This document shows, piece after piece, positions 1-64,000 of a stretch of DNA of 64,000 nucleotides (positions are counted from its first letter, which is position 1; each line of letters starts with the position of its first letter). The position numbers and the translations under genes are program-made. This DNA is from Candidatus Micrarchaeota archaeon (GTDB lineage: Archaea; Micrarchaeota; Micrarchaeia; Micrarchaeales; Micrarchaeaceae). The stretch lies in contig JAKAPJ010000003.1 of the NCBI GenBank assembly GCA_021807115.1, forward strand, positions 1,775 to 65,774, given 5' to 3'. The notes under the pieces are model-generated. The model saw only the letters and a program-made list of their open reading frames with translations, did not search any database and was not told the origin of the DNA.

Positions 1-333
1 AAGGGGTACGTATACATAGGGCAGCCGCCGCTGTACAAGGTGGCGCGGGGCCGGGACGTGAAGTACGCCTATACTGACCAGCAGCTGAACGAGCTCATGA
101 AGGAGTCGGGCGGCAAGGGAACCGTGCAGAGGTACAAGGGGCTCGGGGAGATGAACCCGGAGCAGCTTTGGGAGACCACGATGGACCCCAAGGTGCGCAT
201 GCTTAAGAGGATAACGATAGGCGACGCGGAACTGGCCAACACCATGTTCACCATACTCATGGGGCTGGATGTCGAGCAGAGGCGGCGCTTCCTGGAGGAG
301 CACTCCAGCGAGGTAAAGTTCCTTGACGTATGA
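1..333 (+). CDS. gyrB: DNA gyrase subunit B, C-terminal fragment (5' end lies outside the window)
   Basis: Frame 1 is open from nt 1 (KGYVYIGQPPLYKVARG...YKGLGEMNPEQLWETTMDP...RRRFLEEH). TGA at 331-333. Immediately followed by gyrA. Confidence 0.93.
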   Translation, partial: KGYVYIGQPPLYKVARGRDVKYAYTDQQLNELMKESGGKGTVQRYKGLGEMNPEQLWETTMDPKVRMLKRITIGDAELANTMFTILMGLDVEQRRRFLEEHSSEVKFLDV

Positions 334-337
334 GGTA

Positions 338-2746
338 ATGACAATGCCGGAGAACGAGGATGTCCTCATAGAGAACGAGATGCAGTCAAGCTACATAGAC
401 TACGCCATGAGCGTGATCGTGGGCAGGGCGCTGCCGGACGCCCGCGACGGGCTCAAGCCTGCGCACAGGAGGATACTCTACGCCATGTACAAGCTGGGCA
501 ACACGCATGACCAGCCCACCAAGAAGAGCGCAAGGATCATAGGGGAGACCATAGGAAAGTACCATCCGCACGGGGACATTGCGGCATACGAGACGCTGGT
601 GCGGCTGGCGCAGGAGTTCTCGCTGAACCACACGCTCGTGCAGGGGCAGGGGAACATGGGATCCATCGACGGGGATCCGCCTGCCGCACAGCGTTATACT
701 GAGGTAAGGCTTAATAGGATGGCGGAGGAAATGCTGGCGGACCTGGAGAAGAAGGCCGTGCCGTTCATGCCGAACTTCGACAACACCGAGGAGGAGCCGG
801 TAGTGCTGCCGGCGAAGGTGCCTAACCTGCTGATAAACGGGACGTCCGGGATTGCGGTAGGGGTGGCGACAAACATGCTGCCGCACAACCTGCGCGAGGT
901 CGCGCAGGCCATAATCGCATACGTGGACAACCGCGATATAACACCGCAGGAGCTGCTCAAGTACATAAACGGGCCAGACTTCCCCACTGGAGGTACGGTA
1001 TTCTACAACAGCGGGCTCGTGTCCTCGTACCTGACTGGCAGGGGATCGTGCATAATCAGGGGGCGCACCGAGATAGAGGAGAACAAGGGCAGGAAGGCCA
1101 TAGTGGTGAAGGAGATACCGTACGAGGTGAACAAGGCCTCCATGGTGCAGAAGATCGCGGACCTGGTGAGGGAGAAGAGGATACAGGGGATCAGCGACCT
1201 GAGGGACGAGAGCGGCAAGGAGGGGATCAGGGTGGTCATAGAGCTCAAGAAGGACGCGAGCCCGGACTCCGTGCTCAACTCGCTCTACAAGCACACGCAG
1301 CTGCAGGTGTCTGTGCCGGTGATCAACATAGCGGTGCTGCGCAACAGCCTCATAACGTTCAACATAAAGCAGCTCATCAAGGTATTCGTGGACCACCGTG
1401 TCGAGGTCATAAAGGCCCGCACCAAGTACGACCTGGAGGTGGCATCAGAGCGCCTGCACATAGTAGAGGGGCTGCTGGTGGCCATAAAGGACATCGACGG
1501 TGTAGTCGCCGCGATAAAGAAGAGCGCGGACATCAAGGAGGCGCGCGCGGTGCTCATGAAGGGGTACTCGCTATCCGAAAAGCAGGCAAACGCCATACTG
1601 GACATGAAGCTGAGCAAGCTGACGGCCCTTGAGAGCGGCTCGCTGGGCAGCGAAAAGACCACGCTCATATCTGACATAGCAGGGTACAATGCGATACTCG
1701 AGGAGGAGGGCAAGGTCTACGGCGTGATCAAGGACGAGACGAGGGAGCTAGCGGAGAAGTACGGCAGGGACCGCAGGACAGTAATAGAGCACAATGTGGA
1801 GATGGAGGAGATAGAGCAGGAGGACCTGATAGCCGACGAGGACACCACGATCATAATAACGAAGAACAACTACATGAAGAGGCTGCCCACCAAGGCTTAT
1901 AAGACCCAGGGGAGGGGGGGCAAGGGGGTAATAGCGATAGAGCTGAGGGAAGGGGACTTCGTGAAGCACGTTGTGTCGTGCATGTCCAAGGACTACCTGC
2001 TGCTGCTCACAAACACAGGCAGGGCCTACTGGCTCAAGGCGTACCGGGTACCAGAAGAGGGCCGCTACACGCTGGGCAAGGCGGCGGTCAACCTTGTCAG
2101 CCTCTCTGAGGGCGAGACCATAGAGAGGATAGTGAACACCAAGGAGTTCTCCGGCAGGTTCATAACATTCGTAACAAGGAGGGGCGTGATAAAGAGGGTC
2201 GCGGCGGACAAGTTCTCCAGGCCCAGGGCGTCGGGCATAATAGCGGTGCCGATGGCCGAGGGCGATGCGCTGGCGGACACGTGCATATCCGATGGGAAAT
2301 CCAACCTGTTCATAGCTACCAGGAGGGGCAAGGCGCTCAGGTTCGGCGAGGGGGACGTGAGGCCGATGGGCAGGAATGCGCACGGGGTCAGGGGCATAAG
2401 GTTGGCTGCGGACGACCAGGTGGTAAACGTCCTGTCTGCCAAGGACACGGATCTAATAGCAACTGTCACCGAGAACGGCTTCGGCAAGGCTACAGAGCTC
2501 AAGGACTACCGGCTCCAGAGGAGGGGGGGCAAGGGGGTCATAAACCTGAGGGTAAAGGAGAAGACCGGCAGGGTTGTGCGGTCGCTCAAGGTTGACCCTG
2601 CCGCGGAGATTCTGCTGATGAACTCAAGGGGGCTGTCCATAGACTTCCCGGTGTCCACAGTGCGGGTGACTGGCAGGAGCGCCTCGGGCGTTAGGCTTAT
2701 GCGCGTTGACAGGGGCGTAACCGTCGTGGACGCGCAGGTCGTCTGA
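338..2746 (+). CDS. gyrA: DNA gyrase subunit A
   Basis: YIDYAMSVIVGRALPDARDGLKPAHRRILYAM...GKYHPHGD motifs, with a C-terminal beta-pinwheel region. The track ORF starts at TTG 323; the first ATGs are at 338 and 344, so the start is uncertain by a few codons. Confidence 0.95.
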   Translation: MTMPENEDVLIENEMQSSYIDYAMSVIVGRALPDARDGLKPAHRRILYAMYKLGNTHDQPTKKSARIIGETIGKYHPHGDIAAYETLVRLAQEFSLNHTLVQGQGNMGSIDGDPPAAQRYTEVRLNRMAEEMLADLEKKAVPFMPNFDNTEEEPVVLPAKVPNLLINGTSGIAVGVATNMLPHNLREVAQAIIAYVDNRDITPQELLKYINGPDFPTGGTVFYNSGLVSSYLTGRGSCIIRGRTEIEENKGRKAIVVKEIPYEVNKASMVQKIADLVREKRIQGISDLRDESGKEGIRVVIELKKDASPDSVLNSLYKHTQLQVSVPVINIAVLRNSLITFNIKQLIKVFVDHRVEVIKARTKYDLEVASERLHIVEGLLVAIKDIDGVVAAIKKSADIKEARAVLMKGYSLSEKQANAILDMKLSKLTALESGSLGSEKTTLISDIAGYNAILEEEGKVYGVIKDETRELAEKYGRDRRTVIEHNVEMEEIEQEDLIADEDTTIIITKNNYMKRLPTKAYKTQGRGGKGVIAIELREGDFVKHVVSCMSKDYLLLLTNTGRAYWLKAYRVPEEGRYTLGKAAVNLVSLSEGETIERIVNTKEFSGRFITFVTRRGVIKRVAADKFSRPRASGIIAVPMAEGDALADTCISDGKSNLFIATRRGKALRFGEGDVRPMGRNAHGVRGIRLAADDQVVNVLSAKDTDLIATVTENGFGKATELKDYRLQRRGGKGVINLRVKEKTGRVVRSLKVDPAAEILLMNSRGLSIDFPVSTVRVTGRSASGVRLMRVDRGVTVVDAQVV

Positions 2747-2866
2747 GGGCGGGGAGGGGCAGGGAAAAGGTTATAAAGGTTATACAACTAATAGTAAATG
2801 CTGACTCAATCCTACGGCCACTTGCCGTCATTCGCATGCATTTGAGCAGGCAGCCTTAATTTCCGG

Positions 2867-2877
2867 CTTTAAGTTTT
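2867..2877 (+). promoter_or_regulatory. TATA-like box upstream of psmA
   Basis: ctttaagtttt lies about 20-29 nt upstream of the ATG at 2896, which fits a leaderless or short-leader archaeal promoter. A second ggttataaaggttata element lies at 2769-2786. Confidence 0.4.
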
Positions 2878-2895
2878 GCTTCGATTGGTGAAATC

Positions 2896-3591
2896 ATGTA
2901 TCCGAACATACAAGCGTATGATAGGGGCGTTATGTTCAGCCCTGACGGAAGGCTCTTCCAGGTAGACTACGCCAGGGAGGCAGTCAGGAAGGGCGCCACA
3001 TCAATAGGCCTGGTCACCGCTGATGCAGTTGTGCTTATCGCCCACAAAAACGTCATAGAGCCGCTGGCCATACCCAGCACCGTGCAGAAGATATTCAAGA
3101 TCGACGCCAAGATAGGCACTACGTACAGCGGGCTCGTGTCCGACGGCCTGCACCTGGTCAACATAATGAGGCAGAGGACGCAGTCGCACAGGCTCGTATA
3201 CAACGAGACAGAGTCGGTGGAGACGATAGCCAGGGAGCTCTCCGACGAGATGCAGATAGCCACGCAGTACGGGGGCGTTAGGCCGTATGCGGTCTCGCTG
3301 CTCATAGGCGGCTTCGACAAGGTGCCGCGCCTGTTCGAGATAGATGCGGGCGCCTCGTTCCTGGGCTACAAGGCTGACGCGATAGGCGCAGGGAGGCAGG
3401 CAGCGCAGGCGATACTGGCCAAGGAGTACAAGGACGACATGAAGCTCGACGACGCGGTACACCTCGGCCTTGGGGTCCTCAAGAAGGTCACCGAGCAGAA
3501 GCTCACGGAGGAGAGCCTTGACATGGCGATAATATCCAAGAAGGACGGCTTCATGCTGCTCAAGTCGCCCGACATAGCCAAGTTCCTCTGA
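2896..3591 (+). CDS. psmA: Proteasome subunit alpha
   Basis: N-terminus YDRGVMFSPDGRLFQVDYAREAVRKGATSIGL is the 20S alpha-subunit signature. First gene of the exosome/proteasome superoperon. Confidence 0.95.
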   Translation: MYPNIQAYDRGVMFSPDGRLFQVDYAREAVRKGATSIGLVTADAVVLIAHKNVIEPLAIPSTVQKIFKIDAKIGTTYSGLVSDGLHLVNIMRQRTQSHRLVYNETESVETIARELSDEMQIATQYGGVRPYAVSLLIGGFDKVPRLFEIDAGASFLGYKADAIGAGRQAAQAILAKEYKDDMKLDDAVHLGLGVLKKVTEQKLTEESLDMAIISKKDGFMLLKSPDIAKFL

Positions 3592-3618
3592 TAGCGCCCA
3601 TGAATGCAGTGTGTTCAA

Positions 3619-4299
3619 ATGTCAAAAACGGTAACGGTAAGATACAGCAGCGGTGGGGACTCTTTTGAGATACTCGTTGACGCGGACATGGCGTACGAGT
3701 ACATAACCGGCAAGCGCACAGACCCGCTGAGCGTCCTGGAGGTCGAGGAGGTGTTCAAGGACGCCAGGAAGGCGGAACGGCAGAGCGAGGAGAAGATAAA
3801 GAAGGTCTTCGGCACGACGGACATTGCCAAGGTCGCTGACGCCATACTGAAGAAGGGCGACGTGCCCATAACCACGGAGCAGAGGGCCAAGCTGGCGGAG
3901 GAGAAGAAGAAGCAGGTAATAGATATAATCGCAAGGAACTCCATAGACCCGCGCACAAACGCCCCCAACCCGCCGCTCAGGATAGAGAACGCGATGAAGG
4001 AAGCGAGGGTGTCAATAGACCCGTTCAAGAACGTGAGCGAGCAGGTGGAGGCGGTGGTGGACAAGCTGCGGCCCATACTGCCGTTGAAGTTCACCACGGT
4101 TAAGATGGAGGTCATACTGCCGGCGGAGTCGGCGAACCGCTGCTTCAGCATACTCAAGCAGTACGGGATGAAGTCGGAGGAATGGCAGGCGAACGGTGGC
4201 CTGAAGGCCACGGTCGAGTTCCCCGCCGGGCTGCAGGGGGAGTTCTTCGACAGGATAAACAAGGCCACGCAGGGCAAGGCCATTACAAAGATGCTTTGA
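3619..4299 (+). CDS. sdo1: SBDS/Sdo1-family ribosome maturation protein
   Basis: VRYSSGGDSFEILVD...YITGK is a typical SBDS N-terminal domain. Conserved position between psmA and rrp4. ATG at 3619 is preferred over the track start at 3604. Confidence 0.85.
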   Translation: MSKTVTVRYSSGGDSFEILVDADMAYEYITGKRTDPLSVLEVEEVFKDARKAERQSEEKIKKVFGTTDIAKVADAILKKGDVPITTEQRAKLAEEKKKQVIDIIARNSIDPRTNAPNPPLRIENAMKEARVSIDPFKNVSEQVEAVVDKLRPILPLKFTTVKMEVILPAESANRCFSILKQYGMKSEEWQANGGLKATVEFPAGLQGEFFDRINKATQGKAITKML

Positions 4300-4325
4300 C
4301 GCTTTCAGAGAAACCAGTGATATAA

Positions 4326-4982
4326 GTGAGGGACATACTGATTCCGGGGGACATGGTGGCAAGCGAGCCGCTCAGGATGGAAAACACGTACGTGGAGAAC
4401 GGCAAGACCTTCGCAAAGGTGCTCGGCATGTACGAGAGGGAGAAGAAGACGCTTGTGCCGCTAGAGGGGGTCTGGATACCGAAGATTGGAGACATAGTCG
4501 TTGGGATAATAACAGGGACCAAGAACACAGTCTACGAGGTGGACCTTAACTTCTTCGGCAGGAGCATATTGATAGGCAGCAAGTACGAGAGGCAGAGCTA
4601 CAAGAACGGCGACGTGGTGGAGGCCATAGTGAAGGACGTAGAGGACCGCAAGACGGTGATACTTTCCGGGCCGAAAATCCTGTACGGGGGCACGGTACTG
4701 AACATAAAGCCGATAAAGGTGCCGCGCGTAATAGGTAAGAACAACACCATGATAGGGCAGATAGCAGACCTGACCGGCTGCAACATGATAGTGGGGAAGA
4801 ACGGCACAGTATGGCTCAAGGGGGAGGGCGTGGGTGTCGCAACTGAGGCCATAAGGCAGATAGAGGCCGAGGCGCACATTTCAGGCCTGACAGAGAGGAT
4901 AAAGAGGATGCTTGAGGAAAAGTGCGGGCCCCGGCGCCCGCGCACGCAGGAAACTGAGGGAGCCGAGGAAAAATTTGAGTGA
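4326..4982 (+). CDS. rrp4: Exosome complex RNA-binding protein Rrp4 (S1 + KH domains)
   Basis: Position in the superoperon, and an S1-like segment GDIVVGIITGTKNTVYEVDL followed by a KH-like segment. GTG start. 4-nt overlap with rrp41. Confidence 0.85.
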   Translation: MRDILIPGDMVASEPLRMENTYVENGKTFAKVLGMYEREKKTLVPLEGVWIPKIGDIVVGIITGTKNTVYEVDLNFFGRSILIGSKYERQSYKNGDVVEAIVKDVEDRKTVILSGPKILYGGTVLNIKPIKVPRVIGKNNTMIGQIADLTGCNMIVGKNGTVWLKGEGVGVATEAIRQIEAEAHISGLTERIKRMLEEKCGPRRPRTQETEGAEEKFE

Positions 4983-5737
4983 TTGGAATGGCGAACAAGG
5001 CTAACAAACCGCAATTGCTGGTGAATGGGAAGAGGCTTGATGGGAGGGCGTTCAACGAGCTGCGGCCGCTGAAGATAGAGGCTGCGGTGCTGAAGAACGC
5101 GGACGGCTCGGCATACCTGGAGTGGGGGAACAACAAGATACTTGCTGCAGTGTATGGGCCCATAGAGGCGATGCCAAAGCACGTCGCGGACCCGGCCAAG
5201 GCGATAATAAAGTGCAGGTACTCCATGGCCCCGTTCTCCTCCGTAGGGGAGCACAGCAGGTCAGGCCCTAACCGCAGGGCGATAGAGATATCCAAGGTCA
5301 CCAAGGAGGCGTTCGAGAATGTTGTTATGCTGAACGACTTCCCGGGCAGCGAGATAGACATATTCATAGAGGTGCTGCAGAGCGACGGCGGCACGAGGGC
5401 CGCGGGGATAACGGCCGCGGCTGTTGCGCTTGCAAACGCCGGCATACACATGAAGGACCTGATATACGCGGTCTCTGCCGGAAAGATAGACGGCAACATA
5501 GTCCTGGACTTCAACATGATAGAGGACAACTATTCCGACAGCGACATGCCTATGGCGATATCGCCTCGCAACAACGACGTGCTGCTGCTGCAGATGGATG
5601 GGCACTTCACAAGGGAGGAGCTCAAGAAGGCGATGGGCATGGTGATAGAGGCAGGCAAGACCATAACCAAGCTGCAGAAGGACGCGCTGAACGAAGTGTA
5701 CAAGAAGGCCGAGGTGAAATACGAGGAGGGTGCTTGA
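4979..5737 (+). CDS. rrp41: Exosome complex exonuclease Rrp41 (RNase PH fold)
   Basis: RLDGRAFNELRPLKIEAAVLKNADGSAYLEWGNNKILAAVYGP... is an RNase PH domain. Overlaps its neighbours on both sides. Confidence 0.92.
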   Translation: MIGMANKANKPQLLVNGKRLDGRAFNELRPLKIEAAVLKNADGSAYLEWGNNKILAAVYGPIEAMPKHVADPAKAIIKCRYSMAPFSSVGEHSRSGPNRRAIEISKVTKEAFENVVMLNDFPGSEIDIFIEVLQSDGGTRAAGITAAAVALANAGIHMKDLIYAVSAGKIDGNIVLDFNMIEDNYSDSDMPMAISPRNNDVLLLQMDGHFTREELKKAMGMVIEAGKTITKLQKDALNEVYKKAEVKYEEGA

Positions 5738-6533
5738 AATGGGAGCTATGGATCTTGTGAAAAATCACTACATAAAGGAGATATTGGCAAGGGGGGTGAG
5801 GGAGGACGGCAGGGGCATGTTCGACTTCAGGAACATGAAGATAGTGCCGGGGGTCATAGACCATGCAGAGGGCTCAGCGCAAGTGGACCTGGGTAACACC
5901 AGGGTGCTCGCGGGGGTGAAGATGCAGGTTGACGAGCCAATGCCCGACACGCCCAACCAGGGCAACCAGATAATGTCGGCTGAGCTGCTGCCCCTTGCGC
6001 ATGCGGAATACGAGACAGGGCCGCCCAGCCCGGAGGCCATAGAGCTGGCCAGGGTGGTTGACAGGGGGATAAGGGCCGCAAACTGCATAGACCTGGAGGG
6101 GCTGTTCCTCGAGGAGGGCAAGGTGTGGAGCGTGTTCGCGGACATATACGTGCTTAATTACGATGGCAACCTCTTCGACGCAAGCACGCTTGCGGTCATG
6201 GCGGCGCTGATGAACGCCAGGGTACCGGACTACAAGGACGGGAAGGCCGACTACACGAACAAGGCAACGCCGCTGAAGATAAACAGCGTTGTGGCATCTA
6301 CAACATTCTGCAAGCTTGACCGCTCGCTGCTGCTGGACCCTGACATGCACGAGGAGGGAGCAGCTGACTGCAGGATCACCATAACCACGGACGGGGAGGG
6401 AGTGCGCGCCATGCAGAAGGGCATGAGCGGGTCGCTGTCGACCTCTGAGATAGAGAAACTCGTGGACCTGTCGTTTGACAAGTACAGGGAGGTAAAGAAG
6501 AAGCTGGAGGAATCCAGCAGGCGCAGGGATTGA
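5730..6533 (+). CDS. rrp42: Exosome complex subunit Rrp42 (RNase PH-like, inactive)
   Basis: REDGRGMFDFRNMKIVPGVIDHAEGSAQVDLGNTRVLAGVK... is RNase PH-like. Follows rrp41 with an 8-nt overlap. Exact start uncertain. Confidence 0.9.
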   Translation: MLEMGAMDLVKNHYIKEILARGVREDGRGMFDFRNMKIVPGVIDHAEGSAQVDLGNTRVLAGVKMQVDEPMPDTPNQGNQIMSAELLPLAHAEYETGPPSPEAIELARVVDRGIRAANCIDLEGLFLEEGKVWSVFADIYVLNYDGNLFDASTLAVMAALMNARVPDYKDGKADYTNKATPLKINSVVASTTFCKLDRSLLLDPDMHEEGAADCRITITTDGEGVRAMQKGMSGSLSTSEIEKLVDLSFDKYREVKKKLEESSRRRD

Positions 6534-6537
6534 TACA

Positions 6538-6783
6538 ATGGCGAACTCTAGCATAAGGTACGGTGCGAGCCTGCGGAAGCGGGCCGCGGCGGTGAAGCAG
6601 AAGAAGCAGGCAAAGTACAAGTGCGAGGCGTGCGGCAGGGCGGCAGTAAAGAGGATAAGCACAAGCATATGGCAGTGCAGGCACTGCAACGCCACATACG
6701 CGGGCGGGGCGTACACCATGACCACCCCCGAGGGCGACGTCGCCAGGAGGCTGATAGCGGGCATAACGAAAAAACAGGCGTGA
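6538..6783 (+). CDS. rpl37ae: Ribosomal protein eL43 (L37Ae), zinc-ribbon
   Basis: RYGASLRKR...KYKCEACGRAAVKRISTSIWQCRHCNATYAGGAY carries the CxxC...CxxC ribbon of L37Ae. Confidence 0.93.
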   Translation: MANSSIRYGASLRKRAAAVKQKKQAKYKCEACGRAAVKRISTSIWQCRHCNATYAGGAYTMTTPEGDVARRLIAGITKKQA

Positions 6784-6787
6784 GCGC

Positions 6788-7159
6788 ATGGCAAAGGTCA
6801 CATACTCGCCCCTCAAGGAGATAGTCGTGCACGAGTACGTGATGGTGGACACGGAGGACCTGCTCAGGGAGAGGGTCACACCGGCCGGCAACATGCCGCT
6901 CTACTGGTGCGACGGGGTGCTTTTCAGCTTCAGCTCGATGCCGTGGACCAAGGACATCGTCAGGGACTACCTTGACGGCAGGATACACTGGGCGGAGGTG
7001 CACTACGCCAAGATGGACAGGTATGTCCCGGTGATGGACCTGCATGACGAGAACTACAGCGCGGGACTGAAGATACGCGTCATAGACACTTCCAGGTCGG
7101 CGCTGCACTGCGACTTCGCCAAGTGGCTCAAGAAGGCCTGGCTCGTGAAGACTGCATGA
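6788..7159 (+). CDS. Hypothetical protein (123 aa) inserted between rpl37ae and rpoP
   Basis: Clean ORF 4 nt after rpl37ae with protein-like composition. I recognise no motif. Confidence 0.6.
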   Translation: MAKVTYSPLKEIVVHEYVMVDTEDLLRERVTPAGNMPLYWCDGVLFSFSSMPWTKDIVRDYLDGRIHWAEVHYAKMDRYVPVMDLHDENYSAGLKIRVIDTSRSALHCDFAKWLKKAWLVKTA

Positions 7160-7169
7160 TTATAAATAT
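7160..7169 (+). promoter_or_regulatory. TATA box upstream of rpoP
   Basis: ttataaatat lies about 29 nt upstream of the ATG at 7198. Confidence 0.45.
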
Positions 7170-7197
7170 CTGAAGGGATATAAGACAAGGGATTGAG

Positions 7198-7329
7198 ATG
7201 GCTTACATATGCCCCAAATGCGGCAAGAAGATAAAGCAGTTTGACAACTACGCCAGATGCACATACTGCGGCAACAGGATACTGATAAAAGAGCGCCCTA
7301 ACCTCGCAAAGGACGTGCCTACGGATTAG
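7198..7329 (+). CDS. rpoP: DNA-directed RNA polymerase subunit P (Rpo12/RpoP), 43 aa; absent from the ORF track
   Basis: My own translation is MAYICPKCGKKIKQFDNYARCTYCGNRILIKERPNLAKDVPTD, with TAG at 7327-7329. CxxC...CxxC zinc ribbon, in the canonical position after rpl37ae. Confidence 0.85.
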   Translation: MAYICPKCGKKIKQFDNYARCTYCGNRILIKERPNLAKDVPTD

Positions 7330-7341
7330 TATCCCTATTTT

Positions 7342-7674
7342 TCATGCAGGAAGGAACCTTACCTGCAGCAAGTAGAGTGCGACAGTTATGATGGCCCACA
7401 GCGCAAGGAAGACAAGAAACTGCACTGCGTTGATCCCATACCCCTGGATGGAAAGCCCAAGCACTATGATCGCTATAACAACCATTGCCAGCAGGTACGG
7501 GGCAAGGGACAGCGGATCCTGGAAGGTGGGCCCGGAAAGTGAGACCGCAAGCACGTGGTGCAGGAATATGTATGTGACGATGCCCTCGATTATGCCCAGC
7601 ACTATGGCCGCCAGCAGGTATTTGTAGAGCAGGTGCCCGCGCGAGGCATCATCCGTCTCCTTTTTAACCGGCAT
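7342..7674 (-). CDS. Small integral membrane protein (about 3 TM)
   Basis: 110 aa with three hydrophobic stretches. Last gene of the minus-strand histone operon. Confidence 0.6.
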   Translation of the reverse strand: MPVKKETDDASRGHLLYKYLLAAIVLGIIEGIVTYIFLHHVLAVSLSGPTFQDPLSLAPYLLAMVVIAIIVLGLSIQGYGINAVQFLVFLALWAIITVALYLLQVRFLPA

Positions 7675-7688
7675 GCTGCCACTCGGAG

Positions 7689-7934
7689 CTACTTGGCCGC
7701 GGCGCCTACTATTATGGACTCGGAGACGCTCTTGACCCTCTCGTACTTCACGCTGTTCTTCTGCAGCAGGCTTGCGGTGTTCTGCGCGCGCACCAGGTTC
7801 TCCATCTTGGTGAGCAGCAGGCTGGACACCACGCCCTTCTCGAAGTCCAGTATTATGTCCTCCACCAGGCCGACCCTCTGCCCGGAATTCGTTATTATCT
7901 CCTTGCCGTACAGCTCAGAAAGCAGCATGGTCAT
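7689..7934 (-). CDS. PRC-barrel domain protein (81 aa)
   Basis: SELYGKEIITNSGQRVGLVEDIILDFEKGVVSSLLL is a typical small archaeal PRC-barrel sequence. Confidence 0.7.
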   Translation of the reverse strand: MTMLLSELYGKEIITNSGQRVGLVEDIILDFEKGVVSSLLLTKMENLVRAQNTASLLQKNSVKYERVKSVSESIIVGAAAK

Positions 7935-7946
7935 TGAATCGCCTTT

Positions 7947-8516
7947 TTATTTTATACGCATTATCCTTTTGGACGCATAAATTCTTATTATGTACTCCTT
8001 CAGTTCCGCAAGAAACGCAGCCTTGTCGGCATCGAGCTGTGTCTGCTCCTGGGCGGAGAATAGGTCCCTGTTGTTCGTGACCAGGTATTCCAGGTACGGG
8101 TCGGTGAGGTGGTAGCACTTGCCGGAGCACGAGCCGCAGACGTAGACCGGCATTATCGGGAGGTTTGCCCCGTCGTCGCCCCGAAACCTCGACAGGGGCC
8201 CCGCGCCGCAGGAGGGGCAGCTCTTCTTGAGCCGGATGTCGGAGTATTCCCCGGTGAGCACGCGGTCCAGCTTGGCCTGGCTTATCAGGCGGCCCATGTG
8301 GCAGTCTATCTCCCCTGCACAGTCCGTGCCTCCTTTCAGCATTGACATGCGCAGCACCGCGCCTTCGGAGTCGAATATGGTCTCGGCTATGGCACCCCCT
8401 GACAGCGGCTCCCACAGCGCTACCCTGCGCTCGCCGCCATGCTGGTACTGCAGCATAACCTTGCCGTCCCTGCTGCGCGACAGCGCACCCTCTGATCTCA
8501 CACCCACCCTAGTCAC
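7947..8516 (-). CDS. Hypothetical zinc-ribbon protein (189 aa)
   Basis: CPSCG...VCGSCSGKC Cys pairs. The start overlaps the histone stop by 8 nt, which suggests translational coupling. Confidence 0.6.
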   Translation of the reverse strand: MTRVGVRSEGALSRSRDGKVMLQYQHGGERRVALWEPLSGGAIAETIFDSEGAVLRMSMLKGGTDCAGEIDCHMGRLISQAKLDRVLTGEYSDIRLKKSCPSCGAGPLSRFRGDDGANLPIMPVYVCGSCSGKCYHLTDPYLEYLVTNNRDLFSAQEQTQLDADKAAFLAELKEYIIRIYASKRIMRIK

Positions 8517-8718
8517 CGAACTTTATCCTGTATGTGTCTATATCCTCTTCCATTACGGTCTGCCTTCCATGCTTTCTCGCGCGCTGGACGGCGTACTTTG
8601 CTATGTCCTTCGCCTTCTTCTCGAGGATCTTGGCAAGCGCGCCGGCTGCGGAGTCGCTTATCCGGACATCGGACTGCTGCCGGACAATCTCCTTTATCAC
8701 CGCATTTGATATCTTCAT
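8509..8718 (-). CDS. Archaeal histone (HMf-type histone fold, 69 aa)
   Basis: AVIKEIVRQQSDVRISDSAAGALAKILEKKAKDIAKYAVQRARKHGRQTVMEEDI is a single histone-fold doublet pattern. Confidence 0.88.
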   Translation of the reverse strand: MKISNAVIKEIVRQQSDVRISDSAAGALAKILEKKAKDIAKYAVQRARKHGRQTVMEEDIDTYRIKFGD

Positions 8719-8956
8719 GGAATGACCTCAGCACTCAAGATCGTCTTCACGGCGCTAGGCTCAGCGTAGTGCATTATCATCATATGGCGTATCTATCTCC
8801 CGCCAAACCAATAAAAATGTTGCTATGACGTCGCGGATAGCGGACGCCCCTCCCCTCCCGAAACCCCCGAGACGGGGCACCCATCCGGTATGCATATGTG
8901 CAACGTATTTATTATTTGTCATTTATACTTACACAAAGATAAACAAAAGTGATTTC

Positions 8957-9205
8957 ATGTCAAAGGAAATGGAAATGGTAGAGCGTAGGCCGTCACCGAG
9001 GCTAACCACAGTGGTGATGGTCGAGGACACTATACGGCAGGGTGGCAGGACATGGTCCTCCGTGGCGGAGATAAAGAGGGAGCTGCCAAGGCAGGTGAAC
9101 CACTATGCCCTCATGGCGGTGCTGGAGTACCTGGAGAAGAACGGCAGGATCTCGGTGGCGCTGGACGGGATAAGGTGGACGGGAGGGACGGAAGCGAAGG
9201 CGTGA
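8957..9205 (+). CDS. Small winged-helix-like protein (82 aa) directly upstream of the giant surface gene
   Basis: The ATG at 8957 is in frame inside track ORF 8825-9205. SVAEIKRELPRQVNHYALMAVLEYLEKNGRISV resembles a wHTH recognition region. The N-terminal extension in the track looks non-coding. Confidence 0.5.
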   Translation: MSKEMEMVERRPSPRLTTVVMVEDTIRQGGRTWSSVAEIKRELPRQVNHYALMAVLEYLEKNGRISVALDGIRWTGGTEAKA

Positions 9206-9227
9206 TGGAACTGCAGGGTCTTCACAG

Positions 9228-12200
9228 ATGAAGATTTTATTCCTGGCTCTGGCTGCCATCGCGGTACTTGCAAACGCCGCCATACTCTGCAGCAGCTATC
9301 TGGGACTTGGGCATGCGCATTATGCCAGCCGTCAGGCAATAGACATTAGCCTTGCCGCGGCGAACGGCACCACGGCCAACCAGACAGGCACGACGACGGC
9401 CACAACTACTACCACATCTGCCACGACGAGCACGACATCGACAGCGCCGCCAGCCAATGCGCCCGCGGTGTACAACGTGACATTCTACGAGAGTGGACTG
9501 CCCAGCAACGCGACATGGACAGTGAAATTTGGCAACGCATCCGCGCAATTCCCGGCACCTGAGCCGATAATATTCAGGGTATACGACGGAACCTACAGCT
9601 TCTTCGTCAGCTACAGCACCGCGAACAGCGTGGTGTTCTCGCCACTGCCGGAGAACGATAGCGTGACAGTGAACGGGCCTGCCTCGTACCTGATCAGCTT
9701 CGGCCAGCAGAACGCAACGTCCACGACGACCGCCACTACTACAACAAGCGCCTCCACGAGTGCGGCATCTACGGCAGCCAGCACGTCTAGCACGTCAGTC
9801 CAAAGCTCATCGAGCTCGGCGGCCACGACACAGGCAACATCGCAGACCACGACAGCCCTGACGAGCACAAGCAGCACGTCTCAGACGACTGCGGCCACGA
9901 CCACTACAGTAGCGACCGTGCAGGGTATGGTAAACACAACGGTACGCGAGGTGGGTCTGCCGAAGAACACGACATGGTACATAAGCTACGGCGCGGCCCA
10001 GCTATCATCCGCCACGAACGCCATGGAGGTGCAGACGCAGGGCGGCACCTATAACCTCATAGTCAAAAACGCCACGGCAAACGGGGTGGCGTTCGCTCCG
10101 AACGTGTCATCAGGATCGTTCGCCGCGGGATCAAACATATTGTTACTGTTCTCCCGCGTAGGCGCCGGGACATCGGGCACGACGACCACGATCGCATCCA
10201 CAACGAGCAGCACATCCTCATCTACCACCATATCATCGTCTACCACCACGGTTCCGCAGTGGACGGGGAGCACAAATGGGCTTTACAACGTTACTTTCTA
10301 TGAGATGGGGTTGCCAGGCAATACGCCGTGGACTGCTACGATAGCGAATGCGCACGCGTCTGCAGTCGCGCCAGACCAGATAGTTTTCATACTCAGGAAC
10401 GGCACGTACTCGTTCAACATGGGCAACGCGACCTCGGTTAATGGGACTTTTGCGCCTAACCCAGGCAATGCAACGATAACGGTAAACTCCTCCTCTTCAT
10501 ATATCGTGAGATTTTCACAGAAGCCGAATTACACGTCGCAGCGCGTCAATGTTTCGCAGGTCATAGACGGATTGGAGGCAGGCCTGAACCTCAGCGCTCC
10601 GATGTACCCAAACAAGGGACAGAGGTACACCTACATGCCAGAGAGGTTAGCCGTGATACCGATGCCAACAAATACGGCGGTTAATGGCTGGCTCCTCAAT
10701 GTCCCCGCGGCCAGCTTGAACTCTGAGAGAGCGATTGTAGTAGCTGGAAACACGCCCGCCAACCCTACAGGGTTCAGGGTGCTGAACACCAGCATAATGT
10801 ATGCGAACGAGGGGAATGAGACGCTGACGTACGCGCAGAACCTAAGTGCGGGAGTCACTACCCCGATACTATATGGTGACACCAATTCAATGCTGCGTGG
10901 GTTGTACCTAGACGCTAAGTCAAACACACGTTCAGCTTATGCCAAGATTGCTTATTCTGGGTTGCCGCAGAATAATGCTGCACCCCCGCAGACTCCGGTA
11001 TATTCGTATTTCACGGTAAACAGCACGGTACCAGACAGCAACATTACGAACGCGACATACACATTCTCCGTGAGCAGGCAGTGGGTGGAGAATGAGGGTG
11101 AATTCCCCCAGCAGGTGACCCTGCTCAAATACGTTAATGGAGGGTGGATAAACCTGCCTACCGCCTTGGAGAACGCCTCGCCGGAAGCATTTGTGTTCAA
11201 TGCCTCTTCAAGCTCGCTTTCCAGTTATGCGGTTTCCTTTGAAGCTAACGGAGTTATATACGGCTCCCCGTATACCACGAATGGCGTGCTCAACTTCAAA
11301 AAAGGCTATAGCACATATTTCGCCGCGTGCGCAACAGGAGGCTACACCATACCTGCAACGTCATTTAGCACCACGGTGAACAGCGCTTATTACTCAGGGT
11401 GCGGTGGGTACTGCGCGGAGGGGGGATATCAAACATCTAACACCGTATGGTGCCAACAATCCAACTTATGGTACTTCGTTTTTGCTGGTATAGGCGCGAA
11501 TGTGATAATAAAAAATGGCAATGTATTTGGGGCTGTCAACACCACTACCAACCCCAACGGCGAATCTGTGTATCTCACTTACAAAGTAGGTGCGGCGAAC
11601 AGCTTTGTGGTGCTTACAGGGGCATGTGGTTGGGAGAACTGCCATGTGCAACTGCCAACCGGATGCATGGCGCAAACCACAGGAATTAACGCATCCGGGC
11701 AGGACTCTGCCATAGCAGCCACTTGCGCACAGGGAACAGGCACATATACTGCAAACCTGATAGACGCGAATCCTGGCACCAATACGGGGCAAGGACCCGC
11801 AATAGGTGTATTTGAGGCATATGTCTTTCCGTCGTACAATGTGCTCCTTGAAACAAGCCCCGCAACTGCCAAGATACAGACGAACAACAATATAGAGTAC
11901 TCAAATGACGTGGTGATGAACGTCATCGGCGTAAACCCACTCAACGCCATAGCCCCGTCGAGCGGGACATGGCAATTCGTAAATTGGGTGTCCAGCGACG
12001 CAACCAACATCATAATAGCAAATACCATTGCCCAGGATACGTTCGCGACGGTAGAGGGCGATGGCAACATAATCGCGAGCTTCAACGGGATTACGACGTT
12101 CAGCGAAACCGGCCTTCCGTCAGGCTCTGCGTGGAACGTCCTGTACAATGGCAACATGATTTCCTCGAATTCTAATGCCATAACGTTCAACTTCGCCCCA

Positions 12201-14306
12201 GGCGCATATTCCTACACCATTGCAAATCAGGTCATAAGCGGGAACACGTATGTGCCGTTCCCCGCCACCGGGACCGCGGATTCGGGGAATTCTATTTCAG
12301 TCTCATTCAGCAAGCTGGGCTCCTTCACCCTGTCTTTGGTGAGCAACACACCGACGTACGACCAAAGCGACGCGGTGACGGTAACGGCAGGGAACCCGGC
12401 AAACACCGTGGAGATACTAATTGGGGCCGGCTCTGGGTCTGGAACCTCTGTTGCATCCGGCACCGGATCCGCAACATGCGATGTTGAAAGCACGTGCAAC
12501 CCTGACGGTAGTGGTGAGCCAATGGCGGCTGGCACGTGGAACGTGGTTGGATACGATGTTACCTCTGGAGCACATACCCCAAGCAATTCGCTTGTGATTG
12601 GAAAAGCTACACCTGCAATGTCGCTGGACTCACCGGGCAACATCGTGTATACTGGCGCAGGGGGGACTTTCAGCTTCTCGATAACCACGTACAACTCTCA
12701 AATCGCAGGCAACATGTACGTCAACAACGCACTGGAGGTGACCACCAACACGGAATCGACCTTCACGACTTCGCCTGACCTCAACACGTATGACGGGGTG
12801 TTCAACACACTGGGCAACGGCAATTACCTTACGGCGTCAGTGTCGAACAGCTTCACAATATCCTCCGCACCATTCACAGTGGACTTCACAAGCACTGCAA
12901 ATGCGTTGATTGGAGCAGCCACCGTATACGCGACACTACCGGGAGGTTTCAGCCAATACTACTGCAATGCAGGGACATTTACCACGTTTTCTTCATACAA
13001 TGGCGTATCGTGGGAAACAGATGTGAATGAAACGGGCAACGGTAGCCCGCCAAATGGAATATCTGTAGGCCACCAGAGCTCAAGCACATGCATTTCAAAT
13101 GCCATAGGCGCGGGAGGCACAGCAGGTACGACAGTAGCAGGCATCGGCGTAAACCAGATAAACTACCAGGTTATCACATCGAAGGCAGCTGCAATCACCT
13201 CCAATACGGTGGATTTTTCTGTAGGTGTTTCCAACTCTTTTGTCATAATACAGGCACCAACTGGGGTGAATGAAGCTCAAACTGTCTCCCTACCTGCGAA
13301 TTGCGTACAACAGCAGATGCTGATAGACGACTCTGCAGGTAGCCCGGGAGCCACATCTTACATAGCGACCTGCAGCAACATGGCAAGCGGTTCATATTCG
13401 CTATCGTGGACTCTACGTGGATCCGGAAGCGTCGCTGATGCAGTTTATATATTCCCGCCTTTCAAGGTAACCCTGAACAGCGTACCGTCCACCGCGAATA
13501 TAGAGACGAACAACAACATATATGCCAACGGCTTGACCATGAACGTGATAGGGGCTGGCACCATACAGACGATTGCGCCGTCCGATTCGTCCAACTATGT
13601 GTGGGTCGGGTGGACCGTGAACAACGCGATAAACCTAACCGTATTCAACTCCATCGCCGAGCTGACAACGCTGAATGTGGCGGGGAACGGCATACTCACG
13701 GCCAACTACAACGGCGTGGTGAACTTCGTGGAATCGGGCCTACCTGCAGGCACCACGTGGAACGTGGTCTACAACGGCCAGCTGCTCTCGTCCAGCGGCA
13801 CGACCATAACATTCAACGACGTAATAGGGCCGTCCTACTCCTACACGATAGCGAACCAGATAGCCTCGGGAAACCTTTACGGAACCACGCACATACACGG
13901 AAGCTCCGTGGCGCCCAACACCATAGATGTGCAGTTCGTGACCGGGTGCGCGATATTCCTTGCGCCAAACACCCTGGACTTCGGCAACATAGAACCAGGC
14001 GCCAACGTGCCTGCGGACTTCGCAGTCACAGACAACAACCTCGGGCCGGTGGTGGCAAATATACTAGTATCAGGGACAAACTGGATTGATGGCAGCAACA
14101 GCTACTTTACTGCAAACACCGTATTCAACGCAATATCACAGTCCTCGTACGTGGGTATACCCCTGCCCCTCTTCCAGACCACTATTGACACTATGGACCA
14201 AATAACTGGGTTCTTCTCCCTAGGCGTGTACTTCGGGACGGCCGTGCCGCCAAGCGAGGAGAGGGGTTCGTACACGCAAAACATAATAATAGAGAACAGC
14301 TGTTGA
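9228..14306 (+). CDS. Giant secreted, heavily glycosylated surface protein (1692 aa)
   Basis: Signal peptide MKILFLALAAIAVLANA. Thr/Ser linkers. Five repeats of F.E.GLP...W(.)V....(G)(T)YS(Y/F). Pre-PGF-like segment (about 10995-11243). Duplicated 240-aa supermodule. C-terminal module ending ENSC-stop. Many N-X-S/T sequons. Confidence 0.9.
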   Translation: MKILFLALAAIAVLANAAILCSSYLGLGHAHYASRQAIDISLAAANGTTANQTGTTTATTTTTSATTSTTSTAPPANAPAVYNVTFYESGLPSNATWTVKFGNASAQFPAPEPIIFRVYDGTYSFFVSYSTANSVVFSPLPENDSVTVNGPASYLISFGQQNATSTTTATTTTSASTSAASTAASTSSTSVQSSSSSAATTQATSQTTTALTSTSSTSQTTAATTTTVATVQGMVNTTVREVGLPKNTTWYISYGAAQLSSATNAMEVQTQGGTYNLIVKNATANGVAFAPNVSSGSFAAGSNILLLFSRVGAGTSGTTTTIASTTSSTSSSTTISSSTTTVPQWTGSTNGLYNVTFYEMGLPGNTPWTATIANAHASAVAPDQIVFILRNGTYSFNMGNATSVNGTFAPNPGNATITVNSSSSYIVRFSQKPNYTSQRVNVSQVIDGLEAGLNLSAPMYPNKGQRYTYMPERLAVIPMPTNTAVNGWLLNVPAASLNSERAIVVAGNTPANPTGFRVLNTSIMYANEGNETLTYAQNLSAGVTTPILYGDTNSMLRGLYLDAKSNTRSAYAKIAYSGLPQNNAAPPQTPVYSYFTVNSTVPDSNITNATYTFSVSRQWVENEGEFPQQVTLLKYVNGGWINLPTALENASPEAFVFNASSSSLSSYAVSFEANGVIYGSPYTTNGVLNFKKGYSTYFAACATGGYTIPATSFSTTVNSAYYSGCGGYCAEGGYQTSNTVWCQQSNLWYFVFAGIGANVIIKNGNVFGAVNTTTNPNGESVYLTYKVGAANSFVVLTGACGWENCHVQLPTGCMAQTTGINASGQDSAIAATCAQGTGTYTANLIDANPGTNTGQGPAIGVFEAYVFPSYNVLLETSPATAKIQTNNNIEYSNDVVMNVIGVNPLNAIAPSSGTWQFVNWVSSDATNIIIANTIAQDTFATVEGDGNIIASFNGITTFSETGLPSGSAWNVLYNGNMISSNSNAITFNFAPGAYSYTIANQVISGNTYVPFPATGTADSGNSISVSFSKLGSFTLSLVSNTPTYDQSDAVTVTAGNPANTVEILIGAGSGSGTSVASGTGSATCDVESTCNPDGSGEPMAAGTWNVVGYDVTSGAHTPSNSLVIGKATPAMSLDSPGNIVYTGAGGTFSFSITTYNSQIAGNMYVNNALEVTTNTESTFTTSPDLNTYDGVFNTLGNGNYLTASVSNSFTISSAPFTVDFTSTANALIGAATVYATLPGGFSQYYCNAGTFTTFSSYNGVSWETDVNETGNGSPPNGISVGHQSSSTCISNAIGAGGTAGTTVAGIGVNQINYQVITSKAAAITSNTVDFSVGVSNSFVIIQAPTGVNEAQTVSLPANCVQQQMLIDDSAGSPGATSYIATCSNMASGSYSLSWTLRGSGSVADAVYIFPPFKVTLNSVPSTANIETNNNIYANGLTMNVIGAGTIQTIAPSDSSNYVWVGWTVNNAINLTVFNSIAELTTLNVAGNGILTANYNGVVNFVESGLPAGTTWNVVYNGQLLSSSGTTITFNDVIGPSYSYTIANQIASGNLYGTTHIHGSSVAPNTIDVQFVTGCAIFLAPNTLDFGNIEPGANVPADFAVTDNNLGPVVANILVSGTNWIDGSNSYFTANTVFNAISQSSYVGIPLPLFQTTIDTMDQITGFFSLGVYFGTAVPPSEERGSYTQNIIIENSC
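9712..9920 (+). repeat. Thr/Ser-rich low-complexity linker (coding)
   Basis: NATSTTTATTTTSASTSAASTAASTSSTSVQSSSSSAATTQATSQTTTALTSTSSTSQTTAATTTTVATV. Similar linkers lie at about 9385-9445, 10165-10255, 27205-27325, 35593-35675 and 48075-48175. Confidence 0.9.
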
Positions 14307-14367
14307 CTTTAGTATGCGCCCGATAGGAATTTTCTTTCCGCGAAACGTCATCGTAAGACCTTCGACA

Positions 14368-14382
14368 AAGGTTATAAATAGG
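14368..14382 (+). promoter_or_regulatory. TATA box upstream of the second giant gene
   Basis: aaaggttataaatag lies about 37 nt upstream of the ATG at 14419, so the second giant gene appears to have its own promoter. Confidence 0.45.
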
Positions 14383-14418
14383 CCGTAAGCCAGATTTTAC
14401 GGGGGGTTTTATTTGCAA

Positions 14419-17400
14419 ATGTATAAGTTAACTTTATTTGCACTACTGCTCTTGCCGCTTGTTTGTACGACCATGACGTCAGCCAGAATTGTAATAATAA
14501 ACTTATCTATACAAAAAAACCCGATTGTATATGGGGCACAAGACAACATAACTGCAAAAACCAATGGGCCGACAGCACCACTGGCTATTTTAATAAACGG
14601 TAAGGAGGTAGCAAATGCTGGTTGTAACTACCCATGTTATGTTAATTATAGTAGTAATTTTAGCGAATGGCGCAACAACATCACCTATACAGTATGCTCA
14701 GTTCCGGCTACGTGCCTATTACCTGGTGTGTATAATGTATCGGCGTTTACGGCTTTGTCTGCTTTTCGCTATGCAAACGCTACGCTAAGCGTCACTGGTT
14801 CGTACCAGAATGTCACGCCTAATTTGGCACTGCAATCGAACCGAATAGCTTACGGTACGCAGGATGTGATAATGGCAAATTCCTTTGTGCAGTCGACAAA
14901 TGTGACCATTTTTATCAATGGTTTAGCAATGTCGCAAGGCAGGGGAAACGCAGCATATGTAATCTGCTCGTCAAATACGACCGCAACGTGCCTTGCGCCA
15001 GGCATGTACAACATTACCGCCAAAGCCCAAATGTCAAATGCAAGTAAAAGCTTTATTCTGAATGTGTATAAGGGGGTTCCGGCCCTTTCGCTCTACCCGC
15101 CTGCAAATTATACATACAATGGCACACCGGGCAATGTTTCATTCGGAATAAAAACAGTGGGGAACCAGCTGGATGCTGTACTTTCGGGGGATGCAAACGG
15201 CTATACAAACAGCACGGCAACCGCGCTTACGGGCTACCTGCCCGGCAACTACAGCCTCGGCCTTTATTCTCCAGGCAACACCAACTATACCTATGCTGGC
15301 CTGTCTGCAAAGTTCAGCATATACCCGGTAGTTAACACCATAAAGACAGGAGTTCTCCCTACAGCAATCGCGGTGGATACCTGCAGGGACTACGTTTACG
15401 TGGCCAACTACGGCTCGAATACGCTTTCAGTGATAAACGGCACAGCAGTGATCGCAAACCTTTCCGTAGGGGCCGGGCCGCAGGCGCTCGTGTTCGACAG
15501 AAACAACTGTGAAATGTACTCTGCTGACTTTGCCGCCTCCGAAGTCACAGCAGTGGCCGGTCTTGACGTGATTGGGAACATGAGCGTAGGCAGCAACCCT
15601 GTGGCCCTAGCATTTGACAACGCGACCAATTCCATATATTCCGCAGACTACGGGTCGGACGAGATATCTGTAATAAACACGCTGTCGGACAGCCTCCAGA
15701 CCAACATAGGCGTGGGCCGCAAGCCCATAGCCATCCTGTACAACCCGATAAGGAACCTCACATATGTAGCCAATTTCGGCTCGAACAACGTATCCATATC
15801 CAACGGCGTTGCGGTAGTAAACAGCGTGGATGTGGGCGTGGAACCCGATGCGCTCGCGTACAACTCCACGGGCTGCGTATACGTTGCGAACTACGGGAGC
15901 GCCACGGTGTCCGTAATATGCGGGCTCCAGACAAGCACCATACCCAATGTCATGCCCCCGGCCCCACCGCAGCCGGGATACGGGAGCGGGTCCGGGGGGC
16001 CCGGCGTACCGTTCGGGGACAACGGCGCTTCGGGGTCCGCAGTGTGCACATCGCAGAACTGCTACACCATAAACCCCTCCAGGTGCCCGGATTGCATAGA
16101 CGAATTCCCGCCAAGCATAATAGTGGACACGCAGATGTGCAAATGCGGGAACCAGACCGCGGTCGTGGTCGACCTGATTCCGAGCGCCCCGTTCTTCGCC
16201 CTCTTCACGAAGAATTACCTTGATGCCACCGTCGCCGATGTCATATCGCAGCTCCAGGCGCAGGGGTTCAAAATCAACGACTTCAACGCAAGCGGCATGG
16301 CAAATCCGGCTGTCTCCTACACCGTGGCCACAACCGGTGTGGACTTCAACAACGGGTTTGGCATACCGGTTTCGGACGACCTGGTCAACCTGAGCAATGG
16401 CAACCCGCCATACCTAAGGAGCCTCTCCCTGCTGGGGCAGAACGGCATAGCGCTGCTTACCCCCATCTTCTACAGCGTCGGGGCCAGGGCCAGCCCTGCC
16501 GCTGATGGCGTTGCCCGCATGGTCATTGGCACGCTCAACGATGGCAGGCTGGCCATGCCTATTGACTATACCTTCATGATGGAGCCTAACTGGTATTTCT
16601 TCTCCCCTCCGCCTGCATACATACCGCTCTCTGTGGGGTCCATATACCAATCGGCTGGCCCGGGGCAGATGGTTGTCTTAACGATAGCCGCATCCGCACC
16701 GGCGAACGTACCAAGGTACGCGCTGGATGTGGGCGGGAACTTTGCACTGCCTTATATAGTAGGCTTAAACGAGCCTAGCGACGCGGAACAGTTCAACTAT
16801 TCCAGGAACGTGTCATCCAACACCGTATATGCAGCCGCCCCTGAAACGATGTCGGTGGCCTTTTCAGAGACGGGGCTTGGGGCGGGGGCGGTGTGGGGTG
16901 TGACGATCAACGGCACCACGCTGTATTCGAATTCTACCAGCCTCGTATTCCAGGGCCTTCGCCAAGGCAGCTACACGTATTCCGTGAATTCGGTGCGGAA
17001 CTACACCGCCATCCCGCCAGGCAGCCTGACAATAAACTGCTCAAACCTTACAGTGGGCATAGCATTCCAACCGGAGCCGCACACGGTCACATTTGTGTCA
17101 AACAGGACCGGAATAGGTTCCTGGGGCATCAGCCTGTCCAGCGGCCAGTCCCTGACGACCGCATCGGACTCCGTGCAGTTCAAGCTGTACAATGGGCAGT
17201 ACAAATTCAGCGCCGTGCCGCCAATCGGCTTCAGCGCCCTCCCAGCCATGGGGAACTTCACGGTTAATGGCACGAATGTTACCATAGAGATAGGCTTCAG
17301 GGGCACGTACGCGAACATGAGCGTGAATGCGATAAAGGTGGGCAAGTACCCGATAGCCGAGCTCTTCGACCCCCAGGACTGCCTGCTGTATGTTGCGAAC

Positions 17401-18690
17401 TATGGCTCTGGCACAGTATCTGTGATATCGGGCCCGGATAACATAGGCAACATTACCGTTGGATTGAACCCAAGGGCACTTGCCCTGTCCACATCGACAG
17501 GGTGGGTGTACGTGGCGGACAGGGGCTCAGGTACTGTCAGCGTTATAAACATGACAAGGCTGATAGCCACCATTCCAGTAGGGCCTAACCCATCCTCAAT
17601 AACCTATGATCCGCTGAGCGGCCTCGTATACGTGGCTGATCAGACCAATCTTACGGCGAGCGTAACGGTCATACGCGGCCTAGATGTCATTGATGGGCTT
17701 GCGGCGGGCAGCGGCACTGTTGTGGCAAACGGCAGCGCAGTTTCGCTGACATACAACCCATGCACTGGGCAGACCTACCAGCTGAATTCGACTTCGGGGA
17801 TATTGACAGTGATGAATGCCACCCTATACCATGCGCCGACCGCGATGATATCAGTATCGAATTCCGTGATTGGCTATGGCGGGTTCGCAAATTTCACTGC
17901 GACCGTAACAAACGGCTTCGGTCCATTCACGCTCAGTCTGGAGGAGGGGAACGGGAATGTGGTGCAGACCTTAAACAATATTACCCAGGGTACCGTGGCA
18001 TTCAGCCCATTCCATCCTCCCTCGGGTCTTGACGTCTACAGGGTGGCGGCAACAGACCGCGGCGTGTTGCCCAGCCACCAGTTCACATCGGCAAACCTTA
18101 CGGTGGATGTGGCATCGCTGCTCGAAGTGTTCGAAAATGCCGTGGGCGGCCCACTCTCTCCAGACAATTTCACAATTGACGTAGTGGGAAACGACCCTAC
18201 GCCTTCCACATTTAACGGCTCATCGTCCGGGGTGCAGGTTTCGATATTCGCAGGCAACTATGTTGTTAACACAAGTATGGTTGAGTTCTCGAACTTCAGC
18301 TTTTATTCACAGAACTTCACCCCAAGTTGCATTGGGAACATACATATCGGGCAGGCGGCAAATTGCACAGTAACAAGCACTTACACCGTGCCGCTGAAGC
18401 TGTCCGCGACCCTGGCATCCAACACTGACCATGTCAAGCTAGGCCAGAGCATAAGTTTTGTGGCGAACATGACCGGAGGTAGGCCGGACTATGCATATAG
18501 TGTACTGGTAAAGAATACGACTACGCACGGGCGTTTCGTCTATACGGGCCAAAACGGGACATCCACCGACAGCAGTATCACCTTCATTGAGACACCGCAG
18601 AAGCTGGGCTCGTCATTCTACATGGTAAACATCACGGACAGCTTGGGGATGAGGGCCAATGCGACGGTGCATATAGTGGCGAGCAGGTGA
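14419..18690 (+). CDS. Giant secreted surface protein (about 1423 aa) with two YVTN beta-propeller blocks, GLP..W repeats and PKD-like domains
   Basis: Signal peptide MYKLTLFALLLLPLVCTT. Repeats of Y(V/S)AN(Y/F)GS.T(V/L)SVI (about 15340-15925 and 17320-17830). Cys-rich insert. C-terminal (T/S)GG..(P/D)(F/Y) PKD-like units. ATG at 14419 preferred over TTG at 14413. Confidence 0.9.
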   Translation: MYKLTLFALLLLPLVCTTMTSARIVIINLSIQKNPIVYGAQDNITAKTNGPTAPLAILINGKEVANAGCNYPCYVNYSSNFSEWRNNITYTVCSVPATCLLPGVYNVSAFTALSAFRYANATLSVTGSYQNVTPNLALQSNRIAYGTQDVIMANSFVQSTNVTIFINGLAMSQGRGNAAYVICSSNTTATCLAPGMYNITAKAQMSNASKSFILNVYKGVPALSLYPPANYTYNGTPGNVSFGIKTVGNQLDAVLSGDANGYTNSTATALTGYLPGNYSLGLYSPGNTNYTYAGLSAKFSIYPVVNTIKTGVLPTAIAVDTCRDYVYVANYGSNTLSVINGTAVIANLSVGAGPQALVFDRNNCEMYSADFAASEVTAVAGLDVIGNMSVGSNPVALAFDNATNSIYSADYGSDEISVINTLSDSLQTNIGVGRKPIAILYNPIRNLTYVANFGSNNVSISNGVAVVNSVDVGVEPDALAYNSTGCVYVANYGSATVSVICGLQTSTIPNVMPPAPPQPGYGSGSGGPGVPFGDNGASGSAVCTSQNCYTINPSRCPDCIDEFPPSIIVDTQMCKCGNQTAVVVDLIPSAPFFALFTKNYLDATVADVISQLQAQGFKINDFNASGMANPAVSYTVATTGVDFNNGFGIPVSDDLVNLSNGNPPYLRSLSLLGQNGIALLTPIFYSVGARASPAADGVARMVIGTLNDGRLAMPIDYTFMMEPNWYFFSPPPAYIPLSVGSIYQSAGPGQMVVLTIAASAPANVPRYALDVGGNFALPYIVGLNEPSDAEQFNYSRNVSSNTVYAAAPETMSVAFSETGLGAGAVWGVTINGTTLYSNSTSLVFQGLRQGSYTYSVNSVRNYTAIPPGSLTINCSNLTVGIAFQPEPHTVTFVSNRTGIGSWGISLSSGQSLTTASDSVQFKLYNGQYKFSAVPPIGFSALPAMGNFTVNGTNVTIEIGFRGTYANMSVNAIKVGKYPIAELFDPQDCLLYVANYGSGTVSVISGPDNIGNITVGLNPRALALSTSTGWVYVADRGSGTVSVINMTRLIATIPVGPNPSSITYDPLSGLVYVADQTNLTASVTVIRGLDVIDGLAAGSGTVVANGSAVSLTYNPCTGQTYQLNSTSGILTVMNATLYHAPTAMISVSNSVIGYGGFANFTATVTNGFGPFTLSLEEGNGNVVQTLNNITQGTVAFSPFHPPSGLDVYRVAATDRGVLPSHQFTSANLTVDVASLLEVFENAVGGPLSPDNFTIDVVGNDPTPSTFNGSSSGVQVSIFAGNYVVNTSMVEFSNFSFYSQNFTPSCIGNIHIGQAANCTVTSTYTVPLKLSATLASNTDHVKLGQSISFVANMTGGRPDYAYSVLVKNTTTHGRFVYTGQNGTSTDSSITFIETPQKLGSSFYMVNITDSLGMRANATVHIVASR

Positions 18691-18801
18691 AGAAGGTACA
18701 GCATCCCTTCGGAGCTGCGGCCGCACACCACAGTTCCTGGGCGGCGCGAGGTATGCATCCTGGGTGACTACAAAAAGTTATATGTTTAACTGTACAAAGT
18801 A

Positions 18802-20844
18802 GTGGTTTGTGATATTGTGGTTACCGTACTTAGGAAGTCTGCAGAAGCGGCAGGGAGTGCAACTGGGAATTCAGATGGCAGCGTGCAGGCTCCCGGATTT
18901 TCTATAAAGTACATGGAGGGCACCGTCGACCCGCGCAAGGACTTCTACACTTATTCGGTAGGGGAATGGCTGAAGACTCATCCAGTCCCGCCCGACAAGC
19001 CGGTGTTCAACGCGTTCTACGAGCTCAGGGACTGGAACATGGAACGACTGCACATGATAGTGGATGACTGCAATGCGGGCAAGGCCGCACCTGCCGGATC
19101 CTATGCGAGGATGGTTGGGGACTTCTACGGCTCAGCCATGGACACTAAGCTGATTGATGCCGCAAGGTTTGCACCGATAGACGATCTCTGGCAGAGTGTG
19201 GCGGGCGTAAAGACCCAGGGCGACATAATGCGACTGCTTCCGCAGCTGCATATGGCGGGGGTAGGGGCGCTGTTCAACGTATATTCGGATGCGGACCAGA
19301 AGAACAGCGCTACGTATGCACTCTACTTTAGGCAGGGGGGCCTGACGCTGCCGGACCGAGAATACTACCTGTCAGACACGTTCGCACAGGTGCGCGCGGA
19401 CTACAAAGAACATGTGGCCAAGATGTTTATACTCAAGGGAATAGCAGAGCCCCAGGCAAGAAACTGGGCAGAAACCGTGCTTGGAATAGAAACGGAGATG
19501 GCAAAATCGAGCAGATCGAGGACAGACCTAAGGGACAGCGAAAAGAACTACAACATGATGGAGACTGCCCAGCTCGATTCCAGGTACGCGACCCTTTCGC
19601 TTAACGCATATATGAAGGACATAGGGGTGCCTCCAACGCAGTATGCTGTGGTCGGACAGCCTGAATTCCTTGATGCGCTCAACGGCCAGTTGTCAAGCCG
19701 CAGCGTGGATGACTGGAAGGTGTACCTCTACTGGAAGACGCTGCACTCGTTCGCATCCAAGCTGCACAGGGAGGTGGACGATGAGAACTTCGACATGTTT
19801 GGGCGCAAGTTAATGGGGCAGCAGCAGCCCGAACCGCGGTGGAAACGCGCCATAAGCACGATAGACAGCGAGATAGGGGAGGCGCTGGGCAAGATATACG
19901 TAGACGGGTACTTCGACCAGACGGCAAGCAGGAAGGCCAATGAACTTGTAGGGGACATAATAGCCGTAATGAGGGACAGGTTGGAGACCCTTCCGTGGAT
20001 GACGGAAGATACCCGCAGGCAGGCAGTGGCGAAGCTTGACTCACTGAACGTGAAGATAGGCCATCCTGCCGCATTCAGGGACTATACGGGCCTGACAGTT
20101 ATGGTAGATGATTATGTGGGAAACATACGGAGGGCGGAGGAGTTTGAGCTGCGCAGGCAGACCGCTAGGGTTGGGCAGCAGGTGGACAGGAACGAGTGGC
20201 TCATGACGCCGCAGACGGTAAACGCATATTACGAACCGACAAGGAATGAGATTGTATTCCCTGCAGGGATACTGCAGCCGCCGTTCTTCGATGCGAAGAT
20301 GGACACGGCAGTCAACTATGGGGGGATAGGGGCGGTTATAGGGCACGAGATAACGCACGGCTTCGACGACCAAGGCAGGCTGTACGATGCTAGCGGCAAC
20401 CTTAAGAACTGGTGGAAGCCGGAGGACGAGAGGGAGTTCAAGGCAAGAGCCAGTACGGTGATACGGGAGTACAGCGAGCAGGAGGCCCTGCCCAAAATGT
20501 TTATAAACGGCGACATGACGCAGGGGGAGAACATAGCAGACATGGGAGGCCTTAGCATAGCCTATGAAGCCCTGCAAAGGCGCCTGAAAAAGGATCCGCA
20601 GCTAGCGCAGACGATAGACGGCCTTACGCCGGACCAGCGCTTTTTCATATCGTTCGCGCAGGTATGGAGGCAGTCGATAACGGAACAGGAGCTCAAACGG
20701 CGGCTCACCATAGACGAGCATTCGCCAGCCAAGTACAGGGCAACGATACCCGTGATAAACCATCCGGAGTTCGATAGGGCGTTCCCGCAGCAAACTGGCA
20801 CGGACACTGTGCCGCCGAGGGGCGAAAAGGTGGGCGTCTGGTAG
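18802..20844 (+). CDS. M13-family zinc metallopeptidase (neprilysin/PepO-like)
   Basis: VNAYYEPTRNEIVFPAGILQPPFF, HEITHGFDDQG (HExxH) and GENIADMGG motifs. The start is either GTG 18802 or ATG 18913 (MEGTVDPRKDFYTY...). No clear signal peptide. Confidence 0.9.
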   Translation: MVCDIVVTVLRKSAEAAGSATGNSDGSVQAPGFSIKYMEGTVDPRKDFYTYSVGEWLKTHPVPPDKPVFNAFYELRDWNMERLHMIVDDCNAGKAAPAGSYARMVGDFYGSAMDTKLIDAARFAPIDDLWQSVAGVKTQGDIMRLLPQLHMAGVGALFNVYSDADQKNSATYALYFRQGGLTLPDREYYLSDTFAQVRADYKEHVAKMFILKGIAEPQARNWAETVLGIETEMAKSSRSRTDLRDSEKNYNMMETAQLDSRYATLSLNAYMKDIGVPPTQYAVVGQPEFLDALNGQLSSRSVDDWKVYLYWKTLHSFASKLHREVDDENFDMFGRKLMGQQQPEPRWKRAISTIDSEIGEALGKIYVDGYFDQTASRKANELVGDIIAVMRDRLETLPWMTEDTRRQAVAKLDSLNVKIGHPAAFRDYTGLTVMVDDYVGNIRRAEEFELRRQTARVGQQVDRNEWLMTPQTVNAYYEPTRNEIVFPAGILQPPFFDAKMDTAVNYGGIGAVIGHEITHGFDDQGRLYDASGNLKNWWKPEDEREFKARASTVIREYSEQEALPKMFINGDMTQGENIADMGGLSIAYEALQRRLKKDPQLAQTIDGLTPDQRFFISFAQVWRQSITEQELKRRLTIDEHSPAKYRATIPVINHPEFDRAFPQQTGTDTVPPRGEKVGVW

Positions 20845-20850
20845 GCGGCG

Positions 20851-21270
20851 TCAGCAGCTGTTCTCGACCATTATGTTCTGGGTGTATGTGCCGTGCGCAG
20901 TGTACGGCACCCTGAGGCCGTAGTAGATGCTGTTGGAGAACCCGTAGCCGGGCGTTACCACCAGCTTGCTGTCGGCAGGTATGGAGGAGTACAGCACAAG
21001 GGCGTTGCCGGAGTACGATTGCAGGGAAGTAGGGTTCCACAGCGTGTTTGACACCGAGAAAGAATTGGACCCGAAAATCCAGTTAGTGCCGGATAGATGT
21101 AGATGAGTATGGCTATAATTCTTTCTATGCCATAGCGGCATGGTCTGGCACATGGGCCGCGCCAAGGACATGCTGTATGTAGCAGGATATGAAAATTGGC
21201 CCTGTATTCGACTGCGCGGATTTGCGTACGATGATGTGAAGTGGCATACCAGGGGGAGCTCTACTGGCAT
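20851..21270 (-). CDS. Orphan paralog of the giant protein's C-terminal module (139 aa, no signal peptide; possibly a gene remnant)
   Basis: The last 82 aa (HLSGTNWIFGSNS...GTYTQNIMVENSC) align with the last 80 aa of ORF 9228-14306 (LVSGTNWIDGSNS...GSYTQNIIIENSC). The N-terminal 55 aa look non-homologous. Confidence 0.5.
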   Translation of the reverse strand: MPVELPLVCHFTSSYANPRSRIQGQFSYPATYSMSLARPMCQTMPLWHRKNYSHTHLHLSGTNWIFGSNSFSVSNTLWNPTSLQSYSGNALVLYSSIPADSKLVVTPGYGFSNSIYYGLRVPYTAHGTYTQNIMVENSC

Positions 21271-21319
21271 GAAAATAGGAGGATGTGTAGCGCGGTGCAG
21301 GGCAGTATGCGGCCTGCGC

Positions 21320-21787
21320 TCACTGCTGGGTGTCAGGCCTGCCTTCGTAGATGTACTTGAGGCCTCGCAGGTACCGGTCCCTGAACATTATGCCAACGTG
21401 GGCCTTCTCCTCCTGCGTGAACTTGTCGTTTGCAAATAGCCGCTGCAGCAGGAATTCCTGTGCCGTACCCTCTTGGCCCGGATGGGCCCTCTTGTAATCG
21501 TCCATTGCGGAGGGGGCTATCTCTTCCCAGAATCGGGCGTACGCCTTTCTGCCGGCCTCCTCTGCCTGAGAAAGCTCGGCGGTGGTGAGGCTGGCCTTCA
21601 CCCTGTCCACTGCCTTCTCGTACTCGGACAGCTCTTGTACCATATCGTTGAAGTACCGCTGGTCCCCCCTCGCGTACTTCTTGCTTAGGTTGTCCATCCT
21701 TATGTTAGTCTGCTTTATGACGAAGAGCATGCGCTCTATGTACTTTCCCTCCGCATCAGTGGCATGCTCGAACTCCTTTGTGGCCAT
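21320..21787 (-). CDS. Hypothetical helical protein (155 aa)
   Basis: Clean ORF with charged, helical-looking composition. No motif recognised. Confidence 0.6.
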   Translation of the reverse strand: MATKEFEHATDAEGKYIERMLFVIKQTNIRMDNLSKKYARGDQRYFNDMVQELSEYEKAVDRVKASLTTAELSQAEEAGRKAYARFWEEIAPSAMDDYKRAHPGQEGTAQEFLLQRLFANDKFTQEEKAHVGIMFRDRYLRGLKYIYEGRPDTQQ

Positions 21788-21868
21788 TGGAATCTACCGC
21801 CGGGCGCGGGCCCGGCAGAGTATGTTTATGCCTGATTGGTATTTATGCCTATCCCGGCGCAGGCGGAT

Positions 21869-21886
21869 GTTTGACACGTGTCAAAC
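21869..21886. promoter_or_regulatory. Perfect 18-bp palindrome in a divergent intergenic region
   Basis: GTTTGACACGTGTCAAAC lies between the starts at 21787 (-) and 21975 (+). Confidence 0.5.
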
Positions 21887-21974
21887 CATGCAGTCCCGTT
21901 TATACGGGCCACGACGGCGCGGAGGCCGTAAATATATGGGACTGGATATAGGATTGTGCAGTTATGGTGGTAAC

Positions 21975-22598
21975 ATGTCATTCGACGCCATGAGGAAGTT
22001 GCCCCCCGAGTTCCGCACCTCCGATGAGAACAGAAGTGGCTCGCATCCGGGACGCTATGTGGCTATAGACGTGGACGGCACGCTTGCCAACGTGTTCCCA
22101 GTAATTATAAACAGGCTTAACGGCGAAAAGGGCACGAGCTACACTTATGAGCAGTATCGGCATTTCGGCGGCGCTGACCTTGGGATGGGCTGGGAGGAGT
22201 TCCATAGGCGCTATGTTGACGCATGGACCAATCACTCCTCGGAGATAAAGCCGCTGGTAAGCGAGGAGAGGCTGCTTGAGCTTACTAAACACTATGGCGT
22301 ATTCATACTTACCGCTATGGGGGACGAGGTAGCCGGCGCGTTCGAGGCGTGGCTGAAGAAAAACTTCCCGGTGGCATCAGGGCGGGTTTTCATCATGAGG
22401 GTGGAGGACCAGAAGCACAAGCTGGAAAACGGCTTCACGTTCCTGATAGACGACTGCCCAGCCCTGGCAAGCGCGCATATAGGGCACAGGGTGGACCTGC
22501 TGGTCTCCCAGCCGTACAACAGGGATGTAGAGATCGGCCCCAATACCATCAGGGTGAGGTCAACGGATGAGGCCGTGCAGAGCCTGCTTAGGCGCTGA
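21975..22598 (+). CDS. HAD-superfamily 5'(3')-deoxyribonucleotidase-like protein (NT5C-like)
   Basis: YVAIDVDGTLANVF (DxDGT nucleophile motif) and FLIDDCP near the C-terminus. ATG at 21975 preferred; the track ORF start at 21582 overlaps the opposite-strand gene. Confidence 0.65.
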   Translation: MSFDAMRKLPPEFRTSDENRSGSHPGRYVAIDVDGTLANVFPVIINRLNGEKGTSYTYEQYRHFGGADLGMGWEEFHRRYVDAWTNHSSEIKPLVSEERLLELTKHYGVFILTAMGDEVAGAFEAWLKKNFPVASGRVFIMRVEDQKHKLENGFTFLIDDCPALASAHIGHRVDLLVSQPYNRDVEIGPNTIRVRSTDEAVQSLLRR

Positions 22599-22616
22599 TG
22601 GCGTCGTTTGCGCAGG

Positions 22617-24620
22617 TCACTTGCTTTTCGGCTTGTTCCGGGTCAGCATGTATGCTGCCACTAATATTACTACGATTACAACCACGATGCCGATGTCCAC
22701 CATGGGCAGGGGGCCTGCCGATGCGGGCGTAGATCCGCCGCCAGTATTGTATCCCGGATATCCCGGGCCGGTGCCGGAGGGGTTGGTTGACGTGGAGGGA
22801 GCACTGCCGGGCTGTGGTGGGAGGTTCATTGACGCCATGGATTCATTGGACAGAATAACATATTCGATAGTATTGTTCCAGCCGCCGAAGGCCGCCTTTG
22901 CCGACGCATTGTAATTGCTGGGCGGCCCGCGCATAATTTCCCGTACATTGTACCTGACCAGTACGCCCGTATCCTTATCAAACCATTCCCGTATTGAATA
23001 GTTGATAGAATAGGTAGATGATGACTGAGCAGCAGTTAGGGTCAGCAGGTCGGTCTTGAACGTTCCTGCGGGCAGTGCTACAGTCTGGTTGGTATTTACT
23101 GACGCATTGAAATTGCCGGCACGCATTGTATTTAAAAATTCTGTGGCATTGCCCTCGTTAAGTGCAACCAGGTATGATGGTGCCAGCGCAAACATGCCCA
23201 GATAATTCTGATTTGTGAATGATCCTGTGTTTATTGTAGCGTTACCTGATTGTGAACAGCCGGATAAAATTGATACTATGCACCCCGACATCGTCATTGT
23301 AAACGTCGCGTTTGCTATGCTCACGTTGGATATTGCAACCCTGTAATTTGAAGTGCCGGTTTTTTCGAATGTGAGGTTGCCGTTTGCGTAATTTTCCGAT
23401 GTACCCCCCAAGAATATGCCCATGTCCATTACATTCATTGATGCTGCTTTGTCGATGTAGGACCTCTGCGCAGGGGTGACGTTGATTAGGGTTATGGAGG
23501 TACTGTTGGTCCCGGAGTAGGTGAATGTGGCTCCGTTGGAGGCGTATCCAGGCACCTGCACTGAGCCGGTGAATGTGGCAGTAGCAGGGGCTGTGCGGGT
23601 ATCCCCAGAGTACTGCGCCGTGACAGTGTACGTGGCGCCGTTAGGCCTGTAGATCGTGGCCGCTGTGCCGCTGCTATGCGTCCTCGTCACCTCGGAGAAG
23701 CTGCCTCCCGACGGGCTCCCGGAGAAGCTGACCGTACCGGTTGGGGCTGTGCTGGCGCTTACTGAGACACTGCATGTGACATTCCCGGCCGCCGGCACCG
23801 GATTAGGCGAACATGTCATGTTCATCGTTGGGCGCGGCAGGGTACCGCCGTAGGATACACCGCTGCTGTTTGACCCCTGCAAGGGGGACGCGCCTGGGGC
23901 GAATGTGATAACCACAAGCAGATCCGCATTGCGCGACGCGGAGCCGGCTGTGGGGTTTGATGTATTTTCAAAAATTGTGTAGGTTCCGGGATTCAAGTAT
24001 AGGACTGTGGGCGGCGGCCCTGAGGATCCGGAGATAACGGAGGTAAGCGGCGGTATGCCTGACTGTTCTGCCTGGACGTCGAATTCTTTTATTATGTCAG
24101 GTCCCGGCGAAACGAAGGGGTTGCCGTACCTGCCGCTTAATGGGATTACCACGGTCATGCTGCCTGGCACTGTGACATTGAAGGTGTCATACACGCCCTT
24201 TGTATTGGGGGTGCTGTTGGTCGCATAGCTTACACTATAGGATGAATAGCCAGATGCCCCAAACCCGCCCACGCTGTAGTTGACAAAGTAGTTGTACTGG
24301 TAGCCGGATATCGTCTCGTTGGGCTGCGAAGTGATTGCTACGGCATCTACTACATACCCTTCGGAGTTCTTGACGCTGACCACCTGCCCATTAGAGAATC
24401 CGGATACGGGCGTTGTGCCATCGGTGGACATGAGGAATATGTAGGCTTCGGACGGAGTCGACATGTTGTAAACCGGCGACGGAAGACCTTCAGATGCTAT
24501 GGGGTTGTTGAGGCTGGAATTTATAGCCTGCGGGAATGTGGCCGATGCCACGGCAGACAGCGTCGATAATGATATAACAAACAGCATCAAAGCAAGTGCG
24601 CTTGGACCTTTTACCCCCAT
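22617..24620 (-). CDS. Secreted surface protein with an Ig-like (Big_3-type) domain and a C-terminal TM anchor
   Basis: Signal MGVKGPSALALMLFVISLSTLSAVASA. TGTVSFSGSPSGGSF...TVTAQYSGDTRTAPATATF is Ig-like. C-terminus MVDIGIVVVIVVILVAAYMLTRNKPKSK. Confidence 0.8.
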   Translation of the reverse strand: MGVKGPSALALMLFVISLSTLSAVASATFPQAINSSLNNPIASEGLPSPVYNMSTPSEAYIFLMSTDGTTPVSGFSNGQVVSVKNSEGYVVDAVAITSQPNETISGYQYNYFVNYSVGGFGASGYSSYSVSYATNSTPNTKGVYDTFNVTVPGSMTVVIPLSGRYGNPFVSPGPDIIKEFDVQAEQSGIPPLTSVISGSSGPPPTVLYLNPGTYTIFENTSNPTAGSASRNADLLVVITFAPGASPLQGSNSSGVSYGGTLPRPTMNMTCSPNPVPAAGNVTCSVSVSASTAPTGTVSFSGSPSGGSFSEVTRTHSSGTAATIYRPNGATYTVTAQYSGDTRTAPATATFTGSVQVPGYASNGATFTYSGTNSTSITLINVTPAQRSYIDKAASMNVMDMGIFLGGTSENYANGNLTFEKTGTSNYRVAISNVSIANATFTMTMSGCIVSILSGCSQSGNATINTGSFTNQNYLGMFALAPSYLVALNEGNATEFLNTMRAGNFNASVNTNQTVALPAGTFKTDLLTLTAAQSSSTYSINYSIREWFDKDTGVLVRYNVREIMRGPPSNYNASAKAAFGGWNNTIEYVILSNESMASMNLPPQPGSAPSTSTNPSGTGPGYPGYNTGGGSTPASAGPLPMVDIGIVVVIVVILVAAYMLTRNKPKSK

Positions 24621-24773
24621 ATACACACCATAATAAGCATGCTCATTTTGTAATGGGAACATGTGTTTAAATCCCTTTCATTGCCTTCGGCATGCAATGC
24701 CGGCGACTGTGGTGGAAAACGAACCGATAGGTAGGTTTTTAAAACATGCCACACAAGTCTATGAGGTGCTACT

Positions 24774-25481
24774 ATGGCCGCTAAGGGCGAAAACAAGGAT
24801 GGCAATACAGGGAAGGGAGGAAACAAGGAGCCCAAGGGTTCTGGCAACCTATGGAAGTCTGCTGCGGCAGTCCTAACAGGCAACATTGCCGTGTTCGTGA
24901 TAATCGCCATCGTGTTCGTGATTATAGGATATGCCTTATCCTACGTCCTGGGTACGCTTAGCGGCATAAGCTTCCTCTACAGCGGCATAGGCTCGTACAT
25001 CCTTGCAGGGGTGAGCGGGGCGGTGCTCGCTCTGGTGGTCCTGTGGTACGTGGATGGGGTCATAGCGGTCTACGGCCACATAAAGGACAAGAAGGATGTG
25101 GATTATGTTTCTTGCATTACGGGCTCGCTCGGCAAGGTTTTCAGTGACGCCAATACGGCTATACTCATGGCTGGCATAGGCTTTGTGGCAGGGATAGTCA
25201 GCACGTTCCTTGGAACTGTAGGCGCAGGGGCGCTTGGAGCCATAGTGTACGGGATACTGGCGGCGGTGTATACTGCGGTGGCGCTGGTTAGTGCAAATGG
25301 GGAGAGGCCGGTTAACCCTAACTTCGTGGAGACATTCCAGAAGGTGAACGGCATGTCAGGGAACGCTGGCATATACCTGTGGGTGACGGTGCTTGTCGGC
25401 ATTATACCTGGATTCGGCATCGTCCAGACGCTCATGTTACCGCTTGGCGCGCTTGTTATGAACCAAAGCGGAAAGAAGTAG
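24774..25481 (+). CDS. Polytopic membrane protein (235 aa) with a Lys/Gly-rich N-terminal tail
   Basis: About 6 hydrophobic segments. No family recognised. Confidence 0.65.
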   Translation: MAAKGENKDGNTGKGGNKEPKGSGNLWKSAAAVLTGNIAVFVIIAIVFVIIGYALSYVLGTLSGISFLYSGIGSYILAGVSGAVLALVVLWYVDGVIAVYGHIKDKKDVDYVSCITGSLGKVFSDANTAILMAGIGFVAGIVSTFLGTVGAGALGAIVYGILAAVYTAVALVSANGERPVNPNFVETFQKVNGMSGNAGIYLWVTVLVGIIPGFGIVQTLMLPLGALVMNQSGKK

Positions 25482-25679
25482 CTGCCGGCATGCGTAGGCG
25501 CACTGCTCGTATGCGGCACGGGTGGCGCAGAAATTGCGCCTGGACCTGCCGTGTACCAGAAGGGTACGTTTGCACATGGGGGCACGTTCTGCAGCAATAT
25601 GCGTAGGACTTTGGCACGGGCTGCAAGTGCGAAGCTGGTCAATAGCATAAGTTTTTAATCTATCATGCAAGTGTAACAC

Positions 25680-26168
25680 ATGGCAAGCGGATCAGGCGAA
25701 AGGAGGCAGAATATGCCAGGGGGGATTGGCATAGCCGAAAGATGGCTTAGCCACAGGCGCGCACTCCCTTCGGAATGGTTCACGGGCAGCAACTCGCGCG
25801 TGAAGCAGGTGCGCCTTGCGGTGCTACTGATGTGCGTGGTCAGCTTCATGGCAGGAGTGTTCGTCCTGACTTCGGAAATCTACAGCCCCGTAGCGTATGC
25901 ATGGGCAGCGGTTCAGGCCGCGACATATGTAATAATAGCCATAGTATTCCTGCTGGGGCTGAGCATGTGGTATTCGCAGTCGGAGCTGTTCTTCATAACC
26001 AACCTGGTAATAACCTATGTTGTGGAGATATGGTGGCGCAGCATTGCCATCCCGCTCTCGAGCTATGTGCTGATACTGGGCCCCACGGTACTGCTCGTGG
26101 TGATAGGCGCATGGCTCTTGGTCTACGACAATGGATCCGAAATCAACAAACTGCTGGAGAGAAGTTAA
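25680..26168 (+). CDS. Polytopic membrane protein (162 aa, about 4 TM)
   Basis: Hydrophobic segments. The stop lies about 20 nt before the next surface-protein gene. Confidence 0.6.
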   Translation: MASGSGERRQNMPGGIGIAERWLSHRRALPSEWFTGSNSRVKQVRLAVLLMCVVSFMAGVFVLTSEIYSPVAYAWAAVQAATYVIIAIVFLLGLSMWYSQSELFFITNLVITYVVEIWWRSIAIPLSSYVLILGPTVLLVVIGAWLLVYDNGSEINKLLERS

Positions 26169-26191
26169 ATTAGTAGGGGTAGCCATTGCGC

Positions 26192-28285
26192 ATGACTGCT
26201 AAAAAAACATTAATGGGATGTGCATGCGTCGCGCTGACATTGGCCTGCGCGGTATTTGTGGGCACGGCCAACCCGTGCTTTTTCTATCATGGCGCCTTGC
26301 AGGAGGTGCAGTTCTCTATTCCAGCGCCCATGCCGACGCTTGGCGCGGCTACGGTATACACCACAAACATAACCGCCGGGGAGCCTGAGGACATAATAGC
26401 CGAGCTGCCGCAGAACGCCACAGGCGCGCCGCCGTACATATACTCGTTTGTGGTGGAAAACAGCACGGGAGGAACCGTGGCGCAGAACACCACAAACGGG
26501 GGAGGCACAGTGGAGGCTTTCACATTTGTACCTTCGCGCGGCGGGGTGATGTATGCGAAGGTGACCGTAGTGGATTCTTCTTCGCCCCCACTAACATCGG
26601 TCTCCAACTCTGTTGCATTCAGGGTGGCGCCGCCAGCAAGCTCGGTTTCCCTGGCCCCTAACGGACTCGTGGCGGACGCAGGGCAGGCCATATCATTAAA
26701 TGCGATGGTTTCTGGGGGGGTGGGTCCATTCAACATATCTGTGCTGAACTACACAAGCAATGTGGTGGTTTATTTAGCCAGCGGCATCCAGCCCGGATCT
26801 AATGCCACATACACGTTCACACAGCCTGCACCGGGTACGGTTGTTCTTGTGGCAAATGCGGTTGATACGGGATGGGCGTACGGGCCTGGGCCGCAGGAGT
26901 CTAATGCGGTGTCCGTAAACGTGCTTAGCGTGCCTTCTGTCGCCATCTCGGCATACCCTGCCTCAAACGTCACGGTAGGTAATTACGTTAACCTTACAGC
27001 GGTGGCATCCGGAGGGAGCGGGAGATTCTCATTTGCATGGACAGTCAACGGCATGGGGGCGCAAAACGTATCCACCGCAAATGCTTCATCGATATCCATA
27101 GGGGGCAACTCGCCTGGCGTGTTCACCGTCAACTTGGTTGCAACGGATAGCGGCACAACGAAGCCGTATGCGCTGCGGGGCCTGGGCATAACGGTAAGGG
27201 TGGCGAATACGTCGCAGCCCAGCACAACCACTACTACGTCCGCCTCTACGTCCACCTCCACAAAGCAACAGGGTTCTGGTGGCGGGGTAGAGGGCAGCGG
27301 GGGATCCGGTGTCATAAGCGGGGGGGCGCAGGGGCCGTCAGTTACTAGGACAGGAAACGGGTTTGAGGTAGAAGGGCTTGGCGAATCCGCATCGACCACG
27401 CTTGAGCTTGGTGGGGAGAGCCTCGGGATAGTCGGACTGCAGATAACGCAGGCATATGCCGTGATACTGGTTAACGGTGTGCAGCATAGCCTGCCAGAAA
27501 ACCAGGCAGTGCTGCTTGAAACCACGAAGCAGGGCTCGTACTACGCCCAGCTAACTGGTATAAACTACACCACAAGCGGCAGCAGCACGATGGGATTGTA
27601 TGTGTATTTCAACGAGAGCCGCAGCGAATCGCAGGGATTAGGTGCACCTACTCTGAACATCACCATTGCCGCGGAGGAATCCAGCGCAAACGTAACGCTG
27701 TCAAACTCGACGCCGGACCGCATAATGCTGCCGGACATGGGGGCGACATTGTCCATAGCGTCAAATGTACCGCAGAGGCTGGTGTTTGATATAAGGAACA
27801 CCACAGGGACGGATCGCTTCGTTCCCCCTGAAGGATACAACGCGGTCCTTGTGGTAAACATCACACTCGGAAACGCAACGGTGGGGCTGGAGGGCATTAA
27901 CCTGCTAGCCACGATATTGTACAATTGCTCTGCCATAGTAAGGCCGTTCCTTGCGGAAAATGGCACATGGGCTTCGCTGCCCACGTATTACAACGACACA
28001 CCGCCCTGCTCCATGACATTCCATGTGCCCCCTGACCCTGTTGTGGGGGTCATGAAGCTTGCTGCAAGCTATCCGCTTGGCGTCGCCCCGAGCAGCAGGA
28101 TAGTGGGTGTGGTAAGCGCGAACCAGAGCCCAACCAATGAGGAGCAGTTGCAGTTGATATACGGAGCGCTTGTAATCGTCATGCTGCTGGCGGCTGCGGT
28201 GTTTATTAGGGTGGCATGGAGGCTGGCACGAGGCGCTGGCGGGGCGGAGAAGGCCGCGGGCCAGCCAATGGGCATGCTTACGTGA
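26192..28285 (+). CDS. Secreted surface protein with PKD-like repeats, Thr/Gly linker, pre-PGF-like segment and a C-terminal TM anchor
   Basis: Signal TLMGCACVALTLACAVFVG. SGGVGPFNISV and SGGSGRFSFAW units. C-terminus LIYGALVIVMLLAAAVFIRVAWRLARG. ATG at 26192 preferred over TTG at 26186. Confidence 0.8.
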   Translation: MTAKKTLMGCACVALTLACAVFVGTANPCFFYHGALQEVQFSIPAPMPTLGAATVYTTNITAGEPEDIIAELPQNATGAPPYIYSFVVENSTGGTVAQNTTNGGGTVEAFTFVPSRGGVMYAKVTVVDSSSPPLTSVSNSVAFRVAPPASSVSLAPNGLVADAGQAISLNAMVSGGVGPFNISVLNYTSNVVVYLASGIQPGSNATYTFTQPAPGTVVLVANAVDTGWAYGPGPQESNAVSVNVLSVPSVAISAYPASNVTVGNYVNLTAVASGGSGRFSFAWTVNGMGAQNVSTANASSISIGGNSPGVFTVNLVATDSGTTKPYALRGLGITVRVANTSQPSTTTTTSASTSTSTKQQGSGGGVEGSGGSGVISGGAQGPSVTRTGNGFEVEGLGESASTTLELGGESLGIVGLQITQAYAVILVNGVQHSLPENQAVLLETTKQGSYYAQLTGINYTTSGSSTMGLYVYFNESRSESQGLGAPTLNITIAAEESSANVTLSNSTPDRIMLPDMGATLSIASNVPQRLVFDIRNTTGTDRFVPPEGYNAVLVVNITLGNATVGLEGINLLATILYNCSAIVRPFLAENGTWASLPTYYNDTPPCSMTFHVPPDPVVGVMKLAASYPLGVAPSSRIVGVVSANQSPTNEEQLQLIYGALVIVMLLAAAVFIRVAWRLARGAGGAEKAAGQPMGMLT

Positions 28286-28329
28286 TAATTAATGCATCCG
28301 CATAGCGTGGACGGAGGTTGCTGTGGCGA

Positions 28330-29874
28330 TTAATGTGTGGTGTGCAGGTGGGAGGCGGTGCCTGGGGCTCCGCTTGATGCGGCGGCGCGTAGCCGTTGCA
28401 GTATCCATACCATGCCCTCCGTGTCCTGGCCGCAGTATTTCTCTAGGCTGGCTCTTACCCTCCTTTCCTCTTCCGGATCTGCGCTTGATCCGTCCGGCCT
28501 GCCATGCGTCATGAACAGATATGCCAATGATGCCTGGAAGCCGTTGGCTATCTCGAAGCCATCGTACGTGGCGCCCGTCAGCGCGGGCAGCACCTTCTTA
28601 AGCGACGCGCTGCCATTCTGGGCAGGTGAATAGTAGGCAAAGCTCCTGAACGGCCCAAGAAGGTCCGCCATCCTTGCGGCGGCGGATGCCGCCCAGGCCC
28701 CGTAATCAGGAAGAGTCCTTGCGATCTCCCTAACGATGCCCTCCTCGAAGCTCTGATTGTATACAACTATGCTACCTGATGCGCCGAGCGAGTGCCTAAG
28801 CGCATCTGCGAACGACGGCCGCGGGTCTGATCTGCCGCGCGCTATGAATGATATGTGGCTTGGCTGTGCACCCTCCCTCTCAAGCACATGGACGGAAAAC
28901 TGGAATGGAATCTGCTGGTACGGCCTTGTGCCGTCGTACAGAGGTATTGCGGAGCCGTAAGTCTCAAAGTCAAGGAAGTACAGAGGGTACTCAAGACCAT
29001 TAATGAATGACGATACGCTAGTGCGGTCCACATGGGGCCTGCCCGATGCGTGGGCGTCGCGCTGTATGGACTGCTTATCGTTCAGCTCAAACCCATCCGG
29101 GATGTCCCTTATCCTGAAAACCCCGAGCCGCATCAGGTCCTGCACCTTGTCGGCGCCCCCGGCCAGGTGCATTATGTCAGCCCCTGGGTGCTCGCCCCAA
29201 ATACGGTCGCCATCGTGCACGCCGTCTGGATCGGAGTGGTACTCCTCGCCCCTGCCGAACTCCGGACACCTCTTTAGCGCAGCCACTCCAAGCAGCCCCT
29301 TGACGTTTGAAGGCACGCCGGGCATGAGCGCGTCTACAGCCCCGGTAACATCGGTCTTCGTGAGCAGGCCATGCGGATCCACCTCCCCTCCCCTGACGTA
29401 CTTGCCATTGACGTGTAGTATGAAGCACTTCCTTATAGGTATCCCTGCGCCCTCATAGCAGTACCTCTGGAACGATACGTCGTGAATGTGGTGGCCCTTC
29501 ACACCCGCCGCGCTCTTCACTTCGACTATGTCCCATGTCCCGCCCGGGGCCGGCACGAGGATGTCGGCCCTGGCGTAGCATCTGCCGTCCGGATGCACGA
29601 ACCCCGCTTCGAACACCGTCTTGCGCCTGTCGAGTAGCTGCCTTGACTCCTTGTCATTCCCTGCAGGGGTGGCTGGACCTGCCTCAATTCCCCCGGAGAA
29701 GAGGCCCCTTGCAAGCATGCCGATCATGCGCCCCTCGTAGATCCGGTACTGTCCGGCCCGGTCAACCTTTGGCAGCGCATCTGGACTGTTGAACATGAGC
29801 CACATGCGCTTGTGGCATTCGAGCCCAGACACGTAGCGAGACTTCGTGAGGTACGCGGTAGTTTTGCCGCCCAT
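28330..29874 (-). CDS. DUF2779-family protein (N-terminal PD-(D/E)XK nuclease-like region plus DUF2779 region)
   Basis: LTKSRYVSGLECHKRMWL...ADILVPAPGGTWDIVEVKSA (D...E-x-K), then LYFLDFETYGSAIPLYDGTRPYQQIPFQFSVH. Confidence 0.7.
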   Translation of the reverse strand: MGGKTTAYLTKSRYVSGLECHKRMWLMFNSPDALPKVDRAGQYRIYEGRMIGMLARGLFSGGIEAGPATPAGNDKESRQLLDRRKTVFEAGFVHPDGRCYARADILVPAPGGTWDIVEVKSAAGVKGHHIHDVSFQRYCYEGAGIPIRKCFILHVNGKYVRGGEVDPHGLLTKTDVTGAVDALMPGVPSNVKGLLGVAALKRCPEFGRGEEYHSDPDGVHDGDRIWGEHPGADIMHLAGGADKVQDLMRLGVFRIRDIPDGFELNDKQSIQRDAHASGRPHVDRTSVSSFINGLEYPLYFLDFETYGSAIPLYDGTRPYQQIPFQFSVHVLEREGAQPSHISFIARGRSDPRPSFADALRHSLGASGSIVVYNQSFEEGIVREIARTLPDYGAWAASAAARMADLLGPFRSFAYYSPAQNGSASLKKVLPALTGATYDGFEIANGFQASLAYLFMTHGRPDGSSADPEEERRVRASLEKYCGQDTEGMVWILQRLRAAASSGAPGTASHLHTTH

Positions 29875-30196
29875 GGTGTCAAACCCCTAAGCCTTGGTCA
29901 GCAAAATTTAATAAGACGATAATATTTGGCAATGCCATTGCCCGCATCGGCTAGATGTGAGATGATACGGCCCCAGCAGCGGATACTTTATTACTTCCCG
30001 ACACGTCTCAGCGGCAGTGGCGGACGATAGTGCTTTAGCGCAGTCACAGAGGGGTGGGTGGGTTGTTGGTAGGATTTGAACTGGCGGTGGCGCAGAGCCA
30101 CATCCACAGGCATGGCTTTTGTGCCTAAAGATGCGCTGCGCCAGCCTGCGCAACATGGTTTAAATAGCTGTATTTTTATGTATAAAACGTGATCAA

Positions 30197-30847
30197 ATGC
30201 AAGTGTTCGACTACCTAGGGAAGGGAGTGGCTGCCATGCTGCATCCCGGAGAGGCAAACAAGAGGAGCCTGGACGTGGGCACGGCATACATGACTTACTA
30301 CAAGACCACATTCGTGCCGCTTGTGGTGTATGTCCTGCTGTCCATAGTTTTCGTGTCAGCTGAGGGTTATGTGCTCATCCTTAGGAGCTTCACTGCGCCG
30401 CTTCTTGGCGCGGGGCTGCTGGGCGCCCTGGTCATACCCATAGCGATCGTATGGGTCTTCATGCCCATAGGCATATTCGTCTCGGCGGGGCTGCTGCAGC
30501 TGGTTGGCAGGGCGGCGGGCCAGTTCAAGGGGCCGTTTGGGAAGACGCTGACGGCCGTCATGTACAGCAAGTTCCCTGTCGCGATATTCGCGTTCCTGCT
30601 CGCAATACCGTTCGCGGCGCCGCTGTTCACCGTGTTCGGGTTCTGGGCGTTCGTGGTGAGCCTTGTGGCGCTGTCAAGCCAGCAGAAGGTAAGTTGGGCT
30701 ACCGCCCTGGGGCTGGAGGTCATGACCATTGTGCTCGCGCTTGCGCTCCTTGGCATAGTTGCATCGCTGCTTGCGATATCGTTTGGTTCTTCGGCCATAG
30801 CCTGGCTGATCCAGCACTATGGCACATTGATGAACCTTGCGGTATAG
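30197..30847 (+). CDS. Yip1-like polytopic membrane protein
   Basis: Soluble N-terminus followed by 5 TM segments. The assignment to Yip1 is tentative. Confidence 0.5.
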   Translation: MQVFDYLGKGVAAMLHPGEANKRSLDVGTAYMTYYKTTFVPLVVYVLLSIVFVSAEGYVLILRSFTAPLLGAGLLGALVIPIAIVWVFMPIGIFVSAGLLQLVGRAAGQFKGPFGKTLTAVMYSKFPVAIFAFLLAIPFAAPLFTVFGFWAFVVSLVALSSQQKVSWATALGLEVMTIVLALALLGIVASLLAISFGSSAIAWLIQHYGTLMNLAV

Positions 30848-30878
30848 CCTGGCCAGGCTTTGCGGCGGCATGGCGGCG

Positions 30879-31208
30879 TCACGAATATAGGGAGGCGCCG
30901 ACCACACGGGTCTCCATTATGAACTTGTGTATGGCCGCGCCCTTCTTTGTGAGCGAGTACTGGGTGCCTATCAGGCCGTTGTAATATATTGAAGTCACCT
31001 CGCTCCTCTCCACAAAACCTGCCGTAATGAGTTCCTTGAGGCAGGCGCTGAGATTCTTCGGGGTTATCCCGCCAACGGCCTCGATAATGGAATTGAACTG
31101 AATGCTTCCCCTTGAGGAATAGAGCACTTCTATTACCGGTATGGTCCACTTCTTCCCAAGCAGGTGCACAAGCGGCGAAGCTTGTGGCAGCCTCCGTGGT
31201 TCAGGCAC
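30879..31208 (-). CDS. HxlR-family winged-helix transcriptional regulator
   Basis: LLGKKWTIPVIEVLYSSRGSIQFNSIIEAVGGITPKNLSACLKELITAGFVER. GTG start. Confidence 0.8.
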   Translation of the reverse strand: MPEPRRLPQASPLVHLLGKKWTIPVIEVLYSSRGSIQFNSIIEAVGGITPKNLSACLKELITAGFVERSEVTSIYYNGLIGTQYSLTKKGAAIHKFIMETRVVGASLYS

Positions 31209-31236
31209 CTTTCCACCTGTGTTATCTTCGCTTTAA

Positions 31237-31246
31237 GGTATAAAAA
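31237..31246 (-). promoter_or_regulatory. TATA box of the hxlR-like gene
   Basis: The minus strand reads tttttatacc, about 29-38 nt upstream of the GTG at 31208. Confidence 0.45.
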
Positions 31247-31563
31247 CACTTTCTAGCGGGGCAGGGTGCGTACCGGCCTATCCGCAGTCCCACATGAAGG
31301 GCTACATGGCACACTTCCATGTTGTGGTTCTCGACACCGCACCAGGGCCGCGGGGCATTTGCGCACCGGATGTTGATGTCGCAACAGGAAATTGCGTACG
31401 GGAATTTTCACCCGGGCGGCTCTCAGTATGCCTGCCTGCAGACGCCACATTTGTGCATGGCCTGCCGGGTAGTTGGGCGTGGAATCGGCTGCTTCGGTTG
31501 CGCTGTTTGGGCCGGCCTGTGCCAGCAGGCACAGTGTGGCCGGAGGCTATGCACGCGCACGGC

Positions 31564-32652
31564 TTAGGGCAGCTTCAGCCCGTTTGCACCGACATATTCG
31601 GCGTCAGGCCTTATGAGCTTGTTGTTGGTCACCTGCTCCATGTAGTGGGCAGACCATCCGAACGCCCTTGACGCGGCGAAAAGCGGGGTGAAGAGGTCGT
31701 TGTCTATGCCCAGCAGGTGCATGTAGAGCGCGCCGTAGAAGTCAAGGTTGGCCGGCAGCTTCTTCTTCGCCCATACGGCGGCCTCTATGGCGACGGCGGC
31801 CTCGTACGCCTGCGTTGCCCCCTTAGCGGCAGCCAGCGTCTTGAGTTCCCTCTTCACGAGCTGCGCGCGCGGGTCCTCGGTCTTGTACACCCTGTGGCCG
31901 AACCCCATTATCTTCTCCTTCTTCGCTATCTTTTCGTCGACCCACCGCTCCGCCTCCTCCTTGGACTTTATCGAGAACATGTAGCTGAGTATCTCCTCGT
32001 TAGCGCCGCCGTGCAGGGGCCCTTTCAGCGTTGCCATGCCAGTAGTCATGGCAGCGCGCGGGTCCGCAAGTGTAGATGCGGTTACGCGCAGCGCCCATGT
32101 CGACGCGTTGAACTCGTGCTCCATGTAGAGTATTAGCAGCTTCTCCAGGTATTTCGCGCTTGCGCTGTCCTGCCTGCCGGTGAGCAGGTAGTAGAGCCTC
32201 TCCGAGTACGTCCCGTCTATATCTGGCAGCGGCTGCTGGCCCTTAAGCGCCCTGTAGCCGTCTGATATTATGCGGGGGAACTTTGCGGAAAGCTCCATTA
32301 GTATCTCGTCGTTCTTCTTTCCGGTGGTAGGCACTGCTGAAATCACCGTCCTTACAAGGTCCATCATGTCGGTGTCCTTGGGCAGCAGAGCCATCATCTT
32401 CTCCACGTTAGTCCCCAGCGCGGAGTTCTTCCTCAGGGATGCGGAGAACTCCGCAAGCTCCTTGTCGCTTGGCAGCTTGCCGTGGAACACCAGGAATGCG
32501 GTCTTCTCGAAGGATGCCCTCTGTGCGAGGTCTATGGCGCTGTAGCCGCGGTAGACCAGGCCCGCGCCGTCCTCCACTGCGGATATGCTTGTAGTGTCGA
32601 CTACCACCCTGTCAAGGCCCTTGGGAACTTTCGTCATCTCTGCCATGTTCAC
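31564..32652 (-). CDS. Citrate synthase / 2-methylcitrate synthase (short archaeal type)
   Basis: GFGHRVYKTEDPRA and ...LHGGANEE motifs. Adjacent to the prpB-like and prpD-like genes. Confidence 0.9.
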   Translation of the reverse strand: MNMAEMTKVPKGLDRVVVDTTSISAVEDGAGLVYRGYSAIDLAQRASFEKTAFLVFHGKLPSDKELAEFSASLRKNSALGTNVEKMMALLPKDTDMMDLVRTVISAVPTTGKKNDEILMELSAKFPRIISDGYRALKGQQPLPDIDGTYSERLYYLLTGRQDSASAKYLEKLLILYMEHEFNASTWALRVTASTLADPRAAMTTGMATLKGPLHGGANEEILSYMFSIKSKEEAERWVDEKIAKKEKIMGFGHRVYKTEDPRAQLVKRELKTLAAAKGATQAYEAAVAIEAAVWAKKKLPANLDFYGALYMHLLGIDNDLFTPLFAASRAFGWSAHYMEQVTNNKLIRPDAEYVGANGLKLP

Positions 32653-32785
32653 ACCAGAATTACGCTAAATACGAAAAGCCCGCCCGTACAGGGGCAGACC
32701 CGCTTCCACACGCTGCGCCAACACCCATTGGCGCGCGCCTGCTTATACATCTAGGGTGAAGCTATTAAATATTCCGATGCGATAG

Positions 32786-33775
32786 GTGTACGTTGGTGCG
32801 GGCATGGGTGTGAAGGGGGATGAAGGCGCCGAGGAGGGGTTCATATTCAAGGTTCCGCCGCCGGGGCTGCCATACCCCGTTGCTACGGCGAGGGAGAAGC
32901 GGAGGGCGCTGAGGGGGCTGCTTGGGCGCAAGGGGGCGGCCGCGACAGTGGTTGGCGTGTCAGACGCGCTGGTCGCAAGGTACGCGGAGAGCAAGGGAGT
33001 CAAGGCTATGTACGTGAGCGGCGCTGAGACCACGCTGTCGATGGGGCTGCCTGACCTCGGGATACTGCCCAGGCGCGAGATGCTGCTGAAGGCGAGCAGG
33101 ATAGCGCCGTTCGTGTCAGCGCCGCTGATAGTTGACGTGGACACAGGCTATGATGACGTGGCAGGCACCGTGAGGCTGTTTGAACGTGCTGGGATCGCTG
33201 GCGTGCAGGTGGAGGACCAGGTCGACGCCAAGAGGTGCGGGCACCTCGATCCCAAGGAGGTCGTGCCGGCGGAGGAGATGGTTGGGAAGATAAGGGACGC
33301 CACCGCGGCGAGGAAGGACCGCAACTTCACCATAATAGCGAGGACTGACGCGGCCGGGGTGGGCGGGATGGAGGACGCCATAAGTCGCGCAAACCTGTAC
33401 GCAGGGGCCGGCGCCGACATTATTTTCCCCGAGGCGCTGCGGACTAAGGAGGAGTTCAGGATGTTTGCGCAGGAGGTGGACGCCCCGCTGCTTGCCAACA
33501 TGACGGAATTCGGCAAGACGCCGTACATGAGGGTCAGCGAGTTCTCCGGGATGGGCTACTCGATGGTGCTATTCCCCGTGACGGCAAGGAGGGTGGGCAT
33601 AAGGGCCGAGAGCTCGGCCATAGACGCCCTTGTGAGGGAGGGCACGCAGAAAGGGCTGGTCGATTCTGGCGGGATAGAGACAAGGGACGAACTCAAGAAG
33701 GCCATAGACTACGATGGCTGGGAGAGGGTAGTAGGCGACATGTTCGCTGGCAGGCCCGGAAGGGGAAGGCGCTAG
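32786..33775 (+). CDS. prpB: Methylisocitrate lyase / PEP-mutase superfamily enzyme
   Basis: IVDVDTGYDD...VQVEDQVDAKRCGHLDPKEVV...IIARTDA motifs. Start uncertain (GTG 32786 or ATG 32804). Confidence 0.85.
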   Translation: MYVGAGMGVKGDEGAEEGFIFKVPPPGLPYPVATAREKRRALRGLLGRKGAAATVVGVSDALVARYAESKGVKAMYVSGAETTLSMGLPDLGILPRREMLLKASRIAPFVSAPLIVDVDTGYDDVAGTVRLFERAGIAGVQVEDQVDAKRCGHLDPKEVVPAEEMVGKIRDATAARKDRNFTIIARTDAAGVGGMEDAISRANLYAGAGADIIFPEALRTKEEFRMFAQEVDAPLLANMTEFGKTPYMRVSEFSGMGYSMVLFPVTARRVGIRAESSAIDALVREGTQKGLVDSGGIETRDELKKAIDYDGWERVVGDMFAGRPGRGRR

Positions 33776-33798
33776 GCGCGTTGCGCCCCGCACTGCGG

Positions 33799-35133
33799 CT
33801 AACCCGGCGCGGACGCCAGAAGCTCGAACACGTCGGCAGCGCTTCGCCTCTCCAGGCTGCGGCCCGCGCTGACCATATCATCGACCCAGCTTTCTTCTGG
33901 CACGAGCTTGCGGCCCTTGCGCCTCAGGTCGTCCCAGCTGTACGGATCGCGGTAGTGGCCCTTCGGCACTAGCACCTGCTCCACGAAGTCGCCGCCGGTG
34001 GCGGATATCGCTATCCTGACTGGCACGAAATCCGGATACATGTGGTCGTACTTCTCCACCACCCTCAGGTCCATCCTGTCGATAAGGCGCAGTATACTGC
34101 GGTCCCTGATGTACCTCTCCGAGTACGACGACGGGGTGGGCTCCCCGTATGTGAGGGTGTACGCTATGATGTACGGCATGCTGTGGTCTGCAGTCTCCCT
34201 TGTCTTGGGCCGCAGCCGCTCGGGGTCCTTCACTATGGTCCTGTGCATCACCGATGACACGTCAACACTTATGCGCTTTATTTCCCCCTTGACCCTGCCC
34301 CGCAGCCTCAGCGCCGCGTCCACGCTGCTCATGGCGTTGTACTCCACGGGATGGTCCTTTATGAGCGTCTTCTTTATGCGGTCCGGCCCGAACCGGGGCA
34401 CGAATCTGCCGGTCACCTGCCTGAAGAATCCCATTTCCCCTTCGAATATAGGGGACGGGCCAGTCATGCCCTCCCTTGCCAGCAGCGCTGCCTGCAGGCC
34501 GTTCCTGGCGGCGTTTGCCGCGGTGCACCCCTTCCACATGCTCAGCTCGCCGGCGCGCACCTGCCTCATCGAGATGCTGTTGCTGACGCCAAGGTTGATG
34601 GCGTTCTCAAACCTTTCCCTGTCAAGGCCCAGAAGTCCGGCTGCGCCTGCAGCAGATGATATGCCTAGGTACACCACGTGGTCCCAGCCCCTGTTCCGCA
34701 GCGATGCGGCGTCGGAAAGCGAGCACTGCACCTGGTAGGCGAGGTACGTGGCCCGTATGGCGTCAGCGCAGCCAAGGCCCTCTGCCTGTGCCAGGCACAG
34801 CATCGCCGGGACGTTGTCCGAGGGATGCGCGAACTCCTTCTTCGTTAGGTAGGTGTCGTTGTAGTCCAGATAGCGCGTCATGCAGCCGTTTATGAACGCC
34901 GACACCTCGACCGACGCCTTCTCCTTGGAGAAGTAGACAGTTGAATTGTACTTGCCAGAGCTGGGCAGAAGCGCCTTGCGGGCTATTTTGACAGGCTCGG
35001 CGCCGCGAGCGCCGTACGAGACGAATATGGAGTCAACGATCCTCTTTCTCACCTCGTCCGACAGCGAGCCTCCCAGCTTCCTGCCCATTACCTTCCTGGA
35101 ATAGTCGAATATCCGCCCAGCCAATGTTCCCAT
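33799..35133 (-). CDS. prpD: MmgE/PrpD-family 2-methylcitrate dehydratase
   Basis: 444 aa in the PrpD family by length and pattern (YNDTYL...HPSD..., ...CTAANAARNG...). Methylcitrate-cycle context. Confidence 0.8.
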   Translation of the reverse strand: MGTLAGRIFDYSRKVMGRKLGGSLSDEVRKRIVDSIFVSYGARGAEPVKIARKALLPSSGKYNSTVYFSKEKASVEVSAFINGCMTRYLDYNDTYLTKKEFAHPSDNVPAMLCLAQAEGLGCADAIRATYLAYQVQCSLSDAASLRNRGWDHVVYLGISSAAGAAGLLGLDRERFENAINLGVSNSISMRQVRAGELSMWKGCTAANAARNGLQAALLAREGMTGPSPIFEGEMGFFRQVTGRFVPRFGPDRIKKTLIKDHPVEYNAMSSVDAALRLRGRVKGEIKRISVDVSSVMHRTIVKDPERLRPKTRETADHSMPYIIAYTLTYGEPTPSSYSERYIRDRSILRLIDRMDLRVVEKYDHMYPDFVPVRIAISATGGDFVEQVLVPKGHYRDPYSWDDLRRKGRKLVPEESWVDDMVSAGRSLERRSAADVFELLASAPG

Positions 35134-35280
35134 AAGCGCACCTTGAAACCCTATGCCCCAATGAACCTTGTAAATCTAAAAGGCTATATTTGTATCCTTG
35201 GCCAGGCCGCGCCGGGAGGGCTGCCGCTATCCGCCAAATGCAAATCCTCAGCCGCCTGCGCGGCAGACCCGGAACTGGGC

Positions 35281-35355
35281 TCAGAGCTCTCCGACCCTAC
35301 GCTTCTGTGCGCGCTTGAGCCGCTTCCTCCGCTTCTTCTTCCATTTCCAGCGCAT
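35281..35355 (-). CDS. rpl41e: Ribosomal protein eL41 (24 aa); absent from the ORF track
   Basis: My own translation is MRWKWKKKRRKRLKRAQKRRVGEL-stop, which matches the eL41 pattern M-R-x-K-W-(R/K)-K-K-R-x-R-R-L-K-R. Confidence 0.7.
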   Translation of the reverse strand: MRWKWKKKRRKRLKRAQKRRVGEL

Positions 35356-35378
35356 TCGTCCCTTCTTCTTCCATTTCC
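35332..35378. repeat. 17-nt direct repeat cttcttcttccatttcc x2 spanning the eL41 start
   Basis: Copies at 35332-35348 and 35362-35378. On the minus strand each encodes (K)WKKK, and the upstream copy is in frame with eL41. Confidence 0.8.
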
Positions 35379-35499
35379 GGGGTATGCTTCCCAATAATAC
35401 ACCTTGAAACAGGCGAACCTGCCGACTCCATAGCTATTTAAGTAGATAAAAATAAATACCTGCTACTGGAAAGTTACTCTGAAAGCTCTGTGATTGTTT

Positions 35500-36582
35500 A
35501 TGGCAGGGGCCGCGACTGGGGCAATAGCGTTCGTGGGAATACTGGTGGCGATAATACTGCTGTGGTACTTCACAGTGGGTTTTGGCTTCCTCAACCAGAC
35601 CACGACCACCACTACGTCCACTGCCACGACCACGGTGACGGTTGCTACCAACACCACCACCCAGACAACCACCATACTCTACGTGCCAGACTGCAAGAAC
35701 TTCTTCATAAACCTGATACAGAACGAGAGCAACGCCATTGTGCGGTGCGCATGGACTGGGGGCACGCTGGGGGTGTGGGTCGGCAGCGGCTACTACAGGA
35801 ACGCCTCCTTCACCATAACTGGCGCGAACAACAAGACGTATCTTAGCGAAAGCGCAGGGTACCAGTGCGTAACGTTCTATGATAACTTCACGGGCCCCGC
35901 ACAGACCTACAATGTGGTGTTTTCCAGGGGTGCGCCGCTCAGCGCCGGGGAGGACGTGTGCCCCTATCCGATACTGAAGCTCAACACGACCACGACCCCG
36001 CCCAACACCATATACACGCAGGTCTACAACGGCGGCTTCCAGAACGGGAAGTACACGGGCTGGAGCATAGAGGGCAGGGGGTTCGGTAAGGGCCCGATCA
36101 ACCTGACTGCGGCGGACACGGTCAGCAGCAATAGCCCGGGATGCTACTTCAGCACGCCGTGGGCGAACTACAACGGCACGTACTTTGCGACGACTTACAA
36201 CTGCGGGCTGTCTGTGGCGCCTGGCAACATAACCTCTTCGCCGTTCCTGGTGGACCAGCCGTTCCTGAACTTCAGGATGGTGAGCCCTGATGACAACTTC
36301 ATATACGTGGAGGTGCTGCAGAACGGCACGCCGTACACCGTTGTGCACTGCAACACCTTCAATGTGTCCGCCTACCAGAACCTCAGGCTCTACCAGAACA
36401 TAAGCTCGACCTTCAGGAACATTAGCGTGCCGCTGTACAATGCGGCGAACAAGCCGGTGCAGATCAAGGTCGTGGCCGACACGCTCAGCAACAACCACTA
36501 CATAGCCATAGGTGACTTCGCCATGTCAAACAGGCCCCAGCAGGACCCGGGTAGCTTCTGCAACGTCACGCTCGTGCACTGA
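35500..36582 (+). CDS. Membrane-anchored or secreted glycoprotein with a Thr-rich stalk
   Basis: N-terminal TM AIAFVGILVAIILLWYF, then a TTTTTTSTATTTVTVATNTTTQTTT linker and many sequons. NGGFQNGKYTGWSIEG resembles lectin/CBM-type jelly-roll starts (weak). The antisense 354-aa ORF was rejected. Confidence 0.75.
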   Translation: MAGAATGAIAFVGILVAIILLWYFTVGFGFLNQTTTTTTSTATTTVTVATNTTTQTTTILYVPDCKNFFINLIQNESNAIVRCAWTGGTLGVWVGSGYYRNASFTITGANNKTYLSESAGYQCVTFYDNFTGPAQTYNVVFSRGAPLSAGEDVCPYPILKLNTTTTPPNTIYTQVYNGGFQNGKYTGWSIEGRGFGKGPINLTAADTVSSNSPGCYFSTPWANYNGTYFATTYNCGLSVAPGNITSSPFLVDQPFLNFRMVSPDDNFIYVEVLQNGTPYTVVHCNTFNVSAYQNLRLYQNISSTFRNISVPLYNAANKPVQIKVVADTLSNNHYIAIGDFAMSNRPQQDPGSFCNVTLVH

Positions 36583-36589
36583 GGTGCGG

Positions 36590-37111
36590 CTACTTCTTGG
36601 CCTCCTCCGTGCCGCCTTCACCCATGAACCGCTTGCCAAGCTCCGACCGGTTCTCCAGCTGCCTTCTTATGTTGTCCGCATCCTCCTTCTTCAGCACCTT
36701 CTCCAGGATGAAGCTCGAATACCCGACGGATATCTGTGATATGTCCATGAGCATGGACTGCAGCTCGTTCACCTTGAAGCGCATCTCCTTCTCGGGCCGC
36801 AGGATCTCTATGCCGGCCGGGGCGTACCTGAATGCGACGCCGAGTATGGGCTTGAAGTTGTCGAACAGCACGGTTATCGTGCCGCTGGTTATGAACACGC
36901 CGTCCTTCTCGAGGGGATCCTCTATGGCGCCGTAGCAGTAGACGACCCCTGCCTCCTTCATCAGGTGGTCGTTGACCAGGTTGACCAGGAGGGGCTGCAG
37001 CTTGTCTTTCTCCTCGTGCTGCATGTCGAAGTAGAACCTAACCAGCACCCCCCCTTTGGCCACGGCATCCGCGGTCACCTTCTCGACGTCGTCCTTGGGC
37101 ATATCAATCAC
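36590..37111 (-). CDS. Hypothetical protein (173 aa), translationally coupled to hisS
   Basis: The start overlaps the hisS stop by 4 nt. No motif recognised. Confidence 0.65.
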   Translation of the reverse strand: MIDMPKDDVEKVTADAVAKGGVLVRFYFDMQHEEKDKLQPLLVNLVNDHLMKEAGVVYCYGAIEDPLEKDGVFITSGTITVLFDNFKPILGVAFRYAPAGIEILRPEKEMRFKVNELQSMLMDISQISVGYSSFILEKVLKKEDADNIRRQLENRSELGKRFMGEGGTEEAKK

Positions 37112-38385
37112 AGCGTATCCTTTATCATCTTTATGGCGGCCTCTGGCGCAAAGGCGCTCTCCGTCCCGTCTATTAGGTTGCGCACCTTCACCTTCCCTGT
37201 CCTCTCCTCCTCGTCCCCGACTATCACCACGTACTTGAACTTCAGCGCGTTTGCGTATGCGAGCTGGTTGGATATGTTCCTGCTGGCCAGGTTAACGTCG
37301 GTTGCGACGCCGTTGGAGCGGAACATGTTGCCCACCTTCAGGGCGTACTGGTAGTTGCTGTCCTTTATGTTGGCGACGAACACGTCGGCGTAGGTGCTCT
37401 TCGTGGAGGCGGAGTAGTTGAGTATGTCCAGCAGCCTGTCGATCCCTATCGAGGAGCCTACTGCAGGGATGCGCTTGGTGCTGAACATGCCTATAAGGTT
37501 GTCGTACCTCCCTCCCCCTCCGATGGAGCTCTTCGTCTCCCCTCCCACGGTCTTGAACTCGAATATCATGCCGGTATAGTAGTCGAACCCCCGGACCAGC
37601 GAGAAGTCTATCTGCACCTGGCCCTTGAGCCCGTAGAGCCGCAGCAGCGCCAGCGCCTCCCTGGTCTCCTGGCAGACCGTCTTGTCGGCCATGATCTTCT
37701 CCATTGCCGCTATCTTGTCCTCGTCGTTGCCCTCCATGTTTATGAAGGCGTCTATCCTGCTTATCGTGTCGCGGTCCAGCGCCAGCTTCTGCAGCAGCTC
37801 GAGCACCCCGTCCCTGCCGACCTTGTCCAGCTTGTCTATGGCCCTCATTATGGGCATGAACATCTCCTCCTTTATGCCGAAGCTTGCAAGCATGGCGTCC
37901 ACGAACTTCCGGTTGTTCACCAGGACCCTGTAGTTTATCGCGAAAACCTCGAACACCAATGCCTGTACTGCTATCACCTCTGCGTCGGACGAAGCCGTCC
38001 TGCCCCCTACTATGTCTATGTCTGCCTGGGTGAACTCGCGGTAGCGCAACTTCTGGGGCTCCTCCCTCCTCCACACCTTGCCGATATAGTAGCGCTTGAA
38101 CGGGAGCGGGAGGTCCTGGTGCATGCCGAAATACCGGGCCAGGGAAACCGTGTGGTCGTAGCGCAGCCCTATGTCCTCGTACTTCATCTCGTATAGTAGC
38201 TTTACGTCCTCGCCTATGCCGTTCTTGGCGTGCAGAACCTTGAGGGACTCGAATGCAGGAGTGTCTATGGCCAAAAACCCGAACCTCTGGAACACGGACT
38301 CGGCCTTCTTCAGCAGCTCGTTCCGGAACAGAGCCTCGTTTGGCATGAGGTCCCTGACGCCCCTTGGAAACGGGATGTTCGGCAT
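37108..38385 (-). CDS. hisS: Histidine--tRNA ligase
   Basis: Class II aaRS motifs (...FKRYYIGKVWRRE..., ...GGGRYD...) and a C-terminal anticodon-binding domain. Confidence 0.93.
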   Translation of the reverse strand: MPNIPFPRGVRDLMPNEALFRNELLKKAESVFQRFGFLAIDTPAFESLKVLHAKNGIGEDVKLLYEMKYEDIGLRYDHTVSLARYFGMHQDLPLPFKRYYIGKVWRREEPQKLRYREFTQADIDIVGGRTASSDAEVIAVQALVFEVFAINYRVLVNNRKFVDAMLASFGIKEEMFMPIMRAIDKLDKVGRDGVLELLQKLALDRDTISRIDAFINMEGNDEDKIAAMEKIMADKTVCQETREALALLRLYGLKGQVQIDFSLVRGFDYYTGMIFEFKTVGGETKSSIGGGGRYDNLIGMFSTKRIPAVGSSIGIDRLLDILNYSASTKSTYADVFVANIKDSNYQYALKVGNMFRSNGVATDVNLASRNISNQLAYANALKFKYVVIVGDEEERTGKVKVRNLIDGTESAFAPEAAIKMIKDTL

Positions 38386-38481
38386 TTCAAATCACAGGCT
38401 AAACTGCGCTTAAGTTGTGGGGCATCCAAGCTTATTAGATGTTTCGGATGCGCCGACAGCCGCTTCTGGGCGGGCCTGGGG

Positions 38482-38802
38482 TTAGAGGTTCTTTTCTATC
38501 CACTTCCGCAGGGTCTCCTTAGGAACAGCGCCCACGTTCATGGCCTTAACGGCCCCGTCCACCATGAGCAGCGTGGTTGGTATGCTCATGACATTGTACT
38601 TCGCGGCTATCTTCTCGTTGTCGTCCGCGTCTATCTTAACGAACTTGACCTTGCCCGTATACTCCTTTGATACCTCCTCTACTATAGGGGAGTATATCCT
38701 GCATGGCCCGCACCATGTGGCCCATATGTCCACAAGTACAGGTACCTTTGACTTCATTACCTCGGCCTCGAAGTTTGACTCGTTCACGTCGATTACCGCC
38801 AT
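38482..38802 (-). CDS. trxA: Thioredoxin
   Basis: VLVDIWATWCGPCRIY is the WCGPC active site. 106 aa. Confidence 0.93.
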   Translation of the reverse strand: MAVIDVNESNFEAEVMKSKVPVLVDIWATWCGPCRIYSPIVEEVSKEYTGKVKFVKIDADDNEKIAAKYNVMSIPTTLLMVDGAVKAMNVGAVPKETLRKWIEKNL

Positions 38803-38935
38803 TGAGACACCATTTTAGCATTTTTGCAGAACAGACTGGCAATAGTTATTTGTCTGGCAAACAATATATAAATAGCGGTAGCTGGATGACCAGCGCGGTT
38901 CCGCGCGCCAAGGAGGGCGATGGAAGCCTGCCCCG

Positions 38936-39556
38936 TCACACTACCTTGGTGTTTATCGTCAGAATCTTTGCGGTCTGCCACCCCGACGGGTTGCCGGAGC
39001 TGCCGGATGCGCACTGCGCCCATGTGGTGCACGCCGTGCCTGATGTCCAATTAACCCATACGGAGCCGGTGAACGACGAGCCCACGTTCAATGTGGATGT
39101 GGTCGTGCCGGTGGCCGTGTAGCATGGCATGCCCGTTACTGCGACCGTCTCGCTGCTCACAAGGCTGATTGCGTTTGCAAGATTTGGAACGGTCTGTGAT
39201 GTTGCGGTCCCTGACGGGTAACCCGTGCCCCCCGATATGAAGTTCCATGCCGTTGACACGGATGGCAGTCCTGTTGAGCCGCTTACGGCATCGCACGCAA
39301 GTGCTATGTTATACATTGTGGCGCCTGTCGCCTGCCCGAACGTGAACGAGAGGGTGCCTGTTGCTCCAAGAACCATGTTCTGGCACTGGAAGCCTGGAGA
39401 GGCTATGCAGGAGTTGCCGACCAGAGAGGTGCTGCTGAATATGCCCAATTGGAACAGCACTCCGAGCACCACGGCGATTATCAGTATCGCCCAGCCATAG
39501 GTCATCAGGTATTCCATTGCCGACTGCGCACGGGCTGTCCTTGACAAATTGACCAT
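38936..39556 (-). CDS. Archaeal type IV pilin-like protein with a class III signal peptide (DUF361-type)
   Basis: N-terminus MVNLSRTARAQSAMEYLMTYGWAILIIAVVLGVLF fits the (K/R)(G/A)Q...E(Y/F) prepilin motif plus hydrophobic helix. The mature part is Ser/Thr/Gly-rich. Confidence 0.8.
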   Translation of the reverse strand: MVNLSRTARAQSAMEYLMTYGWAILIIAVVLGVLFQLGIFSSTSLVGNSCIASPGFQCQNMVLGATGTLSFTFGQATGATMYNIALACDAVSGSTGLPSVSTAWNFISGGTGYPSGTATSQTVPNLANAISLVSSETVAVTGMPCYTATGTTTSTLNVGSSFTGSVWVNWTSGTACTTWAQCASGSSGNPSGWQTAKILTINTKVV

Positions 39557-39641
39557 GAAAATCGCCTATATCTGCTTATGATTGGATAGCAAGCAATAAA
39601 AAGGGCACCATGCCGTTGCGGTTTTTTTAGCGGAGGCGGAC

Positions 39642-41096
39642 CTATTTCACTATCCGGTCCAGTATTGGGTATGTCTCAAAGAGGCGGTCCTGCTCCAGCT
39701 GCTGGTAAAGCATGTATATTATGCCTACGGTAAGCAGTATGCCCATCCCGGACCCTATGGCGCCGGTGAGCGTGGCAAGGGCCGCAAGAAGCCCTACGAA
39801 TGCGCTGCCCAGCACAGTTATTGTTGGTATGTACTTGTTAAGGACGTTCTCTATTATGCGCGGATCCCTCCTGAAACCTGGTATCTGCCAACCCATGTCG
39901 CCCAGCTGCTCCGCCATGTTCTTCGGATTCTGTCCTGTCATCTCTATCCAGAACTTCCCGAATACTATGCACATCACTATCAGCACGACGGTATATGTTA
40001 TGGCATGGAGCCATTCCGGCACTAGGACCATCCCTCCCCACGGGAGATATAGGCTGGACGCGGACGACACTATGTAGTTGAAGTACGCCCCGTACCCCCC
40101 TATTCCGTATGGTGCGGGAAAGGGGCTTGGGAAGGTGGGCGACATCAGGTATATGAGCCCGCCGGTGAGTTGCGGCCCTGCCGCGCCCGCGGACTGGTAG
40201 TATGCGAAGAACCTAGCCAGGTTCTGGAAGCTGCCTCCTACGCCTGCGAGGAAGCGGAACCATACGGTGAGGCTGAGCTCCAGCGATGACGCGAGTATTA
40301 CCGGCAGCACGCTCACGTAGAGGAAAGGTATGGGAAGTCTGCCGCCCACGCCCCTGAGCTGCTCGAACGCCAAAGGCAGCTCCACCTTGGTCTCGTATGC
40401 GTATATGCTGATTAGGAATATAACGATGGCAAATATGAGCGGCCCGAATACCAGTATGGCATTGGACATGGCCGCGGCGCCCCCGGCCTGCAGCGCCTGT
40501 ATGGCGCCGGGTATCAGGATGCTGAACGTGCCGGCGACTATCGAGTAGGACACGCCGCTTGCTATGAATATGTTTATGCCAGACATCACGCCGTACTTGG
40601 TCATTATCTCGTCTAGGAATATGACGGTTATCGCCCCTACTGCAAGCTGCGCGGACACAAACCAGAAGTACGATTGTACCGCCACAGGCACGAATCCGGT
40701 TGTCACGTATATTATGGATTCGACAATTGCTATGATTATCGCGGCGAGCTTCTGCAGGACCTGGTACCTGGACTTCTCCGCCGGATTGTTCAGGTCTATG
40801 TTGACCAGGCCTGAGCCGCTTACCAGCTGCAGCATTATGCTTGCCAGGACTATCGGCCCTATGCCGACGGTTATGAGGCTGCCTATCTTGCCTGCGAATA
40901 CTATGCTTATGAGCTGGGTGAGGGGCTGGGACAGGGCCGCCTGGCTGACGCCGACCGCCACTGTGCTGTACAGCACAAAGTATATGACCAGCACCCCGAT
41001 GGTCCATACCATCTTCTCCCTGAGCGACAGCTGCGTCTTCGGGGACTTTATGCCCGGCACGAATGGGGATATCTTGTCTATGAACTCTAATGCCAT
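39642..41096 (-). CDS. secY: Preprotein translocase subunit SecY
   Basis: 484 aa with 10 TM segments and the typical SecY N-terminus and C-terminal ...GQNPKNMAEQL...GFRRDPR... region. Confidence 0.93.
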   Translation of the reverse strand: MALEFIDKISPFVPGIKSPKTQLSLREKMVWTIGVLVIYFVLYSTVAVGVSQAALSQPLTQLISIVFAGKIGSLITVGIGPIVLASIMLQLVSGSGLVNIDLNNPAEKSRYQVLQKLAAIIIAIVESIIYVTTGFVPVAVQSYFWFVSAQLAVGAITVIFLDEIMTKYGVMSGINIFIASGVSYSIVAGTFSILIPGAIQALQAGGAAAMSNAILVFGPLIFAIVIFLISIYAYETKVELPLAFEQLRGVGGRLPIPFLYVSVLPVILASSLELSLTVWFRFLAGVGGSFQNLARFFAYYQSAGAAGPQLTGGLIYLMSPTFPSPFPAPYGIGGYGAYFNYIVSSASSLYLPWGGMVLVPEWLHAITYTVVLIVMCIVFGKFWIEMTGQNPKNMAEQLGDMGWQIPGFRRDPRIIENVLNKYIPTITVLGSAFVGLLAALATLTGAIGSGMGILLTVGIIYMLYQQLEQDRLFETYPILDRIVK

Positions 41097-41140
41097 GCCT
41101 TGATCACGTGTCTAGTTTTTACGTTTATATTTTGGGTTTA

Positions 41141-42229
41141 TTATGCGTTGCGCTCCTTGATGTCAATTACATATGCCCCTCCCCGACTGCGCTCCGTGGC
41201 CACAAGGCCAGTGCCGAACCGCGCAGAAAGCAGGGCGCTTATGTATGCAAGGGATACGTCAACATACTCCTTCTTCGACGTAAGGCCGCCGAAAGAGACT
41301 GAGATGTGCAGGGGACGGGACTTTTTTATCGTGGGTTCGCCGAACTTCAGCAGCCTTATGGTGTCCATGGCGCGCAGCATCCTGGCCTGGGGTGCGATTG
41401 CCGTGCCCTCGGGGCCGAATATCTTCTCTCCGACGCTTACGCCCATGTACGAGGCTATGCTCTTCACCGCCTCTATGTAGCTCTTGTCGAAGAGCATCTT
41501 GAACATGAGGGAATAGTACTCGCCGGACATCTCGGCGTGCAGCGCGCTGCCTGAATGGGACGACGGATGCTTCGCGCGCTCTGCTATGTGGCCCGCCAGC
41601 CGGTCCAGCACCGCGACCTCGTCGATTGCGGCGCGAGGCGCACCCTTGTGGGCTACCGGGATGAACCTGCACGAGTCGTGCTTGTTGTGAACGCACTCCA
41701 CCTCCTCAACGGCTATGTACCTATGCTTTGCGGAGCTGATGAAGCCGGATATTATACCTGCCTCGAAGGAATGCAGATTCGTACCAACATCTGGACCCTT
41801 GCCGTCGAACATGCTTATCTCAATCTTGTCGCTGAGCGCTATGTAGGTGACGTACCTGTATCCTGCAGCCTCGAAAAACTCGACAAGGTCAGCTATCGCC
41901 TCCTCTGGGAAGAGGTAGTGCTTGACCGAGTTGTCTATACGGTAAAGGGAGCGGCCTATGTGGATCCCAGATCGGTACTGCAGGTCCCTCATGCTGCCGC
42001 TTATGCTGGAAAGCGCAGAACCGAGCAGGGAGGCCTCGTCAGGGAGGTTGTGCACCTGCCGACCCCTGAGTATGGAGTTGAGTATCGCCTCCTCGTACGT
42101 GGACGGGCCTACAGCTCCGAAATAGCTTGGGCGAACATGCGGTTGCGGGGCGGCTGCGGGGACTACGGGGGCTGCGGCAGGTGGACGCCTTGGCCTGACG
42201 GCCTTGCCCAATCCGTGTTTTTTTGCCAT
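41141..42229 (-). CDS. V4R-domain protein with a Pro/Ala-rich basic N-terminus
   Basis: FEAGIISGFISSAKHRYIAVEEVECVHNKHDSCRF is a V4R-type C..(5)..C.F motif. ATG at 42229 preferred over the track start at 42451. Confidence 0.6.
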   Translation of the reverse strand: MAKKHGLGKAVRPRRPPAAAPVVPAAAPQPHVRPSYFGAVGPSTYEEAILNSILRGRQVHNLPDEASLLGSALSSISGSMRDLQYRSGIHIGRSLYRIDNSVKHYLFPEEAIADLVEFFEAAGYRYVTYIALSDKIEISMFDGKGPDVGTNLHSFEAGIISGFISSAKHRYIAVEEVECVHNKHDSCRFIPVAHKGAPRAAIDEVAVLDRLAGHIAERAKHPSSHSGSALHAEMSGEYYSLMFKMLFDKSYIEAVKSIASYMGVSVGEKIFGPEGTAIAPQARMLRAMDTIRLLKFGEPTIKKSRPLHISVSFGGLTSKKEYVDVSLAYISALLSARFGTGLVATERSRGGAYVIDIKERNA

Positions 42230-42450
42230 AGAAACCACAGGATGGCAGAGCCGCGACCTGCCGAAGCGGCGTGCCTGCCGTCGGTTAGATATCTGCGCGA
42301 AGTAATTTATATTTATCAGGGTCGCGGCGCGGGGGACAATACCGGCTTGATGGGTAGCGCGCCAACCATGCCATTTGGCATTAGGCCCTTTTGCTCGCTG
42401 CTGCCTGCTCGGACAAGAAGTGTCTCGAGCCCATGAAGCTAATGTTGCCA

Positions 42451-42918
42451 TCAGCCTATCTCTTTGATCAGTTCCTCGACTTTATGTTTTATTTCGTCCC
42501 TTATGGCCCTTTTATCGGTCACGGAAAGGCCGCCAGGATCGCGCACTGGCCAAATCCTAACCTTGTCTGAATCCTTAAGGAAGGCCGGTGGCTTTTCGTT
42601 TGCCATGTATATGATTATGTCCGCCTGGTTTGCCAATTCTTCGGTGAGCTGCCTTGCAGCGTGTTTTGACGCGTCCAGTCCTATCTCTGCAAGAACCAAG
42701 ATGAAATTTGGCGTGGTGGGGCTGCCCTCGGAGCCCTCCCTGGAGACATCTGTCCCTGCCGAGGATGAAATGTTGGCCTTAGGGTATTCGTTAAACATTG
42801 CCTCTGCCATAACGCTTCTGCCAAAGTTACTCTTGCATACAAAAAGGACATTGAGCGGCCGGGTTTTGACGTGCAAGTCGGAATGTTTGGTTTTTGCAGT
42901 TCCGGGCATGTGCACCAC
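42451..42918 (-). CDS. Low-molecular-weight phosphotyrosine phosphatase / ArsC-like protein
   Basis: VLFVCKSNFGRSVMAE is the C-x5-R-S P-loop. 155 aa. Confidence 0.8.
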   Translation of the reverse strand: MVHMPGTAKTKHSDLHVKTRPLNVLFVCKSNFGRSVMAEAMFNEYPKANISSSAGTDVSREGSEGSPTTPNFILVLAEIGLDASKHAARQLTEELANQADIIIYMANEKPPAFLKDSDKVRIWPVRDPGGLSVTDKRAIRDEIKHKVEELIKEIG

Positions 42919-43137
42919 TTCACGTATGTATCCGGTGTTTTTGTATATAAACGCTGTGCTGCAGTTTTATCATCACTTTCCCGTTGGACGGGGGCTGCAT
43001 TCGATCTCGGGACTGGAGTCCGTACCGTGGCGGCCTTGAGATGGATTATCTTACTTGATTAAGGTAAGTTGCCGCGCCGCCCGAGCAGTACGGGAAACCA
43101 TATGCTGCTGGCGGATGCGCCAAAGCGCCTCTCCGCT

Positions 43138-44259
43138 TCAGACCCCAAGCCGGCTCTCCAGCGCCTTTATGGCAGGCAGGCTGCATACTGGGGCGGCGCT
43201 ACTTATCGTGGGGCACACCTGGGCTATGTAGACATCGGCACCTGCGTACTCCGCCCATGCGAACTGGTCGCTGAAGGTGCTGATCTGGCCAAGCACCTGC
43301 CCGTGCGTCATGTTGGACAGCGGCAGCGAGCTTGCCGAGCTGGGGGTGGTGTTGCCGAAAACCACCGCGTCTGCGCCGCCCACCAGGGACGTGCCCCAGA
43401 ACGTGAACGGAGTGCCCTGGAATTTGTTGGTGGCGTTCATGAACGACATCGCGGCGAGGTATGTTGAGTTGGGGGCATTCTTTACGAAATATGCTACACC
43501 GTCCTGCGCGAACTGGAATCCGCCTGTCTTGACCGGGGACTCGTAGTCGCCAGAGAAGAAGTTTATGTACCTGCTGTTGTAGAAGTTTCCGTACGCGACC
43601 CCTGCCGGCGTGGTGTAGTTCGCGGCAGTGAAGTATATCGTTGGTACATGCGCGTCGTTCAGGGAGCTGTATCCGGTGTATAGCCTGCTGAAATTGCCGA
43701 ACGTGCCGAGCGCAAGTGCCATCGACCAGCGGTTTTCGCCGCAGAATATGCATGAGAGCGCGCCGATGTATATCACGCTGGGCTTGCCGTCTACCGTGAG
43801 TGCATTGTACTGGGGGGACGGGGCCGTTACGACTTGGTCGTTCAGTGTGCCGTTTAGCAGCATGGAGCCCGCGGCCTCGTAGTATGTCAGCGGCTCGTTG
43901 TTTATCGCCGCCAGCGCAGTGCCGTTGAACTGCTGGTCTATGCCACTGAAAAGCGGCTGTTCCGCGGCGGGGGCGAGCTTCTGCGTTGCGTTCTGGATAT
44001 GCTGCTGGGCCTGCCCGAGTGATGCCTGTGTTGAAAGGTAGTTCTGGTACGTCAGCGTGACGTATATCAGTGTGACCCCGAGCACGAGCACCGCTATTGA
44101 AAGCACCGCGTTTATGAAAAGCGACTTCTTGAGCAGTGCCGCCGTATCTGCTATGCGCGCGACTGTAACCTGCTTCCTGGCCCTCTGCATTGCGTATCGT
44201 GCCGGCCGGCGCCTGCGGCGCGCGTCCGGGATAATAATATTACTGCGGGTATTTATCAT
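43138..44259 (-). CDS. DUF929-family membrane-anchored thioredoxin-like protein
   Basis: N-terminal TM, then GKPSVIYIGALSCIFCGENRWSMALALGTFGNF. I recall this as the DUF929 core; it needs HMM confirmation. ATG at 44259 preferred. Confidence 0.65.
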   Translation of the reverse strand: MINTRSNIIIPDARRRRRPARYAMQRARKQVTVARIADTAALLKKSLFINAVLSIAVLVLGVTLIYVTLTYQNYLSTQASLGQAQQHIQNATQKLAPAAEQPLFSGIDQQFNGTALAAINNEPLTYYEAAGSMLLNGTLNDQVVTAPSPQYNALTVDGKPSVIYIGALSCIFCGENRWSMALALGTFGNFSRLYTGYSSLNDAHVPTIYFTAANYTTPAGVAYGNFYNSRYINFFSGDYESPVKTGGFQFAQDGVAYFVKNAPNSTYLAAMSFMNATNKFQGTPFTFWGTSLVGGADAVVFGNTTPSSASSLPLSNMTHGQVLGQISTFSDQFAWAEYAGADVYIAQVCPTISSAAPVCSLPAIKALESRLGV

Positions 44260-44424
44260 TATCGGAACCTTTAGGTAGAATGCGGCATGCGGCGGCGCTG
44301 CGGAGGTACCGCGGCGGTCAGGCACAATATTTATTATTATCCAGCCATTAGACAGTGGCATGTTTGTATGAAGGCCACACATGACGCGGCAGGGGAAGGC
44401 AAGACGGCGGAGTCAGGGAGAGCA

Positions 44425-45213
44425 ATGCTGAAAAAGGAGAAGGTCGAACTTGCCGACGCCCACTGCCACATTGACATGGCCAGGGACAGAAAGATGGTGG
44501 GCGATGCAGTCAGGGCGGGCGTGCTCACCATGGTAACCAACGGCGTAAGCTTCTCCACCAACCGCAGGGCGCTGGAGGCTAGTGACTGGAAACATGTCTT
44601 CCCGGCGCTCGGGATGGACCCGGAGAACGCCATATCCGTGGGCGAGGAGGACTTCGATGCACAAGTAAATGCTGTCATAGGGCAGATAAGGGAGAACGGG
44701 AACAGGATTGCCGCCATAGGGGAGATAGGGCTGGACTACAAGAAGGCCTCGACCTTTGACATGGTTGCCAAGCAGAAGACCGTTTTTGGCAAGATGCTTG
44801 ACCTGGCGGCCGAGCTCAAGCTTCCGGTAAGCGTTCACTCGCGCAACGCCATGGACGATGTGCTTGCCATGCTCAAGGAAAGGGGGATGGGCGAGGTGCA
44901 CCTCCACTTCTTTGAGGGCAGCGTGCTGCAGGCGAAGGAGGCGGAACGCGGAGGCTACATGATATCCATACCGCCGCTCGAGTCGAACAAGAGGAGGGGC
45001 GTGATACGCGACATAGCCATAGACAGCATAATGGCTGAGAGCGACGCGCCGGCGGTGGGCGCTTCGCCTGCAGCGGTGGAGTTTGCAGTGAAGATGATAG
45101 CTGATACGAAGGGCATGAAGTTCGAATCGGTGGCTGAGGCGCTGACGGCGAACACCAAGAGGTTCTTCAGGCTGCGGAATGGTCTGGCTCATGCGCACCT
45201 GACGCGCACATAA
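44425..45213 (+). CDS. tatD: TatD-family metal-dependent hydrolase
   Basis: LADAHCHIDM (HxH) and ...IGEIGLDY..., ...VHSRNA... motifs. ATG at 44425 preferred. Confidence 0.85.
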   Translation: MLKKEKVELADAHCHIDMARDRKMVGDAVRAGVLTMVTNGVSFSTNRRALEASDWKHVFPALGMDPENAISVGEEDFDAQVNAVIGQIRENGNRIAAIGEIGLDYKKASTFDMVAKQKTVFGKMLDLAAELKLPVSVHSRNAMDDVLAMLKERGMGEVHLHFFEGSVLQAKEAERGGYMISIPPLESNKRRGVIRDIAIDSIMAESDAPAVGASPAAVEFAVKMIADTKGMKFESVAEALTANTKRFFRLRNGLAHAHLTRT

Positions 45214-45249
45214 CATAATAAGCTTGCCCTGGCAATTATACTCGTTCAT

Positions 45250-45324
45250 GGGCTCGTAGCTCAGCTTGGATAGAGCGACAGCCTTCTAAGCTGAAGGTCG
45301 CGGGTTCAAATCCCGCCGAGCCCA
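45250..45324 (+). tRNA. tRNA-Arg(TCT): tRNA-Arg, anticodon TCT
   Basis: Hand-folded cloverleaf. Acceptor GGGCTCG/CGAGCCC, D stem GCTC/GAGC, anticodon loop cTTCTaa, T arm GCGGG-TTCAAAT-CCCGC, discriminator A. 75 nt, no intron. Confidence 0.88.
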
Positions 45325-45392
45325 TTTTATTGCGGCTTTGTCTCTGGAGGCGGGCGGGGAATGGATATAAGCTGCATCCCATAATTGATACT

Positions 45393-46178
45393 ATGATGAA
45401 ATCCAGGGAAATTGAGAGGGCCAGGTTATGGTCAATATCCGATGGGCAGGCGGGCGCAAGGGCTGACATGGAGGCGTCTTTTGTGGCCATGCTCATCAGG
45501 CTGTGGGGGAGGCGGCTGGGGGAGCGCTTCGGGACCATGCTCAATGTGCCATGCGGGCTGGGGAGGCACGACCGCACACTTAGGGAGGAGGGATTTACGG
45601 TCTTCGGGGCGGACATAGACAGGGGGTTCATAGGTGTTGCCAGGGAGCGCAACCCCTCATTCTGGGACAGCTATGTTGTAGCCGACATGCGAAAGCTCCC
45701 ATACAGGAAAGGGCGCTTTGATGCCGTTGTGAACCTGTTTACCGCCTTCGGCTATTTCGACGACAAGGGGAATGCCAGGGCGCTGCGGGAGTTGGCCAGG
45801 GTTGTCAGGCCCGGCGGGCTTGTGGTCATAGAGACGCACAATGCCGCCTCCGCAAAAGACGGGATGATGCCGCTTTTCATGGAGGGCCTGGGAAACGGCG
45901 CGTTCAGGATGGTTGAGAACATTGTGGAGGGAAACACGTGGGTCCTGAAGTCCACGCTGCTCAAGGACGGCGGGAAAATGATGCTCAAGGGCAAAACGCA
46001 GGTAACGAGGGTGAGGCTGTATTCCAAGAAGGAACTGGAGGGCCTTTGTGAGGGTGTCGGTCTCGAGGTGCTTGCTGCTTATGGGGGATACACGATAAGC
46101 CCGCTCAGGGACAGGGATACCCTGATGCTCCTGGTTGCGAGGAAACTTGGCCCGCGGCCAGGCCGCGGGCGGGCTTAA
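45393..46178 (+). CDS. Class I SAM-dependent methyltransferase
   Basis: MLNVPCGLGRHDRTLREEGFTVFGADID (motif I), then ...FDAVVNLFTAFGYF.... Start uncertain. Confidence 0.8.
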   Translation: MMKSREIERARLWSISDGQAGARADMEASFVAMLIRLWGRRLGERFGTMLNVPCGLGRHDRTLREEGFTVFGADIDRGFIGVARERNPSFWDSYVVADMRKLPYRKGRFDAVVNLFTAFGYFDDKGNARALRELARVVRPGGLVVIETHNAASAKDGMMPLFMEGLGNGAFRMVENIVEGNTWVLKSTLLKDGGKMMLKGKTQVTRVRLYSKKELEGLCEGVGLEVLAAYGGYTISPLRDRDTLMLLVARKLGPRPGRGRA

Positions 46179-46240
46179 CCGTGCGTATTGCGAGGGTATT
46201 GGGGGGGGCGCAGCGGCGGAGAATGATGCGGGACCTTGTG

Positions 46241-47146
46241 CTAGGAACTTGCTACGACAGCTATGCCTATGAGGTTCATTATGAGGCCGCCTATCAGCGG
46301 GGCATACGCGAGTGACAAGAAGAATGCCGTGAATAATGTTATCCACACGAGCTCGAAGTTTGTCAGTATGTTTATTATGCCCATGTACTTGGCTCTCGCC
46401 GCCCTGATCACGAAAAAGGCATAGTCCTCCGCCATCCATGCAGCTACCGCTATAGCGCCTATGAGCACCGCTATCAGCGCCTCCTCTGCAGTCACCGAAC
46501 GGTAGGCGGCATAACCGTTAGTGAGCGCCCCATACGCAAGTACTGCAACTACGCTGAATGCGCTGACCACTGGCGTAGACGTCACCGGCTGCACGCCCCT
46601 GTCCAGTATGACTAACGAAAGATAGTATCCCATAGTCCAGATGGCCATCACTCCGAAGGCCAGCGCCACCACTAGGTACGATGAGGATATGTCAGTGCCG
46701 TAGAGCGCGAATATCTGCAGCAGGAAACCGAGGAATGCTATAATGGTCCCTATGATGTACCGCCTGCTGATTGGTTCTTTCTTTACCCAGTTTATTATGA
46801 AAGCAAACGGGATGAGTGCGCTCATTTGCACGGACGCGACAAATGGATAATTGCGGCCTCCCAACAGGCCGTAGAACACCGCGGTGCCTATGCCGAAGAG
46901 CAGCCCTGTTGTCACCGCGTATCCAACCCACCCAATATCGGCCTTGGCCAGCCTCTTCTTTGTTATCGCAGGGTAGGCAAACAGCGCCATTGCTGCCAGC
47001 ACCAGTGTGCTTGTCTCTGCTATTGTCATGTAGCTGACATAGTTGCCCTTCCCGAGCGAGTCCACTATGTCTATGAGCATGGACCAGATAGCCCACAGAA
47101 ATGAAGAAACAAGCGCAAGGGCCGATGCGTTTCCAAGCTTTCCCAT
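46241..47146 (-). CDS. EamA/DMT-family transporter
   Basis: 301 aa, about 10 TM, internally duplicated architecture. Confidence 0.7.
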   Translation of the reverse strand: MGKLGNASALALVSSFLWAIWSMLIDIVDSLGKGNYVSYMTIAETSTLVLAAMALFAYPAITKKRLAKADIGWVGYAVTTGLLFGIGTAVFYGLLGGRNYPFVASVQMSALIPFAFIINWVKKEPISRRYIIGTIIAFLGFLLQIFALYGTDISSSYLVVALAFGVMAIWTMGYYLSLVILDRGVQPVTSTPVVSAFSVVAVLAYGALTNGYAAYRSVTAEEALIAVLIGAIAVAAWMAEDYAFFVIRAARAKYMGIINILTNFELVWITLFTAFFLSLAYAPLIGGLIMNLIGIAVVASS

Positions 47147-47167
47147 GGTATATGGATATGCCGCTAA

Positions 47168-47177
47168 CTTTTATAAG
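47168..47177 (-). promoter_or_regulatory. TATA box of the DMT transporter gene (leaderless spacing)
   Basis: The minus strand reads cttataaaag, ending about 21 nt upstream of the ATG at 47146. Confidence 0.4.
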
Positions 47178-47256
47178 CCGAATCGCGAAAAGTATACGGG
47201 ATATGGGGAATTTCTGTTACCGCATTTGGGGATATGGTTAGATTTGGAATGTCTGC

Positions 47257-47712
47257 ATGTCAGTAATCAAGCCGCCCGGAAGCCTGAAGCACCTGGCTAA
47301 ATCTAGGAAGAAGGTGTTCCTGTCCGGGAGCATAGATAACGGCTCTGCCACGGACTGGCAGGCGGTAGTGGCAGGCAAGCTGGACAGGGAGGACATAATA
47401 ATCTTCAACCCGCGCAGGGACGGCTGGAATGGGGAGATCGAGCAGTCGGCCACTACCCGGGAATTTGTGGAGCAGGTGGAATGGGAGCTGAATGCTATGA
47501 ACATCGCGGATATTATACTCATGCATTTCGAGCCAGGCACCAAATCTCCCATAACCCTGCTTGAACTAGGGCTGTATGCAGGGCTGAACCCGGAAAAGCT
47601 TGTTGTGCACTGCCCAGAAGGGTTCTGGAAGAAGGGAAATGTTGATGTGGTGTGCAGGTTCTACGGAATCAAGACAGTAGTGGACATCGATGAGATGGTA
47701 GGAAGTGTATGA
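47257..47712 (+). CDS. Nucleoside 2-deoxyribosyltransferase-like protein
   Basis: KVFLSGSI...DWQ...IIFNPRR..W...QVEWELNAMNIADIILMHF...SPITLLELGLYAG matches my recollection of the Nuc_deoxyri_tr2-like family. Confidence 0.6.
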   Translation: MSVIKPPGSLKHLAKSRKKVFLSGSIDNGSATDWQAVVAGKLDREDIIIFNPRRDGWNGEIEQSATTREFVEQVEWELNAMNIADIILMHFEPGTKSPITLLELGLYAGLNPEKLVVHCPEGFWKKGNVDVVCRFYGIKTVVDIDEMVGSV

Positions 47713-47767
47713 ACCGCACGCCATGGTGGTCAAGGAAGGCTTGTGCACCCCTGGGCCCAGGGAGGCG

Positions 47768-48769
47768 CTATCTGTAGGCTATGGAGATGTTTGCTGACCT
47801 GCCCACTGGGTAGTACGAGTATGTCGCCTGGTACACGTATATCTCTGCGTTGTGGCCGTTGCTGAAGTTCAGCCAGTATGGCGCTGCGCTCTGGAGCAGT
47901 GACTCGTTCGTGAATGTGAGGTTGCCGTTTAGGTAGATGTCCACTATTGCGTTGGATATCTCGTACTTCTGGTTGCCCTGACCCACGTCAACGAGGGTCA
48001 GCTTCACGGGCGGGCATGATAGCGATTCGTTAACCCTTAGGAAGTCGTGCGTCTGGCACATCACCGCGCCGGTCTGCGGCACAGTGGTTGTGCTGGTTGA
48101 TGTGGTGGTGGACGATGTGGACATGGACGTAGAGGTTGTGGTCCTGGTGGTTGTCGATGTGGTTGTCTTTGGAGGTACGGGAATTGCGGCGTACCATGTC
48201 CCGGCTACACCCTGGCCCTTGACCTGCCCTGGCGCCTTGTCGCCCACGTATAGGTAGAGGGGTGCGCCGTCGTACGTAGTCTGCATTGTGCCGTCAGTCC
48301 TTTTTATGGAGCCGAATGAGGACTTGCTAAGGCCGCTTGGCACGCTGATATTCGCCGAATAGAAAGGCGGCCAGTATGTGGCGCATGAGCCGTAGCATGC
48401 GCTTTTGCCGCTGGAGCGCACGTCGCCGGTGTATGTATACAACGACCATCCCGTGGCATTGGTCAGGTATTTGCCGACTGTGGCGTTGGTAGCAAGATTC
48501 ACGGTATATACGGGCGGCTTGATTGCATTGCCTGTGCTAGAAGTGGTTGACAGAATGTTAGACAGTCCCGAGGCCGCGCCGGGGCGCGCATATATTAATT
48601 CGTATTCTGTCGCCACAATTATGGCAAGGATTACAACAAGGGCGATCCACTTTATGGGCAGCCCCTTCTTTGCCGATTCCTTGGACGGGCTCGGTGGCGG
48701 CGTGGTCTTGTCTGCGGGTGCCGCTTCGGCCTTTCGGCTCGAATCCGGATTCGCGCCTTTTTTAGCCAT
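47768..48769 (-). CDS. Membrane-anchored secreted protein with COG4315-type repeats, a Thr-rich linker and an unknown C-terminal domain
   Basis: N-terminal TM, then [10 protein letters not shown]...[12 protein letters not shown]...[15 protein letters not shown] (Y.(F/Y)..D repeat), then [28 protein letters not shown]. Confidence 0.7.
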
Positions 48770-48808
48770 GCCTATTACCAGTTATTTGAGATTTATAAAC
48801 CTTTCACA

Positions 48809-49255
48809 TCACATCTGGGTAGCCTTGCCGTCCGGCTGCGCCTCGCCCAGCTTCTGCTTGCCGCCCCTCTTCTCCTGCTTGTCCGTCCTGGCCGCCGTGA
48901 ACTCTATGCTCAGGTCCTCCTCCGCCGGGGAGTCCATCCATGCCTTTATGTAAGTGGCTATGTTCCTCAGCGGCTTGGTGTACCTGTCAGTGAGTGAATA
49001 TGCGCTGTCCTCGTGCTTGAGCAGTCCTATCTGCACCGCGTAGTCCAGGTACCGCTTCGCGGTCGCTATTGGTATAAGCGCCGGCACGTCCTTGAGACGC
49101 AGGGAGCCGCGCTTCTTCACTTCGAGCAGCAGCACGGAGAACCTGTACGCCTCGGTCTCGTTGTCGAAGAACACCGTGGCGACGTCCTTTACGTTGACCT
49201 TCTTGAGCTTCTCCTTGAGCGGCGCGTCCTCGAACTCCCAATATTTTATGCCCAT
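48809..49255 (-). CDS. Hypothetical protein (148 aa), possibly a winged-helix protein
   Basis: Clean ORF. IATAKRYLDYAVQIGLLKHEDSAYSLT resembles a wHTH recognition helix and wing. Confidence 0.5.
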   Translation of the reverse strand: MGIKYWEFEDAPLKEKLKKVNVKDVATVFFDNETEAYRFSVLLLEVKKRGSLRLKDVPALIPIATAKRYLDYAVQIGLLKHEDSAYSLTDRYTKPLRNIATYIKAWMDSPAEEDLSIEFTAARTDKQEKRGGKQKLGEAQPDGKATQM

Positions 49256-49292
49256 CAGACCACTGGCCTACCTTCCATACTTGTCATGATGG

Positions 49293-50399
49293 TTATTTAT
49301 TTTTTATGAATGTTATGACATCGCCGTTGGAAAGTGCGTGGGCGGCGCCGACCCTCTGGTTGGGGAACTTTGCGCTTGGGCCGGTTATGTACGCGCACTT
49401 CAGCTCGTCCACTATCTCGGTGTGAAACTTCTTTGCCGCGTCCCCTACGGTGGCGGGCCTGCGCAGGACCATGGGCATCAGGCGCTCTTCGCCCATGCGC
49501 GGCTTGAGGTAAACGGTGATTATGCCCATGTTCTGGTATATGGCGCGCTTCAGCGCATCTATGTTCATGTTCTCTGTCGCGCTGACCGGTATGACCTCCA
49601 TTCCGTACTTCTTGGAGAGCGCAGCGGCCACGTTCGCGTAGTCGTGCGCAGTGTCCACCTTGTTGAGCGCCATTATCGCCCTCATGTAATACGCCCTGCC
49701 AGATATTATGGCGATTAGCTCGTCCTCACCGACCCTGTCCCTTATCGACACTGTGGCGTTGTGTATGCCGAACCCCGACAGGATCTCCTGGACGTCTGCA
49801 TTGGGGAGGCCGGACTCGTTTATCTCTAGGTGCAGGCCTCCGCTGTTCTGTGCGTTTATCTGTATCTGGGGCTTCTTCCTGTTTACGTATATGTTGAGCG
49901 ACGCCAGCTCCGAGCTGAGCTTGTCGTAGTGCCCCAGGTTGTTTATGTCTATGACAAACACCAACAGGTCCGCGACCTTCATCGCCGCTATTACGCTGCG
50001 GCCGCCGCCGGCGCCCAGATGGGCGTCCTCTATGAGCCCGGGCGTGTCGAATATCTGTATGTGCGAGTCATTGAACACAAGCGTGCCGGGTATTATCGAG
50101 GTGGTCGTGAAGTCGTACGATGCAGTCTTTGACCTGGTGTTAGCCAGTGCGTTTATTAGGGACGACTTGCCCGTGCTCGGGAACCCTATAAGCGCAGCAG
50201 TCGCGTCCCCCGTCTTCTTCACGAAGTACCCGTCCTGGTGCACCCTCTTGCTTGCTACTATTATCTCCTTCCTGACCCTTGCGATCTTGGCCTTGATCAG
50301 CCGCAGGTGCTTGTTGGTTTTCTTGTTGTCCTTCGTCTTGGAGTACTCCTCCTGCAGCGAAGTAAGCCGCTCCTCCAGCATCTCCTTCTTTTCCGCCAT
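49293..50399 (-). CDS. DRG/OBG-family GTPase with a C-terminal TGS domain
   Basis: LIGFPSTGKSSLINALAN (G1), DTPGLI (G3), and a TGS-like C-terminus ...GDVITFI. Confidence 0.88.
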   Translation of the reverse strand: MAEKKEMLEERLTSLQEEYSKTKDNKKTNKHLRLIKAKIARVRKEIIVASKRVHQDGYFVKKTGDATAALIGFPSTGKSSLINALANTRSKTASYDFTTTSIIPGTLVFNDSHIQIFDTPGLIEDAHLGAGGGRSVIAAMKVADLLVFVIDINNLGHYDKLSSELASLNIYVNRKKPQIQINAQNSGGLHLEINESGLPNADVQEILSGFGIHNATVSIRDRVGEDELIAIISGRAYYMRAIMALNKVDTAHDYANVAAALSKKYGMEVIPVSATENMNIDALKRAIYQNMGIITVYLKPRMGEERLMPMVLRRPATVGDAAKKFHTEIVDELKCAYITGPSAKFPNQRVGAAHALSNGDVITFIKNK

Positions 50400-50412
50400 C
50401 CACTCAACTACG

Positions 50413-51129
50413 CTAAAACGCCTTCAGCATCTCCGAAAGGTCCGTAATCTCCATCTTGGCCACCTCAGCAGGCGCCTTGGGCTTTATCACCGCATCCTCG
50501 GTTATCGCATGGGAGATCCTGACTGTTCCCATCCCAAGCGCATTTGCGGGCAGTATGTCGTTGTCTATGCGGTCGCCCACCATCCATGCGTCGGACGGCT
50601 GCGCCTTCGCGGCGTCGAGCGCATAGTGGAATATCCCAAGGTCCGGCTTGGACAGCCCTATTTCATCGGAAAGTGCCATCACGCGGAAGTACCTGTCTAG
50701 GCCGAAGTGCTTGACCACCCGTTCCCTCGCCCATATCTTCTGATTGGCTATCACCCCCAATTGATACCTTGATTGCAGATGTTCCAGCACCCTGTGCGTC
50801 TCGGGGAACAGCTCGAAGTACCGATTTGGGTTGCGGGACTCGTCCATCTCGGTATCCTCCAGGAACCTGCTCACGTACTCCTCCCAGATGCCGCCGGCGC
50901 CCTTGCCTAGGATTTTCTGTGCTATCTGCGTTATTTTGGCCCTGTCACCGTACCTTAGATCCTTGAGCACCGAACGGTATGCAACGTTGAACTCCGCGGC
51001 CGTGAGGCCTGGCCTACGCTCCTTGAGCAGCGCGAAGGTCTGGTCGTTCCTTATACGTACCCTCTTGTGCTCGGATATGAGCGTCTCGCCTATGTCGAAA
51101 AAGAGCCATTTCTGCTGCATGTTTGTCAC
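50413..51129 (-). CDS. HAD-superfamily hydrolase
   Basis: LFFDIGETLI (DxxxT motif I variant) and ...MVGDRIDNDI (motif IV). Confidence 0.75.
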   Translation of the reverse strand: MTNMQQKWLFFDIGETLISEHKRVRIRNDQTFALLKERRPGLTAAEFNVAYRSVLKDLRYGDRAKITQIAQKILGKGAGGIWEEYVSRFLEDTEMDESRNPNRYFELFPETHRVLEHLQSRYQLGVIANQKIWARERVVKHFGLDRYFRVMALSDEIGLSKPDLGIFHYALDAAKAQPSDAWMVGDRIDNDILPANALGMGTVRISHAITEDAVIKPKAPAEVAKMEITDLSEMLKAF

Positions 51130-51131
51130 GG

Positions 51132-52430
51132 CTACATGAACTTGCCGAACTTCTTCTTGAAGTTCCTGTCGTTCTTCAGATTGTCGAATACCTTTTTCAT
51201 CTTGTTGAAGTCCGATATCATGGTGCGCACCTCCCCTTCGCTCGTGCCGCTCCCTGAGGCTATCCTCCTGACCCTGGCAGGGTCGTGGAGCAGCTTGGCG
51301 TTCTTGCGCTCCTTGGCGGTCATCGATCCGATTATCACCTTGTAGCGGTTCAGCTTTTCCTCGCCCTGCTCCACCACTTCCTTGGGCACGTCAGGCGCGC
51401 CCATCATCCCGAATACGCTCTTCAGCGGGCCCATCTTGCCCATGGCCTTGAGCTGGGTGTAGAACGTGTCGAAGTTAAGCTCTTCCATGGCCACGTCCTC
51501 GGGGTTTATGTTGGCCTCCTTTATCGCGTTCTGGACATTCTCCACCAGCGCGGCGATGTCGGGTATGCCAAGCAGCCTGCCTATGAACTTGTCAGAGTCA
51601 TACGGCTCGATGTTGCTCAGCTTCTCCCCTGTGGTTATGAACATGACGGACGCGTTGACTGCGTGCGTTGCACTCAGGGCGCCGCCACCCTTGCCCGAGC
51701 CGTCCATCTTGGTGACTATCACACCGGATATCTTGACAGCATCGTCGAACTCCTTGGCCTGCCTGCCTGAGACCTGCCCTATGTCAGCGCTAACCACGAG
51801 TATCTTCTCATCGGGCTGGAATGCCGCAAACACCCTCTTCAGCTCGCCTATCAGCGCGTCGTCTAGCGCGTTCCTGCCGCTGGTGTCACATATGACGACC
51901 TGCCTGTCGCCCAGCTTTGCCAGCCCCTCCTTCACCACCTTGACCGGGTCCTGTTCGCCCTTTATGCCGAAAAACGCCACGTTTGCCTGCTTGGCCAGCG
52001 TCTCAAGCTGCTCGTACGCCGCTGGCCTTGATACGTCGCAGCATATCAGCGCCGCACTCATGCCCCTGTCCTGGTAGAACTTGGCTAGCTTTGCCGCGGT
52101 GGTGGTCTTGCCCGCACCATAGAGGCCTAGCAGCAGTATGCGCTGGCGCCGCATCTTGGGATTGTACGACCCCCCGCCCATGAGCTTGACGAGCTCGTCG
52201 TATACTATGTTGGTTATGTAGTCCGTAGGGGCCACGCCCTGCGGCGGCTTGCTCTTCAGCGCCTTGTCCTCTATGTTCTTTGTGAACTGCAGCACAAGCT
52301 GCACGTCTACGTCTGAGCTTATGAGGGTCTTCTGCAGCTCCTTGTCGAACTCCTTTATGGTCTTGGCGTCTATTATGGTGGAGCGTGTCAGCTTTGCTAT
52401 GGCGTGCCTTAAGCCTTCACCTAGGTCCAT
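51132..52430 (-). CDS. srp54: Signal recognition particle protein SRP54
   Basis: LLLGLYGAGKTTTAAKLA, DTSGR, and a Met-rich M domain (...FGMMGAP...). Confidence 0.95.
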   Translation of the reverse strand: MDLGEGLRHAIAKLTRSTIIDAKTIKEFDKELQKTLISSDVDVQLVLQFTKNIEDKALKSKPPQGVAPTDYITNIVYDELVKLMGGGSYNPKMRRQRILLLGLYGAGKTTTAAKLAKFYQDRGMSAALICCDVSRPAAYEQLETLAKQANVAFFGIKGEQDPVKVVKEGLAKLGDRQVVICDTSGRNALDDALIGELKRVFAAFQPDEKILVVSADIGQVSGRQAKEFDDAVKISGVIVTKMDGSGKGGGALSATHAVNASVMFITTGEKLSNIEPYDSDKFIGRLLGIPDIAALVENVQNAIKEANINPEDVAMEELNFDTFYTQLKAMGKMGPLKSVFGMMGAPDVPKEVVEQGEEKLNRYKVIIGSMTAKERKNAKLLHDPARVRRIASGSGTSEGEVRTMISDFNKMKKVFDNLKNDRNFKKKFGKFM

Positions 52431-52433
52431 GGA

Positions 52434-52468
52434 AATCTACTGATGTGCTGATGGATAAGCAGTAGATT
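52434..52468. promoter_or_regulatory. 9-bp inverted repeat (AATCTACTG-N17-CAGTAGATT) abutting the srp54 start codon
   Basis: Arms at 52434-42 and 52460-68. It lies between a TATA-like element (52478-97 region) and the srp54 ATG at 52430. Confidence 0.4.
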
Positions 52469-52554
52469 CTGATGGGTTTTATAACTATTTATTCTTAATG
52501 TTTAATGCGTGCCGCCGCCGAATTTGGCGCACGGGTGCTTTATTGAAGCTGGTA

Positions 52555-53694
52555 ATGACGCAGTCCAACCTTACGCTGCGCGGGGGAGGGGAGAGGGTCC
52601 TGCTCAAGATAGCGCAGCACTACGACGCCAAGATATACACGGCGGAATACGACAAGGGCTCCACGTTCGAGGAGTTCGCGGACCTTGACGTCAGCGTGAT
52701 AGGCAAGGGGGGGCTGCGCGGCATGATGCCGTACGGCAGAGTGGCGCAGGGGATAACATACGGCATGGCATTCTACGGCATGAGAGTGAGGGAGGACTAC
52801 GACGTCATAAACGCGCATATGGCGCCTAGCCACTGGATACGGCACCTGAACGACCGCGTGCTGTGGTACTGCCATACGCCGCTTAGGGATGTGTGGGACC
52901 TTTACTGGTACAGGCTGAGCCTGAAGAAACCACTCCAGAAGCCGGTGTACATGGTTGGGGCCAAGGCGGTGAGGGCCATAGACCGCAGGGTGGTCAGGGA
53001 CATAGAGTTCATATTCGCAAACAGCCACAACACTAGGTCCAGGCTGGTGAAGTACTTCGGCCGGGACGATGCTAAGGTGCTGAAGGGCGGCATAGACTCG
53101 GGCAGGTACGAGAACAGAGGGGACGGGAGGTACTTCCTATACCCGTCAAGGATATCGCCGAACAAGAGGCAGACGCTCGCCATAGAGGCGTTTGTGCGCT
53201 TCAAGAGGCTGATGGGCAGGAAGGCTGATGGGTATAGGCTCATCATGGCTGGCTCCATCTCGAAGGACAAAGCATTCCAGGACTACTATGCGCAGGTGGC
53301 GGATATGGCAAGGAAGGTGAGCGGGGTGAGCGTGCTGACCAATATAGATGACAAAAGGCTTCTGGACCTGTATTCGAGATCCACCGCGGTCCTATATCCC
53401 CCTATGGACGAGGACTACGGGCTGGTGCCGCTGGAGGCCATGGCCAGCGGGAAGGTGGTGATAGCGTCCAACGAGGGAGGGCCCCGCGAGACTGTGTCTG
53501 ACGGCAGCACGGGCTTCCTGGTCAATGGGCCGCAGGGCATGGCGGAAAGAATGCGCGATGTGGTGCTGGAGCCGGCGAGGGCCAAGGACATGGGCAGGCG
53601 CGGAGTTCGGAACGTGCGGTCCAACTACTCATGGGAGAACTTCTTCCAGACATTTGACAAGGGACTGAGGAGGGTAAAAAAGGGAGGGACGTGA
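52555..53694 (+). CDS. Glycosyltransferase family 4 (GT-B fold)
   Basis: ...YPSRISPNKRQ... and the C-terminal EDYGLVPLEAMASGKVVIASNEGGPRETV E-x7-E motif. ATG at 52555 preferred. Confidence 0.88.
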   Translation: MTQSNLTLRGGGERVLLKIAQHYDAKIYTAEYDKGSTFEEFADLDVSVIGKGGLRGMMPYGRVAQGITYGMAFYGMRVREDYDVINAHMAPSHWIRHLNDRVLWYCHTPLRDVWDLYWYRLSLKKPLQKPVYMVGAKAVRAIDRRVVRDIEFIFANSHNTRSRLVKYFGRDDAKVLKGGIDSGRYENRGDGRYFLYPSRISPNKRQTLAIEAFVRFKRLMGRKADGYRLIMAGSISKDKAFQDYYAQVADMARKVSGVSVLTNIDDKRLLDLYSRSTAVLYPPMDEDYGLVPLEAMASGKVVIASNEGGPRETVSDGSTGFLVNGPQGMAERMRDVVLEPARAKDMGRRGVRNVRSNYSWENFFQTFDKGLRRVKKGGT

Positions 53695-53716
53695 CCGCGC
53701 TTTGGGCTGCAGTGTC

Positions 53717-55558
53717 TCAGCCGGCGCCGACTATTGTCTTGGATGTCACGTAGCCGGGGCTGAACGCCACGACCTCTATTGCCGTAGAGCTGGCGAAGTA
53801 CGGCAGCTGGTCTTCCACTGTGACATCGTAGGTGGAGTTGGGAGGGAGCGCCTGCACGGCAGGGCCAGACACCACGCGCAGGCTGGGCGGATTGCTGCTT
53901 ACTATGAAGAGCGATACAGTCTCGTTGGCGCTCCCGCTGTTAGTAAGCATTATGCTTATGTTACTCATCTGCCGTATTGTGCTGTAATGGTCCGAGACTG
54001 TGGTTACGCCGGGGGATATGTGCCCTATTTCGAGGGTGCCGTGCGAGACGTAATAGGTATGGGCGATTATAGCCACAGCCGCCAGGGCGATGGCCAAGGC
54101 GAATACGACGGGGCGCATGGCCGCCCTCCTTGCGCCGCCGCTGCGACGGGGCGCATGGCCATCGGCATTGAAGCATACAGCAAATAGCAGCGGCACGAAC
54201 GGCAGGACGTAATACGATTCATTCCTCAATGACAGGAAAAAAACAACGAATGGCGCTGCCGGCAGCAGCATGCGCATGGAATCGGGCCGCTCGTATAACA
54301 GCAGCAGCATCGAAGCATAAGCCGCCGCGGCGGCGAGGGTGTAGTACCATGTGGGGACGGGATAGAAAGCGGTAAGGAATTCGCCGAGATTTACGCCGGA
54401 GGGAAACAGGGCACCAATGTTGAAAAGCTGCAGCATGTCGGGGAGCGCATGCGTTGGCGACGCAGCGATGAAGTACCCGGCAATGGCCAGAAATGACAGT
54501 GCGCAGTACCCTGCGCTGGCTGCGAGCCTGCGGCTGCCGCCCTCCTTCGCCACCAGCACACCGAAGAGGGGCAGGACGATCCACACCAGCTGCGTTGTCG
54601 CCGCGGCGATTCCAAGCAGGACGCCTGCGCGCACCGGCCGTGCCCTTTCCATGTATGCGGCTAGCAGCAGCACGGATATCGGCAGGTACTCCGCAATATG
54701 CGCCGTTGTTTCTGTGATGGCGAAAAACCAAACCGCCATTGGCAAAATAAGCATGCCATCCATGTTGGACCGATGGTAGACAGCAAGCGCCGAGAAAACT
54801 GCGACCACTATGCCGGCAAGCAGGAGATACTGCGCGGCCGCCCCGAGAGGCAGGGCGGTGAACGGGAGGGCGAGGAGAAAGCTGCCTGGGGGATAGTCAT
54901 ATCCGTACTCGTATGTGCCGTTCAGGAACGCGGTAGGGGTCATGTTGTTATGCACCAGTATGGGCGCCATGGAATGCGCGTACGGATCTGCGCCCTTCAG
55001 GAAAAGGGATGCCGCATAGTAGTTGTATGCTACCTCGTCCGAGCTCGGCACGGCTGCGGCGCCATTCGGCCCGTAGATTATGTAGAACTGCACAATGCCT
55101 ATCACCACGGATGCCGCAAGCATGGCGATTATTGCGCCGCGCCACCCCGGCGCCTTCATGCCGTGAATCGCCTTGGCGGAATAGTGCACCAGCACCACGG
55201 AAACCGCGGAGCTCATTATCGCCACGGAGATGGAGGTGATCAGGTAGGCGTTGGGCGGCGATTGCAGTGACGATATCTCAATGTAGGCTATTATGGCTGA
55301 GAGTGCCGCCGCGGCCACGTGGCCACGGCGCCATTTGGCCACCCCTGGCGATGATGCCGCCGCAAACAGGAAAAATGATATAGCAGCAAGGGCGAGTAGG
55401 CCGCCCATGAGCGGCGCGGAAAGGTAAAGGGAGTTGCTGTATAGGACGTAGGACAGTATGATGTCAGCTATGGCGATAGAGAGGAGTACGGGCCTTGCGC
55501 CAAGTTTCCGCTTTAGGTCCACCTTTGGGGCTGCGGAAAATATTACCCGTGTTGTCAT
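53717..55558 (-). CDS. GT-C-fold integral membrane glycosyltransferase-like protein (DUF2029/GT87-like) with a C-terminal extracytoplasmic domain
   Basis: More than 10 TM segments. SDEVAYNYYAASLFLKGADPY and YGYDYPPGSFLL resemble DUF2029 signature loops. The assignment is from memory. Confidence 0.6.
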   Translation of the reverse strand: MTTRVIFSAAPKVDLKRKLGARPVLLSIAIADIILSYVLYSNSLYLSAPLMGGLLALAAISFFLFAAASSPGVAKWRRGHVAAAALSAIIAYIEISSLQSPPNAYLITSISVAIMSSAVSVVLVHYSAKAIHGMKAPGWRGAIIAMLAASVVIGIVQFYIIYGPNGAAAVPSSDEVAYNYYAASLFLKGADPYAHSMAPILVHNNMTPTAFLNGTYEYGYDYPPGSFLLALPFTALPLGAAAQYLLLAGIVVAVFSALAVYHRSNMDGMLILPMAVWFFAITETTAHIAEYLPISVLLLAAYMERARPVRAGVLLGIAAATTQLVWIVLPLFGVLVAKEGGSRRLAASAGYCALSFLAIAGYFIAASPTHALPDMLQLFNIGALFPSGVNLGEFLTAFYPVPTWYYTLAAAAAYASMLLLLYERPDSMRMLLPAAPFVVFFLSLRNESYYVLPFVPLLFAVCFNADGHAPRRSGGARRAAMRPVVFALAIALAAVAIIAHTYYVSHGTLEIGHISPGVTTVSDHYSTIRQMSNISIMLTNSGSANETVSLFIVSSNPPSLRVVSGPAVQALPPNSTYDVTVEDQLPYFASSTAIEVVAFSPGYVTSKTIVGAG

Positions 55559-55621
55559 GTTATGCGCCGTACGCTGCCATCCAGGGTGCGCCAGCCTTAG
55601 CGGCAGGCTCAGGGGATACGG

Positions 55622-55948
55622 CTACTTTTTCTGCGCAGACGAGGGCGTTGCGGGATTGAGCTCTATCACGTACTTGGATATCACCTTTGCGGCGTAATCC
55701 AGCACACGCTTTATGTTTGCCTCGGTGTTCGTCCCGGTGCATATCATTTTGCCGTTCTTGAAAAGTATTATGACAGCCTTTGGGTCCGCTATCTTGAAGA
55801 TTGCGCCTGGAAACTGCTCGGGTTCGTAGTCCACGGCCTTGACTTCCTTTGACAGTGCGTAGAGGTCTATCACGGCATGAAGGTCCGCACTTACTACGAT
55901 GTTCTGTATCTTTATGGCCGGGGTAGGTATGTCGTTGCCCTTGGACAC
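55622..55948 (-). CDS. Single-repeat TATA-binding-protein-like protein (108 aa, half the size of a canonical TBP)
   Basis: GTG start at 55948, TAG at 55622-24. IQNIVVSADLHAVIDLYALSKEVKAVDYEPEQFPGAIFKIADPKAVIILFKNGKMICTGTNTEANIKRV is exactly one TBP repeat. In the track it is buried in ORF 55622-57067. Confidence 0.7.
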   Translation of the reverse strand: MSKGNDIPTPAIKIQNIVVSADLHAVIDLYALSKEVKAVDYEPEQFPGAIFKIADPKAVIILFKNGKMICTGTNTEANIKRVLDYAAKVISKYVIELNPATPSSAQKK

Positions 55949-55985
55949 TGTTGCAGCTCTTTTTTTAGAAGCCGTTGAACCACCA

Positions 55986-56006
55986 TTTATATATAGATTT
56001 AAATAG
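55986..56006. promoter_or_regulatory. AT-rich bidirectional TATA region between the TBP-like gene and the GGR-like gene
   Basis: tttatatatagatttaaatag. It reads as TATA on the minus strand about 38 nt before the GTG at 55948. On the plus strand tttaaatag lies about 27 nt before the GTG at 56033. Confidence 0.45.
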
Positions 56007-56101
56007 AAAGGTTTAATAACTCTGTTAGAGCAGTGCCGGGGCGGCCGGGGCACACAAGGCAGTCTTTTCGTGCTCCGCGGACCGATTTTATGCCTTTGCG
56101 T

Positions 56102-57220
56102 ATGATGGAGATGAAGCGGGTCATAGTTGTAGGTGCAGGTATCATAGGGTTGGTGCTTGCCAGGGAGCTCGCCCGGGGCGGCATACCGGTGACAGTTTAC
56201 GATTCCAAGGCGCATGTTGCCGACAAGACTGCCAAGGCATCCGGGATATTTTCCAAGGAGGGCCTGGCGAAGATCGCGATAAAGTACGACAGGGCAATAG
56301 TGAACGAGCTGAACGGGGCGGTAATATTCGCAGGAGGCGAGAGCATGCGGGTTGGGGCCAAGACCACAAAGGCCTACGTGCTGGACAGGGGCATATTCGC
56401 CGAATGCTGCGCAGACGAGGCCAGGGCAGCGGGCACCGACATAGTCATGGGGAGGAGGCTGACCAGGGATGACATTGTGCAACTGGCGAAGGACAATGAC
56501 AACGTCGTTGTGGGGGCGGATGGCGTGGTATCCACCGTAGCAAGTGCGATCGGTTTCCCCCCCATAAAGGAGTATGTGCTGACCTATAAGGCAGAGTACC
56601 GGGATGCGGCGGTACCGGACCTGCACAAGGTGGGTCTGTTCTTTTCCAAAAAGATAGCGCGCAGGTTCTTTGGCTGGACTGTGCCGTATTCGAAATCGAA
56701 ACTTGAGGTGGGCATAGGGATAAGCAGCCTGTCGAGGGGCAACAGCTCGGCCGCGTTCAACGCATTCGCGAAGACCCCATACATGCAGGAGGCGCTCGGG
56801 GGGGCGAGCAAGGTTGCCGGGTATGCTAGCATGATACCACTGGAGTGGAGGCGGAGGACCGTGATGGGGAACGTGCTCCTTGTGGGCGACGCGGCGGGCC
56901 AGGTGAAGGCCACCACCGGCGGGGGGGTGGTGTTCGGCGCATCGTGCGCGAGGATAGCCGCGGACGCGATAGTGGCGGCGTTCAGGAAGGGCAGGCCTCT
57001 GGCGGCGTACGAGAAGGCGTGGCGCAGGGAGCATGAGCTTGACCTGAGGCTGCATCGGATAGCGCACAGCTACTACTCGATGCTGGGCGATAGGGGTTTC
57101 TCCGCCATGATAAAGCTATCGAAGGTGATGGGGATAGACAGCTTCCTGGGCACATACGGGGATATGGATCGCCCTACCCTTATAATTAGGAGGTTCTTCC
57201 TGAGAGGGATCAGCGAGTGA
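56102..57220 (+). CDS. Geranylgeranyl reductase-family FAD-dependent oxidoreductase
   Basis: KRVIVVGAGIIGLVLARELA (GxGxxG) and ...LLVGDAAGQVKATTGGGV.... The start could be 56033, 56090, 56102 or 56111. Confidence 0.8.
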   Translation: MMEMKRVIVVGAGIIGLVLARELARGGIPVTVYDSKAHVADKTAKASGIFSKEGLAKIAIKYDRAIVNELNGAVIFAGGESMRVGAKTTKAYVLDRGIFAECCADEARAAGTDIVMGRRLTRDDIVQLAKDNDNVVVGADGVVSTVASAIGFPPIKEYVLTYKAEYRDAAVPDLHKVGLFFSKKIARRFFGWTVPYSKSKLEVGIGISSLSRGNSSAAFNAFAKTPYMQEALGGASKVAGYASMIPLEWRRRTVMGNVLLVGDAAGQVKATTGGGVVFGASCARIAADAIVAAFRKGRPLAAYEKAWRREHELDLRLHRIAHSYYSMLGDRGFSAMIKLSKVMGIDSFLGTYGDMDRPTLIIRRFFLRGISE

Positions 57221-57221
57221 T

Positions 57222-58634
57222 TCACAGCACGGAGAGGGACCCAGCCGCTATCGAAGCCGCGTTAATGAATGGTTGTGGGTATGCTCCAAGCAGCAGCACG
57301 AAGAGCATGCATATTATTGCCACAGTCGCGACGGTCCAGTCCATCGACATCTGTTCCCTGGGCCGCTTGGCGTACATGGCGAATATGACCTTGCCGTAAT
57401 AGTACACTGATATGAAGCTGTTAACTATGGCTATGACAACCAGTATTATCTCGCCGGCGCTTATGGCGCTGGTGAACAGCAGGAATTTGCCTATGAAACC
57501 CATAAGGGGGGGTATGCCTATCATGGAGAGCATGAATATCGTCAGCGTGAATGCGGCGAAGCCGTTGCTCGTTGCAAGGCCGTTGTAGTCCTTTAGGTCC
57601 TTTATGTTCTTCTCCTCAAGCCACAGGACCACCGCGAACGCGCCTATGATCATGAACGTGTGCGCGGCAATCTGGTATATGCTGGCCTCGCTGCCGTACT
57701 GCGACGCGGCTGCGAAGCCTATGGCTATGTATCCTGCCTGAGATATGGCAGAGTACGCAAAGAGCCTCTTGACGTTCTCCTGCACAAGCGCGGCCATGTT
57801 GCCGAAGAACATCGTGACTACGGCGAGGATCTCGAAGAGCACGGAGAACTGCGGGCTGTACGGGAGCATGACGACAAAGAGCACCTCGAACAGCGCTACG
57901 AATGCCACCTTCTTGTTCACCCCGGCCAAAAGCGCGGTTATGTTCCCGGGGGCGCCCTGGTACACGTCGGGTATCCAGAGGTTGAACGGGAATAGTGAGG
58001 CGTCAAACGACAGCCCTGATACGAACAGCAGCATGGACAGCACTATCAGGTATCCCCCCTTCATGCCGGAGTTGACCAGGTTTGATGTCAGAAGCAGCGA
58101 TGGGGAATACGGGAATATCAGTGCTATGGCGAACGCTATCATTGCTATGGATATGGCGGCCAGCACAAACAGCTTCATGGCCGCCTCGACATGGTGCTTG
58201 CCGTTTATTAGTATCATGAACGCCGTGGGCAGCGACATGAGCTCTATGCCGAGCAGTATGGCTATCAGGGAGTATGCCATTGCTACGGTGAACATGCCGG
58301 CGGCAACGAACCCCATGAGCATGGAGAAGCTTAGGTAGTCGTTAGAATGGCCGTATGACAGCAGGTTGACCAGTATGAGCGCCGTGGAGAAAAGCAGCAC
58401 GAAAAACATGGAGAACTGGTAGACGGCCAGCGAGTCCATTATGATTGCGCTCAGTCCGTTCAGGAACATGTATAGGGAAACCATGCCGATCACGGCAAGC
58501 AGGGCCGTGGTGCTCACGAACTGTAGGCGCCTGTTCTTGTGCAGCATGCCCGCCATCCCTACGATTATAAGCAGCGTCGCGCACAGAGGCACCACGTAGC
58601 TCAGCAATGATGTTGTATCAGGCATGCGAAACAC
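57222..58634 (-). CDS. nuoN: NADH-quinone oxidoreductase subunit N
   Basis: FNLWIPDVYQGAPGNITALLAGVNKKVAF. Last gene of the nuoH-N run. Confidence 0.9.
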   Translation of the reverse strand: MFRMPDTTSLLSYVVPLCATLLIIVGMAGMLHKNRRLQFVSTTALLAVIGMVSLYMFLNGLSAIIMDSLAVYQFSMFFVLLFSTALILVNLLSYGHSNDYLSFSMLMGFVAAGMFTVAMAYSLIAILLGIELMSLPTAFMILINGKHHVEAAMKLFVLAAISIAMIAFAIALIFPYSPSLLLTSNLVNSGMKGGYLIVLSMLLFVSGLSFDASLFPFNLWIPDVYQGAPGNITALLAGVNKKVAFVALFEVLFVVMLPYSPQFSVLFEILAVVTMFFGNMAALVQENVKRLFAYSAISQAGYIAIGFAAASQYGSEASIYQIAAHTFMIIGAFAVVLWLEEKNIKDLKDYNGLATSNGFAAFTLTIFMLSMIGIPPLMGFIGKFLLFTSAISAGEIILVVIAIVNSFISVYYYGKVIFAMYAKRPREQMSMDWTVATVAIICMLFVLLLGAYPQPFINAASIAAGSLSVL

Positions 58635-58637
58635 TAG

Positions 58638-60062
58638 TCATACGTTGAAGAAATTCAGCACTACGAACGGCAGCAGACCGAAAAGGAATATGAAGAACAG
58701 CAGTATCGCGTATCCCACCTTCTGCGGCATGCCTATGTAATCCACCGGACTTGTCTCCTCCTTCGCGGAGAAGACCGACTTGTTCAGCACATAGTAGAGA
58801 TATGCACCGAACATTATTATTGTAACCAGCGGGATGGCGCCATATATTGAAAATGCCTGGACCGCGCCGATGAATATCAGTATGTCGCCTATGAATGCCG
58901 CGGTGAGCGGTATTCCGGTCGTCGCAAGCACCCCGGTCAGGAGCACGTACGCGGTTGATGTGGCGTTCGACACTATGCCCCTGAGCAGCCTTATGTCCCT
59001 TTCGGCGAATATGTGCTTTATCGAGCCGGCGGTCAGGAAGAGGAGCGCTATTGCAAAGCCGTGGGCCAGCATTGCGTAGGCTGCGCCCGCGGTGCCAACC
59101 GTGTTGACTGCACATATGCCGAACAGTATTATGCTCATCTCAACTATGGTGGTGTAGGCGATTATGCGCTTTATGTCGTTCTGCACCATCAGCATGAATG
59201 ATATGTAAAATGCCGATACTGTTGCCAGCGCCGCGACATAGACAGAATAGGCCTGCCCTATCGGCAGCATGGTGAAAAGCAGCACCATCCCGTACCCGCC
59301 GAACTTCGTAAGGATGCCAGAAAGAAGCATTGACCCCTGCGTAGATGCCTCCGTGTGCGCCTCGGGTAGCCACAGGTGCATGGGGAAGACAGGCATGTTC
59401 GTGAGGAACGCTACGAAGAACAGGAGGAATATTAGGGTCTGCATGTTGCCAGGGATGGAGTACGCATTGGTGGCTATGTAGTTTATGTTGAATGAGTGGA
59501 CAGGCGTGTAGAAGTATATCAGGATTATGCCGAACAGCAACAGGAGGCTGGCGAAAATCTCGTATATGATGAACTTCATGGCCGCGCGGCGCCTGTTGGC
59601 CGAGCCGAGCAAGTATATCATAAAGAAGAGCGCTATGACTCCTATGTCCCAGAATATGAAGAACAGGAACAGGTTGCTCGACGCAAACAGCCCTATGGCA
59701 GCGAACTCGAACAGGAGTATTAGGGATGTCGCTATCCTCTCCTCCTCCCTGTCTATGTTGCCGGCCAGTATGGTCACGAACGCGACTATTGTGGCCATGA
59801 ATGCCAGCAGGAACGAGACAGGGGTGAGCTGGAACAGGAATTGGATCCCGAACGTTGGGATGTAGTACGGGTATGATTCCGAGACGTTTATGCTGCCGCT
59901 GGTGACCCCGAGGTAGAGCATGTAAAACGCAATGAGCATCGCGAAGCCTGAGAATATGATGCCCACCCGCCTGCTGTGGGTCTCCTCAGAAATCATGGTG
60001 ACGACTATGCCTGCGGCTAGCGAGAAGAGTAGCAGTCCTATGAACGGGAATGGCTCTATCAT
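58638..60062 (-). CDS. nuoM: NADH-quinone oxidoreductase subunit M
   Basis: MHLWLPEAHTEASTQGSMLLSGILTKFGGYG. Confidence 0.9.
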   Translation of the reverse strand: MIEPFPFIGLLLFSLAAGIVVTMISEETHSRRVGIIFSGFAMLIAFYMLYLGVTSGSINVSESYPYYIPTFGIQFLFQLTPVSFLLAFMATIVAFVTILAGNIDREEERIATSLILLFEFAAIGLFASSNLFLFFIFWDIGVIALFFMIYLLGSANRRRAAMKFIIYEIFASLLLLFGIILIYFYTPVHSFNINYIATNAYSIPGNMQTLIFLLFFVAFLTNMPVFPMHLWLPEAHTEASTQGSMLLSGILTKFGGYGMVLLFTMLPIGQAYSVYVAALATVSAFYISFMLMVQNDIKRIIAYTTIVEMSIILFGICAVNTVGTAGAAYAMLAHGFAIALLFLTAGSIKHIFAERDIRLLRGIVSNATSTAYVLLTGVLATTGIPLTAAFIGDILIFIGAVQAFSIYGAIPLVTIIMFGAYLYYVLNKSVFSAKEETSPVDYIGMPQKVGYAILLFFIFLFGLLPFVVLNFFNV

Positions 60063-60068
60063 TCGTCA

Positions 60069-61850
60069 TCACAGCGCAAACGCGATCACTAATATTATGA
60101 AGCCTGCTATGAAGGCCAGCAGGTACGTGTTCACCTGGCCGTTGACCAGGCCCTTTATCGAATGCCCGCTTTCTATGAAGGCCTCGGAGAACGAATACGT
60201 GAACTTGTCGACACCTGAGTCGAAGCGCGATATTGCCCTTGCGGTATACATGAATGCGGCGGCGATTGCCACATATGCGCGGTTGATTATCGCGGAGTTG
60301 TTAAGCGCATTGAAGAGATTCTTGTGCTTTGACGCCATGTAGAACCTGTGGCCCTGGCGATAGACGTAGTTCGCCACCAGTAGCCCGACTATCGCGGTGC
60401 CGTTTACGAAAAGGACCTCGGGCCATGTGATCTGCTGCACGTTCTTCACGATAGGCAGCAGGAATGTGGGGAAATATATGTACGAGAACGACGCGAGAAG
60501 TATCAGGATTGCGAGTATGTACATTGGGGCTATCATCGTGGGGGGTATGGAATTGTAGTTTATGTATACGGTCTCCTCCTTCTCGTTCATGTTTCTCAGC
60601 GGTATGAACAGCCACCTGAATATGTATATCCCGCCAGCGAGCTCTATTATGACCAGCATGATGTACACCGGCAGGTTTGAAGATGCAGCCGAGCCGAGCA
60701 GCGCCTTGCCGAAGAATCCGCTGAACGGGAACACGCCGGCAATGGAGAGCACGCCGAAGAGCAGCGCCACGTAAAGCTTCCTGTTCTTTGATGAGTTGTA
60801 CGTCTTGAATATGTCCTCCTCGTCCTCGTTCGCCTTCATTATGGCGCCAGATCCCATGAAGAGCAGCGCCTTGTAGAACGACTGAACGAAGAACAGCAGT
60901 ATGGTGGCGTATAGCGCGCCTAGGCCTATGCCAATGAACATCAGCGCGAGGTCTTCTATTGTGGAGTACGCCAGAATCTTCTTGATGTGCCTGGATGCAA
61001 GCGCATTGCTGGCCCCTATCGCGGCGCTTATTATGCCTACTATCAGTATGACAGGGAGCAGCCCGGTCTGGGAATAGAGAGGGAACAGCACCATGATCAG
61101 GAAAACCCCTGCCTTGACCATAGTAGAGGAGTGCAGGAATGCGGAAACCGGAGTGGGACCCTCCATCGCGTCGGACAGCCACTCATGGAATGGGAACTGC
61201 GCCGATTTCGTGAACGCGGCGATCAGTATGAGCAGGAGCGGCAGGTACAGGAAGCTGGTGTTCTGGTACTGGCTCATCAGGGTTGCGAAATCGAATGAAT
61301 GGTAGTGCACGCCTATGAGCACTATTGCGACAAGCATGGCTATGTCGCCTATGAGTATGGTTGTTATCGCCTTCCTTGCGGCCGTGGCGGCATGCTCCCG
61401 CTTGTACCAGAACCCTATTAGCAGGTAGCTTGTGACCCCGAGCATCTCCCACGCTATGAAAAGCGATATGAAGCCCGCCGATATGGAGAACAGGAGCATG
61501 GATGCTGCGAACAGGCACATCTCGAAGTAGAAGCGCCTCTGCTCACTCGGGGTCTCCAGGTACCCCATCGAGTACAGGAAGATGAGCGGCGTCATCACAG
61601 AGACCAGCATCATCAGCAGCATATTCAGCGTCTCGGTTGAGGTGGTTATGTTGAAGCTGAGCCCTGCTATGCTGAACCATGAGTATGTCTCTATGCCCGG
61701 GGGCGTCTGATAGAGCAGTATCGCGAAGAGCAGCGTGACTATGCTTGCGCCGAACGCGATGTACTTCACTGTCTTGAAGTGCTCCTCGCCTACAAGCATT
61801 ATGGCTAGAGCAGCAAGCACGAGTGGCGCTATTATCAGTATCGCGGTCAT
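60069..61850 (-). CDS. nuoL: NADH-quinone oxidoreductase subunit L
   Basis: HEWLSDAMEGPTPVSAFLHSSTMVKAGVFL. 593 aa. Confidence 0.92.
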   Translation of the reverse strand: MTAILIIAPLVLAALAIMLVGEEHFKTVKYIAFGASIVTLLFAILLYQTPPGIETYSWFSIAGLSFNITTSTETLNMLLMMLVSVMTPLIFLYSMGYLETPSEQRRFYFEMCLFAASMLLFSISAGFISLFIAWEMLGVTSYLLIGFWYKREHAATAARKAITTILIGDIAMLVAIVLIGVHYHSFDFATLMSQYQNTSFLYLPLLLILIAAFTKSAQFPFHEWLSDAMEGPTPVSAFLHSSTMVKAGVFLIMVLFPLYSQTGLLPVILIVGIISAAIGASNALASRHIKKILAYSTIEDLALMFIGIGLGALYATILLFFVQSFYKALLFMGSGAIMKANEDEEDIFKTYNSSKNRKLYVALLFGVLSIAGVFPFSGFFGKALLGSAASSNLPVYIMLVIIELAGGIYIFRWLFIPLRNMNEKEETVYINYNSIPPTMIAPMYILAILILLASFSYIYFPTFLLPIVKNVQQITWPEVLFVNGTAIVGLLVANYVYRQGHRFYMASKHKNLFNALNNSAIINRAYVAIAAAFMYTARAISRFDSGVDKFTYSFSEAFIESGHSIKGLVNGQVNTYLLAFIAGFIILVIAFAL

Positions 61851-61853
61851 ACG

Positions 61854-62159
61854 TCAATCCCTGAATTTGGAAAGCTTCGTTACGTCAAGGCTGGCCTCGA
61901 AGCGGGCGAGGTACCTGTAGAACGCTATAAGCACTATTGCCTCGGACGCCGCTATGGTCCATATGGCAAAGAGCAGGAGCATGATGTTTCCGGATGGCGT
62001 GTTGAAGTAGTAGAATGCGGTGGCGAGGAGCGTGGCGGCCACAAGGGCGATCTCCACGGCAAGCAGCATTATTATGAAGTGGCGCGTGGCGGCTATGCCC
62101 ACTATGCCTATTGTGAACATGGCGAAAGATGTGGCGACAAAATATTCGAGCGGTATCAT
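61854..62159 (-). CDS. nuoK: NADH-quinone oxidoreductase subunit K
   Basis: 101 aa, 3 TM, ...ASEAIVLIAFYRY.... Confidence 0.88.
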   Translation of the reverse strand: MIPLEYFVATSFAMFTIGIVGIAATRHFIIMLLAVEIALVAATLLATAFYYFNTPSGNIMLLLFAIWTIAASEAIVLIAFYRYLARFEASLDVTKLSKFRD

Positions 62160-62638
62160 TTAGTCGCACCCATCCTTTTCAGCAGTATTATCGAGCCCAG
62201 AGTTATACCGAACATTACTATCAGCATTATGTAGAACAGGGCCACGCTCGGCCCCATCGACAACGTGACCGCGGCGGAACCGAACACCGCCCGGGACGGC
62301 GATGAGAACGTCATCGAAGGGAGTGGAATCAGCATTACGGCGGTCATCACCACCCATACGATCACCAGCACGCCTACTCTGGTGAACTTGAACCTTGAGT
62401 AATTGTACGATGCTACACCTACGAAAAGGAATGTCGATATCCCTCCGACCATTATGAACAGCTGCACGACGGCAAGAAGGGGCTGGCCTAGCAGGAGGAA
62501 GAACAGGGAGTTCGCTATGAACAGCCCGGTGAGCGCTATGACTGTGTACAATATGTTCCTGAACAGCAGCATCAGGCCGGATAGCACTATCGCCATCGCG
62601 GTAATTATTACGAATACAGCAATGTCTATCATAGACAC
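62156..62638 (-). CDS. nuoJ: NADH-quinone oxidoreductase subunit J
   Basis: 160 aa, TM-rich, ...LAVVQLFIMVGGISTFLFV.... 4-nt overlap with nuoK. Confidence 0.85.
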   Translation of the reverse strand: MSMIDIAVFVIITAMAIVLSGLMLLFRNILYTVIALTGLFIANSLFFLLLGQPLLAVVQLFIMVGGISTFLFVGVASYNYSRFKFTRVGVLVIVWVVMTAVMLIPLPSMTFSSPSRAVFGSAAVTLSMGPSVALFYIMLIVMFGITLGSIILLKRMGATK

Positions 62639-62645
62639 ACTCGCC

Positions 62646-63038
62646 TTACTCGAGCTCCTCCGGCCTCTTTACCAGGTCGCGCCTGTCATACTTCTCGTAC
62701 TCCGTTATCTTTGTGAGCACCAGGCATTCGGTGGGGCATACCTCCTCGCACAGCTCGCAGAACAGACACCGCTCCAGGTTTATCTCTGGGAACATCTTTG
62801 TGCCTGCGGCCTTGAACGCGGTGTCCACGTCCGCCTGCACCATCGTGATCGTCTGGTTGGGGCATATCCTGGCGCAGGCTGCGCAGTTGATGCAGGTCCT
62901 CATGTCCAGCTTGTGTATGCCGCGGTAGTTGTCAGTCAGGGCCTCCCTGTGCTCGGGAAACTCAAGGGTCGTAGGCTCCTTTAGCGCGCTCTTTGCGACC
63001 TCCACTATGGACTCGATTATCATCAGGACTCCCCTCAA
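62646..63038 (-). CDS. nuoI: NADH-quinone oxidoreductase subunit I (2x[4Fe-4S])
   Basis: CINCAACARICP and CLFCELCEEVCP clusters. Confidence 0.92.
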   Translation of the reverse strand: MRGVLMIIESIVEVAKSALKEPTTLEFPEHREALTDNYRGIHKLDMRTCINCAACARICPNQTITMVQADVDTAFKAAGTKMFPEINLERCLFCELCEEVCPTECLVLTKITEYEKYDRRDLVKRPEELE

Positions 63039-63973
63039 AACACTATGAAGTATATTATGAATGTAATTAATAAATTAACTACTGAAAGCGGCATAAGGTA
63101 CTGCCAGCCGAGGCGCAGCAGCTTGTCTAGCCGCATGCGCACGGTGGTGGCGCGGAGGAATATTATGAAGACTGTCAGCGCCACGACCTTTATGGCGAGC
63201 CATACTGCGCCAGGAAGGAACGACGGGCCGAGCCAGCCCCCGAAGAACAGTACGGATATGAGCAGGACTCCCACCAGTATCCTTACGTAGTCCAGGAATA
63301 GCACCAGACCGTAGTATGGAGCGCTTACGTCAGTAAGCCACCCTGCTATGAGTTCACTGTCTGCCTCCCTTAGGTCGAATGGCGGCCTGTCAAGCTCCCC
63401 GAGCAGCGCGACGAAGAACACCACCAGTCCTATCGGCATGAGGAAGGCGAACCAGCCGTTTGCCGCCTGCGCATTTACAACGCTCATGAAGCTGTAGCCC
63501 TTCGCAAGCAGCGCTACTGCCGCAACCACCAGAACCAGCGGTATCTCATAGCTGAGCATCATCAGCACCGACCTCTGCGCCGCTATGGAACCGAACTTGT
63601 TGTTGCTGGTCCAGCCTGCGAGGAACACCAGCATTGGGGTGAACGACAGGAGCATGAAGACTATCAGCAGGGCCACGCTTGTGTCGAGGCCGACGAAATT
63701 CTGCGTGAATGGGATGAAGTAAAGCATGAGTACAAACACGGCCAGGAGCGCCGGGATGACGGTGAGGAACACCGGCCTGTCCGCGCCGTCCGGCACTATG
63801 TTCTCCTTTGCCAGCAGCTTTATCAGGTCCGCCAGATTCTGAAGGAACCCGTACTTGCCCACATAGGTAGGGCCGTGCCTGGACTGCGCGCGGGCCATTA
63901 CCTTCCTCTCGATCCATCCGAATACGTAGGAGAAGATGGAGAACACGATTGATACTATGACGAAGTATATCAC
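63035..63973 (-). CDS. nuoH: NADH-quinone oxidoreductase subunit H
   Basis: ...GWTSNNKF... and ...PPFDLREADSELIAGW... motifs. 4-nt overlap with nuoI. Confidence 0.92.
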   Translation of the reverse strand: MIYFVIVSIVFSIFSYVFGWIERKVMARAQSRHGPTYVGKYGFLQNLADLIKLLAKENIVPDGADRPVFLTVIPALLAVFVLMLYFIPFTQNFVGLDTSVALLIVFMLLSFTPMLVFLAGWTSNNKFGSIAAQRSVLMMLSYEIPLVLVVAAVALLAKGYSFMSVVNAQAANGWFAFLMPIGLVVFFVALLGELDRPPFDLREADSELIAGWLTDVSAPYYGLVLFLDYVRILVGVLLISVLFFGGWLGPSFLPGAVWLAIKVVALTVFIIFLRATTVRMRLDKLLRLGWQYLMPLSVVNLLITFIIYFIVF

Positions 63974-64000
63974 AAGGGCTACTATTAGGTAAAGGTAGTT

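What the first reader, a model, noticed from the sequence alone, without database searches (positions are those of the whole stretch)
13942..21270. C-terminal module ending ...YTQNI(I/M)(I/V)ENSC-stop occurs twice, in inverted orientation, bracketing 6.5 kb
The last 80 aa of the 1692-aa protein are LVSGTNWIDGSNSYFTANTVFNAISQSSYVG...GSYTQNIIIENSC. They align with the last 82 aa of the minus-strand ORF 20851-21270, HLSGTNWIFGSNSFSVSNTLWNPTSLQSYSG...GTYTQNIMVENSC. By my manual alignment 19 of the first 40 positions are identical, 10 of the last 13 are identical, and there is a 2-aa indel. Both copies end on the same terminal Cys.

At DNA level, 33 of the last 42 nt are identical by hand count. 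That makes 14265-14306 and 20851-20892 an imperfect inverted repeat.

The orphan copy has no signal peptide, and its first about 55 aa are unrelated in frame. A different frame just upstream reads ...NTGPIFISCYIQHVLGAAHVPDH.... This weakly resembles the giant protein's ...TGCAIFLAPNTLDFGNIEPGANVPADF..., so the orphan may be a frameshifted remnant.

Two readings:
- It is a decayed paralog.
- It is a silent C-terminal cassette. 3' ends facing each other is the geometry used by inversion-type tail-fibre/pilin variation systems, and a crossover would swap the distal module and invert the segment carrying the second giant gene and the M13 peptidase.

The invariant C-terminal Cys is itself unusual. 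It is not a CaaX box and not a PGF-CTERM. It could be a disulfide or anchoring residue.
Basis: partly seen in the sequence, partly recalled or inferred. Interest (0 to 1): 0.68.

Follow-up and report, generated by a model that had tools for sequence, protein, structure and literature searches.

The report
Truncated copy of archaeal surface-protein module
The two "…ENSC" endings are two members of a large, undescribed family of C-terminal surface-protein modules in tiny symbiotic archaea (Micrarchaeota); one is intact on a giant secreted protein, the other is a beheaded leftover, and nothing indicates a DNA-inversion switch.

Summary
The last ~85 aa of the 1692-aa protein and of ORF 20851-21270(-) align at 45% identity (E 3e-17), and 33 of the last 42 nt match.

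The pair is not special. An exhaustive profile search finds 274 cluster representatives carrying this ~125-aa module. In 145 of the 149 top hits that carry it, the last module ends on the protein's final residue, and 145 of the top 150 proteins end in Cys. All hits that carry an organism label are archaeal, almost all Candidatus Micrarchaeota/Micrarchaeia. The same genome holds five more intact copies.

The orphan covers only profile positions 47-128. It lacks a signal peptide, the first ~46 positions and the partner Cys. No upstream frame shows above-chance similarity. It is closer to other members than to the giant's module. The DNA "inverted repeat" (longest exact run 11 nt) is as similar as any paralog pair, and three assemblies share one orientation.

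The terminal Cys co-varies with a Cys at the module start, which suggests a disulfide.

Module genes sit in conserved clusters directly upstream of a membrane-anchored protein with a PapD-like fold. This resembles Gram-positive WxL clusters and chaperone-usher pili.

Verdict: a truncated paralog, not a cassette. The family and its gene cluster are new and moderately interesting.

The parts
9228..14306 (+). Gene for a 1692-aa secreted giant surface protein. It has an N-terminal signal peptide, Ser/Thr-rich tracts, repeated ~80-aa domains and an internal PGF-pre-PGF domain, and it ends in one intact ENSC module.
   Evidence: Translation. TIGR04213 hit at aa 554-669. Internal repeats and the homolog P0004. 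It is P0002 in the exhaustive search.
13923..14303 (+). Intact C-terminal ENSC module of the giant, covering family-HMM positions 4-128. The first conserved Cys codon is at 13947-13949 and the terminal Cys codon at 14301-14303, followed by the stop codon at 14304-14306.
   Evidence: hmmsearch of the six-frame translation, E 1.4e-40. AlphaFold2 model: all-beta, pLDDT 79.
20854..21108 (-). Truncated module copy (the 'orphan'), covering family-HMM positions 47/48-128 only and ending ...YTQNIMVENSC before the stop codon at 20851-20853.
   Evidence: hmmsearch E 3.8e-29 for positions 47-128. The retained half scores 93.2 bits, within the range of intact modules.
21109..21270 (-). 5' part of the orphan ORF. 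It has no detectable relation to the family, no signal peptide and no partner Cys in register. Public gene calls start the ORF at an internal ATG, giving the 100-aa product P0001.
   Evidence: No HMM hit to positions 1-46 in any frame. Shuffle test. Gene calls in L001/L002.
14271..14307 (.). Left arm of the imperfect inverted repeat. It is the set of codons for YTQNIIIENSC plus the stop codon.
   Evidence: the repeat finder I1: 37 nt, 84% complementary. Longest exact run 11 nt.
20850..20886 (.). Right arm of the imperfect inverted repeat. It is the set of codons for YTQNIMVENSC plus the stop codon on the minus strand.
   Evidence: The same level of identity (27-36/42) holds between any two paralog 3' ends in this genome.
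14413..20844 (+). The bracketed segment: a 1425-aa YVTN/NHL beta-propeller surface protein (14413-18690) and an M13 metallopeptidase (18802-20844). Neither carries the module.
   Evidence: Pfam and NCBIfam hits. No module HMM hit in this segment.

Best explanation
Shown.
- The ENSC ending marks a ~125-aa all-beta module family that has no Pfam, NCBIfam or PDB sequence match.
- Every hit that carries an organism label is archaeal, almost all Candidatus Micrarchaeota/Micrarchaeia (DPANN archaea).
- The module sits at the extreme C-terminus of secreted proteins in three size classes: signal peptide plus one module (~150-200 aa), signal peptide plus two modules (~320 aa), and large or giant proteins of 370-3400 aa ending in the module.
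- The window holds one intact copy, on the 1692-aa protein, and one 5'-truncated copy. Five more intact single-module genes lie elsewhere on the same 194-kb contig.
- The two window copies are ordinary, deeply diverged paralogs. Their inverted DNA similarity reflects purifying selection on the codons for SGTNWI and YTQNIxxENSC.

Inferred.
- The orphan is a gene fragment, most probably a recently beheaded single-module gene. It cannot be secreted and cannot form the complete fold. It is not a recombination cassette.
- The terminal Cys pairs with the conserved Cys at the start of the module, either as an intradomain staple between the first strand and the C-terminus or, less likely, as a head-to-tail intersubunit bond.
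- The module is a docking or assembly domain. In every locus examined that encodes the partner protein, a module gene lies directly upstream of it. The partner has a signal peptide, a PapD/ASH-like Ig domain, a Ser/Thr stalk, a transmembrane helix and an Arg/Lys-rich tail.
- I propose that this membrane-anchored PapD-like protein captures the module, plausibly by beta-strand complementation. That would hold small subunits and giant adhesin-like proteins, including the window's giant, on the cell surface or in a short fibre. The arrangement parallels WxL/WxLIP clusters of Firmicutes and chaperone-pilin pairs.
For: Size and position of the family.
- 274 representatives with E<=1e-3, 153 with E<=1e-10.
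- In 145 of the 149 top hits that carry the module, the last module ends on the protein's last residue.
- 145 of the top 150 proteins end in Cys.

Taxonomy.
- Named hits are 'Candidatus Micrarchaeia/Micrarchaeales archaeon'.
- The strict motif plus stop codon occurs in 11 loci of GTDB species genomes. Nine are labelled Micrarchaeota, one Marsarchaeota and one only 'archaeon'.

The family is undescribed. There are no Pfam or NCBIfam hits and no PDB sequence hit.

The orphan.
- It covers HMM positions 47-128 only, with nothing upstream in any frame.
- No detached N-terminal half exists anywhere in the window.
- Its nearest relatives are other family members, not the giant.
- Its 3'-end DNA identity to the giant is typical of any paralog pair, and exact runs reach only 11-17 nt.
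- Three assemblies share one orientation.

The Cys pair. 159 of 178 modules carry exactly two Cys, at positions 12 and 128, and the two are usually lost together. The PapD-like partner shows no Cys in its ectodomain (alignment).

Gene clusters.
- Five paralogs plus the 303-aa transmembrane protein lie together in L003.
- A homolog of that protein lies immediately downstream of a module gene in L003, L006, L007, L010, L011, L013, L015, L017/L018 and L019.

Folds.
- Module model: pLDDT 79. Foldseek hits are weak (E 1e-3 to 1e-1, TM 0.4-0.56) but dominated by chaperone-usher pilins, the PapG pilin domain and the archaeal bundling pilin.
- Partner model: Foldseek hits to ASH/PapD-like domains (E 9e-8, TM 0.69), to the fimbrial chaperones FaeE and Caf1M, and to E. 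faecium WxLIP.
- Partner sequences: 2 of 10 members hit Pfam WxLIP_PGBD (best E 2e-5) and 5 of 10 hit Cep192_D6.
- The WxL cluster architecture is described in PMC10599100.
Against: - The retained half of the orphan shows no decay. It scores 93.2 bits against 94.4 for the giant's own module and a family median of 101.6. Either the truncation is recent or the fragment is kept for some reason.
- A second, independent copy in another organism (P0120) is truncated at almost the same profile position, 45. That is odd for random decay.
- The pilin-like fold assignment is weak, with low TM-scores. The top Foldseek hit is a glycosidase N-terminal beta-sandwich.
- No physical interaction between module and partner was tested.
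- The window itself has no partner gene, so the giant would depend on a locus elsewhere in the genome.
- Consensus assemblies cannot exclude a minority inverted isoform.
Confidence: 0.7

Rival explanations
1. Inversion-type variation. The orphan is a silent 3' cassette. Recombination between the inverted ENSC-coding arms would swap the giant's distal module and flip the 6.5-kb segment.
For: The geometry fits: the two 3' ends face each other, with a 37-nt arm at 84% and a second 29-nt arm at 76%. The orphan lacks its own 5' end and signal peptide. Its retained half is undecayed. A second half-module ORF exists in another genome.
Against: The longest exact match is 11 nt. Identity between the arms is no higher than between any pair of the seven paralogs (27-36/42), and it is confined to conserved-motif codons. 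The orphan is only 45% identical to the giant's module and closer to other members. No invertase or integrase family appeared in Pfam scans of most of the larger ORFs between about 2.9 and 33.8 kb. Three assemblies show one orientation. The second truncated copy (L020) has no intact inverted partner within 4 kb.
Confidence: 0.03
2. Frameshifted full-length pseudogene. The orphan was a complete signal-peptide-plus-module gene in place, and its 5' half is still present upstream in another frame.
For: The nucleotide spacing from VP to SGTNW is 58 nt against 63 nt, which is compatible with a small indel (read directly from the sequence).
Against: No frame hits profile positions 1-46, even with filters off and E<=100. 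139 of 200 shuffles match or beat the frame-2 peptide. Only about 210 nt separate the upstream gene's stop codon (21320) from the start of homology. No frame in that stretch encodes a hydrophobic signal peptide.
Confidence: 0.08
3. The half-module is a functional short gene in its own right. It could be a class of C-terminal-half ORFs used, for example, as a cytoplasmic regulator, an immunity or decoy peptide, or a leaderless secreted strand-accepting fragment.
For: The ORF is open for 139 codons. The conserved half scores like intact modules. Gene callers predict it in all assemblies. An independent copy in another lineage has the same boundary, profile position 45.
Against: It has no signal peptide, lacks the disulfide partner and lacks about three N-terminal strands of a beta-sandwich. 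Only two such copies were seen among about 300 family members. There are no expression data.
Confidence: 0.12
4. Concerning module function: the module is a self-polymerising pilin that uses donor-strand or disulfide-linked head-to-tail assembly. The small proteins would form the shaft, the giants would be tip adhesins, and the PapD-like transmembrane protein would act as chaperone and anchor. This contrasts with a simple one-to-one docking tag.
For: Multi-paralog clusters of small subunits. Two-module proteins. Foldseek hits to FimG, FimA, PapA, CsuA/B, Caf1, the PapG pilin domain and AbpA. An N-terminal stretch with an alternating pattern (NVxAxVxV) lies before the first Cys and is disordered in the model. 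The partner resembles the fimbrial chaperones FaeE and Caf1M. Thin filaments of unknown composition have been seen on a related DPANN archaeon (PMC11329633).
Against: TM-scores are only 0.4-0.56. The model has a complete C-terminal strand, unlike chaperone-usher pilins, which lack the G strand. There is no usher or pore component. No filament has been tied to these genes.
Confidence: 0.25

Closest known systems
WxL surface-protein clusters of Lactobacillales/Bacillales: small WxL protein, large WxL protein and WxLIP (DUF916-DUF3324-TM). Source: PMC10599100; PDB 9i1y and 9i25.
   Same: The three-part gene-cluster logic is the same. Small proteins consist only of a signal peptide and the domain. 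Large proteins carry the same domain at the extreme C-terminus behind variable N-terminal domains. A conserved Ig-like protein has a C-terminal transmembrane helix. The archaeal partner hits WxLIP in Foldseek (E 1e-5), and 2 of 10 members hit Pfam WxLIP_PGBD.
   Different: The ENSC module has no WxL Pfam hit and no dual W-x-L motif. It is about 125 aa rather than 160-190 aa, and it has a conserved Cys pair. The hosts are archaea without peptidoglycan, so the WxL function of binding peptidoglycan cannot apply. The partner has one Ig domain, not two.
Chaperone-usher pili: the PapD/FimC/Caf1M/FaeE chaperones, the Fim/Pap/Csu pilins and the two-domain adhesins FimH/PapG.
   Same: The partner has a PapD-like fold. 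The module is an Ig-like sandwich whose best small-protein Foldseek hits are pilins and the PapG pilin domain. Adhesin-like large proteins carry the subunit domain at their C-terminus. Several paralogous small subunits are encoded per cluster.
   Different: There is no usher and no outer membrane. The chaperone-like protein is membrane-anchored and has a single domain. The module model has a C-terminal strand. There is no sequence homology and the structural scores are low.
Archaeal donor-strand filaments: Sulfolobus threads (PMC9715654) and the bundling pili AbpA of Pyrobaculum (PMC9245690, PDB 7ueg).
   Same: These are archaeal secreted beta-sandwich subunits exported by the Sec pathway and assembled outside the cell without a type-IV machinery. 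7ueg appears among the Foldseek hits (rank 19, E 8e-3).
   Different: There is no sequence similarity. Those systems lack giant proteins that share the subunit domain, and they lack a conserved PapD-like transmembrane partner. Polymerisation of the ENSC module has not been shown.
Inversion shufflons and tail-fibre switches (Rci shufflon, Gin/Cin/Min) and pilS-type silent cassettes.
   Same: A 5'-less partial copy of a surface-protein C-terminus faces the expressed gene in inverted orientation.
   Different: There is no recombinase gene, no near-identical crossover sites and no elevated DNA identity. Only one cassette is present, and it is more similar to other family members than to the expressed gene.

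Membership tests
Site-specific inversion switch (shufflon / Gin-Cin-Min type) | A recombinase (serine invertase or tyrosine Rci-like) encoded next to the invertible segment | tested here: not met
   Pfam scans of most of the larger ORFs between about 2.9 and 33.8 kb found no resolvase, invertase, integrase or transposase family. Several small ORFs have no family hit at all and cannot be classified.
Site-specific inversion switch (shufflon / Gin-Cin-Min type) | Near-identical inverted crossover sites at the boundary between constant and variable parts | tested here: not met
   The best arms are 37 nt at 84% and 29 nt at 76%. The longest exact run is 11 nt. Identity equals that of any paralog pair.
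Site-specific inversion switch (shufflon / Gin-Cin-Min type) | Both orientations present in populations | tested here: inconclusive
   The window and two other assemblies (ENA ERZ27237364, Logan SRR13206618) are collinear at 99.98% identity. Reads were not available, so minority isoforms cannot be excluded.
Homologous-recombination silent cassette (pilS-like) | Long tracts of high DNA identity between the silent and expressed copies | tested here: not met
   blastn finds only 36-49-nt segments at 83-86% identity over motif codons. The longest exact match is 11 nt to the giant and 17 nt to the five other paralogs.
PGF-CTERM / archaeosortase substrates | A C-terminal PGF motif followed by a transmembrane helix and a basic tail | tested here: not met
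   Both proteins end ...ENSC with no hydrophobic tail. No PGF-CTERM model hit was found. Only an internal PGF-pre-PGF domain is present, at aa 554-669.
WxL domain (Pfam PF13731) | Profile match and dual Trp-x-Leu motifs in a 160-190-aa C-terminal domain | tested here: not met
   None of the 33 members scanned against Pfam at E<=1 matched WxL. The module is about 125 aa.
WxL-type cluster (architecture only) | Small domain-only protein, large protein with the C-terminal domain and an Ig-like partner with a C-terminal transmembrane helix, all in one cluster | tested here: met
   Seen in L003, L010, L017 and L019, and partly in L006, L007, L011, L013 and L015. The definition comes from PMC10599100.
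WxLIP / DUF916 (PF06030), for the partner protein | Profile match above the family threshold, and a tandem DUF916-DUF3324 pair | tested here: inconclusive
   2 of 10 members hit WxLIP_PGBD (best E 2.2e-5). More members hit other PapD/ASH-like families. Only one Ig domain is predicted. Foldseek to 9i1y gives E 9e-6 with a TM-score of about 0.3.
Chaperone-usher pilins (Pfam Fimbrial and relatives) | Profile match, and an incomplete Ig fold lacking the C-terminal G strand that is completed by a donor strand | tested here: not met
   No Pfam hit. The AF2 model has a C-terminal strand at residues 134-139. Foldseek similarity is weak, with TM 0.33-0.56. Donor-strand exchange cannot be tested with these tools.
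PapD-like / ASH / MSP fold, for the partner protein | An Ig-like beta-sandwich of the PapD/MSP type | tested here: met
   Foldseek: 6fvi E 9e-8 with TM 0.69, 2e6j TM 0.73, plus FaeE, Caf1M and MSP. The family profile hits HYDIN in PDB sequences at E 1e-4. Sub-threshold Pfam hits to Cep192_D6 and CFAP65 Ig.
   No Pfam hit. TasA itself is not among the top 50 Foldseek hits. The TasA-like AbpA (7ueg) appears at rank 19 with E 8e-3 and TM 0.43.

The most novel reading that the evidence does not exclude
The ENSC module, the membrane-anchored PapD-like protein, the ~700-aa transmembrane-anchored surface protein and the adjacent ParA/MinD-type ATPase may together form a previously undescribed surface-assembly system specific to Micrarchaeota. 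It would be an archaeal counterpart of chaperone-pilin or WxL/WxLIP systems. In it, strand complementation and a Cys pair would tether small subunits and interchangeable giant adhesins, such as the window's 1692-aa protein, to the cell. These could be the long-sought molecules by which these DPANN symbionts attach to their hosts. The recurrent half-module ORFs (this orphan and P0120) might then be a functional by-product rather than debris.
Probability: 0.35. Interest if true: 0.75.

Novelty: new variant of a known kind. Interest (0 to 1): 0.5.

Why it matters
Micrarchaeota (ARMAN) are tiny DPANN archaea with reduced genomes that live attached to host archaea. The molecules that mediate this attachment are unknown. 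The finding as stated, an inversion switch, does not hold.

Checking it uncovered three things:
- a domain family without any database model, apparently restricted to this lineage, with 274 cluster representatives;
- the rule that the domain sits at the very C-terminus of proteins from 150 to 3400 aa;
- a conserved gene cluster that pairs the domain with a membrane-anchored PapD-like protein.

Together these give a concrete, testable hypothesis for how these archaea display giant adhesin-like proteins. They also add an archaeal example of a surface-display logic known so far from Gram-positive WxL clusters and Gram-negative chaperone-usher pili.

For genome annotation, the family model allows these proteins to be recognised and truncated copies to be flagged as fragments.

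Tried and rejected
- The word-indexed protein search with the two-copy profile found only the orphan itself and missed even the giant. It is not informative about family size. The exhaustive search was needed.
- The search for related loci with the 40-sequence alignment failed because no stretch was conserved enough. I replaced it with a degenerate DNA pattern for YTQNI[IVM][IVM]ENSC plus a stop codon.
- I looked for the orphan's missing 5' half in other frames and anywhere else in the 64-kb window. Nothing was found.
- I looked for a syntenic ortholog of the orphan in relatives by using the adjacent M13 peptidase as an anchor in metagenome contigs. The closest peptidase is only 45% identical, and none of the 29 loci carries a module or a partner gene. 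The 'absent from relatives' test could therefore not be done.
- SNP comparison of three assemblies shows no differences between 10851 and 23665, so it gives no information on selection.
- Rfam and tRNA scans found nothing in the region.
- PGF-CTERM, CaaX, TasA/camelysin and the WxL domain were all considered for the module and rejected for lack of any profile match.
- The Micrarchaeum S-layer protein (PF05123; bioRxiv 10.1101/2021.04.28.441871) belongs to a different family.
- Literature searches found no description of this module or of Micrarchaeota filament subunits.
- I could not measure the Cys-Cys distance because model coordinates are not exposed.

Full report
**1. The observation**

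ORF 9228-14306(+) encodes a 1692-aa protein that ends ...GSYTQNIIIENSC. ORF 20851-21270(-) encodes 139 aa that end ...GTYTQNIMVENSC.

- BLASTP aligns the last 85 residues at 45% identity, E 3e-17.
- The last 42 nt match at 33/42.
- The repeat finder reports inverted arms 14271-14307 / 20850-20886 (37 nt, 84%) and 14059-14087 / 21076-21104 (29 nt, 76%).
- tblastn finds no third copy in the window.

**2. The two copies belong to a large family**

A word-indexed search found only the orphan. An exhaustive HMMER search of 1.84 billion cluster representatives with the two-sequence profile found 274 proteins at E<=1e-3 and 153 at E<=1e-10.

Among the best 150 hits:
- 145 end in Cys and 85 end in ENSC.
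- 149 contain the module by a rebuilt 128-position HMM. In 145 of these the last module ends exactly on the protein's last residue.

The proteins fall into three size classes:
- about 150-200 aa: signal peptide plus one module;
- about 312-342 aa: signal peptide plus two modules;
- 370-3421 aa: a variable N-terminal part plus the module.

Named members are hypothetical proteins of 'Candidatus Micrarchaeia/Micrarchaeales archaeon'. A degenerate DNA pattern for YTQNI[IVM][IVM]ENSC plus a stop codon hits 11 loci in GTDB species genomes. Nine are labelled Candidatus Micrarchaeota, one Marsarchaeota and one only 'archaeon'.

No Pfam or NCBIfam model matches the module, and no PDB sequence does. The window therefore most likely comes from a Micrarchaeota (DPANN) archaeon. 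An archaeal origin fits the PGF-pre-PGF domain in the giant and the proteasome, SBDS and exosome genes nearby.

**3. More copies in the same genome**

P0164, a 189-aa member, lies on the same 194-kb ENA contig as the window. Its locus (L003) carries five single-module genes of 179, 189, 220, 186 and 186 aa, all with signal peptides and ENSC or ENQC ends. The genome therefore has at least seven copies.

**4. What the orphan is**

- The family HMM aligns the orphan only from position 47 to 128 (E 3.8e-29). With all filters off and E<=100, no frame of 20851-21330 matches positions 1-46.
- There is no detached N-terminal half anywhere in the window.
- Only about 210 nt separate the stop codon of the upstream 155-aa gene (21320) from the start of homology, and no frame there encodes a signal peptide.

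The orphan is therefore a 5'-truncated copy. It lacks the signal peptide, roughly the first three strands and the first conserved Cys.

It is not a copy of the giant's module. Its best matches are P0007 (59.5%), several large proteins from other organisms (about 50-52%) and the paralog at L003 8935-9495 (51%). The giant's module (45%) is not among its top 15 hits.

One caveat is that the retained half is undecayed. It scores 93.2 bits against a C-half HMM, compared with 94.4 for the giant and a family median of 101.6. The truncation is either recent or the fragment is retained.

A second truncated copy exists in another organism. P0120 (L020/L021) covers profile positions 45-128 and has stop codons just upstream. 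I cannot explain the shared boundary.

**5. The inversion-cassette idea**

- For the seven paralogs of this genome, the last 42 nt are 27-36/42 identical in every pairwise comparison. The giant-orphan value of 33 is typical, and the orphan is closer (35-36) to three other copies.
- The longest exact match is 11 nt to the giant and 17 nt to the L003 paralogs. blastn similarity is limited to the codons for SGTNWI and YTQNIxxENSC.
- No recombinase family appeared in Pfam scans of most of the larger ORFs between about 2.9 and 33.8 kb.
- Two further assemblies from different samples are collinear with the window at 99.98% identity, with no SNPs in the region.
- No close relatives with synteny could be found.

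The cassette reading has no positive support. Only read-level data could exclude a rare isoform.

**6. The terminal Cys**

The module has two conserved Cys columns: position 12 (160/178) and position 128 (170/178).

- 159 of 178 modules contain exactly two Cys.
- Modules that lack the last Cys almost always lack the first as well.
- In two-module proteins each module has its own pair.
- The partner protein's ectodomain shows no Cys.

I infer a disulfide between the first strand and the C-terminal residue. A head-to-tail intersubunit bond is the alternative. The orphan lacks the partner Cys.

**7. Fold**

AlphaFold2 on the giant's last 140 aa, with a 33-sequence alignment, gives an all-beta model. 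The mean pLDDT is 79, and the 18 residues before the first Cys are disordered.

Foldseek against the PDB gives only weak hits (E 1e-3 to 1e-1, TM 0.33-0.56). They comprise:
- the GH123 N-terminal sandwich;
- many chaperone-usher pilins (FimG, FimA, PapA, CsuA/B, Caf1, CfaB);
- the PapG pilin domain;
- an ASH/PapD-like domain;
- the archaeal bundling pilin AbpA.

The safe statement is that the module is an Ig-like beta-sandwich. The pilin resemblance is a lead, not a classification.

**8. Genomic context of the family**

Module genes cluster together. For example, L010 encodes a 190-aa protein (one module), then a 1480-aa protein (C-terminal module), then a 322-aa protein (two modules).

Immediately downstream of a module gene lies a homolog of the 303-aa protein of L003. 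This holds in every locus examined that encodes such a homolog: L003, L006, L007, L010, L011, L013, L015, L017/L018 and L019. Each homolog has a signal peptide, a conserved ~130-aa domain, a Ser/Thr-rich stalk, a transmembrane helix and an Arg/Lys-rich tail.

A ~700-aa transmembrane-anchored surface protein co-occurs in L003, L005, L006, L009, L014, L017 and L019. A ParA/MinD-type ATPase sits beside it in L003, L017 and L019.

The window has no homolog of the 303-aa or the ~700-aa protein. The giant gene is thus a satellite of a core locus encoded elsewhere on the same contig.

**9. The partner protein**

The AlphaFold2 model has pLDDT 80-90 over the Ig domain.

- Foldseek matches ASH/PapD-like domains (CEP192, E 9e-8, TM 0.69; HYDIN, TM 0.73), MSP domains, the fimbrial chaperones FaeE and Caf1M (E 1e-6 to 1e-5) and WxLIP of Enterococcus faecium, including the complex with a long WxL protein (9i1y, 9i25; E 1e-5).
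- The family profile hits HYDIN among PDB sequences (E 1e-4).
- In Pfam, 5 of 10 members hit Cep192_D6, 4 of 10 hit a CFAP65 Ig domain and 2 of 10 hit WxLIP_PGBD (best E 2.2e-5).

**10. Comparison with known systems**

WxL clusters of Firmicutes consist of three proteins: a small protein that is only a signal peptide plus the WxL domain, a large protein with a C-terminal WxL domain behind host-binding domains, and WxLIP, which has Ig-like domains and a C-terminal transmembrane helix. A WxLIP strand is predicted to insert into the WxL sandwich (PMC10599100).

The ENSC clusters have the same three-part architecture. However, the module is not a WxL domain: it has no profile match, a different length and a Cys pair. 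Archaea also lack peptidoglycan.

Chaperone-usher systems share the PapD-like helper and the C-terminal pilin domain on adhesins, but they need an usher and an outer membrane.

I therefore propose a working model. The membrane-anchored PapD-like protein binds the module, probably by strand complementation. This retains small subunits and giant adhesin-like proteins at the cell surface or in a short fibre. All of this is inference from gene neighbourhood and fold.

Thin filaments and host connections of unknown composition have been seen on related DPANN cells (PMC11329633). The known Micrarchaeum S-layer protein belongs to a different family.

**11. Verdict**

- The interpretation as a decayed paralog is partly right: the orphan is truncated, not detectably frameshifted, and not derived from the giant.
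- The inversion-cassette reading is not supported.
- The disulfide suggestion is supported by co-variation.

The underlying family and its conserved cluster appear to be undescribed. I class them as a new variant of a known kind of surface-display system.

Noticed in passing
L020 125-376 and L021 241-492 (protein P0120): A second, independent 5'-truncated module ORF from another organism and other samples. It covers profile positions 45-128 only, with stop codons directly upstream and no N-terminal half in 240 nt upstream. The boundary is nearly the same as in the window's orphan. It is also convergent with an unrelated gene. The shared breakpoint is unexplained.
   Followed up: partly
L003 2803-10506 (same genome and same 194-kb contig as the window, outside it): The core cluster contains a 733-aa transmembrane-anchored surface protein, a ParA/MinD-type ATPase, three single-module genes, the 303-aa PapD-like transmembrane protein, two more single-module genes and a 133-aa Cys-rich protein. 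The trio of the ~700-aa protein, the ParA-like ATPase and the PapD-like protein recurs in L017 and L019. The role of the ATPase is unknown.
   Followed up: partly
window 14413-18690 (+): A second giant secreted protein of 1425 aa with YVTN/NHL beta-propeller repeats (TIGR02276, E 1e-26) and many N-glycosylation sequons. It has no ENSC module and no C-terminal transmembrane helix, so how it stays on the cell is unclear.
   Followed up: no
window 9228-14306 (+), protein residues 81-161, 236-291, 352-432 and further copies near 957-1015: The giant contains repeated ~80-aa domains of the form 'NVTF(Y/E)E.GLP...W', separated by long Ser/Thr tracts. There is also a ~190-aa block near residues 1312-1503 that matches P0004. 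P0004 (1431 aa, GCA_027320165.1) has the same architecture but ends in two modules.
   Followed up: partly
window 22617-24662 (-) and 26186-28285 (+): Two further secreted glycoprotein-like proteins of about 656-699 aa end in a transmembrane helix plus a short basic tail. This is a different anchoring mode from the ENSC module, so the region as a whole is a surface-protein island.
   Followed up: no
window 23666, 23677, 28549, 28568, 28575: These are the only differences between the window and the two other assemblies across about 20 kb. They cluster in two short spots: two inside the 656-aa surface-protein gene and three inside the DUF2779 gene.
   Followed up: no
window 18802-20844 (+): An M13 (neprilysin-like) metallopeptidase sits between the surface-protein genes. 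Its closest relative in JGI metagenome contigs is only 45% identical. Its stop codon lies 6 nt from the orphan's stop codon, in convergent orientation.
   Followed up: partly
L019 6343-6861 (+): A 172-aa single-module gene is missed by the deposited gene calls, which instead call a 149-aa ORF on the opposite strand. Family members are probably under-annotated in public MAGs.
   Followed up: no

What the first reader, a model, noticed from the sequence alone, without database searches (positions are those of the whole stretch)
55622..55948. Stand-alone single-repeat (half-size) TATA-binding-protein gene, hidden inside a long antisense ORF
The last 108 codons of track ORF 55622-57067 read MSKGNDIPTPAIKIQNIVVSADLHAVIDLYALSKEVKAVDYEPEQFPGAIFKIADPKAVIILFKNGKMICTGTNTEANIKRVLDYAAKVISKYVIELNPATPSSAQKK. 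The in-frame GTG is at 55948 and the stop is TAG at 55622-24. The sequence carries the QNIV.S..L, YEPEQFPG and F.NGK..CTG signatures of one TBP repeat, and only one.

Canonical archaeal TBPs are about 180 aa with two tandem repeats forming the saddle. The next 150 nt upstream are an AT-rich divergent promoter shared with the GGR-like gene, so there is no room for a second repeat. The rest of the 481-aa ORF is antisense to that gene and reads as R/H/P-rich noise.

Downstream, a 63-nt GC-rich spacer without a TATA leads into the GT-C membrane glycosyltransferase gene, which suggests co-transcription.

Possible roles:
- a homodimerising TBP, the arrangement postulated for the pre-duplication ancestor;
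- one half of a split TBP whose partner is encoded elsewhere;
- a TBP-domain decoy or regulator.
Basis: partly seen in the sequence, partly recalled or inferred. Interest (0 to 1): 0.78.

Follow-up and report, generated by a model that had tools for sequence, protein, structure and literature searches.

The report
Single-lobe TATA-binding protein of Micrarchaeota
This is a real, strongly conserved gene for just one half of the TATA-binding protein, in a tiny DPANN archaeon whose relatives carry two such half-genes and, as far as I could see, no full-size one, so the DNA-binding "saddle" that starts transcription must be assembled there from separate subunits.

Summary
Window 55622-55948 (-) encodes one complete TBP repeat (Pfam PF00352, E=3e-24, one hit), and the window holds no second repeat.

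It is not a remnant. It belongs to a family ("A-type") with about 390 protein clusters in Micrarchaeota. Members average 79% pairwise identity and always sit between a GGR-like gene and GT4/SRP54.

Relatives also carry a second single-repeat paralogue ("B-type"). B occupies the RpoF-DUF655-L21e locus, where other Micrarchaeota and Iainarchaeota keep a normal two-repeat TBP. A and B occur together in one MAG and on one 484-kb contig. The complete Mia14 genome has two TBP-family genes.

One B-clade genome has re-fused two 93%-identical B lobes into a 196-aa TBP. Symmetric lobe pairs therefore work in this clade.

Best reading: A is a single-lobe TBP that acts as a dimer. I favour a homodimer, but pairing with B is not excluded.

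- The start is probably a conserved non-canonical ACG at 55975 (117 aa), not GTG 55948.
- Co-transcription with the downstream glycosyltransferase is not conserved.

I found no description of this in the searchable literature. Absence of a two-lobe TBP in these genomes is inferred, not proven.

The parts
55622..55975 (-). Proposed full coding sequence of the A-type single-lobe TBP: ACG start, 117 codons, then TAG.
   Evidence: sequence; Pfam; conserved in-frame ACG behind an SD-like motif. In six related loci there is no in-frame ATG/GTG/TTG between the upstream stop and the domain.
55670..55915 (-). The TBP lobe itself (residues 12-93 of the 108-aa product). Secondary structure is S1-H1-S2-S3-S4-S5-H2. 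It carries QNIV, YEPEQFPG (the stirrup) and the two DNA-kinking Phe residues (F46, F63).
   Evidence: Pfam PF00352, one hit, E=3e-24. AF2 model and Foldseek. Invariant columns in 76 family members.
55973..55975 (-). Conserved non-canonical ACG, the probable initiation codon.
   Evidence: The codon at this position is ACG in 19 of 22 loci of the window's subclade that retain the SD region. It is ATG in L001, TTG in L016/L104/L115, ATA in L077 and GCG in L089. It is always in frame, and it is directly preceded by a stop in L014, L030, L064, L067 and L110.
55979..55984 (-). Shine-Dalgarno-like GGTGGT (GGTGAT in most relatives), 3 nt before the ACG.
   Evidence: Complementarity to the 3' end of archaeal 16S rRNA is textbook knowledge and was not tested here.
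55985..56019 (-). AT-rich promoter region with TATA-like elements: TTATTAAAC-CTTTC at 56019-56006, TATTTAAATC at 56005-55996 and TATATATAAAT at 55995-55985. It is shared with the divergent GGR-like gene.
   Evidence: The motif TATTTAAA(C/T)CTTTC is conserved in related loci, with its centre about 26 nt upstream of the SD-like motif. The TSS has not been mapped.
55949..57067 (-). The remainder of the 481-aa 'track' ORF. It is non-coding on this strand, being antisense to the GGR-like gene plus the intergenic region.
   Evidence: The upstream reading frame has no conserved homologues and is interrupted by stops in relatives.
56033..57220 (+). Divergent neighbour: a FAD-dependent geranylgeranyl-reductase-like gene. 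It is a conserved flank of every A-type gene. The true start is probably ATG at 56102-56111.
   Evidence: Pfam FAD_binding_3, DAO and Lycopene_cycl. Synteny in L001, L004 and about 25 other loci.
53717..55558 (-). Downstream GT87-like membrane glycosyltransferase, 63 nt after the stop with no T-run between. This is a lineage-specific insertion, not part of a conserved operon.
   Evidence: Pfam GT87. tblastn finds this gene next to none of the other A-type loci. Relatives have GT4 or other genes there instead.
51132..53694 (.). Conserved far flank of the A locus: GT4 glycosyltransferase (52498-53694, +) and SRP54 (51132-52430, -).

Best explanation
The gene encodes the 'A-type' member of a two-paralogue, single-lobe TBP system found in the Micrarchaeaceae/Micrarchaeales branch of the DPANN archaea.

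Each product is one complete TBP lobe. It keeps the minor-groove residues (N16, V18), both kinking phenylalanines (F46, F63) and the acidic YEPEQFPG stirrup that contacts TFB in canonical TBPs. One lobe cannot span a TATA box, so the protein must pair through its S1 edge strand to rebuild the ten-stranded saddle.

I favour a two-fold symmetric A2 homodimer acting as a second, specialised TBP beside a B2 homodimer. In that arrangement promoter polarity would be set by BRE-TFB alone. Mixed A-B dimers are possible.

The B paralogue sits at the ancestral TBP locus. A is a derived copy at a new locus. In the window's subclade it is translated from a conserved weak ACG codon, which suggests deliberately low or regulated synthesis.

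What is shown: single lobe, family-wide conservation, two paralogues, their loci, and one natural B-B re-fusion. What is inferred: dimerisation, TATA/TFB binding, absence of any two-lobe TBP in the same genomes, and ACG initiation.
For: 1. It is a real, constrained gene. There are 392 homologous clusters, and 119 of the best 120 are single-lobe proteins of 90-174 aa from Micrarchaeota MAGs. Mean pairwise identity is 79% over 29 species-level loci, and the A clade has 100% bootstrap support. The locus nuo-GGR-A-...-GT4-SRP54 is fixed.

2. DNA- and TFB-contact motifs are invariant in 76 members. The fold equals one TBP lobe.

3. A second single-lobe paralogue, B, exists.
- P0202 (B) and P0067 (A) lie on two contigs of the same assembly, GCA_028866905.1.
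- P0042 (A), P0510 (B) and the DUF655 neighbour P0443 all have 483,663 bp as their longest contig.
- The complete Mia14 genome has 2 arCOG01764 members where 13 of the other 14 DPANN genomes tabulated have 1 (PMC5498576 Suppl. Data 4).

4. B is the positional orthologue of the canonical TBP. Genes next to RpoF-DUF655-L21e are two-lobe in other Micrarchaeota and Iainarchaeota. They are single-lobe B in all 11 of 11 loci whose DUF655 scores at least 219 bits against the B-clade reference. The complete genome of Ca. Micrarchaeum harzensis A_DKE carries a 110-aa B there.

5. Symmetric pairs work. P0273 lies at that same locus in a B-clade genome and is a 196-aa TBP. Its two lobes are 93% identical in protein and 87.6% in DNA, with 20 synonymous against 6 non-synonymous codon differences. 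Each lobe is 85-93% identical to single-lobe B proteins of sister species.

6. The N and C lobes of DPANN two-lobe TBPs never form separate clades (0 of 500 bootstraps). Lobes have therefore been repeatedly homogenised or re-duplicated.

7. Several single-lobe loci sit on long contigs of 0.2-1.3 Mb, and one is in a closed genome. Repeat collapse during assembly is therefore an unlikely source.
Against: - No whole genome could be scanned. The absence of a two-lobe TBP in A-bearing genomes rests on the ancestral locus, the Mia14 count and three co-occurrence cases.
No assembly among the 119 sampled blocks showed both A and B. That is expected for a small random sample, but it is also what one would see if co-occurrence were not universal.
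- On the 940-kb contig that carries A-type P0061, no L21e-TBP pair follows the RpoF-DUF655 locus. The B gene of that genome is therefore unlocated.
- Whether the closed A_DKE genome has an A-type gene is unknown.
- The A+B sister relationship has only 51% bootstrap support.
- There are no expression, TSS or protein data.
Confidence: 0.6

Rival explanations
1. Obligate split TBP. A and B are the two lobes of one heterodimeric TBP, and neither works alone. A would play the part of the better-conserved, TFB-binding C lobe and B that of the N lobe.
For: - A and B co-occur in the same assembly or contig in the cases that could be checked, and Mia14 has exactly two TBP-family genes.
- A and B appear in nearly equal numbers, about 27 and about 26, in a random sample of GTDB species.
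- A is more conserved than B (79% against 70% mean identity). I recall that C lobes are usually the more conserved lobe; among the DPANN two-lobe TBPs measured here they were not (N-N 60.4%, C-C 58.3%).
- The best NCBIfam alignment of A falls on the C lobe in 9 of 10 TBP models. B splits 5 to 5.
Against: - A B-clade genome has fused two B lobes into one protein that is under purifying selection. B-B pairs therefore suffice, at least there.
- A's conserved weak ACG start argues against 1:1 stoichiometry with the ATG-initiated B.
- A and B are weakly each other's closest relatives. They are not descendants of distinct N and C lobes.
Confidence: 0.25
2. Regulator or decoy. A does not build a functional saddle. 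Instead it titrates TFB, caps B lobes into inactive dimers, or binds DNA as a monomer the way the single TBP-like domain of RNase HIII binds duplexes.
For: - Known stand-alone TBP-domain proteins, namely Halobacterium TbpA and the Thermococcales proteins, are non-essential or of unknown function (PMC3597702).
- An ACG start would give low abundance.
- A has a long stem branch with A-specific substitutions such as NIVVS and LH-A-IDL.
Against: - Every residue class needed for TATA binding and TFB contact is invariant.
- A is more conserved than the B paralogue at the ancestral locus. That is unusual for a dispensable modulator.
Confidence: 0.1
3. Accessory paralogue beside an undetected ordinary two-lobe TBP encoded elsewhere in the same genome, as with Halobacterium TbpA.
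For: - Only 64 kb of this genome was visible.
- Many Micrarchaeota MAGs do encode 182-203-aa two-lobe TBPs.
Against: - Those two-lobe genes occupy the RpoF-DUF655-L21e locus in other lineages. In the clade that has A, that locus holds single-lobe B.
- Mia14 has two, not three, TBP-family genes.
- No two-lobe hit shares a contig length with any A-bearing large contig in the lists shown.
Confidence: 0.08
4. Decaying remnant of a two-repeat gene, or an assembly artefact in which two near-identical tandem repeats were collapsed.
For: Two-lobe TBPs with very similar repeats exist in the phylum, and short-read assemblers can collapse such repeats.
Against: - There is family-wide purifying conservation, intact promoter and SD elements, and a fixed synteny across dozens of independent assemblies.
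- The same architecture appears on large contigs: the 1.21-Mb contig L001, the 535-kb contig L110, and MFD MAG contigs.
- No repeat remnant flanks the gene.
Confidence: 0.02

Closest known systems
Canonical archaeal TBP (about 180 aa, two tandem PF00352 repeats; e.g. P. woesei 1PCZ/1AIS, S. acidocaldarius 1MP9, M. jannaschii 2Z8U)
   Same: It has the same fold per lobe (rmsd about 1 A), the same QNIV, YEPEQFPG and F..GK..C.G motifs, and the same Phe pair.
   Different: It has one lobe per polypeptide, so the saddle has to be made from two chains. It has Lys-rich tails where many archaeal TBPs, as I recall, have an acidic C-terminal tail. It falls below every NCBIfam TBP cut-off (64-89 bits against 181-347), so NCBI's pipeline labels most members 'hypothetical protein'.
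Halobacterium TbpA and the 'monopartite TBP-domain proteins' of Thermococcales (Brindefalk et al. 2013, PMC3597702; also noted by Ravarani et al. 2020, PMC7221094)
   Same: These are also stand-alone proteins made of a single TBP domain in archaea.
   Different: They coexist with full-length TBPs in the same genome. TbpA is a close copy of half a haloarchaeal TBP and is not essential. The Thermococcales proteins are very divergent from TBP, with local matches of a few dozen residues. Here the single-lobe genes are near-canonical in sequence. One of them occupies the ancestral TBP locus, and no full-length TBP was found beside them. Neither paper lists Micrarchaeota.
Split genes of DPANN archaea (e.g. 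Nanoarchaeum equitans split protein genes; from my own knowledge)
   Same: A protein that is one chain in relatives is encoded by two unlinked genes in a reduced DPANN genome.
   Different: A and B are paralogous copies of the same lobe, not the N and C parts of a once-continuous gene. The N and C lobes of related two-lobe TBPs do not form separate clades. Lobe number has changed in both directions, as the B-B re-fusion shows.
Hypothetical pre-duplication homodimeric TBP ancestor (discussed in PMC3597702)
   Same: It has the postulated architecture: a single lobe that would need to dimerise into a symmetric saddle.
   Different: It is almost certainly secondary. It is nested inside a phylum whose other members have two-lobe TBPs at the same locus. 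It is therefore a functional analogue of the ancestor, not a relic.
Weak non-AUG start codons used for dosage control (E. coli infC AUU; from my own knowledge)
   Same: A conserved near-cognate start codon sits behind a good SD in a gene for a core information-processing factor.
   Different: The codon is ACG, the organism is an archaeon, and no autoregulatory loop is known. Initiation at ACG is inferred from comparative sequence only.

Membership tests
TBP family (Pfam PF00352 / arCOG01764) | TBP-like lobe: a beta-alpha-beta4-alpha fold that matches the family profile end to end | tested here: met
   PF00352 E=3e-24, model positions 2-85 of 85. AF2 plus Foldseek give rmsd 0.8-1.1 A to TBP lobes.
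TBP family (Pfam PF00352 / arCOG01764) | Two tandem lobes in one polypeptide forming the saddle | tested here: not met
   There is one Pfam hit. A stop follows 15 codons after the domain, and the promoter lies directly upstream. The window holds no second lobe. 119 of the 120 closest homologues are also single-lobe.
TBP family (Pfam PF00352 / arCOG01764) | Minor-groove contact residues and the two intercalating Phe per lobe; the acidic stirrup (EPEQ) used for TFB/TFIIB contact | tested here: met
   N16, V18, Y41-I50 (YEPEQFPGAI), F63, K64-K67, I69, C70 and G72 are invariant in 76 sequences. Assigning these positions to DNA and TFB contacts rests on published TBP structures, from my own knowledge.
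TBP family (Pfam PF00352 / arCOG01764) | Binds TATA DNA and nucleates TFB/RNAP recruitment | not testable with these tools
   Needs EMSA or in vitro transcription.
NCBIfam TATA-box-binding protein models (NF001592-NF001601) | Whole-protein score above the curated cut-off | tested here: not met
   The best score is 88.6 bits against a cut-off of 181. The others score 64-84 against 255-347.
Known monopartite TBP-domain proteins (haloarchaeal TbpA; Thermococcales group) | Coexists with a full-length two-lobe TBP in the same genome | tested here: inconclusive
   No full-length TBP was seen in the window or at the ancestral locus of the clade, and Mia14 has only 2 family members. No complete A-bearing genome could be scanned.
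Known monopartite TBP-domain proteins (Thermococcales group) | Strong divergence from bona fide TBP lobes | tested here: not met
Split gene (two genes = the two halves of one ancestral protein) | A partner half-gene is present in the same genome | tested here: inconclusive
   This is met in relatives: GCA_028866905.1, the 483,663-bp contig, and the Mia14 count. It is not testable for the window's own genome, because the RpoF-DUF655-L21e locus is not inside the window.
Split gene (two genes = the two halves of one ancestral protein) | The two genes correspond to the N-terminal and C-terminal parts of the unsplit protein | tested here: not met
   A and B group with each other (51% bootstrap) and not with N or C lobes. 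N and C lobes never separate in the phylum (0 of 500 bootstraps).

The most novel reading that the evidence does not exclude
An entire archaeal order, the Micrarchaeales, has dispensed with the two-lobe TBP and runs all transcription initiation on dimers of separately encoded single lobes (A2, B2 and perhaps A-B). This would be a living functional equivalent of the long-postulated pre-duplication homodimeric TBP. Lobe number still toggles by deletion and tandem re-fusion at the ancestral locus. The derived A paralogue is dosed through a conserved ACG initiation codon.
Probability: 0.45. Interest if true: 0.9.

Novelty: new variant of a known kind. Interest (0 to 1): 0.8.

Why it matters
The textbook view is that TBP in Archaea and Eukarya is a single chain with two lobes that arose by an ancient internal duplication. 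Whether a symmetric dimer of single lobes can do the job has only been a thought experiment.

Here nature supplies a test set within one phylum:
- near-canonical single-lobe TBPs at the ancestral TBP locus;
- a second, even better conserved single-lobe paralogue;
- closely related species with two-lobe versions, including one freshly re-fused from identical lobes.

This makes several open questions directly testable with recombinant proteins and one cultivated system (Ca. Micrarchaeum harzensis A_DKE):
- how promoter polarity is set when TBP is perfectly symmetric;
- whether TFB can dock on either stirrup;
- how duplication and fusion fix asymmetry.

It also exposes an annotation blind spot. 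These core transcription factors fall below NCBIfam cut-offs and are mostly labelled 'hypothetical protein', with starts mis-called because of the ACG codon.

Tried and rejected
- **Dimer model.** I submitted a tandem A-linker-A construct to AlphaFold2 to model the dimer.
- **Source contig.** An exact-protein look-up of the window's own product found nothing on record, so the rest of its 194-kb contig could not be read.
- **GTDB census.** It gave a random sample, not a census. No assembly in the sample showed both A and B. I judged this uninformative because the sampled fraction is small, and I note it as a caveat.
- **Extra A/B pairs.** Look-ups of three more A-type proteins from the same MAG project as two B-bearing MAGs hit other assemblies and yielded no new A/B pairs.
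- **Gene tables in supplements.** I searched the supplements of Krause 2022, Dombrowski 2020 and the 2025 Micrarchaeota paper for TBP gene counts and found nothing usable. Only Golyshina 2017 gave a count.
- **The 940-kb contig.** The RpoF-DUF655 locus of the A-bearing 940-kb contig turned out to lack the L21e-TBP pair.
- **B-family search.** A homology search seeded with a B-type protein was swamped by two-lobe TBPs, whose two domains double the score. I then switched to the neighbouring DUF655 gene as a handle.
- **Bootstrapping.** The first Biopython bootstrap run timed out. I redid it with my own NJ code.
- **Rejected readings.** I rejected pseudogene or remnant, assembly collapse, and a conserved operon with the glycosyltransferase.
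Full report
**1. The observation**

On the minus strand the window reads GTG (55948-55946) ...
- Pfam finds one, and only one, TBP repeat: PF00352, E=3e-24, 85 bits, residues 12-93, model positions 2-85 of 85.
- phmmer against PDB sequences hits both lobes of archaeal TBPs about equally.
- An AlphaFold2 model built on 76 family members (pLDDT 81.7) superposes on a single lobe of solved TBPs at 0.8-1.1 A. All 44 significant Foldseek hits are two-lobe TBPs.
- A six-frame search of the whole window finds no second lobe.
- The upstream 370-odd codons of the 481-aa ORF are antisense to a gene with FAD/geranylgeranyl-reductase-type domains. They are a chance ORF in 56% GC DNA.

**2. It is a family, not an accident**

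A homology search returns 392 protein clusters. 119 of the best 120 are single-lobe proteins of 90-174 aa, 73-93% identical to the query. Where named, they come from Candidatus Micrarchaeota/Micrarchaeia/Micrarchaeaceae MAGs, a few of them mislabelled.

The core IKIQNIVVSADLHAVIDLYALSKEVKAVDYEPEQFPGAIF.I.EPKAVIILFKNGKMICTG.NTE is almost invariant. Only the Lys-rich tails vary.

The gene always lies between a divergent GGR-like gene (with the nuo operon beyond it) and a GT4 glycosyltransferase plus SRP54. I call this family A-type.

The GT87-like membrane glycosyltransferase that follows it in the window is found next to none of the other roughly 30 loci.

**3. A second half-gene exists**

An exhaustive profile-free search of 1.8 billion representatives lists a few other single-stretch proteins. 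One is P0202 (117 aa, 56% identical).
- P0202 carries the NCBI locus tag KGH98_02665, and A-type P0067 is KGH98_01650. Both map to assembly GCA_028866905.1, on contigs 8 and 4.
- P0202 has its own TATA box and ATG and no trace of a second repeat.
- It lies in a housekeeping cluster: MoxR, RpoF(Rpb4), DUF655, L21e, TBP, methyltransferase, topoisomerase I.

I call this family B-type.

The supplementary gene table of Golyshina et al. 2017 (PMC5498576) fits this. It gives two arCOG01764 (TBP) proteins for the closed genome of Ca. Mancarchaeum acidiphilum Mia14, against one in 13 of the other 14 DPANN genomes tabulated.

**4. What occupies the ancestral TBP locus**

I scanned GTDB species genomes for the DNA pattern encoding EPEQFPGAI.

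These blocks, together with the four loci fetched earlier, contain 82 ORFs with one QFPG motif and 41 with two. A handful of the 82, from Bathyarchaeota and Nitrososphaerota MAGs, are C lobes of ordinary two-lobe TBPs whose N lobe lacks the motif.

Marker searches show:
- Every TBP-family gene next to RpoF-DUF655-L21e is one of two kinds. It is either a two-lobe TBP (other Micrarchaeota orders, Iainarchaeota) or a single-lobe gene: B-type, a 'C-type' in another Micrarchaeia lineage, or several 'D-type' singles.
- All 11 loci whose DUF655 scores at least 219 bits against the B-clade reference carry single-lobe B. No two-lobe locus exceeds 200 bits.
- A-type genes never sit at this locus.

B is therefore the positional orthologue of the canonical TBP, and A is an extra copy at a new locus.

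**5. More co-occurrence, using DUF655 as a handle**

I used the DUF655 neighbour to reach the ancestral locus in other genomes.
- In strains identical in DUF655 to a 483,663-bp contig, the locus holds a 110-aa B (P0510). P0510, A-type P0042 and DUF655 P0443 all have exactly that longest contig.
- The closed 989,838-bp genome of Ca. Micrarchaeum harzensis A_DKE carries a 110-aa B annotated 'TATA-box factor'.
- An Iainarchaeum MAG likewise has two different single-lobe genes on two contigs (L012, L100).

**6. Relationships among lobes**

| Comparison | Result |
|---|---|
| A-type, mean pairwise identity | 79% |
| B-type, mean pairwise identity | 70% |
| A against B | 52% |
| A clade, NJ bootstrap | 100% |
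| B clade, NJ bootstrap | 61% |
| A+B as sister groups | 51% |
| N lobes and C lobes of DPANN two-lobe TBPs forming separate clades | 0 of 500 |

Within two-lobe proteins of this phylum the two lobes are 47-93% identical.

**7. The re-fused B-B gene**

The most telling case is P0273.
- It lies at the ancestral locus of a B-clade genome (DUF655 227 bits).
- It is a 196-aa TBP whose lobes are 93% identical in protein and 87.6% in DNA, with 20 synonymous against 6 non-synonymous codon differences.
- Each lobe is 85-93% identical to single-lobe B proteins of sister species.

Whichever direction the change went, a single lobe and a covalent pair of near-identical lobes are interchangeable here. This is direct comparative evidence that symmetric lobe pairs are functional.

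**8. Mechanism**

One lobe carries half of the DNA-binding sheet, one pair of kinking Phe residues and one stirrup. All of these are invariant in A.

The lobe's S1 strand is the free edge that pairs with S1' in canonical TBP; this comes from published structures and was not tested here. Dimerisation is therefore the only way to build a TATA-binding saddle.

Three things make me favour A2 and B2 homodimers acting as two paralogous TBPs, with mixed dimers possible:
- B-B pairs suffice in at least one lineage.
- A has a long, well-supported stem branch.
- A appears to be translated differently from B (see section 9).

An obligate A-B heterodimer remains a serious rival (0.25). In a fully symmetric TBP either stirrup could bind TFB, so promoter polarity would depend on BRE-TFB alone. 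That is an inference from what is known for archaeal promoters.

**9. The start codon (a side finding that changes the gene model)**

In the window's subclade a Shine-Dalgarno-like GGTG(A/G/T)T is followed 3-4 nt later by an in-frame ACG in 19 of 22 loci.
- The homologous codon is ATG in L001, TTG in three loci of the other A subclade, ATA in L077 and GCG in L089.
- B-type genes have ATG-GCA-AAG at the same place.
- In L014, L030, L064, L067 and L110 a stop codon directly precedes the ACG.
- L014, L042, L047, L089, L107 and L110 have no in-frame ATG, GTG or TTG anywhere between the upstream stop and the TBP domain.
- The peptide after ACG (T-A-A/S-K...) stays in frame and is conserved.

This explains why database entries for the family range from 90 to 174 aa, with some starting inside strand S1.

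For the window the likely CDS is 55975-55622, 117 codons. The conserved TATTTAAA(C/T)CTTTC motif is centred about 26 nt upstream of the SD-like motif in relatives. In the window its variant lies at 56019-56006, with further TATA-like runs down to 55985. No TSS data exist.

**10. Novelty and limits**

Brindefalk et al. 2013 and Ravarani et al. 2020 report single-lobe TBP-domain proteins in Halobacteria and Thermococcales. These coexist with full-length TBPs, and the Thermococcales ones are very divergent. Neither paper mentions Micrarchaeota.

Seven full-text searches found no description of half-size TBPs as the TBP complement of any archaeon, nor of an ACG start in such genes. A 2021 DPANN survey simply scores TBP as present.

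NCBIfam cut-offs explain the silence. Half-size proteins score 64-89 bits against thresholds of 181-347 and are named 'hypothetical protein'.

The main gap is that I could not scan any complete A-bearing genome. 'No two-lobe TBP' therefore remains an inference, with three or four supporting cases and one unresolved genome. The dimer itself is untested.

Noticed in passing
window 55973-55975 (ACG) and 55979-55984 (GGTGGT), minus strand; L014, L030, L042, L047, L064, L067, L089, L107, L110: A conserved non-canonical ACG codon behind a Shine-Dalgarno-like motif appears to be the initiation codon of A-type genes. Six related loci have no in-frame ATG/GTG/TTG before the domain, and five have a stop directly before the ACG. 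This would be an unusual, conserved near-cognate start in an archaeal core gene.
   Followed up: yes
L141 8001-8591 (P0273); also P0271: This two-lobe TBP has lobes that are 93% (protein) and 87.6% (DNA) identical. It sits at the ancestral locus of a genome from the single-lobe B clade. It looks like a very recent tandem duplication and fusion of a single-lobe gene. A central stretch of about 60 nt around the stirrup is identical between the lobes, which might indicate gene conversion.
   Followed up: partly
L033, L052, L071, L082, L099, L108 (1.30-Mb contig), L123; L041, L043, L053, L068, L086, L117, L121: Other Micrarchaeia and Iainarchaeota lineages also have a single-lobe gene at the RpoF-DUF655-L21e locus. 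These are the 'C-type' ([34 protein letters not shown]) and various 'D-type' genes. L074 groups with both lobes of the two-lobe L017. Loss or gain of a lobe seems to have happened several times. Whether these genomes have a second half-gene is unknown.
   Followed up: partly
L012 and L100 (Iainarchaeum MAG AUK171, prefix JAGGYF); L020, L109: One Iainarchaeum assembly carries two different single-lobe TBP genes on two contigs. One is at the ancestral locus (L100). The other is elsewhere (L012), and its type recurs in L020 and L109 (95% bootstrap clade). This looks like a second, probably independent, two-half-gene system outside Micrarchaeota.
   Followed up: partly
P0128 (127 aa, ENA contig of 2,054 bp): This protein's N-terminal part is identical to an A-type protein (P0066) up to YEPEQFPGAI, and its C-terminal part is B-type-like. 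It is probably a chimeric assembly across the identical DNA of the stirrup motif, though a real recombinant is possible.
   Followed up: no
NCBIfam models NF001592-NF001601 against the window protein and P0202: Single-lobe TBPs score far below every curated TBP cut-off, so PGAP names them 'hypothetical protein'. Gene callers give lengths from 90 to 174 aa. Surveys that count 'TBP present' would not notice the half size.
   Followed up: yes
L128 (GCA_021844905.1, 940,636-bp contig, 350-361 kb): In this A-bearing genome the RpoF-DUF655 pair is followed by a P-type ATPase instead of L21e-TBP. The ancestral locus is rearranged, and the whereabouts (or existence) of B there is unknown.
   Followed up: no
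window 53717-55558 (-): A 613-aa GT87-like multi-pass membrane glycosyltransferase is inserted between the TBP gene and GT4. It is absent from this position in all related loci examined.
   Followed up: partly
window 56033-56111 (+): The listed GTG start of the GGR-like gene (56033) adds an Arg/Pro-rich 23-26 residue extension. The Rossmann motif begins right after the ATGs at 56102/56105/56111, which are more plausible starts. The reverse complement of the conserved TATTTAAA.CTTTC motif (GAAAG.TTTAAATA) looks like a BRE+TATA facing this gene.
   Followed up: no
window 16636-16791 (+): This is the only other tblastn match of the TBP lobe in the window: E=0.66, 26% identity over 60 residues. 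It is probably chance.
   Followed up: no
window 45249-45325 (+): tRNA-Arg(TCT) is the only tRNA gene ARAGORN finds in the 64-kb window.
   Followed up: no
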